A stretch of 28,209 nt of DNA from Thermoplasmatota archaeon. Its GTDB lineage: Archaea; Thermoplasmatota; E2; JACPAO01; JAHFTW01. Positions 1 through 28,209 of the stretch are shown in pieces. The position numbers and the translations under genes are program-made. How positions within the stretch are numbered: the stretch's first letter is position 1; each line of letters begins with the position of its first letter. The stretch lies in assembly GCA_041623015.1 (NCBI GenBank), contig JBFJXT010000001.1:1-28209 (forward strand), read 5' to 3'. The notes under the pieces were generated by a model. The model did no database searches and was not told the origin of the DNA. It saw nothing but the letters and a program-made list of their open reading frames with translations.

Positions 1-524
1 AAGGGACCATTGACGGATGCCGAGCCGTAAACGCAGAACGGTTCGCCTGTGTTGGGTCTGCCCGATTGACTGTTGGTGGTTTTGGCGTCTGCTTCGTAGA
101 CCGCCAAATCGTCCCCGGGCCCATTGGTAATTGGATCCGCAAATTTAGCCCGGAACCAGCCGGCTTCTCCAAGGCTGACCACGCGGTCAGAATCATATTC
201 GGTTGCCCCCAATCCCAGAAGCGAACCTTTGTACGGCGATCCCTCAACGTCCTGGGGATTGGTAAATTCGTTTCCGGCTCCGGTGAAATCGAAGTCCTGG
301 TACCGAGTGGTCATGAATCCCTCCTCCAGGTACTGGTTGCTATCCAGGGCTTCTACGCCGAGGATGTCGGCGCGAGGGCTGCGTGCTGCTGAAAGTTCCA
401 CGGGCGTCGGTTCGCAGGAATACCCGGCGAAGGAGAACTCCGAAGGGAACGTGTACTCATCGGTCCAACTGGCCGTCACCGTTGGCACCAAAAGCAAGGC
501 TAGGAAAGCCAGCATCGGCGCCAT
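1..524 (-). CDS. Secreted/cell-surface protein, 3'-truncated by the window edge (not in ORF track)
   Basis: Manual minus-strand translation from ATG 524 (GTG 548/551 are in frame) is open to base 1: MAPMLAFLALLLVPTVTA-SWTDEYTFPSEFSFAGYSCEPT...DRVVSLGEAGWFRAKFADPITNGPGDDLAVYEAD...EPFCVYGSASVNGP. It has a hydrophobic signal peptide ending VTA. The SLGxxG..F...I.NGPG.D..V.E motif recalls prokaryotic cell-surface beta-sandwich proteins (from memory, needs an HMM check). Confidence 0.8.
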   Translation of the reverse strand, partial: MAPMLAFLALLLVPTVTASWTDEYTFPSEFSFAGYSCEPTPVELSAARSPRADILGVEALDSNQYLEEGFMTTRYQDFDFTGAGNEFTNPQDVEGSPYKGSLLGLGATEYDSDRVVSLGEAGWFRAKFADPITNGPGDDLAVYEADAKTTNSQSGRPNTGEPFCVYGSASVNGP

Positions 525-645
525 GAGGTAAGGGGTCCAGCGGGACACCACAAGGGAACCCTGTCTAGGGACTACAAAAGGAGTTTGGACGCTGTGTGTG
601 GTTTTACCGGCCCATACGAACCCGCTATGAACCCCATCCAGCCTC

Positions 646-1641
646 GTGGGCGCCGTGCGACTAGGTGTCCACTGTGTCGCCAGACATGCTCACGAGCGGG
701 TCCACGTGGGCCCCCTCGCGGCGCGCCTCCACGATGTCCAACAGGAGAAAGTGGAGCACGCCAAAGTGGTGGTTTGGCCCGACACGAGACCCCCTGAACG
801 AGGTGCATGGAACGTGCAAATGTTCCACGGCCTCGGCGACAAGGGATACACAGGCAACCCGCTCTTCTTGCAACGGGGCCGCTTCCCTCGTGTGCGCACT
901 GCCCTCAATCACTTCAGTGCCCGCCTTCACCTCCCCGCCCCGTGGCTCAATCCCCCCCGTTGGCCCGGCACCCGGCGAAGCCGATACCAGCACGTCAACG
1001 CCTACGGGCCCCGCCTCGCAGATCACCTTGAATCGATCCTGAAGGACGTGCACATTAGCCACCACGGCCACGTGGCCCTCAACGAGCGAGGCCCGCCCCG
1101 CATCGACCCCGAAGGTCCGCTGCTGTGGCTGCCCACCTGGGACAATCGACTCTATCTTGGCGGCGCCAACCAAAGCAGCCTCACCTCCTTTGCCCACGAA
1201 GTGTCTCTGGTGAGCCGCCATGTGCCAGTGCGCGTCAAATTCCACCCCCACACCTTGTCCCACAACCAAGACGTGGCTGCCCGCAGCGAACTCCAAAAGG
1301 AAGAAGGCGTCCAGAGTGTGCCCCCCGCAGCTGATCCGTACGCATTGCTCGACGGCATCCGAGGTGTTCTGACCGACACAAGTAGCATCGGGTTCGAAGC
1401 GTACTGCATGGGCGTCCCCGTTGCCGTGGCGCACCCCGTGGGCGTGCAATACAAGGGCCTCCATACGGAATTGTCCGAACGCGTCACGGTCCTCAGCGCC
1501 GGAAAACCGGACCTTCTCGCCTGGGCTGAATCCCCGGAGGGCGCCACAGACATCGCATGGGCCCGTGAGCTGCTCTACAAGCCCGACCGCGCCAAGAACG
1601 ACGCCTTTGCCGCCGAACTTCGAAGCTTTGCCGGCGCCTAA
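646..1641 (+). CDS. CDP-glycerol glycerophosphotransferase-like protein (TagB/TagF family, GT-B-like fold)
   Basis: Motifs VQMFHGLGDK, WLPTWD, VRVKFHPH and VLTDTSSIGFEAYCMGVPV match the family pattern QxxHGxxxK / YAPTW / vklHP / itDySSv.fe...kPv. Confidence 0.7.
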   Translation: MGAVRLGVHCVARHAHERVHVGPLAARLHDVQQEKVEHAKVVVWPDTRPPERGAWNVQMFHGLGDKGYTGNPLFLQRGRFPRVRTALNHFSARLHLPAPWLNPPRWPGTRRSRYQHVNAYGPRLADHLESILKDVHISHHGHVALNERGPPRIDPEGPLLWLPTWDNRLYLGGANQSSLTSFAHEVSLVSRHVPVRVKFHPHTLSHNQDVAARSELQKEEGVQSVPPAADPYALLDGIRGVLTDTSSIGFEAYCMGVPVAVAHPVGVQYKGLHTELSERVTVLSAGKPDLLAWAESPEGATDIAWARELLYKPDRAKNDAFAAELRSFAGA

Positions 1642-1702
1642 CCACCCGCAGCGCACCGCATCCGACCGGAACCCCTAGGAGCACCCTCGAACCTAAACGG
1701 CT

Positions 1703-2386
1703 GTGGAGGACCCCGTCCGCCTTGGGCTCAGCCTCGCCATGCTTCTTGGCGCCAGCATCAGTGACTTGCGCACCCGCCGCGTGCCCAACCCCTATTGGTG
1801 GCCTTGGCTGTTGGCCGCAGTGACCCTCATCATTGGGGATCTCGTAGCAAACCCCGCCGAGGCTTGGATCGGCTTGCTGTGGTCCCTTGGAACCGCAGGC
1901 CTCCTGTATGGGCTGTGGTATTTCCACATGTTTGGCGGCGCCGACGCAAAAGGGCTCATGGTGTTGGCGGCATTTTGGCCCACCACCCCGCAGATTCTAG
2001 ACGGCGCCACGACCCACACCCTCGATGCGCTGGTCAACGCCAGTGCCATGGTCGCCATTTTGCCCCTGATTTTCCTGATTTGGAATCTTGCCCGGGGCCA
2101 CATTGGAGGGCCGATGCTGCTGGGGGTTCGCATGCGCCTCGAGCACGCCAAGTCCCGCCATGTCTGGCCCATGGAGCGCGTGGTGGATGGCCAAGTGCGC
2201 GTCAAGCTCTGGCAAAAAATTGGTGTTCCCCAGGACCAAACGTACCGCGATTTGGAGCAAGCGGGGGTGGATCGCGTCTGGGCCACCCCCAAGATTCCGT
2301 TCATGCTCGGCATATTTGCCGGCTTGATTTTGGCAAGTCAGTACGGCAACCTCTTGCTCAAAATCATGACCCAATTGCTTGGTTAA
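1703..2386 (+). CDS. flaK: Class III signal (prepilin/preflagellin) peptidase, A24 family, FlaK/PibD-like, with archaeal C-terminal domain
   Basis: Multi-TM protein with both catalytic Asp motifs (SISDLRTRRVPN and FGGADAK) and a C-terminal VWATPKIPFM segment typical of archaeal A24 peptidases. It lies next to genes carrying class III signal peptides. Confidence 0.9.
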   Translation: MEDPVRLGLSLAMLLGASISDLRTRRVPNPYWWPWLLAAVTLIIGDLVANPAEAWIGLLWSLGTAGLLYGLWYFHMFGGADAKGLMVLAAFWPTTPQILDGATTHTLDALVNASAMVAILPLIFLIWNLARGHIGGPMLLGVRMRLEHAKSRHVWPMERVVDGQVRVKLWQKIGVPQDQTYRDLEQAGVDRVWATPKIPFMLGIFAGLILASQYGNLLLKIMTQLLG

Positions 2387-2490
2387 AATCGCCCAAGATG
2401 GACAAAAATATCCCTCCTGTCAGGAGAGCCAAGCCGCTAAATTGTGCAGGGGCAAAACGCCCTCAGGCCCGCCGGGCGTAGTCGCACAGG

Positions 2491-2496
2491 TTATCA
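2491..2496 (+). promoter_or_regulatory. Putative TATA box of the pilus operon
   Basis: TTATCA (GGTTATCAAAG) about 25 nt upstream of GTG 2521, the spacing expected for a leaderless archaeal transcript. Confidence 0.4.
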
Positions 2497-2520
2497 AAGA
2501 ACGCGCAGGTTGCCCAAATA

Positions 2521-3150
2521 GTGTCATCGCGGCTCAGTACAGGCCTATCCGGCCTCGACGCCCAATTGGGAGGCGGCATCCCACCTGGCACAGTGCACGT
2601 CCTTCTAGCCGAGCCCATGAACGCACAGGAGTTGTTTGCATACCACTTTGCCGTTGGCGACACCGGGCAATCCAGGTGCAGATTCGTCACCACGGATCAA
2701 GAAGTGGAGGACATCACCAACGGCATCATTCGTGTCGGCGGCGACCCCAGCCGCAGTGATGTGCACAAATTACCCAAAGACGACTCCTGGGACCTACCCC
2801 CACCTGCCAAGGGGGCTCGGTATGTCCTTGATAGTTTCAGCTCCTACAGCGACGCGGTGGGCTGGGACGCTTCCTTTGAAGCTCTCAAGAAACTACGCGT
2901 CACGTTGCGTGAAACCGGCGAAGTGGGCCTCATTTCCGTCATGAACGGCATCCATGAGCCCCAGCAAATTGCCCGGCTCAAAATGTGGGCCGACGGTGTC
3001 CTAGAATTGGGCTTTGATCGCCAAGGCTTCGGATTGTACCCCTTCCTCAAGGTGACCAAGATGCGCGGCGTTGCGGATTCTGCCCGCTTCCTGCTGTTCA
3101 AAGACACCGCCAAGGGACTGTTCATGGAAAGCACCCGGAGGGTGTTCTAA
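2521..3150 (+). CDS. KaiC/RAD55-like RecA-superfamily protein with degenerate Walker A
   Basis: STGLSGLDAQLGGGIPPG N-terminus, Walker B YVLDS, and C-terminal ADGVLEL...LKVTKMRG. The P-loop position reads AEPMNAQE, with no GKT/S. Confidence 0.85.
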   Translation: MSSRLSTGLSGLDAQLGGGIPPGTVHVLLAEPMNAQELFAYHFAVGDTGQSRCRFVTTDQEVEDITNGIIRVGGDPSRSDVHKLPKDDSWDLPPPAKGARYVLDSFSSYSDAVGWDASFEALKKLRVTLRETGEVGLISVMNGIHEPQQIARLKMWADGVLELGFDRQGFGLYPFLKVTKMRGVADSARFLLFKDTAKGLFMESTRRVF

Positions 3151-4320
3151 GTGAACGTGCCCCGAGTGATGGCAATTCCAGCTCGGTGCGTCCGCGCCAT
3201 TCGAGCGTGGCGCCGAGACGATGCAGTCACCCCCGTGGTAGGCACCAGCATGATTCTGGTCATCACGGTGCTGGGCATGGCCGGCGTCTTGTTTTGGGGC
3301 ACACCAACCCTGCAAGGCATCCAAGACCGAGGCAGCATCATCGGCATGGAAGGTGAATTCGATGAGTTGCGCCGCGCCAGCCTTGAATTGTCCGTTCCTG
3401 ACGCCAGCCGTGTTCCCTCGGTGGTACTCGAAGACGGCAGCTTGGATTTGGAACAGGGCAGCCGCATGATGATTTCCATGTCCCGGGATGCTAGCAACAT
3501 CGACTGTGATCCCGAGCTCACCGGGTGGGAAACGGGCCCCAGCAACACCATCACCGCCACCCTCACCGATTGTCGCAACGGCGGCGACTTGCTCGGTCTT
3601 TGCGGCCTCGGTTGCCTGGAGATTCACAAAATCACCGGCAGCAGCACAATTGAGCAGACCAACATGGATTGGAGCCAGCCGGTCCCTGGCGTCCCCAATT
3701 ACGTGGCCACCTGGGACACCACTGGCACCGAGCCAGACTTCAGCGAAGACGACTGGGTGGTTCGGCTCACCAATGGCGGCACCACCGTGTATGCCTCCGC
3801 CTGGGTCATTGAGCAAAAACGCATCACATGGCGACTCAGCACCAGTGTCACCGATGTGCAACTTCACTTCGAAGGTGGCGCCATCTTTGAAGTGGACGCA
3901 GGCTCCTACTTCCTGCACCGCCAAGCCCCCATCCGCGAAGATGCCTTTGGCAGCGAAGACTACGTGCTTCGCCTCGTGACACTGCTTGGATCCGACAGCG
4001 GCAGTGCCGGACGAGGCACACCTGAAGTGTTTCTTGGATTGGTAGGCAATCATGTGCGCATCAGCACGTCCGCTGCGTACCAAGTCCGTTACACCATCGC
4101 AGGCGACATTGCCGAAGCGTGGTGTCAAAGTCTCTTGCTTCGAAATGCCGGCCTCACCGCCACCGCCACCACGGAACGGACCTACACCGTCGATGGCGAC
4201 TGTAGCGACGCAACCCCGAGCGTCCTGTACGAAGTGACAGATCCTAGCTCCGGCAGCATCCGCAAATCATTCCCCCTCGAGTTCCTTCATGTGCGCATTA
4301 CCAGTAGCATCCAAGTCTAA
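3151..4320 (+). CDS. Pilin-like protein with class III signal peptide (large minor pilin)
   Basis: RRDDA|VTPVVGTSMILVITVLGMAGVLFWG is followed by an amphipathic helix and a T/S/D-rich beta-type domain. The GTG directly abuts the previous stop; ATG 3169 is an alternative start. Confidence 0.8.
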   Translation: MNVPRVMAIPARCVRAIRAWRRDDAVTPVVGTSMILVITVLGMAGVLFWGTPTLQGIQDRGSIIGMEGEFDELRRASLELSVPDASRVPSVVLEDGSLDLEQGSRMMISMSRDASNIDCDPELTGWETGPSNTITATLTDCRNGGDLLGLCGLGCLEIHKITGSSTIEQTNMDWSQPVPGVPNYVATWDTTGTEPDFSEDDWVVRLTNGGTTVYASAWVIEQKRITWRLSTSVTDVQLHFEGGAIFEVDAGSYFLHRQAPIREDAFGSEDYVLRLVTLLGSDSGSAGRGTPEVFLGLVGNHVRISTSAAYQVRYTIAGDIAEAWCQSLLLRNAGLTATATTERTYTVDGDCSDATPSVLYEVTDPSSGSIRKSFPLEFLHVRITSSIQV

Positions 4321-4870
4321 TCGGACGCCCACGCCGACCGCTTCGCCCCCTGCGCGGCTCTTCCATCGCGCCTCCGATGCGGCGGTCAGCGAAGTGATTG
4401 GTCAAATTCTGATGTTTGGCATCCTCAGCATGGTCTTGATTCTGAGTCTGCTTGGATTCAATGCCGCCAAGCAAGGCGCCGAGGACCGCGTCGCCGAACT
4501 GGAGGCAGATTCCGCCGCACAACGTGTGGCCGGCGTCTACATCAGTGCCAGTTTGTTTTCTGAGCAAAATTCAGCAAATTCCCTTGACTACCAACGCCTC
4601 GTTGATTTGCCCGACCGCATTCAACAACGAGACTATACCATCAGCATCCAAAGTGAAAGCCTCACCTTGAGCATTCCAACCGCACAAGTGACCGTCACCA
4701 CATCTCTGCTTTCCGCAGGTGCAGCACCTGAACTGGTGGTCTGCAACCAAGCCAATTTCGCCGGCGGCCCCCTCTTGGTGCGGGCCCGCGATTACGTACC
4801 CGGGGACGAACTGTCCTTGTGCACCAATCGAACCACCGAATCCATCATCCTCTACCTGGAGTCCGCATGA
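4289..4870 (+). CDS. Pilin-like protein with class III signal peptide
   Basis: SDAA|VSEVIGQILMFGILSMVLILSLLGF is followed by the helix AEDRVAELEADSAAQRVA. The start is uncertain; ATG 4289 overlaps the upstream gene by 32 nt. Confidence 0.8.
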   Translation: MCALPVASKSNRTPTPTASPPARLFHRASDAAVSEVIGQILMFGILSMVLILSLLGFNAAKQGAEDRVAELEADSAAQRVAGVYISASLFSEQNSANSLDYQRLVDLPDRIQQRDYTISIQSESLTLSIPTAQVTVTTSLLSAGAAPELVVCNQANFAGGPLLVRARDYVPGDELSLCTNRTTESIILYLESA

Positions 4871-7299
4871 GCCCCGATACGCCCGAGCAACGCAAGGCAA
4901 AGGAAGCCGAAAAAGCCCGCAAAAAGCAGGCTGACATCAAACCTGAGGACAAGAAGCGCATCGATGCGTTGCTGTCCAAGAAGGACGGCGTCCACAGCGC
5001 ACCTCCGCCAGCCAAGCCGGTCGATTTGGAGGCGCTTCGCGGTCGAGCCATGTCTTCTCGGGGCCCATCCGGAGCTGATGCCCACCGAGCCCCCACCACG
5101 GGCGCACCGCCTCCGGCAGGACAGACCCCAAAGACCCCCGTGCGATCCGCGGGGCCTCGGGCAGAAGGCGCACAGAAGGCGCCAAGTCCAGTTCCGCCAC
5201 GCCCGCCTGGAACCGCTCCAACGCCAGGCCGCAAGCCCGCAACGCCTCCAAGTGGCGCACCTAAGCCCCCAACGGGCCCTGCGGCTCGAATGGCCACGGG
5301 CGCACCAAGCCCGCCTCCAGCCGCTTCCAAACCCCGTGCCCCCGAGCCAGCCACCGGCAAGAAAGACGCCGCAGCCGCCCCCGCCAAAGACGAAGCCTCC
5401 AAGTCTCCGGCACCCCCCGATGAGGGCCCGCCCGAGGACGAATCCGAAGGAGAAACCGAACGCGGAGAATACGGCACACGCAAGGCCAAAGTGGGCGAAA
5501 AAATCGAACGGGGCCTCAAATCCGTCGATACCGATGACGCCGAAAGTGTCATTCAAAAGCAACTGAAGGGAACCGCTCGGCCCGACGCCGTCAAGCTCCC
5601 TCAATTCCCGGCGCCCGCCAGTGAGCGCCCAAAGGCGCTGGATTTGGAAGAAGTTCGCCGCCAGGAAATTGCTGAGAAGGAAGAGCAACGCCGTGCCGAG
5701 CTTCTAGAGGATCTCGACGAAGAGACGCGCCGGAAATTGGAGAAGGACTGGGCCGTCGAAGATGGCCTCGATTACCGACCCGACCCCGACGACATCGAAG
5801 TGGAAGTCTACCCAATCCAAGAGCCGTTCTCGTACGTGCAAATTGTTCGCAACACCCGCACCCACGAGATGATTTACCACGCCATCGAGCCCCGCCTCAG
5901 CCGAGACGAGCAATTCCTGCTCAAGTTCATCGAGGAAACCCTCGTGGATGTGCTGGACCTTCAGCCCGGAGAACTTGAGAAGAAGGAACTGGACGAATAC
6001 ATCCGGGGCAAGTTCGACGAAGTGCTGTTTGACTACAGCATTAGCCTCGGAGACGAGGAGTCTGAAGCAGAAGAAAGCCGTGAGCGCCTCCTGTATTACG
6101 TGCTACGTGACTTCATTGGCGAAGGCCCCCTGAACATCCTCATCAATGACGAAATGATTGAGGATATCTCCTGCGACGGCCCCCACGTGCCGATTTTCGT
6201 GTACCACCGCAAGTACGAGGCGTTGACCACGACCATCCGCTACAGTGGCCACGAAACCCTCGATTCCTTCGTGATTCGCCTTGCCCAGCGCGCCGGAAAG
6301 CACGTGAGCATTGCCGAGCCGATTCTGGATGCAACCATGCGCGACGGCAGCCGCCTTCAAGCCACCTTGGCAAAGGAAGTGAGCTCATTCGGGTCCACGT
6401 TTACCATTCGTAAGTTCCGCGAAGTGCCGTTTACGCCCATTGATTTGGTGCGGTTTGGCACCATGTCCTCCTCCATGCTCGCCTACCTCTGGATGGTCAT
6501 CGAGCACCACATGAGCGCCATGTACGCCGGCGGTACAGCCAGTGGTAAGACCACGGCCATCAACGCCATCATGATGTTCATTCCGCCGCAAAACAAGGTT
6601 GTCACCATCGAAGACACCCGCGAGTTGCGCGTGCCTCAGCCCAACTGGATTGCCGGTATCACCCGCGACGGTTTTGGTCCCCGTGACGCCCACGGCCGCC
6701 AAGCGGGTGAAATCGACATGTTCCAGTTGCTCAAGAACGCCTTGCGTCAACGCCCCGATTACATCATTGTGGGTGAAGTGCGTGGTGCGGAAGCGTACAA
6801 CTTGTTCCAGGCGATGGCCACCGGGCACGCCGCATACGGCACCATGCACGCAGACAGTGTGGACGCGGTCATTCACCGTTTGGAATCGGATCCCATCAAC
6901 ATTCCCCGCTCCCTGTTGGAGGCGCTGGATGTGGTGGCGGTGCAGATTCAGACCCGTGTGGCCGAAAAGCGCGTACGCCGCACCAAGCAAATCACCGAGA
7001 TTGTGGGTCTTGATCCCAATACCCGTGAAATTCTCACCAACGAAGTATTCCACTGGGACCCGGAGACGGACTCGTTCATCTACAGTGGCATCAGCTACGT
7101 CTTGGAGCGCATCGCCGTAGAAACCGGCAAGTCACCCAAGGAAGTGGCACAGGAACTGGAAAACCGTGTGCGCGTCATCAACCACATGATGGATGCAGAC
7201 CTGCGCGATTACCACAAGATTGCGTCCATCTTGACGAACTACTTCAAGGTCAAAGAAGACGTGATGAAAATCGTCGATGAAGGTGGCTCATGGGACTAA
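4867..7299 (+). CDS. pilB: Type II/IV secretion system ATPase (archaeal PilB/FlaI/VirB11-like) with long Pro/Ala/Lys-rich N-terminal extension
   Basis: Walker A GGTASGKTT, Asp box TIEDTREL, Walker B PDYIIVGEVRG and His box TMHADS. ATG 4867 forms an ATGA overlap with the upstream stop, so it is preferred to the track's start at 4819. Confidence 0.95.
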   Translation: MSPDTPEQRKAKEAEKARKKQADIKPEDKKRIDALLSKKDGVHSAPPPAKPVDLEALRGRAMSSRGPSGADAHRAPTTGAPPPAGQTPKTPVRSAGPRAEGAQKAPSPVPPRPPGTAPTPGRKPATPPSGAPKPPTGPAARMATGAPSPPPAASKPRAPEPATGKKDAAAAPAKDEASKSPAPPDEGPPEDESEGETERGEYGTRKAKVGEKIERGLKSVDTDDAESVIQKQLKGTARPDAVKLPQFPAPASERPKALDLEEVRRQEIAEKEEQRRAELLEDLDEETRRKLEKDWAVEDGLDYRPDPDDIEVEVYPIQEPFSYVQIVRNTRTHEMIYHAIEPRLSRDEQFLLKFIEETLVDVLDLQPGELEKKELDEYIRGKFDEVLFDYSISLGDEESEAEESRERLLYYVLRDFIGEGPLNILINDEMIEDISCDGPHVPIFVYHRKYEALTTTIRYSGHETLDSFVIRLAQRAGKHVSIAEPILDATMRDGSRLQATLAKEVSSFGSTFTIRKFREVPFTPIDLVRFGTMSSSMLAYLWMVIEHHMSAMYAGGTASGKTTAINAIMMFIPPQNKVVTIEDTRELRVPQPNWIAGITRDGFGPRDAHGRQAGEIDMFQLLKNALRQRPDYIIVGEVRGAEAYNLFQAMATGHAAYGTMHADSVDAVIHRLESDPINIPRSLLEALDVVAVQIQTRVAEKRVRRTKQITEIVGLDPNTREILTNEVFHWDPETDSFIYSGISYVLERIAVETGKSPKEVAQELENRVRVINHMMDADLRDYHKIASILTNYFKVKEDVMKIVDEGGSWD

Positions 7300-8159
7300 C
7301 CAGCACCCAACGGTTTGCCTACAAGGTGTTCGGAATCCGAGCGGCCAGCGCCAAGAGTTTGCCCAAACTCAAGGAGGCAATCCGCAAGGCCCAGATGCCG
7401 GTTCGCGCCGAAGCCTACCTCTCCCAGAGCATTCTGTATGGACTGGGCACCGCCGCCGTGATGTTCGTGCTAACACTGTTGTTCGTGCCGGTGTTGACAG
7501 CAGTGCTTGGCTTGAGCCCCGCGTTGTGGATGCTGGTGATTGTGGTGCCTCCCATGGCTGGCTTCATCGCTTACACCGCTTTGATGAGCACGCCCGCAAG
7601 CAACGCCAAGAAACGCGGCAAGAACATCAACACCAAGCTGCCCTACGCCACCAATTACATCGCTGCCATGGCGTCGGCGGGTGTGATTCCGGCTGAAATT
7701 TTCAAGAGCCTAGCCAACCAGGACATCTACGGCGAAGTGGCCCGTGAAGCTGCGATGATGTACAAGGACATGCACGTGCATGGCAAGGACATTGTGACGA
7801 GTTTGCGCCGCGCCATGGATCGCACGCCGAGCATCAAGTTCCAAGAATTGCTGCAAGGCGCCATCACCACCGTCACCAGTGGCGGTGACTTGACCGCCTA
7901 CTTCCACCAGAAGGCAACGCGGTACCAATGGGAGAATCGCGTGGAGCAAAAGAGCTTCATCGAAACCATGGGCCTCATGGCGGAAACTTACGTGACCGCT
8001 GCCGTTGCCGGACCTCTGTTCCTGTTGGTGATGGTGGCCATCATCGTCTTGATGGGCAGCGGCACAATGAGTCAACTCCAGTTGCTAGTCTACCTGTTGT
8101 TGCCAGTCATCAACATCGGATTCATGTTTGGCATCAAGAGCATGATTCCGGAGGTGTAA
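7290..8159 (+). CDS. pilC: Type II secretion system F-family (TadC/PilC/FlaJ-like) membrane platform protein
   Basis: Two N-terminal TMs, cytoplasmic LPYATNYIAAMASAG...YGEVAREA...RTPSIKFQELLQGAITTVTSGGDL, and C-terminal TMs. It overlaps the ATPase stop. Confidence 0.9.
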   Translation: MGLTSTQRFAYKVFGIRAASAKSLPKLKEAIRKAQMPVRAEAYLSQSILYGLGTAAVMFVLTLLFVPVLTAVLGLSPALWMLVIVVPPMAGFIAYTALMSTPASNAKKRGKNINTKLPYATNYIAAMASAGVIPAEIFKSLANQDIYGEVAREAAMMYKDMHVHGKDIVTSLRRAMDRTPSIKFQELLQGAITTVTSGGDLTAYFHQKATRYQWENRVEQKSFIETMGLMAETYVTAAVAGPLFLLVMVAIIVLMGSGTMSQLQLLVYLLLPVINIGFMFGIKSMIPEV

Positions 8160-8160
8160 C

Positions 8161-10503
8161 GTGGCTGCCCCAGAGACTCCCAAGGACCGAAAGGACGCGT
8201 CAACCGCAGACAACACGGACGCGCCGCCATTGGACCCGGCCCTGGAAGATTTGCCTGAAGGTGCCATCATCGATGATATCCACGAGCACGATGCCCCCGA
8301 GGCCCCTCGGAGCATTGCTGCAGATGACGAACCGATGCCAGAAAGCGCCGTGGTCGAAGAGATCTCAACAGAACCCCTTGCGGCCGCCTTGGAATCTGCG
8401 GATTCCGATGATGAAAAGAAGCCCCGATTTGCCTTGAGTCAAGACCGTGAAGCCGCTCGCCACGGAAGCGTCAGTGCGGACCTGGAAAACCCCGAGGAAA
8501 TCGAAGAGGCACCCGCAGCCGCAGCCCCAGAACGGGCACGCCTGACGCGCAAGCAAAAAAAGGACCTGGCCAAGAAAGGCGAAGGCGCTGGCCTCGTTCA
8601 CAGCAGCCAACTGGATGAACGCCTGCGCCACGGAGACGCAGAAGCAACTCCTCGCGACCGAGCCCTCAAAATTGTGTTCGACTCGGTCACCGTCACCGGC
8701 CTACTTATTCTCGTTGCGGTCATCGGTGGCGCTGCCGGATTCATTGGGTTCCTATCCAAAGTCTCCGCGCAAGTCTACACCCTCGCATTCGTTGCCACCT
8801 TACTGGCAGGCAACAGCATCCTGTTCAATTTCATTCGCTGGCGCGCCCTTCGCGGACACCAAGGCATCCATGTTCTAGAGAAATGGAAAGCCGATCTCCA
8901 GTTGACCGTCGCAAGCATCATTGCACTTTTCACGGTCATTTTCATCGCGTTCATCGAAGTGAGCGCCCTACTGGCCTTCCTCGGCGTCATCAATGTGGGC
9001 ACCGCCGGCAGCGCCCTTGCTCGCAATTTTGTCCTGTTTCAAGTCATCATCCTCCTGGTCTACGTCCTGACCTTGGTGGTGCGTGAAAACAACGTCACCA
9101 GTTACCAGCCCCACCGAAATTTGGTCATCGCCAGTTGGGTACTCACCGGGGTCGCGGCGTTCGCAGCACTGTTTGGTGTCTTGCTCACCGCCGGCGCCCC
9201 GCAAAGCCTTGGCATTCTCTCCACCATCACCCGAGGCCAAGGCATCTACATCGTCACCCTCGGTGTTGGCCTAGAGTTCATCGCTGTGCGCATTCGATTG
9301 CGCCTGCCGTCCGTGATTAGCCTGTTCCGGGCAGCCGTGGACGTGAGCATGCGCGCCAACGAAGAGATGCGGGTGCAACTGCAAAAACGCGCCCAACGCA
9401 CATACCTTGCCTCATTTGCCTTCGTTGCACTGAGCATGGCCTTTGCGGGCGCCATCGCCACGGGCAACCTTGGCGTCGGCAGCGGCAGCGCCACGCTCGC
9501 CCTCGTGATTTTCTACGTGGGCACCGCCATCATTCTGCTTGGCCTCATCACCGTGCGCATCTTCCAAGGACGCAATTTGGAGCGGCGCACTGTCAAAGAC
9601 GAAGGCGACTTGGAGTCCCTCGTTGGCCAAAAGCGCAAGGCCCCCGCAGAAATTTTCCGACTCGGTGTGTTTGGCGTTACGGGACTCATAGCGGCCATGT
9701 TTGTCTTGCTGGCCGTCATGATTGGCACCGATCGGTTGCCGATTTTCGAGAAAAAATACGCCACCGATTTCTTCATCGTCGCCATCTTGTTTGGCGCTGG
9801 CCCCTACGGCTTCTACTTCAATGCGGAACGCAAACGCATGTCAGCCATCGATGAGAAATTCCCAGATTTCCTTCGAGACATCGCCGAATCAGCCCGTGCC
9901 GGAATGACCCTTCCCCGCGCCCTGGTGACCGCAGCCAGTGGAAACTATGGGGCCCTTACGAAGGACATCCAACACATGGCTGCCCAAGTGGAATGGGGGG
10001 TGGAGTTTGCAGAAGCCTTGGAGCGGTTTGCAGAACGAGCCAATACGCCCCTCATCGACCGAACCGTGAGCCTCGTGGTGGAGGCCCAGCGCGCCGGTGG
10101 TAACGTGGTGGATATTCTCACTGCTGCCTCCGATGATGCTCGAGAAATCAAGCAAATCGTGAGCGAACGAGACGAGCAGATGCAGATGTACAGCGTCGTG
10201 GTGTACATCGCCTACTTCGTGTTCATCGCCGTGGTGTTGATTTTGTCGGCGCAGTTTATTCCCGCATTCAAGGAAGCCGTCGGCGCCGCCAGTGGCCAAC
10301 AAGTGGGAGGATTGAATTTCAAGGACTTTGACCCCGAAGAGTTCAACACCCTGTTTTTCCACGCCGCGTTGGTTCAAGCCATCGGCGGTGGATTGGTAGG
10401 CGGAGTCCTCACGAAAGGCCACCCAGTGGCTGGATTCAGCAACATCGTCATCATGGTCATTGCGGCCTGGTTCAGCTTCCGCGTGCTGATTGGAGTGATG
10501 TAA
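8161..10503 (+). CDS. Second T2SSF/TadC-like platform protein fused to an acidic N-terminal tail and an additional multi-TM domain
   Basis: The C-terminal ~280 aa contain IDEKFPDFLRDIAESARAGMTLPRAL...YGALTKDI...GVEFAEALERFA...AGGNVVDIL. About 150 aa of acidic low-complexity sequence and about 8 extra hydrophobic helices come before it. Confidence 0.9.
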   Translation: MAAPETPKDRKDASTADNTDAPPLDPALEDLPEGAIIDDIHEHDAPEAPRSIAADDEPMPESAVVEEISTEPLAAALESADSDDEKKPRFALSQDREAARHGSVSADLENPEEIEEAPAAAAPERARLTRKQKKDLAKKGEGAGLVHSSQLDERLRHGDAEATPRDRALKIVFDSVTVTGLLILVAVIGGAAGFIGFLSKVSAQVYTLAFVATLLAGNSILFNFIRWRALRGHQGIHVLEKWKADLQLTVASIIALFTVIFIAFIEVSALLAFLGVINVGTAGSALARNFVLFQVIILLVYVLTLVVRENNVTSYQPHRNLVIASWVLTGVAAFAALFGVLLTAGAPQSLGILSTITRGQGIYIVTLGVGLEFIAVRIRLRLPSVISLFRAAVDVSMRANEEMRVQLQKRAQRTYLASFAFVALSMAFAGAIATGNLGVGSGSATLALVIFYVGTAIILLGLITVRIFQGRNLERRTVKDEGDLESLVGQKRKAPAEIFRLGVFGVTGLIAAMFVLLAVMIGTDRLPIFEKKYATDFFIVAILFGAGPYGFYFNAERKRMSAIDEKFPDFLRDIAESARAGMTLPRALVTAASGNYGALTKDIQHMAAQVEWGVEFAEALERFAERANTPLIDRTVSLVVEAQRAGGNVVDILTAASDDAREIKQIVSERDEQMQMYSVVVYIAYFVFIAVVLILSAQFIPAFKEAVGAASGQQVGGLNFKDFDPEEFNTLFFHAALVQAIGGGLVGGVLTKGHPVAGFSNIVIMVIAAWFSFRVLIGVM

Positions 10504-11333
10504 TGGGCGTGATCCAACACCTCCCGTTTATCCGGCACCTTGCCCCCGGGAAATCCGAACAGCCGCGCCGAATCGCTGACGACGAGAGTGGCGCCTTACC
10601 GGTGTTTGAAGCAATCATCGCAGGGATGATGATCCTCACCGCGATTCTGTTTCTCACCGCCATTGGGCGCCCGGCGCCGGCAACAGGACAGGGCGGCATT
10701 GATCTAGGGCAAAACGCCGCAGACACCTTGTCAATTCTTCGAGACCGAGACGCGGACGCGCCACTCACATACCCTGACCGCCTTACGGAGGTGGTCGAGC
10801 TTGCAATGACGGGCGATACGGCTGACGCGAAGGAATTCTTAGACGAAATCGTCCCCATCGGCACTCGCTACTTGCTCAGATTAGACAATGGCGTAGAACC
10901 GCTAATTCTCCTCCCCCATGGCAGTGGCCCAGAGCTCAACCCCCGCGCCGCCCAAGCGGCCAGTGTCCTCGTCATCCCCGATTGGGTGGACAATGGATTG
11001 CCATCAACCGTCCTGCCCACAAGTGCCCTTTCGCCTGCAGATGTGATTCCCAATGGACACGCAGCCGATTCGGTCAATGCAGGAGGCACAGCACACCTGT
11101 TTGCTCCCAATGGCGCCGAAGTGATGCCCGATGGAACCCCGTGGCTCACCTATTGGTTATCCGCTGAGTACGTGGGCACCGTTCCACCCAATGTTCCCTA
11201 CGGCGTCTGGAAGGCGTGCCCCGAGCCGTGTCTTGCTGGCTCCGAGACCCTATTCAAGATTTACACAACCGATCGAACCGAGGCAGCCTACCCCATGTAT
11301 GGCGTGCAGTTGGTGGTGTGGCTTGCGGCGTAA
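10503..11333 (+). CDS. Pilin-like protein with class III signal peptide
   Basis: DDESG|ALPVFEAIIAGMMILTAILFLTAI, with a C-terminal beta-strand YGVQLVVW. The start has a TAATG overlap with the upstream stop. Confidence 0.8.
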   Translation: MGVIQHLPFIRHLAPGKSEQPRRIADDESGALPVFEAIIAGMMILTAILFLTAIGRPAPATGQGGIDLGQNAADTLSILRDRDADAPLTYPDRLTEVVELAMTGDTADAKEFLDEIVPIGTRYLLRLDNGVEPLILLPHGSGPELNPRAAQAASVLVIPDWVDNGLPSTVLPTSALSPADVIPNGHAADSVNAGGTAHLFAPNGAEVMPDGTPWLTYWLSAEYVGTVPPNVPYGVWKACPEPCLAGSETLFKIYTTDRTEAAYPMYGVQLVVWLAA

Positions 11334-11367
11334 CCCTGCAACCGGAAGCACCGGCAATGGCAAACGA

Positions 11368-11838
11368 ATGGCCTGCGACCGTGGCCAGATGCTCCTGCTT
11401 ACCAGTGTCATCCTCCTGATTGGTTTCATCGCGCTCAGCAGCATGGTGATTCGCGTCACGCAACTTCCAGAAGAAACCACCCAGGAAAGCCGCGACCCCA
11501 TTGAATTGGAAGCGGACGCAGTGTCCGAAGGCGTCGGAGATTTGTTGGCGCGCATGCACACCCAAGTTCCCATTGACCCGGTGCTTGGAGCCGCCGATTA
11601 CAGCACCGCTGTAGAAGAGAGCCTCAATACCCTCGTCCATTTGGAAAAGGGTCGCGGGTTCCGGTTCGAATGGATCCCTAACGGCATCGGGGATGCGGTG
11701 ACGTGCACGGCAGGTCTCAATCCCGGTGAAGTGGTCGTGACGGTGACCGTGGTGCTCCAAGATTTGGACACACGCATCCAATTGTCCATCTCCGAGACGT
11801 TTGGCGACGGCGTGGATCCTTTGGTGTGCACCCCGTAA
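11368..11838 (+). CDS. Small pilin-like protein with class III signal peptide (156 aa)
   Basis: ATG 11368 gives MACDRG|QMLLLTSVILLIGFIALSSMVI, a classic RG|Q site plus hydrophobic helix. The track's start at 11131 overlaps the previous gene. Confidence 0.8.
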   Translation: MACDRGQMLLLTSVILLIGFIALSSMVIRVTQLPEETTQESRDPIELEADAVSEGVGDLLARMHTQVPIDPVLGAADYSTAVEESLNTLVHLEKGRGFRFEWIPNGIGDAVTCTAGLNPGEVVVTVTVVLQDLDTRIQLSISETFGDGVDPLVCTP

Positions 11839-11981
11839 TCACGCTGAATTAGCGCAGGGGTTCGCAAAATGCGCCTGAGCAGAGATGCGCCGCCGGTGCT
11901 GCCGTTGCCCCATGACCCTTAGCCCAGGGCTTCAACCCCCAAATCCAACACATAACTGTGTGGTTTTGTTTATTGAACCAA

Positions 11982-12002
11982 TTGAAGGGCAGAAGCCTTC
12001 AA
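11982..12002. promoter_or_regulatory. Inverted repeat TTGAAGG-N7-CCTTCAA containing AGAAGCCTTC, upstream of module 1
   Basis: Perfect 7-bp arms at 11982-11988 and 11996-12002, ending 35 nt before ATG 12037. A related element precedes the paralogous module at 26504. Confidence 0.4.
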
Positions 12003-12036
12003 GAACCCGAAGCTGATCCTAAATTGGGTGTGAATC

Positions 12037-12558
12037 ATGTTGAAAATACTACGAGTAATGATATGGTCAATGATTTTGATTCCAATGGGCGCGTCTGTGG
12101 CAAGCGCTGAGCCATCGGTCTACATTGTCCCTGACAAAGAAACCCGTGAACACATTGACACAGTGGCTAGCTTCGCCATTCGGCAAGGCCAAGAAGGCGT
12201 AGCCATCCTTTATGGCGCCATTGATACCGCGCAAAACGGCTCCCAAATGGTGTACGTCATGGGCTCGGACACTGCATGGAATGCCACAACATTCATCCTT
12301 GATCATTACCCCCTCATCAAAGAAATGGTCTTCCAAGATGAAGACAACAGCGTGACAGAAGCCGCCGACTGGACCGTCTCGCTGTTCCCAGATCGACCCA
12401 ATTGCATCAATCCCTTCATTACGTCCCTTCAAATTGACGCAATTCCCCCCCTCGCAATCGAGTATAACTCGCCCTGCTACGAGCCCTACTGGGACAAAGT
12501 TGGCTTCGATCCAATCATGATTGTTTGGATCATCATCATCGACCTCCTCAACGGCTGA
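12037..12558 (+). CDS. Small secreted protein with one Cys-loop (module 1, gene A); function unknown
   Basis: Signal peptide ending VASA|E. Exactly two Cys (C123, C147), in C-INP...PPLAIEYNSP-C-YEPYWD. The C-terminus is hydrophobic. Confidence 0.75.
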   Translation: MLKILRVMIWSMILIPMGASVASAEPSVYIVPDKETREHIDTVASFAIRQGQEGVAILYGAIDTAQNGSQMVYVMGSDTAWNATTFILDHYPLIKEMVFQDEDNSVTEAADWTVSLFPDRPNCINPFITSLQIDAIPPLAIEYNSPCYEPYWDKVGFDPIMIVWIIIIDLLNG

Positions 12559-12573
12559 AATCGGACTACTACC

Positions 12574-14085
12574 ATGAAATTTGAATGGATCCTCCTCCTT
12601 GCACTCCTCCTGGCAACCCCCCCTGTTCATGCCACCACAGGTGAGACGCTGCTGGCAAGCCACGTGATGATTCAGGATGGTGAAACCGTTGCAGATTTGG
12701 GCATGATTTCGGTTCTGCGGTTAAACACCGAAACGCTGCCCCCGGCATTCATGCTTCAGGGTAGTATCGCCGATGTTGCAACCGATTACACGGCGGCAGG
12801 AATTGCACTGCTTGACCACTCTGCCCGATCTGAAAGCCAAGAAACCCGCCACACCGACTACACGCTCTCAGGGCACCGAAATGGCCCCCAGGCCTCCCTG
12901 TTCGTGCATCCCCTAGCAGGTGGAGCTGCCGTCGTTGATTTCTCGGCCCCTTGCTTTGACTTATCGCCTTCAGAGATGGAACAGGAGTACCGCCCCCGCC
13001 GCATCAACCCAAACAATGCAGGACACAGGGCCGACCTCTCGCACGCCACACGCGTGCTTCCCTGTGAAGAAATTTCAATGATTCAAGTCACCGGCGATTT
13101 CCTGGTCGGCCTCTGGGACTGGGATGCGACCTGGGCAAGTACGCTGGGCAATGGGCGCCTTGAAACAGGCTACGAAAACCCCCAAGCGGCCCTCAGCGAA
13201 GGCAGGGAAGCATTCATCCAAGTTCGAGACGGGCAACTGAACATCCCCCTCTCAGACAACAATGTGCGCTTGTTCCTCGCCGCGGCGACCATCAATGCCA
13301 CCGAAGTGCTTCTAGGTGACATCGAGGGCCGCGTCAATCCGACTCCCGAGATGACCTTCGAAGGGAACGATTTGCGCATCGCCGGCGCCATCACCCTCAA
13401 AGTGGAATCCTGGGGCAACGATCAACCCCTGCAAACGGAATTGGTATCCACACAAGCCACGAATCCATCATCACTTCAGGCAACGTTGGCACCAACCAAT
13501 CCCTTGTTTGATTCAAGTCAAGCAAGTATTCTGCTAGGCCTTCTAGCAGTGGCCGGCATCACGGCAATCATCGTTCAACATCGCCGCCCAAATCGGGCCC
13601 TCTCTATGCTCTGGAGTGCGCATGAGTTAGACCTCCGCCTTGCTCCTCGAACTCGCAAAGAACGCAGGGCCCTTGGAATGCAACTGCTCGGTATCCACCA
13701 TGAAATGGAGGGCCGGCGAAAGGTCGGTGCCCGTTTCCAGCGCCAAGCCAAAAAGCACTATGCAGACCGCATGGAAGCGATGCTTAGCCAAGGAGAATCA
13801 CTTCTGGCGCTTGGCGCATACGATGAAGCGCTAGCCACATTTTTCCATGTGGTCGAAGAAGTGGCAACCCCAACTCAAGTGGTTCGCGCCCAAGTGGGCG
13901 CTTCAGTGGCTTACTTGCGACGAGGCAATCGGGCAGATCGCCACATTTGCCGAGAGTACCTCCAGGAAGCTCGACGACGAGACGCCGGAACCGTGCAACG
14001 GTTATTGGCCAGGGCAGGCGATTTGGGCCGAGATCTAGAATCGGTCCGGTTGGCCCCCTTAGATCGCAACCCTGCTCGGCAGTAA
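12574..14085 (+). CDS. Single-pass membrane protein: signal peptide, ~300-aa ectodomain, TM, cytoplasmic TPR-like domain (module 1, gene B)
   Basis: Signal MKFEWILLLALLLATPPVHA|, TM at about aa 318-334 followed by HRR (positive-inside). The helical repeats MLSQGESLLALGAYDEALATFFHVVE and VRAQVGASVAYLRRG resemble TPRs. Confidence 0.8.
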   Translation: MKFEWILLLALLLATPPVHATTGETLLASHVMIQDGETVADLGMISVLRLNTETLPPAFMLQGSIADVATDYTAAGIALLDHSARSESQETRHTDYTLSGHRNGPQASLFVHPLAGGAAVVDFSAPCFDLSPSEMEQEYRPRRINPNNAGHRADLSHATRVLPCEEISMIQVTGDFLVGLWDWDATWASTLGNGRLETGYENPQAALSEGREAFIQVRDGQLNIPLSDNNVRLFLAAATINATEVLLGDIEGRVNPTPEMTFEGNDLRIAGAITLKVESWGNDQPLQTELVSTQATNPSSLQATLAPTNPLFDSSQASILLGLLAVAGITAIIVQHRRPNRALSMLWSAHELDLRLAPRTRKERRALGMQLLGIHHEMEGRRKVGARFQRQAKKHYADRMEAMLSQGESLLALGAYDEALATFFHVVEEVATPTQVVRAQVGASVAYLRRGNRADRHICREYLQEARRRDAGTVQRLLARAGDLGRDLESVRLAPLDRNPARQ

Positions 14086-14276
14086 AGCGGCAAAGCACCC
14101 ACAGGGTAAGCCGGCCTTCTGCTGACCAAGATGACTGCCCTTTAGTCAACAGGCCCGCCCAATTTCAGCCCCCCACCCGGATTGGGTGCCTCATTCCGGC
14201 TTCACCGAGAAGTAGGGGCGCCTAAACGCCACGGCACCACAAGAAGTGTCATTTATCCCTGACGCCTCAACCCCAT

Positions 14277-16400
14277 GTGGATCGCGAAGCCGTTACAGCA
14301 CCTATCGCGATGACCATCGCGTTTTCTATTTTCCTCGTTGCATTTGGCGCTGTTGCGCTCAAATCCAGTGACGTAGCCAATGGCAACGCAAGCAATGAAG
14401 CAGACTCCGCTTTCCTGCGTGCCAAAGCTGGAAACTTGCTTGATGTTATGCTTCGAAGCCCCGGATACAGCCAGGGAGGCCTTGATTGGATTAGCCCCGA
14501 AGGGCAATCTGGGCGCGAAGATCAAATCACACGCCTGGGGCTTTCAGACGCCGCTGGAAAATTTCTTTCCTTCGAGAAATTTGAAAATCTTCGCCTAGCA
14601 CCTTACGAAGATGACGGCACCGGAGACGGATTCGTCAATTACGCCGACGCCCGAGCCGCCCTGGGTTTAGATCAAGAAAACCTCGGATTCCACATCCGGG
14701 CCAAACCAAGCCTCAAATCGGTCCAAGAAATTTTGGAAAATGGAGAACGGGACCCGAACCTCAAGGTCACATACCTTGGTGATTCGACCGGCGACAGTGA
14801 CGATCCGACGTTGACTCCGCCTTCTGCCACGGCACCCACGTGCATTGTCAACGCCGGCAATAGTCTGTACACGATTTCAACCACGGTGGATAATACGGGC
14901 ACCCAGCCAACACAGCTCAGTGCGTTCATCACCGTTGACCCCATCAAAGGCAGCACGCGCACCGAATGGGCCCATGGGCCAGTTCTCGCCGCAGGGGCCA
15001 CCACGACATTGAGCACCGTAGTCCCAGTGAATACGGACTATTGCGACGCAGGCGCCACGATCACGGTTGATATCTGGGACTCTGCCCAGCGGTGGACCAC
15101 CGCAACCACGACGCTTGGCTCTGCGGCGGGCGGCACCAATCAAACCCGAGATCTTCTCGTGGATGCAAGCAAAAACCACTACACCGAGGGCGCCACCGTA
15201 GTAGTTGCTTACGATGGTGCTGGGCTGAAAAATACGGACGCTTTGACGTTCAACCTCATCAATGCCGGTACGATGGCCGTTGAATCGGGTCCGCACGCAT
15301 TTACCGCCGGCAACAACAACCTTCGATCGATTCAGATTGGCGATGTCACGGCAGGTACGCGCTCATTTGACTATGGCGGCCCGGTCCCTGCCGGCGCGTA
15401 CATTGCTGAGCTCTCCGATGGCACGAACACGGTTTCGGAAAATATCTACATCTTCTCTCCAGGCTCCGAGCCGGGAAATTTTGTCGCCAGCGGCGCATCC
15501 GGGACCACGTCCTTGTCCGCTGCGGCGATTACTGAATTGACATTTCTTCATGACTTGGTGGAGCGGTTCTGCCCCTTCGAGTACAATGATTCGGGCACCA
15601 AATTGGTTCCTGACCGAACGGGAGATCCAAGCCCAACCCATGCGGAGCGCTGTTCGTTTAATCCGCGCTTCCAAGATGGGGACGTGATTCCTGACCAAAA
15701 GGACATCATGAATGACGAATTGCCCCTTCGCCTCCTGGACGTGAATGGGGATGCGGATTTCACCTACGTTTCCATGCTCGTGGTGGGCAGCAACGTGGAC
15801 CACCAAGTGATGACCTCTGCGGCAGCCAAGCACGCGGTGCGCGATTGGGTGCTTGGAGGTGGAACACTTGTGGTGTTTGGATCCAGTGAACAAACCGTTC
15901 AGTGGCTTCAGCCGATTTTCCATTCTGGCATTCAAAGCAGCAGCGGCGGCGTCGCCACCCCTGATGCGGACCACCCCTTGTTGGTGGTGAGCGATACCCT
16001 CGATTATGATGGTTACAGCAGCCATGGCCGCGCCTGGGACCTCAAGGAAAGCGGCGGCAGCTCCAGTGCGGACAAATTCACGGATGTGGTCAAGGACGGC
16101 GCGGGAGATGCCATCCTGACCATCAGTAACCCTGGCGCCTATGGAAAAGGGACCGTCATCTTGTCCACTTGGATGCCTTATGATTTGTTTGGTGATGGTA
16201 ACCACCCTGGTCAAGAGGGTGCCAAGTTCACCAATAACATCTTGATGCAAGGGTACCGTGGCTTGTTCCTAGACTACGGTCCCAGGATCCCCGAGGGTCA
16301 AATGGCAATTCCTGCTTCGGGCAAGGCGCAGGTGTATCATCCAGAGCTTGAGAAGCTGGTGAGCCTGGACATTACTCTGTTTGTCTTCGTACAAGCCTAA
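14277..16400 (+). CDS. Large pilin-like surface protein (class III signal) with Ig/CARDB-like inserts and GATase-1-like domain; paralog 1 of 3
   Basis: MDREA|VTAPIAMTIAFSIFLVAFG. It shares motifs with the two downstream genes (RLGL...Y..A..ALG...GFHIR; LVVGS; DWVLGGGTLVVFGSS..QWLQP; FLDYGP). The T/G-rich beta insert includes YTISTTVDNTGTQ...LAAGATTTLS. Confidence 0.8.
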   Translation: MDREAVTAPIAMTIAFSIFLVAFGAVALKSSDVANGNASNEADSAFLRAKAGNLLDVMLRSPGYSQGGLDWISPEGQSGREDQITRLGLSDAAGKFLSFEKFENLRLAPYEDDGTGDGFVNYADARAALGLDQENLGFHIRAKPSLKSVQEILENGERDPNLKVTYLGDSTGDSDDPTLTPPSATAPTCIVNAGNSLYTISTTVDNTGTQPTQLSAFITVDPIKGSTRTEWAHGPVLAAGATTTLSTVVPVNTDYCDAGATITVDIWDSAQRWTTATTTLGSAAGGTNQTRDLLVDASKNHYTEGATVVVAYDGAGLKNTDALTFNLINAGTMAVESGPHAFTAGNNNLRSIQIGDVTAGTRSFDYGGPVPAGAYIAELSDGTNTVSENIYIFSPGSEPGNFVASGASGTTSLSAAAITELTFLHDLVERFCPFEYNDSGTKLVPDRTGDPSPTHAERCSFNPRFQDGDVIPDQKDIMNDELPLRLLDVNGDADFTYVSMLVVGSNVDHQVMTSAAAKHAVRDWVLGGGTLVVFGSSEQTVQWLQPIFHSGIQSSSGGVATPDADHPLLVVSDTLDYDGYSSHGRAWDLKESGGSSSADKFTDVVKDGAGDAILTISNPGAYGKGTVILSTWMPYDLFGDGNHPGQEGAKFTNNILMQGYRGLFLDYGPRIPEGQMAIPASGKAQVYHPELEKLVSLDITLFVFVQA

Positions 16401-16599
16401 TCTCCGAGACTCATTCAGATCCTGGCAGCTAGGACTCCGGACCAGGCGTGCAGACGCCCATTGTGGCGTCTGACCGGCCCCGTTTGGGCCGTGCGCCCAT
16501 TTGCCATCAAGGTTTTATGGGACAAAATCGCGCAAGATGAGTATATAGTTCCTTTGGCACGTGGGTTTATCTTGGGTAGACAAAGCCTGCCACAAGACC

Positions 16600-18006
16600 A
16601 TGCTCAAGCGAGGTAAGGAAACGGACGCCGTCACCCAAGTGGTGTCATTCATCGTGGCCGGTGCATTCTTCCTGGGCATCCTCGGCGCCTTGCTCATCGC
16701 AACCAGCGACTCTTCGGAAGCGGACGGCACCCAAATTCAAGACACGCAAAATCGCCTTGACGCGGAGCACCTTGCGGATTTACTTGCAGGAAGCACCGGC
16801 ATCGGCTGGGCTGGCGGTGCTGACTCGGTCACACGCATTGGTTTGCTTCACGACGACGGAGACCGGCTCGATAACAACCGATTGTCCGCCCTTCGAGGAG
16901 CCGTATACGATGCGGACCCGAACAACGGCAAAATCGACTACGAAGAAGCGCTCGACAGCATGGGCATCCCCAATGACGGCAGTGTTGGATTCCATCTCCG
17001 CATGACCCCCGTGGGCCTGCAAAAGCAACTTCTGGCCGCAGATTTGAGCCACATCCAAACTGCATACATTGGCGACTGGCCAAACGTCGCCCTCGACTAC
17101 ACCGTCCCCTTGGGCACGGACTTGGACATGCTGACCGACGTGCGCGCTCAGATCGATGTGCAAATCGATATTCTAACTGGGCAAGAGCGCCAAATCATCG
17201 ACAACCTAGGCCTTGGCTTTGACGATATGATTGACCTCAACAACATCAACATCGATGTGGACTTGGGCCTCGGCGTCACCGTTCCGATTCAAACCGTCCT
17301 CGGCGATCTTGGGTTGCTGGACGGGGACGTCTACCTAGATCAAAAGCAATACTTGGACAGCACCCTCAACTCGGTGCTTCCAGGATACGACCTACTGATT
17401 GTAGGCAGCTCCGTGGATCAATCCAGTCTCACCAGCGCCATCGTCAAGCAACCCATCTCTGACTGGGTCGTCGCTGGCGGCACCCTCATGGTGATGGGTA
17501 GCTCTGCACAGAACTTCCAGTGGCTTGAGCCCCTGTTTAGTGTCGGCACCACCACCGTCAACTCAGCCCCCGCCGCTCCCGACGTCAGCCACCCCATCCT
17601 GCACGAGCCCCATGAGTTGGATTGGCCAAGCTACGACAACTTTGGCCTTGCCTGGGACCTCAAGGACCAAGGCGCCATGGCGAGCTTTGACAAATTCCAA
17701 CACATCATCACCTCAGACGGAGAAGATATTCTGGCGGTCAGCAACGAAGGCGCTTTCGGAGACGGACGGATTTTCCTCACCAGCTTCCGGCCCGAAAACA
17801 TAGCCGACACCATGGACGCTATAGAAGCCGGCAATTTCCTCAACAACCTCGTGCTCTACAGCGACCGCGCGCACCTGTACCTCGACTACGGCCCGACGCC
17901 GCCCGATGGTGCTGCAGTGAGCGCTGCCGTGCGCACCAGTCAAATCCTCGACCCGGATCTCGGCATGGTCAACATACGTATGACCGTGCTCTACTGGGGC
18001 GTTTAA
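16600..18006 (+). CDS. Pilin-like surface protein (class III signal) with GATase-1-like domain; paralog 2 of 3
   Basis: ATG 16600 gives MLKRGKETDA|VTQVVSFIVAGAFFLGILGALLI. TTTATC at 16566-16571 lies about 29 nt upstream, favouring this start over GTG 16561. Confidence 0.8.
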   Translation: MLKRGKETDAVTQVVSFIVAGAFFLGILGALLIATSDSSEADGTQIQDTQNRLDAEHLADLLAGSTGIGWAGGADSVTRIGLLHDDGDRLDNNRLSALRGAVYDADPNNGKIDYEEALDSMGIPNDGSVGFHLRMTPVGLQKQLLAADLSHIQTAYIGDWPNVALDYTVPLGTDLDMLTDVRAQIDVQIDILTGQERQIIDNLGLGFDDMIDLNNINIDVDLGLGVTVPIQTVLGDLGLLDGDVYLDQKQYLDSTLNSVLPGYDLLIVGSSVDQSSLTSAIVKQPISDWVVAGGTLMVMGSSAQNFQWLEPLFSVGTTTVNSAPAAPDVSHPILHEPHELDWPSYDNFGLAWDLKDQGAMASFDKFQHIITSDGEDILAVSNEGAFGDGRIFLTSFRPENIADTMDAIEAGNFLNNLVLYSDRAHLYLDYGPTPPDGAAVSAAVRTSQILDPDLGMVNIRMTVLYWGV

Positions 18007-18131
18007 CCCCTTCACCCCGGACGGTTCTCCTCCCTTCGCGTCGGGAATCAAGTAGGAAATACGAATTCTCTTCCTCATATACTCCTTTTTAGGGGCGGAC
18101 TTAAGCGGACGAGACAGATGATGAAGGTTCC

Positions 18132-19562
18132 ATGCGACGCTTGCGTATGGACCACGAGGCCGTAAGCCAAACGGTGGCCTTCGTGGTGGGCTTGTCCCTT
18201 TTCATGGGATTCCTTGTCACCCTCATCATCAGCAGCGCCGACAGCCCAGACTCCAGCGCAAGCATCATCCAAGACACCCAAAACCGCCTCGACGCCGAGC
18301 GCATCGCAGATATGCTCGCAAGCAGCCCCGGCATCGGCTGGGAGACAGGCGCCGACAACATCAATCGCTTGGGCCTCGTCGATCGTGAGACCAATCAACT
18401 CAACGCCGAAAACATGGACAAACTTCGGGGAGCAAAATACGAGTCCGATCCATTCAACGGCAAAGTGGACTACGAAGAGGCCCTCGAAAGTCTTGGCTTA
18501 CCTACAGACGACCGCCTCGGCATCCATATCCGAATTACGCCTGTTGGACTTCATAATCAACTCGCATTCTCCAGTCTTAGCCATGTGAAAACGTCTTACA
18601 TCGCAGACTGGGAAAACACGCCGCGGGACTTTGTGGTCACCTTCGCAAGCGACCAAGCCATGGTGGATGACGCCAGGGCCCAAATTCAAGCCACCATTGG
18701 CGCTGGAACCCAGAGCGAACGAGACACCATCGTTAGCCTCGATACGGGATTTGACAATCGAGTCAACCTTTGGGGATTCACCATCCTTGCAGAAAATCTC
18801 GCCACAGGCGATCAGCAACCTCTCCAAGATGCCCTCACGGACAAAAGCCTGATGCGAGGCGACATCTACATTGACGACAGTCAATACCTCTCATTCAACC
18901 AGGACTCCGGCAACGGCCTCTTTGAGGATTCTCTGCCCATCTATGATTTGCTCATCATTGGCAGCACGGTCCAACACTCCAGCCTCACCAGCAACAACGT
19001 CAAGCATCCCATCGCGGATTGGACCCTCGCCGGAGGCACACTCCTCGTGCTTGGCAGCGAGAGCCAAAACTTCCAATGGCTTCAGCCGCTTTTTAGCGTG
19101 GGCACCACCACCGTCAATGCGGCTCCCTCAGCTCCCGATGTGAGCCACCCGATGCTCCATGAGCCCTACGAATTAGACTGGACTAGTTACGACAACTTTG
19201 GCCTTGGCTGGAATCTCAAGAAGAGCGGAGCCCAAGCCAGCTATGAAAAATTCCAACACATCATCACTTCAGAAGATAAAGACATCTTAGCCGTGAGCAA
19301 CGAAGGCGCCTTCGGAGACGGCCGCGTCTTTCTGACCGCATTCAGGCCCGAGGATATTTTCATCCAGCAAAGCCCAGACGAAGCCTACAATTTCCTGCGA
19401 AACATCGCCCTATTTGACGATCGATCCCAACTCTACCTCGACTACGGACCCACGCCACCAGAGGGTGCCGCGGTGAGTGCTGCAATTCGAACGACGCACT
19501 TGCCCGACCCCGACCTCGGCATGGTCAATGTGCGCATCACCGTGCTTTACTGGGGTGTGTGA
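18132..19562 (+). CDS. Pilin-like surface protein (class III signal) with GATase-1-like domain; paralog 3 of 3
   Basis: MRRLRMDHEA|VSQTVAFVVGLSLFMGFLVTLII. The last 206 aa are 150/206 identical (hand count, ungapped) to paralog 2. Confidence 0.8.
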   Translation: MRRLRMDHEAVSQTVAFVVGLSLFMGFLVTLIISSADSPDSSASIIQDTQNRLDAERIADMLASSPGIGWETGADNINRLGLVDRETNQLNAENMDKLRGAKYESDPFNGKVDYEEALESLGLPTDDRLGIHIRITPVGLHNQLAFSSLSHVKTSYIADWENTPRDFVVTFASDQAMVDDARAQIQATIGAGTQSERDTIVSLDTGFDNRVNLWGFTILAENLATGDQQPLQDALTDKSLMRGDIYIDDSQYLSFNQDSGNGLFEDSLPIYDLLIIGSTVQHSSLTSNNVKHPIADWTLAGGTLLVLGSESQNFQWLQPLFSVGTTTVNAAPSAPDVSHPMLHEPYELDWTSYDNFGLGWNLKKSGAQASYEKFQHIITSEDKDILAVSNEGAFGDGRVFLTAFRPEDIFIQQSPDEAYNFLRNIALFDDRSQLYLDYGPTPPEGAAVSAAIRTTHLPDPDLGMVNVRITVLYWGV

Positions 19563-19573
19563 GGCCAGGCCAG

Positions 19574-19741
19574 TTACCAGAAGCGCCAAACGTCGCGCAA
19601 TTGAATCGCCACGTAACCCGCAAAGGCCGCAAAAAACAGCAGCAACACGGCGCGTACGAACCAGATGGGCTCCTCCGCGCCGGCGCTGGGCTCAGGTGCC
19701 TCCGACTCTTGCACATGCACCTCTTGGCCGGCTTCTGCCAC
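19574..19741 (-). CDS. Putative 55-aa single-TM small protein (not in ORF track)
   Basis: GTG 19741 to TAA 19574 gives MAEAGQEVHVQESEAPEPSAGAEEPIWFVRAVLLLFFAAFAGYVAIQLRDVWRFW: acidic N-terminus, one clean TM helix, aromatic end. It fills the intergenic gap and starts 23 nt from a TATA box. Confidence 0.6.
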   Translation of the reverse strand: MAEAGQEVHVQESEAPEPSAGAEEPIWFVRAVLLLFFAAFAGYVAIQLRDVWRFW

Positions 19742-19763
19742 GAATTGTCCAACGAACCATCCC

Positions 19764-19769
19764 TATAAA
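19764..19769. promoter_or_regulatory. TATA box (TATAAA / TTTATA), probably bidirectional
   Basis: It lies 24 nt from the tyrS ATG (19793) on + and 23 nt from GTG 19741 on -. A purine-rich AACGAAC BRE-like sequence lies upstream on +. Confidence 0.6.
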
Positions 19770-19792
19770 CGGCCTCACCCTCGCCGCCCAAC

Positions 19793-20857
19793 ATGACCAG
19801 CGACCGCCTCAAGGCTCTCGCCCAAGAAATTGTTGGAGAGGACGAATTTGACGCCCTTCTCACCCAAGCCCTCACGGCGAAGGAACCGGGCGACCGACCT
19901 CGCGCATACATTGGTTTTGAGCCCAGCGGCACCGCCCACATTGGCTGGATGGTCTGCACCGACACCATCCGAACCCTCTACGAATCTGGCTTCGACGTTA
20001 CCATATTGCTTGCCGATTGGCACGCACAAATCAATGACAAACTCGGCGGAGACTTGCACGCCATTCGCCGCTGCGCCGAATACATGACCGACGCTTTCGA
20101 AGCACTCGGCGTCGAGAAAACCAAGGTCACTTACCGATTCGCTGCTGAGTTTGCCCAAGACCCCGCGTACTGGGCCAGCGTCATTCAAGTGGCCAAGCAC
20201 ACCACCCTCAAGCGCATGCGCCGCGCCATGACCATCATGGGCCGCGCCGAAGACGAGGGCGACGGCGACATGAGTAAATTCCTCTACCCTGCCATGCAAG
20301 TCGCTGACATTTTCCACATGGACATCGACTTGGCCTACGGTGGCATGGACCAACGCCACGCCCACATGCTGGCTCGCGACGTGGCCAAGAAAATGGACGA
20401 AAAGGCCCCAGTCGCCTTCCACACCCCCCTCGTGCCCAACCTCAAAGGAGGCGCAGGTCGCATGGATCCTGTGGAAGCCAAGATGAGCAAGAGCGACCCC
20501 AACAGTGGCATCTTCCTCCACGATGACGCCGCCCTCGTGTCCAAGAAAATTGCCAAGGCGCACTGCCCCGCCGGCGAAAAGGAGGACAACCCCGTCCTGG
20601 ACTTGCTCCGCCTCGTCATCTTCCCGCGCCTCACCGATGGCCTACACATTGAGCGCCCCGAAAAATTCGGAGGCCCCTTGCACTACGCCACCTACGACGA
20701 CGTGGAAGCCGCCTTCGTTGCAGGCGACCTGCACCCAATGGATCTCAAGAACGGCGTTGGCGCTGCCCTCAATGGAATTCTTGATCCTGTTCGCGCCTAC
20801 TTCGAGCACCACCCCGAGAACCTCGAGTTCGTCGAGAGCCTGAAGCGAACTCGCTGA
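19793..20857 (+). CDS. tyrS: Tyrosyl-tRNA synthetase, archaeal type
   Basis: YIGFEPSGTAHIGW (HIGH-like), LLADWHAQINDK, YPAMQVADIF, GGMDQR, KMSKS and LHPMDLK. It is short, without the bacterial S4 domain. Confidence 0.97.
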   Translation: MTSDRLKALAQEIVGEDEFDALLTQALTAKEPGDRPRAYIGFEPSGTAHIGWMVCTDTIRTLYESGFDVTILLADWHAQINDKLGGDLHAIRRCAEYMTDAFEALGVEKTKVTYRFAAEFAQDPAYWASVIQVAKHTTLKRMRRAMTIMGRAEDEGDGDMSKFLYPAMQVADIFHMDIDLAYGGMDQRHAHMLARDVAKKMDEKAPVAFHTPLVPNLKGGAGRMDPVEAKMSKSDPNSGIFLHDDAALVSKKIAKAHCPAGEKEDNPVLDLLRLVIFPRLTDGLHIERPEKFGGPLHYATYDDVEAAFVAGDLHPMDLKNGVGAALNGILDPVRAYFEHHPENLEFVESLKRTR

Positions 20858-20931
20858 GCGACCCAAATTGGTGCATTTCAGCACCAAGCGGCGGCCCATG
20901 ACCGGACAAACAGAAGGTGCCCGAGCCGCGG

Positions 20932-21732
20932 CTAGATGGTTGCGTTGGCCCGACCGCCCCGCACCGTCTGAACCACTTTGCTTTGCACCCGGCTCACCTG
21001 CCATTGGCGAGAGAGGTCTCGATCTTGAACCTCTGCGGCGGAGGGGTCCCAGGTCAATCCATGTTCAATCTCAATGAGCACGAGGCCCTCCGCAGGGGCG
21101 CGGCTGAAGGAGCGATGTTTGAATTGGGTTTCAAGGCCCACACGGATGTCGCTGACTTCTGCGTCTCCTCGGCCCACCGTGAGCACGGCGCTGACCATGC
21201 GCCGAACTTGATTCCAGAGAAAACTTCGGCCTTTGACCGTAAATAGCCAGTCGCCGCCGTCTTCTTGGACCTCGCAGCTTAGGATGTCTCGCAGGGGGTC
21301 TCGGTCTGCGTCTATGCGCGCAAAGGCACCCATGTGGTGCCTACCGAGGAAGGCAGCGCAGGCGTCCTTCATGCGCTCTAAATCTTCGCCTTGGCCGGGG
21401 GCGTGGTAATGATACGTGCGGCTGGCGGCAAATCGAGGATTCCAATCCGGGTCCACTTCGCAAGCCGCCGTGAGCCAGAGGCCATCGGGCAAATGGGCAC
21501 AAATGGCTGGGACGAGGCCGTTGAGGTGCGGGCGATCAACTTCGGCCATCAGGACATTTTCAAGGGCGCTGACACCCTTGTCCGTGCGGCTGCCGCTTCG
21601 CAAAGACCCGGTGACATAGCCTTCCTTGCGCAACGCTTCGATGAGAATCGCCTCTACCGTATCGGGGATGCTTGGGTCCCTTTGGTAGGCGCCGAATCGG
21701 CCATCGTATGCAATGCGCAGGGCCACATGCAC
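20932..21732 (-). CDS. truA: tRNA pseudouridine(38-40) synthase TruA
   Basis: ALRIAYDG, SGSRTDKGVSA (catalytic Asp), RTYHY, GRSFLWNQVRRMV and APAEGLVL. GTG 21732 lies 23 nt downstream of a minus-strand TATAAA; the track's start at 21897 overlaps the divergent gene. Confidence 0.93.
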   Translation of the reverse strand: MHVALRIAYDGRFGAYQRDPSIPDTVEAILIEALRKEGYVTGSLRSGSRTDKGVSALENVLMAEVDRPHLNGLVPAICAHLPDGLWLTAACEVDPDWNPRFAASRTYHYHAPGQGEDLERMKDACAAFLGRHHMGAFARIDADRDPLRDILSCEVQEDGGDWLFTVKGRSFLWNQVRRMVSAVLTVGRGDAEVSDIRVGLETQFKHRSFSRAPAEGLVLIEIEHGLTWDPSAAEVQDRDLSRQWQVSRVQSKVVQTVRGGRANATI

Positions 21733-21754
21733 AGTGCGGCCACTTGCGGCGGGA

Positions 21755-21760
21755 TTTATA
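21755..21760 (-). promoter_or_regulatory. TATA box of truA
   Basis: Minus-strand TATAAA at leaderless spacing from GTG 21732. Confidence 0.5.
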
Positions 21761-21816
21761 GACGGCGCCGAAGGAGCCGATGACGGGTCAACTCGGGGAT
21801 TTTCCTGTTGGGCTAA

Positions 21817-22827
21817 ATGGCAGATTGCCCATGGCATCGTGTGCCTCGCGTGGTTGTGACCTGGAAGCCGCAGCCGAAGGAGCGAGAAGCGGTCCAAGAG
21901 ATTCTAGGCGAAGATGCTGCCTGGGCCGTTGACGGGGCGGATGCCGCATCGGCCGAAGGGTTGTTGATGTTTTGGCCGCGCAGTGAAATGCGCAATCTTG
22001 GGCTTGATTGGCAAGACCTGTCCGCGTCGTGGATGAAGCTCGCCACCGCAGGCGCAAATCACGTTGGCTGGAATCCGGGGCCCCAAATGCCTGTCATGAC
22101 CACGCCTGGCGCTACGGCACCCGCAATTGCCGAGTACATTCTTGCCAACATCCTCACCTGGGCCCGAGACCTCACAGGCCTCACCAAGGCGATTCGAGGC
22201 GGTCATTTCCAACAAGGAGCCCCGGTTCGATCGCTGAGTGAATTGCGTGTCGGCCTCGTGGGCTTTGGCGGCATCGGCAAAGAAGCCGCGCGCGTCTTGA
22301 ACATGCTCGGCGCCACGGTAGAAGCAGTGAGTCGAAGCGGGAAGGCAGACTCCAACGCGATGCAAACGGTGGACCGACTCGGCACCCTAGACGACTTGCA
22401 ACCGATGGCCGCTCGCGTGGACGTATTGGTGCTCTGTGTTCCCCTTCACAAGGATACGGTAGGTCTCATCGATGCGCCACTTCTGGCGTCCTTTGGCTCC
22501 GGTTTGCTCGTTAATGTGGCCCGTGGCCCCTTGGTGGATGAAGATGCCTTGTACGAATGGCTCAACAGCGACCAGAAACAGCGCGCAGCGGCATTGGATG
22601 TGTGGTGGCGATACCCACGCTCCATTGGCTGGCCATTCCAGCGCCCATTTGATTCCCTTCCAAATGTGGTGATGACACCCCACAACAGCCCAAATGTGGC
22701 GGGCTTTCGGCTCGGCATGATTCACACTGCGTGTCAACAAATCCGCGCCATCTTGGACGGCGACGACCTGACGCACATTGCGGATCCAGAGGCGCATCGG
22801 CTGGACATTGAAGGCGACGGCCGCTAG
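21817..22827 (+). CDS. D-isomer-specific 2-hydroxyacid dehydrogenase, NAD(P)-binding
   Basis: Rossmann motif VGLVGFGGIG, LVNVARG (Arg), AALDVWW and VMTPHNS (catalytic His). GTG 21841 is a plausible alternative start. The substrate cannot be assigned. Confidence 0.9.
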   Translation: MADCPWHRVPRVVVTWKPQPKEREAVQEILGEDAAWAVDGADAASAEGLLMFWPRSEMRNLGLDWQDLSASWMKLATAGANHVGWNPGPQMPVMTTPGATAPAIAEYILANILTWARDLTGLTKAIRGGHFQQGAPVRSLSELRVGLVGFGGIGKEAARVLNMLGATVEAVSRSGKADSNAMQTVDRLGTLDDLQPMAARVDVLVLCVPLHKDTVGLIDAPLLASFGSGLLVNVARGPLVDEDALYEWLNSDQKQRAAALDVWWRYPRSIGWPFQRPFDSLPNVVMTPHNSPNVAGFRLGMIHTACQQIRAILDGDDLTHIADPEAHRLDIEGDGR

Positions 22828-23873
22828 GCTCGTAGTTTGCGCGGCGACTCCACCGCCATTTGAAGCGCCAATTCCGCCACGCGGCACGCATACGCCCATT
22901 CATTGTCATACCAAGCCAGCACCTTCACCAGGTTCCCATTTACCTGCAACGCGGGTTGGTCAACGATGGCCGAATGGGAATCATGGGTGAAATCCACAGA
23001 AACCAATGGGTCCGATTCGCACCGCAAAATTCCATTCAAGGGGCCACTAGCGGCGGCGTTGAAGGCCTCCAAAACAGCCCTTTCGTCGGCTGGCTGACTG
23101 AGCTGGGCAACCAAATCCACCACACTCACATCCGCTGTTGGAACGCGAAGCGCCTGACCCGTAATTCGTCCATCCAGGTGTGGAAGGATTTTGCCAATAG
23201 CGCTCGCGGCTCCAGTTTTGGTGGGGATCATGCTCAATAGACTCCCCCGAGCCCGACGCAGATCCTTGTGCGCCGCGTCCGTGACATTCTGATCATTCGT
23301 GACGGCGTGAACCGTCGTCATCATGCCCGCCTCCACGCCAAATGCATCATCGAGCACCTTCAACACAGGCGCCAAGCAATTGGTGGTACAACTTGCGTTA
23401 CTGACAATGCGATGCGTTGCGGGGTCGTACAAGTGGTCGTTTACGCCCCGCACCACCATCAAGTCCGCCTCGCCGGGCGCCGTGAGAAGCACCCGTTTGG
23501 CCCCCGCGTCGAGATGCTGCTGCAAGGACGCTCTCGTTCGGTGTCGACCACTGGCCTCAATCACCACTTCAGCTCCCAAATCACCCCAAGGAATGTCTCT
23601 GGGCTCATGCTCTTGGAGCACCCTGAGCCGATCCCCTCCAATCACCAATCCGTCATCTGTCACTTCCACAGAATCCGGGTAGCGCCCATGGACGGAATCA
23701 TACCGAGTCAAATGCGCAAGTGTCCCCTTGTCAGTCACATCATTGACCGCCACAAGATCCACTGCGTCAAGTCCCTGCAAAGCCCGCACCACCAAGCGCC
23801 CAATGCGACCAAAACCGTTCACGCCGATTCGCGGGCCATCGCCGTCCATGGCATATGTTTCACTTGAAACCAT
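22824..23873 (-). CDS. gap: Glyceraldehyde-3-phosphate dehydrogenase, class I (bacterial/eukaryotic type)
   Basis: RIGVNGFGRIGR, SNASCTTNCLAP (catalytic Cys), TTVHA, HKDLRRAR, ALRVPT and WYDNEW. The start is ATG 23873 or 23849. Its stop overlaps the convergent gene's stop at CTAG 22824-22827. Confidence 0.95.
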   Translation of the reverse strand: MVSSETYAMDGDGPRIGVNGFGRIGRLVVRALQGLDAVDLVAVNDVTDKGTLAHLTRYDSVHGRYPDSVEVTDDGLVIGGDRLRVLQEHEPRDIPWGDLGAEVVIEASGRHRTRASLQQHLDAGAKRVLLTAPGEADLMVVRGVNDHLYDPATHRIVSNASCTTNCLAPVLKVLDDAFGVEAGMMTTVHAVTNDQNVTDAAHKDLRRARGSLLSMIPTKTGAASAIGKILPHLDGRITGQALRVPTADVSVVDLVAQLSQPADERAVLEAFNAAASGPLNGILRCESDPLVSVDFTHDSHSAIVDQPALQVNGNLVKVLAWYDNEWAYACRVAELALQMAVESPRKLRA

Positions 23874-24055
23874 GAAAACCTTCGGGCAGGAGGTAAGGAC
23901 CCAACAGGCACCAGGCTGGCACATGCCGACGTTTGCGCCAAAAGGAAGATGCTTCAGACTGCAATGCTCGGTCTATGAACCAACACTCCCACCCCCCAGG
24001 CGCTCAAGGCGCACCCTGGAGCCCACGAGGAGATCTAGGCGTCCAAAGTTGGGCG

Positions 24056-24250
24056 ATGCAAACCACAGCGACGAAGCGAATCATGGACTTGATTCATCAA
24101 AAGCCCAGCACCGCCCACGAGGTCTCCACGGGCGCTCGCTTGGCACCCGCGATGACGCTGCGTCACTTGCATCACTTGGCCGCGTGTGGCCTCGTTCAGC
24201 GTCGCGGCGCGAAGTACGACCTTGGCCCGGCGCGTCGAATCAAAACGTGA
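24056..24250 (+). CDS. Small stand-alone winged helix-turn-helix protein (64 aa)
   Basis: MQTTATKRIMDLIHQKPSTAHEVSTGARLAPAMTLRHLHHLAACGLVQRRGAKYDLG fits the IclR/ArsR-type wHTH pattern (rIl.li...p.t..Ela....l...tv.rhL..L...GlV.r....Y.l). ATG 24056 is preferred to the track's start. Confidence 0.65.
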   Translation: MQTTATKRIMDLIHQKPSTAHEVSTGARLAPAMTLRHLHHLAACGLVQRRGAKYDLGPARRIKT

Positions 24251-24288
24251 GAGGAAAGGAAGAGGAAAAGGGCGCCCGATAAAGGAGC

Positions 24289-26196
24289 TTAGTCCTTCTT
24301 TTGGGCGTCGTCGCCTTCGAATTCGCTGTCAACAACGTCTTCGGGGCCGTCGGGTTGACCGCTCCAGGAAGCACCCTCGGGGCCAGCACCTGCGCCGGCG
24401 TCGCCACCAGCGGCACCTTCGGCTGCTTGGGCTTCTTCGGCTGCCTTCTGGTACATGGCCATCACGGCGGGTTCCATGACCTTGTTGAGGGCCTCGGTCT
24501 TCTCCTTCAAGTCGTCGCTGGACGCCTCGGTGTTGGTAAGAAGGTCCTTGAGTTCCTTGATGGAAGACTCGATGTTCTCAACGTGGCCGTCGAGCTTGTC
24601 CTTGTTCTCGTTGACCAATTTCTCGGCTTGGAACACGGCTTGATCGGCAGTGTTGCGGGCTTCCACGGCGGCCTTGCGAGCTTCGTCTTCGCTGGCGTGC
24701 TCTTCGGCGTCGCGGCGCATGCGCTCCACTTCTTCGTCGTTAAGCTTGCTGGCGCCACTGACCGTGATCTTCTGCTCCTTCTGGGTGCCCAGGTCCTTGG
24801 CAGTCACGTGCAAGATGCCGTTGGCGTCAATGTCGAAGGTCACTTCGATTTGGGGCGTGCCACGGGGAGCCGGGGGGATGCCGTCGAGGCTGAATTTGCC
24901 GAGGCTCTTGTTGTCAGCCGCCATGGGGCGTTCGCCTTGCAAGACGTGGATTTCCACTTGGGGTTGGTTGTCTGCGGCGGTGCTGAAGATTTGGCTCTTC
25001 TTGTGAGGAATCGTGGTGTTGCGGCCAATGAGCTCGGTGCGCACGCCTCCCATGGTCTCAATACCAAGGGTCAACGGGGTCACGTCGAGAAGAAGAATTT
25101 CCTTGTCCACTTCGCCACTGAGGATACCGGCTTGAATGGCAGCACCAGCGGCCACGCACTGCATCGGGTCCACGCCGCGCTCGGGCTTCTTGCCGAACAC
25201 AGACTCGACGAATTCTTGCACCATGGGGATGCGGGTGGGGCCACCGACGAGGATGACGCGGTCGATGTCAGACTTGGAGAGGCCGGCATCCTTCATGGCA
25301 CCTTCACAGGGGCCACGAGTGCGCTCGATGATGGGTTGGACCAATTCTTCGAGCTTGGCGCGGTTCAAGGTAAGCTCCAGGTGCTGAGGCCCGGCGTCGC
25401 TGACGCTCAAGAACGGCTGGCTGATGGTGGTCTGGGTCATTCCAGACAGTTCCATCTTGGCGCGCTCGGAGGCATCGCGGAGGCGCTGCATCGCTTGGCG
25501 GTCCTTGCGGACGTCGATGCCGGTTTGTTGTTGGAAATGCGCCGCGAGGTACTCAATGATGGCATCGTCCATGTCGGTGCCACCGAGGTGGGTGTCTCCG
25601 TTGGTAGAGAGCACTTCAAAGACACCGTCGCCCATTTCCATGATGGTGATGTCGAAGGTGCCGCCACCCAAGTCGTACACGGCGATCTTCATGTCCTTGC
25701 CGTCGGATTTGTCCAAGCCGTAGCTGAATGCCGCCGCGGTGGGTTCGTTGACGAGGCGGCGCACGTTGAGGCCAGCGATCTTGCCAGCGTCCTTGGTGGC
25801 TTGGCGTTGGTCGTCGTCGTAGTACGCGGGGACCGTGATGACGGCGTCAGTGATTTCTTCGCCGAGGTACTTCTCGGAGTCTTCCTTGATCTTGCGCAAG
25901 ATCATGGCGCTGACTTCTTGGGGAGAGTAGGATTTGTCGTCAATGGTGACTTTGTAGTCGGTGCCCATTTTGCGCTTGATGCGAAGAATGGTGCGTTCTG
26001 GATTGGTGACGGCTTGGCGCTTGGCCGCGTCTCCAATCAGGGTTTGACCGTCCTTGGTCAATGCGACCACGGAGGGGAAATTCTTACCGCCATACACATT
26101 GCCCTCAGCAGAAGGAATGATGCGGGGTTGTCCGCCTTCCATAACAGCCGCTTCAGAGTTCGTGGTGCCAAGATCGATACCGATGATGCGTCCCAT
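24289..26196 (-). CDS. dnaK: Chaperone DnaK (Hsp70)
   Basis: [50 protein letters not shown] and [13 protein letters not shown]. An AGGTGA Shine-Dalgarno lies 5 nt before ATG 26196. Confidence 0.99.
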
Positions 26197-26201
26197 TGAG
26201 G

Positions 26202-26238
26202 TCACCTGTGGAGCCGAGCGAGTTAGGGCTTCTATAAG
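26202..26238 (-). promoter_or_regulatory. dnaK promoter/RBS: TATA-like CTTATAGA (26238-26231) and SD AGGTGA (26207-26202)
   Basis: Read directly on the minus strand; it matches the archaeal TATA and GGAGGTGA SD consensus. Confidence 0.55.
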
Positions 26239-26503
26239 AGTTTATTTGTGGGGGCTGGCGCCTTAACAACGGGACGCGCTTGACTTAGGGCGCGAAATCC
26301 AGGTTTCGCCTTTGAGGCAGGGCACATCCCGACAGCACCACCATTTTGCGAGATTTTTCCCCGGTGCGCCAGATTGGAACAAACCTCTCTAGTGCCCCAA
26401 AATTGACCAAAACATTACCCACTTCAAATTACAAAATTCTTTCCCAGTGTTCCCTTCGTAACCAATGGTGCTTATTCCCTGCTTATCCATCACCAAAATC
26501 ACG

Positions 26504-26515
26504 AGAAGGCCTTCT
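26504..26515. promoter_or_regulatory. Perfect 12-bp palindrome AGAAGGCCTTCT upstream of module 2
   Basis: It ends 27 nt before GTG 26542 and is related to AGAAGCCTTC (11991-12000) before module 1. Confidence 0.4.
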
Positions 26516-26541
26516 AACACCCTCGCACGGTTCGGGAATCG

Positions 26542-27150
26542 GTGGCATCCTTGACAAACAAGCACCTTACCCTCATCGCACTGGCAGTCCTTGCCATCCC
26601 CAGCGCAAGCGCCGCAAACCCCGTGGGCGACACCGCCCCAGACTCCATTGTACGCGCTCTAGACGCCGCGACAGTCTCCGTATCGTACTCCCTACAACGC
26701 AGTGTAGGCGCGGGCGATGTGTTGCCCATTTGTGGGGGTGCAGACGAAGTTCCCGCGAATCAAACGCTTCTTGGCACCGTCAAAAACGGATGCTTCCAGC
26801 CATACAACCACGCCCCGTCGGCGGCTGGACCCCTTGGAATATGTGACCCGGTGCTCGTGAAAATTCAGCCCCTCACAATCAAGGAAGACCAACACTGCAT
26901 CGACAGCATTCAAGATTGGATCACCCGAATGATCTCGGGAGAAGAACACGAGGGCTCAAAGTCGAATTTGACTGGCACTTCGCACCCAGTCATTTGTGGC
27001 CCCGTCAAGGGAAGCATCGTATTTCCAGACGAACCCTACATCGTGATTCGCGAAGACGAGTATTGCATCCAAGCCCTACAGGACTGGATTGCTGAACTGC
27101 TCGGCCAGGAGACGCCTCCGCTTCCCGTTCAAATCCAAGTACAACTGTGA
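26542..27150 (+). CDS. Small secreted protein with three Cys-loops (module 2, gene A); function unknown
   Basis: Signal peptide ending SASA|A. Six Cys form three pairs, each opening with I-C (C64/C84, C101/C119, C152/C175). Confidence 0.8.
   Translation: MASLTNKHLTLIALAVLAIPSASAANPVGDTAPDSIVRALDAATVSVSYSLQRSVGAGDVLPICGGADEVPANQTLLGTVKNGCFQPYNHAPSAAGPLGICDPVLVKIQPLTIKEDQHCIDSIQDWITRMISGEEHEGSKSNLTGTSHPVICGPVKGSIVFPDEPYIVIREDEYCIQALQDWIAELLGQETPPLPVQIQVQL
26839..27108 (+). repeat. Internal tandem protein repeat (2 copies, ~35-39 aa) within 26542-27150
   Basis: ICDPVLVKIQPLTIKEDQHCIDSIQDWITRMISG (26839-26943) aligns with ICGPVKGSIVFPDEPYIVIREDEYCIQALQDWIAELLGQ (26992-27108). Confidence 0.85.
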
Positions 27151-27155
27151 TTCCC

Positions 27156-28209
27156 ATGATTCGCCGCCTGATTTCCATCCTCATTTTCGCGCTTCTTGCA
27201 GCGACGCCAGTTGCATCGGCGCAATCGAATTTCGGAAGCGTCCAAATGGCATCAATTGAGGTTCAAGGCAACGGCGCCACTTCTGGAACACTCGCGGCAC
27301 TCCTCATCGACCAAGCCACGCCAGGAATTCCATTGGCCTCTCCGCATTTTTCCCTTGATGCCCAGAGTGCTCTTGTCAAAACCAATCACGCGGCCGTGAA
27401 AAACCAGGATCTCGACGCGGGACTTGAAGAGCGTATTCTCCACCAGGGCTCCGCCAATATCCAAGGACTCGAAGCAAGAGACGGGCTTCATTTCTGGATA
27501 ACACCCCTCGACCAAGAACAACCGCCCAAGATTCGCGTAGATCATCCCGCTTGCACCCTGTTTGAAGTTCCAAGAACGGCTTCAACGACTCGAACACCAA
27601 CCGTGGATCAACGCCGACCAATTATCGAAGTCCCCACAGCCTCGACCGCTTCGGCCCAATCGTGTACCGAATCCAAAATGACAATCACAGGGGACGTTTC
27701 TCTAGTTCTCTGGGAACTGGACTTCCAATTGAACGGCGACCGAGTCAACAGTGGCGTCAACGACGCCACCCGCAATGCTGGCCTTCCTGCTTCGGGCGTT
27801 GGCAGTGCCGACGAGATCACCATTGAGGCGCGAAACGCGACCCTCACGATTCCCCTTACGCCGGAGACCTACGAACTGTATGTCTCGCATCCTCGCATTC
27901 ATGCGCGAGACCTTCGGCTCACCCAGGCAACGGGGACGCTGCCGGGAATTCTAGAGCCGGTCCAAAATGAGGACGTAACCCTTGCCGGTGATTTCGCGGC
28001 CGAGATTCAATCTCTGGGCACCAATAAGCCCCTCGCGGCTTCCATCATGGGCACGCCAACGGAAGCACAAGCCAATGGCGAGTTGCTATCCATCCAAACC
28101 CCCGCTGTGCCCGGCAGCAACGCCCCTGGAATCATCGCCGCATCCATCATCGCCGCCCTCGTTCTCGGCTTTGTCTTGGTTCGCTATGGTCGCCCTCTCG
28201 TGGTTGCCC
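27156..28209 (+). CDS. Single-pass membrane protein, paralog of 12574-14085 (module 2, gene B); runs off the window end (not in ORF track)
   Basis: Manual translation gives 351 open codons from ATG 27156 (GTG 27147 is in frame and overlaps the upstream stop as GTGA). Signal MIRRLISILIFALLAATPVASA|Q, TM at about aa 325-343 then RYGR. Several ectodomain blocks align with 12574. Confidence 0.85.
   Translation, partial: MIRRLISILIFALLAATPVASAQSNFGSVQMASIEVQGNGATSGTLAALLIDQATPGIPLASPHFSLDAQSALVKTNHAAVKNQDLDAGLEERILHQGSANIQGLEARDGLHFWITPLDQEQPPKIRVDHPACTLFEVPRTASTTRTPTVDQRRPIIEVPTASTASAQSCTESKMTITGDVSLVLWELDFQLNGDRVNSGVNDATRNAGLPASGVGSADEITIEARNATLTIPLTPETYELYVSHPRIHARDLRLTQATGTLPGILEPVQNEDVTLAGDFAAEIQSLGTNKPLAASIMGTPTEAQANGELLSIQTPAVPGSNAPGIIAASIIAALVLGFVLVRYGRPLVVA

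Follow-up and report, generated by a model that had tools for sequence, protein, structure and literature searches.

The pilus locus and the three genes at its end

The window, that is, the whole stretch of 28,209 nucleotides that was analysed, carries a conserved Thermoplasmatota type IV pilus locus with three paralogous genes at its end, and all the features described here are on the forward strand. The locus contains genes for a prepilin peptidase of the PibD/FlaK type (1703..2386), a KaiC/ArlH-like ATPase (2521..3150), a DUF7289-like pilin scoring at the cut-off (3151..4320), a DUF7266 pilin with a weak Pilin_N match that is a candidate major pilin (4289..4870), an assembly ATPase with T2SSE and PilB3_C domains (4819..7299; 27.7 bits against Pfam PilB3_C), two TadC/PilC platform proteins (7290..10503, with the genes at 7290-8159 and 8161-10503), a pilin with an invariant Glu+5 that is weakly DUF7262/DUF7288-like (10503..11333), and a pilin with Gln+1 that is weakly DUF7261-like (11368..11838). 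Across the family the order peptidase-ATPase-pilins-PilB-TadC-TadC-pilin-pilin-L-S-TyrRS is kept, where L and S are the long and short classes of the paralogs; the long and short pair is conserved family-wide, full tandems of both are found in 12 loci, and arrays of two or three paralogs recur in the phylum. Judged by the PilB3_C domain and the gene content, the adjacent pilus is probably euryarchaeal-type and clade 2 / system 2-like.

The three genes are real paralogs. Paralog 1 (14277..16400, 707 aa) is a modular minor pilin of the long class, while paralog 2 (16600..18006, 468 aa from ATG) and paralog 3 (18132..19562, 476 aa) are of the short class; the open reading frame of paralog 2 was called as 16561-18006 (481 aa) but an ortholog favours the start at 16600. 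The class III signal of archaeal type IV pilins has a charged residue at -2, G, A, or S at -1, and a hydrophobic stretch (PMC4371748). All three paralogs have such a signal, EA/VT, DA/VT, and EA/VS, respectively, followed by about 20 hydrophobic residues, as the first-pass annotation had it, and these resemble the DA/VS signal of H. volcanii PilA1. Across the family A or G is at -1 in 67 of 75 short and 68 of 82 long proteins, and the charge at -2 is not always present. In the structural models the long N-terminal helix a1 spans residues 2-31 and 37-59 in paralog 3 and 7-31 and 38-60 in paralog 1. Glu+5 is absent from these modular minor pilins, as it is from GspK. As expected of archaeal type IV pilins, genes for a peptidase, an ATPase, and platform proteins accompany the paralogs. 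It is quite improbable that the paralogs evolved from pilins into membrane-anchored surface proteins that stay outside the filament. This would fit the upstream gap of 125-200 bp with a TATA-like word at each gene, the two unrelated genes between the operon and the paralogs in this genus, and the stand-alone position of some relatives, but in most loci the paralogs directly follow the pilins of the operon, A/G at -1 is conserved, and a complex model described below places paralog 3 among the operon pilins. A sigma-70 promoter scan of the region, with a model ill-suited to archaea, gave results at chance level.

A GATase-like domain predicted to be nested in a split pilin head

In the AlphaFold models, with pLDDT of 94.5 and 88.6, the domains are nested: a class I glutamine-amidotransferase-like (GATase-like) domain without the catalytic Cys interrupts a DUF7287-like pilin head. 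In paralog 1 the signal, helix a1, and the N-half of the head (14277..14714) are completed by a C-terminal beta-hairpin (16266..16397), and the GATase-like domain, itself discontinuous, is predicted between them (residues about 160-663, 14754..16265). In paralog 3 the corresponding parts are at 18147..18548, 19428..19559, and 18579..19427. What had been annotated as a shared C-terminal domain is mostly the GATase-like domain inserted into the pilin; the identity reported there between paralogs 2 and 3 is exactly 150/206. Pfam DUF7287 is a plain pilin of 157 positions to which the paralogs add 280-500 aa of cargo, and they miss its cut-off. The pilin halves resemble DUF7287 (Atlas 0.94; E 9e-5 for one relative), but the 27-bit cut-off was not reached, with no match in this genome, 23.5 bits for the best relative, and a single match at E 0.26 when the DUF7287 HMM was run on five relatives. 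From sequence, therefore, the pilin part may be called DUF7287-like only. The structure-search lists contained no solved pilins, but these lists were filled by the GATase-like domain and are uninformative on the head.

The GATase-like domain has the a/b/a fold of the GATase1 class with Z scores of 13.3-14.9, rmsd 3.0, and 181-203 aligned residues; the matches are 3rht for paralog 1 (Z 14.9, rmsd 3.0, 194 aligned) and 2gk3 (Z 13.5) and 3rht (Z 13.3, rmsd 3.0, 181 aligned) for paralog 3. Other structural neighbours are the GATase1-like CBM87 of Agd3 (6nwz, Z 10.0 and 11.4), IFT52-N (Z 10.2-11.3), and OST48 (Z 10.7-12.1), and an Atlas fold search returned GATase-like domains only, at TM 0.34-0.36 by query. 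With the non-catalytic members of this fold (3RHT, STM3548 (2GK3), ThuA-like, DUF4350, CBM87 of Agd3, IFT52-N, and OST48) the paralogs share the fold at Z 10-15 and likewise the lack of the catalytic Cys, at an identity of 10-20%. We know of no such domain that is part of a pilin. Sequence searches gave less: Pfam and NCBIfam searches of the three proteins found DUF4350 only, below threshold (20.2 and 16.7 bits against a cut-off of 30.4 bits), with zero matches in NCBIfam; DUF4350 matches at E 0.01 or better in 30 of 75 family members; and a PDB sequence search with the short-class profile gave one chance-level match (E 0.37).

An active amidotransferase or protease of the Cys type was rejected, as there is no Cys in the GATase-like core: paralogs 2 and 3 have none at all and the four Cys of paralog 1 are all located in its insert. 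At the nucleophile elbow, as placed by motif comparison, paralog 3 has a Gly (19053-19055), and this Gly303 is invariant across the short class. We give little credence to a filament-borne enzyme or a bindosome-like module for capturing solutes that uses a chemistry other than a Cys nucleophile. Polar residues at strand ends are kept in both classes (Glu191/420, Asp239/469, Asp243/473, Ser273/505, Ser304/536, Asp331/563, and His334/566 in paralogs 3/1) as such a module might require, but the missing Cys and the Gly at the elbow argue against it, and the paralogs have no linked genes for transporters or catabolism. Conserved Trp/Tyr are also present in the family.

The inserts and their history

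It had been proposed that the three proteins differ by a swappable insert at one site, of 297 aa in paralog 1 (14784-15674) and of 80 and 81 aa in paralogs 2 (17080-17319) and 3 (18612-18854). The sizes are correct, and the anchor that precedes the insert reads TAYIGD/TSYIAD in paralogs 2 and 3 as described, but it is a strand of the GATase-like domain and does not mark the boundary of a pilin N-terminal domain. Since the two flanking anchors correspond to strands b1 and b2 of this domain, the insert is in fact two loops around the core helix a1, and not one site. In paralog 1 this helix, with the conserved Glu420, is at 15519..15557; in paralog 3 it is at 18702-18737, between loop A (18606-18701) and loop B (18741-18857), and its Glu is kept in 95-98% of both classes. 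The paralog 1 stretch has 15% Thr and 9% Gly, and in the model its b1-a1 loop holds both of two Ig-like domains, one at 14811..15131 (residues 179-284; 7cwd, Z 10.4), in which a Cys189-Cys256 disulfide is likely, and the other at 15147..15461 (residues 291-395; 3bp5, Z 9.9). The Ig-like part of the earlier description is thus borne out by the model whereas CARDB is matched weakly only (E 0.022; 15.4 bits against a cut-off of 22.7). The inserts of paralogs 2 and 3, considered largely dissimilar before, are 29/81 (36%) identical with one gap; their alignment score is 111 against -5 +/- 9 for shuffled sequences, 0 of 2000 shuffles reached it, and on this alignment they are homologous.

The histories of inserts and scaffolds are coupled. 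In the scaffold tree 82 short proteins are set apart from 118 long and other proteins with support of 0.998 and 1.0, and no short scaffold in it carries an Ig insert. The inserts are 65-71% identical to their orthologs in the sister species but 36% identical between paralogs 2 and 3, and the informative insert sites favour the ortholog pairs 28 to 10 to 8. Insert identity drops steadily as scaffold identity drops. The idea that paralogs 2 and 3 exchanged inserts was rejected. dN is below dS in every insert, with dN/dS of about 0.08-0.3 and dS near saturation; on these values the inserts appear to be under purifying selection, and positive selection was rejected. Paralogs 2 and 3 arose when the short gene was duplicated locally. 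An assembly duplication was rejected as the copies share 56% identity and each has an ortholog in the sister species.

It is therefore improbable that the proteins are tip adhesins that can replace one another and that change specificity by swapping inserts among paralogs or strains. The loops are indeed the fastest-evolving part, at 2-3 times the rate of the C-terminal core, tandem arrays recur, an identical run of 68 bp in the short-gene pair of the sister species hints at conversion in the scaffold, and one protein from elsewhere in the family, P0114, looks like a candidate mosaic, with pilin halves 65-77% and 63-71% like L018 and an Ig block that is 17-33% like L018 and 30-48% like P0152. 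However, each insert class keeps to its scaffold clade, the insert and scaffold trees of 75 short proteins show no strong conflict, the insert stretch includes a core helix, no repeats flank the inserts, no recombination sites or silent cassettes surround them, and there is no recombinase among the 20 ORFs of the window that were scanned. Gene conversion is not shown for the scaffold of the window's own genes; their longest identical runs are 17-20 bp, and codon bias could account for the excess of third-position matches within the genome. Of the earlier idea of an exposed variable module, the exposure is supported, as the modelled loops lie away from the pilin-pilin interface and evolve faster, while the swapping is not. 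The observations named beforehand as speaking against that idea were inserts that are conserved across relatives, which was found, and buried, which was found for the central helix only. By sequence, long and short are best seen as two ancient ortholog classes with fixed inserts and not as cassettes swapped among three copies. In Neisseria, pilE/pilS variation puts a variable exposed part on a constant pilin. The shufflon PilV adhesins of IncI plasmids do the same (PMC9045228). Unlike both, this locus shows no recombinase in the scanned ORFs and neither repeats nor silent cassettes, and every paralog is a complete gene whose insert is vertically inherited.

Over deep time the family does vary, with pilin-only, GATase-only (P0160 and P0133), Ig, PKD, jelly-roll, and Fn3 versions. 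Pilin-only versions, in which the N-half joins the DYG hairpin directly, occupy the slot of the long gene in three family members and show that some lineages can dispense with the cargo. A wider reading, which we hold tentatively and lean against as a whole, is that nested pilins across Thermoplasmatota use the disarmed GATase-like domain as a plug-in hub at the tip, with Ig, PKD, MAM/reelin-like, and Fn3 modules inserted in three separate loops or added at the C-terminus, that paralog arrays provide alternative tips for different ligands, and that cargo blocks occasionally recombine between paralogs.

Proposed place in the filament and role

In a complex model paralog 3 docks on three operon pilins, mainly on that with Glu+5, through its split head only, with a score of 0.67 against 0.01 for the best of 3 controls. 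The mark for this score, whose calibration is rough here, is reached by 58/80 solved complexes and 2/110 mismatched pairs. Contact agreement between runs was at least 67%, pLDDT of the partners was at least 78, and confident contacts were confined to residues 35-134 and 447-461. The model covers paralog 3 alone, it may have passed because it resembles solved pilin complexes, and it does not establish a tip position. The first-pass view that these are pilin-like proteins from a pilus locus, with a probable place at the tip, is supported.

In GspK of type II secretion and ComZ of the Thermus thermophilus T4aP, domains are likewise inserted into the pilin sheet; these too are minor pilins proposed to be at the tip with other minor pilins (PMC8179133). 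They differ from the proteins here in that their cargo is an alpha-domain or a beta-solenoid and not a GATase-like a/b/a domain with second-level inserts, and here two or three paralog classes coexist in an archaeon. Streptococcus sanguinis PilB (vWA) and PilC (lectin) are modular pilins with demonstrated adhesion (PMC8179133, PMC9934059) and, as here, have a large functional module on a small pilin module and number two per system; their modules are appended C-terminally, whereas here the module splits the pilin and adhesion is inferred. Available parts of the accounts of euryarchaeal clade 2 / system 2 pili describe a PilB4-like locus with its own pilin set, sharing with this locus the ATPase, two TadC genes, a KaiC-like ATPase, and several dedicated pilins, and they mention large adhesin-like proteins but not GATase-like cargo (PMC4858521, PMC13705601). 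By bulk and precedent, the best reading is that the paralogs are GspK/ComZ-like tip minor pilins that display binding modules.

CBM87 of Agd3, which has 3RHT and 4JQS as its nearest structures as is the case here, binds polysaccharide via an exposed aromatic cleft (PMC7229062). Such precedent makes glycan binding by the paralogs a guess, because elsewhere the GATase-like fold is a pure scaffold. In IFT52 and OST48 this fold serves a docking role. It is rather unlikely that the domain is an adaptor of this kind, binding no outside ligand itself and instead docking a distinct secreted adhesin, a protein of the envelope, or a member of the other paralog class. Having IFT52-N and OST48 as neighbours, being the best conserved part of the protein, as would fit a fixed partner, and the fact that long and short genes usually travel together all agree with an adaptor, but the loci showed no conserved gene for a secreted partner and either class can be lost or cut to a bare pilin.

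Based on these findings, we propose as the probable explanation that the paralogs are modular minor pilins of the adjacent pilus whose split head packs with the operon pilins and whose Cys-less GATase-like platform faces outward with inherited, class-specific modules. PibD would cleave the short leader, and the hydrophobic a1 helix and the split head, N-half plus C-terminal hairpin, would pack with the small pilins of the operon, as modelled for paralog 3, most likely in a tip or initiation complex like GspI/J/K. The GATase-like domain in the pilin sheet would serve as a display platform and would probably bind glycans or surfaces. Its loops would bear two Ig-like domains in the long class and a small subdomain in the short class; the faster drift of the exposed loops of paralogs 2 and 3 may tune binding, and modules would be gained or lost across evolutionary time and not switched between copies.

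A literature search of incomplete coverage found no description combining archaea, type IV pili, a minor pilin, and a glutamine amidotransferase. To our knowledge, few tip complexes or adhesins have been described for archaeal type IV pili, no role has been assigned to PilB4-like pili, and the lineage of the host is apparently uncultured, which limits direct tests. A new mechanism of diversification is not demonstrated here. What the locus offers is a candidate for a GspK-like capping subunit in archaeal type IV pili, together with a modelled set of partners. The natural series from bare pilin to pilin with the GATase-like domain and on to added Ig, PKD, jelly-roll, or Fn3 modules would allow tests of how a pilin takes on cargo, and the GATase-like fold would gain a new use.

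The tandem genes and their pilus locus

The three open reading frames reported by the first-pass annotation were found on the window sequence: paralog 1 (14277-16400, 707 aa, long class), paralog 2 (16561/16600-18006) and paralog 3 (18132-19562), the last two being of the short class. The start of paralog 2 is most likely 16600, judging from agreement with its ortholog. The earlier counts were also reproduced: paralogs 2 and 3 have 150 identical positions across their 206 C-terminal residues, and 297, 80, and 81 residues lie between the anchors TxY(I/L)(G/A)D and (D/R)GD(V/I) in paralogs 1, 2, and 3.

The paralogs are linked to an archaeal type IV pilus locus that lies upstream and is complete, comprising a prepilin peptidase, a KaiC/ArlH-like ATPase, a DUF7289-like pilin, a DUF7266 pilin, an assembly ATPase, a pair of TadC genes, and two further pilins. 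In gene content the locus is similar to the PilB4-like type of clade 2 pili, for which a dedicated set of pilins is described (PMC4858521). The conserved order is peptidase, ATPase, pilins, PilB, TadC, TadC, pilin, pilin, long gene, short gene, TyrRS, and TruA, and the full long-short tandem occurs in 12 loci. A search with one protein as query found the family in 29 of the 31 other genomes of the host's family and in all four of a sister family; a profile search found it in 39 of 401 sampled genomes of the phylum. No member was found in the 108 genomes of the class's largest family. All named relatives are Thermoplasmatota.

Several other features of these loci were observed. Between the operon and paralog 1 is a two-gene module (12037-12558 and 12574-14085; 173 and 503 aa, secreted or single-pass) that looks like an insertion because, among the loci compared, only that of the sister species (L001) has it (45-49% identical); it is absent even from the same-genus locus L055, which has no long gene and one short gene directly after the operon. 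Weak paralogs of the 503-aa gene lie on contigs C6, C37, C123, and C164, and a 202-aa secreted-looking protein (26542-27150) has paralogs on C181 (two copies) and C6. The second TadC gene (8161-10503) encodes 780 aa, with an extended acidic N-terminal region and numerous additional predicted membrane helices ahead of its T2SSF domain; some relatives have a far shorter version. At least two additional pilus loci with ATPase and TadC genes are found on contigs C5, C285, C28, C29, C52, and C102 of this genome, together with several Pilin_N genes that stand alone, some of them in open frames of 560-660 aa. In relatives, the short gene L041:8958-10517 has a frameshift or sequencing error near profile position 401, and three FG-GAP/PKD proteins in tandem, each 906-920 aa long (L003:14373-21380), lie close to the locus.

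A GATase-like domain within a pilin

Mean pLDDT was 94.5 for the model of paralog 3 (residues numbered from position 18147) and 88.6 for that of paralog 1. Residues ~147-427 and 162-663, respectively, matched class I glutamine-amidotransferase-like (GATase-like) structures, 3RHT (Z 13.3 and 14.9, rmsd 3.0) and 2GK3 (Z 13.5 and 14.8). The TxYIxD anchor is strand b1, where the match starts, and the GD(V/I) anchor runs into strand b2. Between them sits core helix a1, with a Glu conserved in 95% of short and 98% of long proteins, and the insert is therefore loop A, helix, and loop B. Loop A of paralog 1 accommodates two sandwiches of Ig-like fold (residues 179-285 and 291-395, Z ~10). The catalytic Cys is lost, and a cysteine-enzyme role was rejected because Cys is absent from paralogs 2 and 3 and all four Cys of paralog 1 lie in the loops.

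This GATase-like domain has in turn been inserted into the pilin. In three family members the long-gene slot holds a pilin-only protein of ~200 residues (L057:8050-8709, L058:11648-12418, and L056:7472-8140) whose N-half passes straight into the DYG/FG hairpin, with no GATase-like domain. DUF7287 clusters were among the closest Atlas neighbours, at 0.94, of both the paralog 3 N-half and one pilin-only relative, and the DUF7287 HMM matched one relative at E 9e-5, under the cut-off. We are highly confident of this nested architecture.

Besides bare pilins, the family includes minimal pilin plus GATase forms (P0160 and P0133) and long scaffolds without the Ig pair (P0149 and P0182). PKD pairs occur in loop B of P0151 and at the C-terminus of P0010 and P0182, a reelin-B/MAM-like jelly-roll occupies a third loop, following b2 (P0146, P0132, L078, and L079), and there are Fn3 tails of up to 1866 residues. 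In another class, the operon slot is filled by arrays of two or three mixed-class paralogs. Hence, the idea of swappable modules holds across the family over a long timescale but not for the copies in the window.

Inheritance of the inserts

The inserts of paralogs 2 and 3, described at first as largely dissimilar, are 36% identical with one gap (score 111 versus -5 ± 9 in 2000 shuffles), compared to 49% in the N-terminal and 70% in the C-terminal region. A tree of 200 scaffolds with inserts removed separated a short clade (n = 82) from a long/other clade (n = 118) with support of 0.998 and 1.0. Inserts in the short clade are 65-126 aa, mostly ~82, and no short scaffold in this tree carries an Ig insert. 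Genomes belonging to another class also carry a recognisable tandem Ig insert, which is therefore old.

The inserts are vertically inherited. The sister species carries all three genes, and ortholog identity of the inserts is 71%, 65%, and 61%; in a four-way comparison of the short insert, informative sites favor orthologs by 28 versus 10 and 8. Insert identity drops steadily with scaffold identity. The inserts change at 2-3 times the rate of the C-terminal core, yet dN (0.21-0.35) is below dS (1.2-2.8, near saturation), which indicates purifying selection. No strong conflict between insert and scaffold trees was seen in the short class; four in the long class were traced to P0114 and P0154. 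Compared with L018:1504-3642 and P0152, P0114 is a candidate mosaic, with pilin halves from one paralog lineage and the Ig block from another, although it could be a chimeric assembly. No repeats flanking the inserts were found. On this evidence, the window copies are two classes of orthologs and one local duplicate; duplication of the short gene was seen in two other genomes as well. The three genes do not form a cassette-swapping system. Separately, in the sister species the two short genes (L001:8477-9880 and 10001-11419) match without a difference over 68 bp, and at 90% across 150 bp, in the GATase-like core, possibly by gene conversion.

Modelled packing with operon pilins and proposed role

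Paralog 3 modelled with three operon pilins scored 0.67, whereas the best of three controls scored 0.01; of solved complexes, 58 of 80 pass the mark used, and of mismatched pairs, 2 of 110, figures that apply only roughly here. Runs shared at least 67% of contacts, with partner pLDDT of at least 78. Confident contacts fell solely at residues 35-134 and 447-461, both halves of the split head, and none involved the GATase-like domain or loops. This predicted packing supports a split pilin with its cargo left free, but the score may stem from likeness to solved pilin complexes and is no evidence of a tip location. That the three proteins belong to the filament is, in our judgment, quite probable.

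The leader would be cleaved by PibD, since its motifs match those in PMC4371748. By analogy to GspK and ComZ, modular minor pilins with a proposed tip location (PMC8179133), and given their bulk, the proteins may sit at the tip. A binding function is suggested by CBM87, a GATase1-like domain of Agd3 that binds polysaccharide (PMC7229062), and by the adhesin-typical modules recruited. The whole account, binding included, we favor with some reserve. These proteins are a real variant of modular minor pilins, and one that is apparently undescribed.
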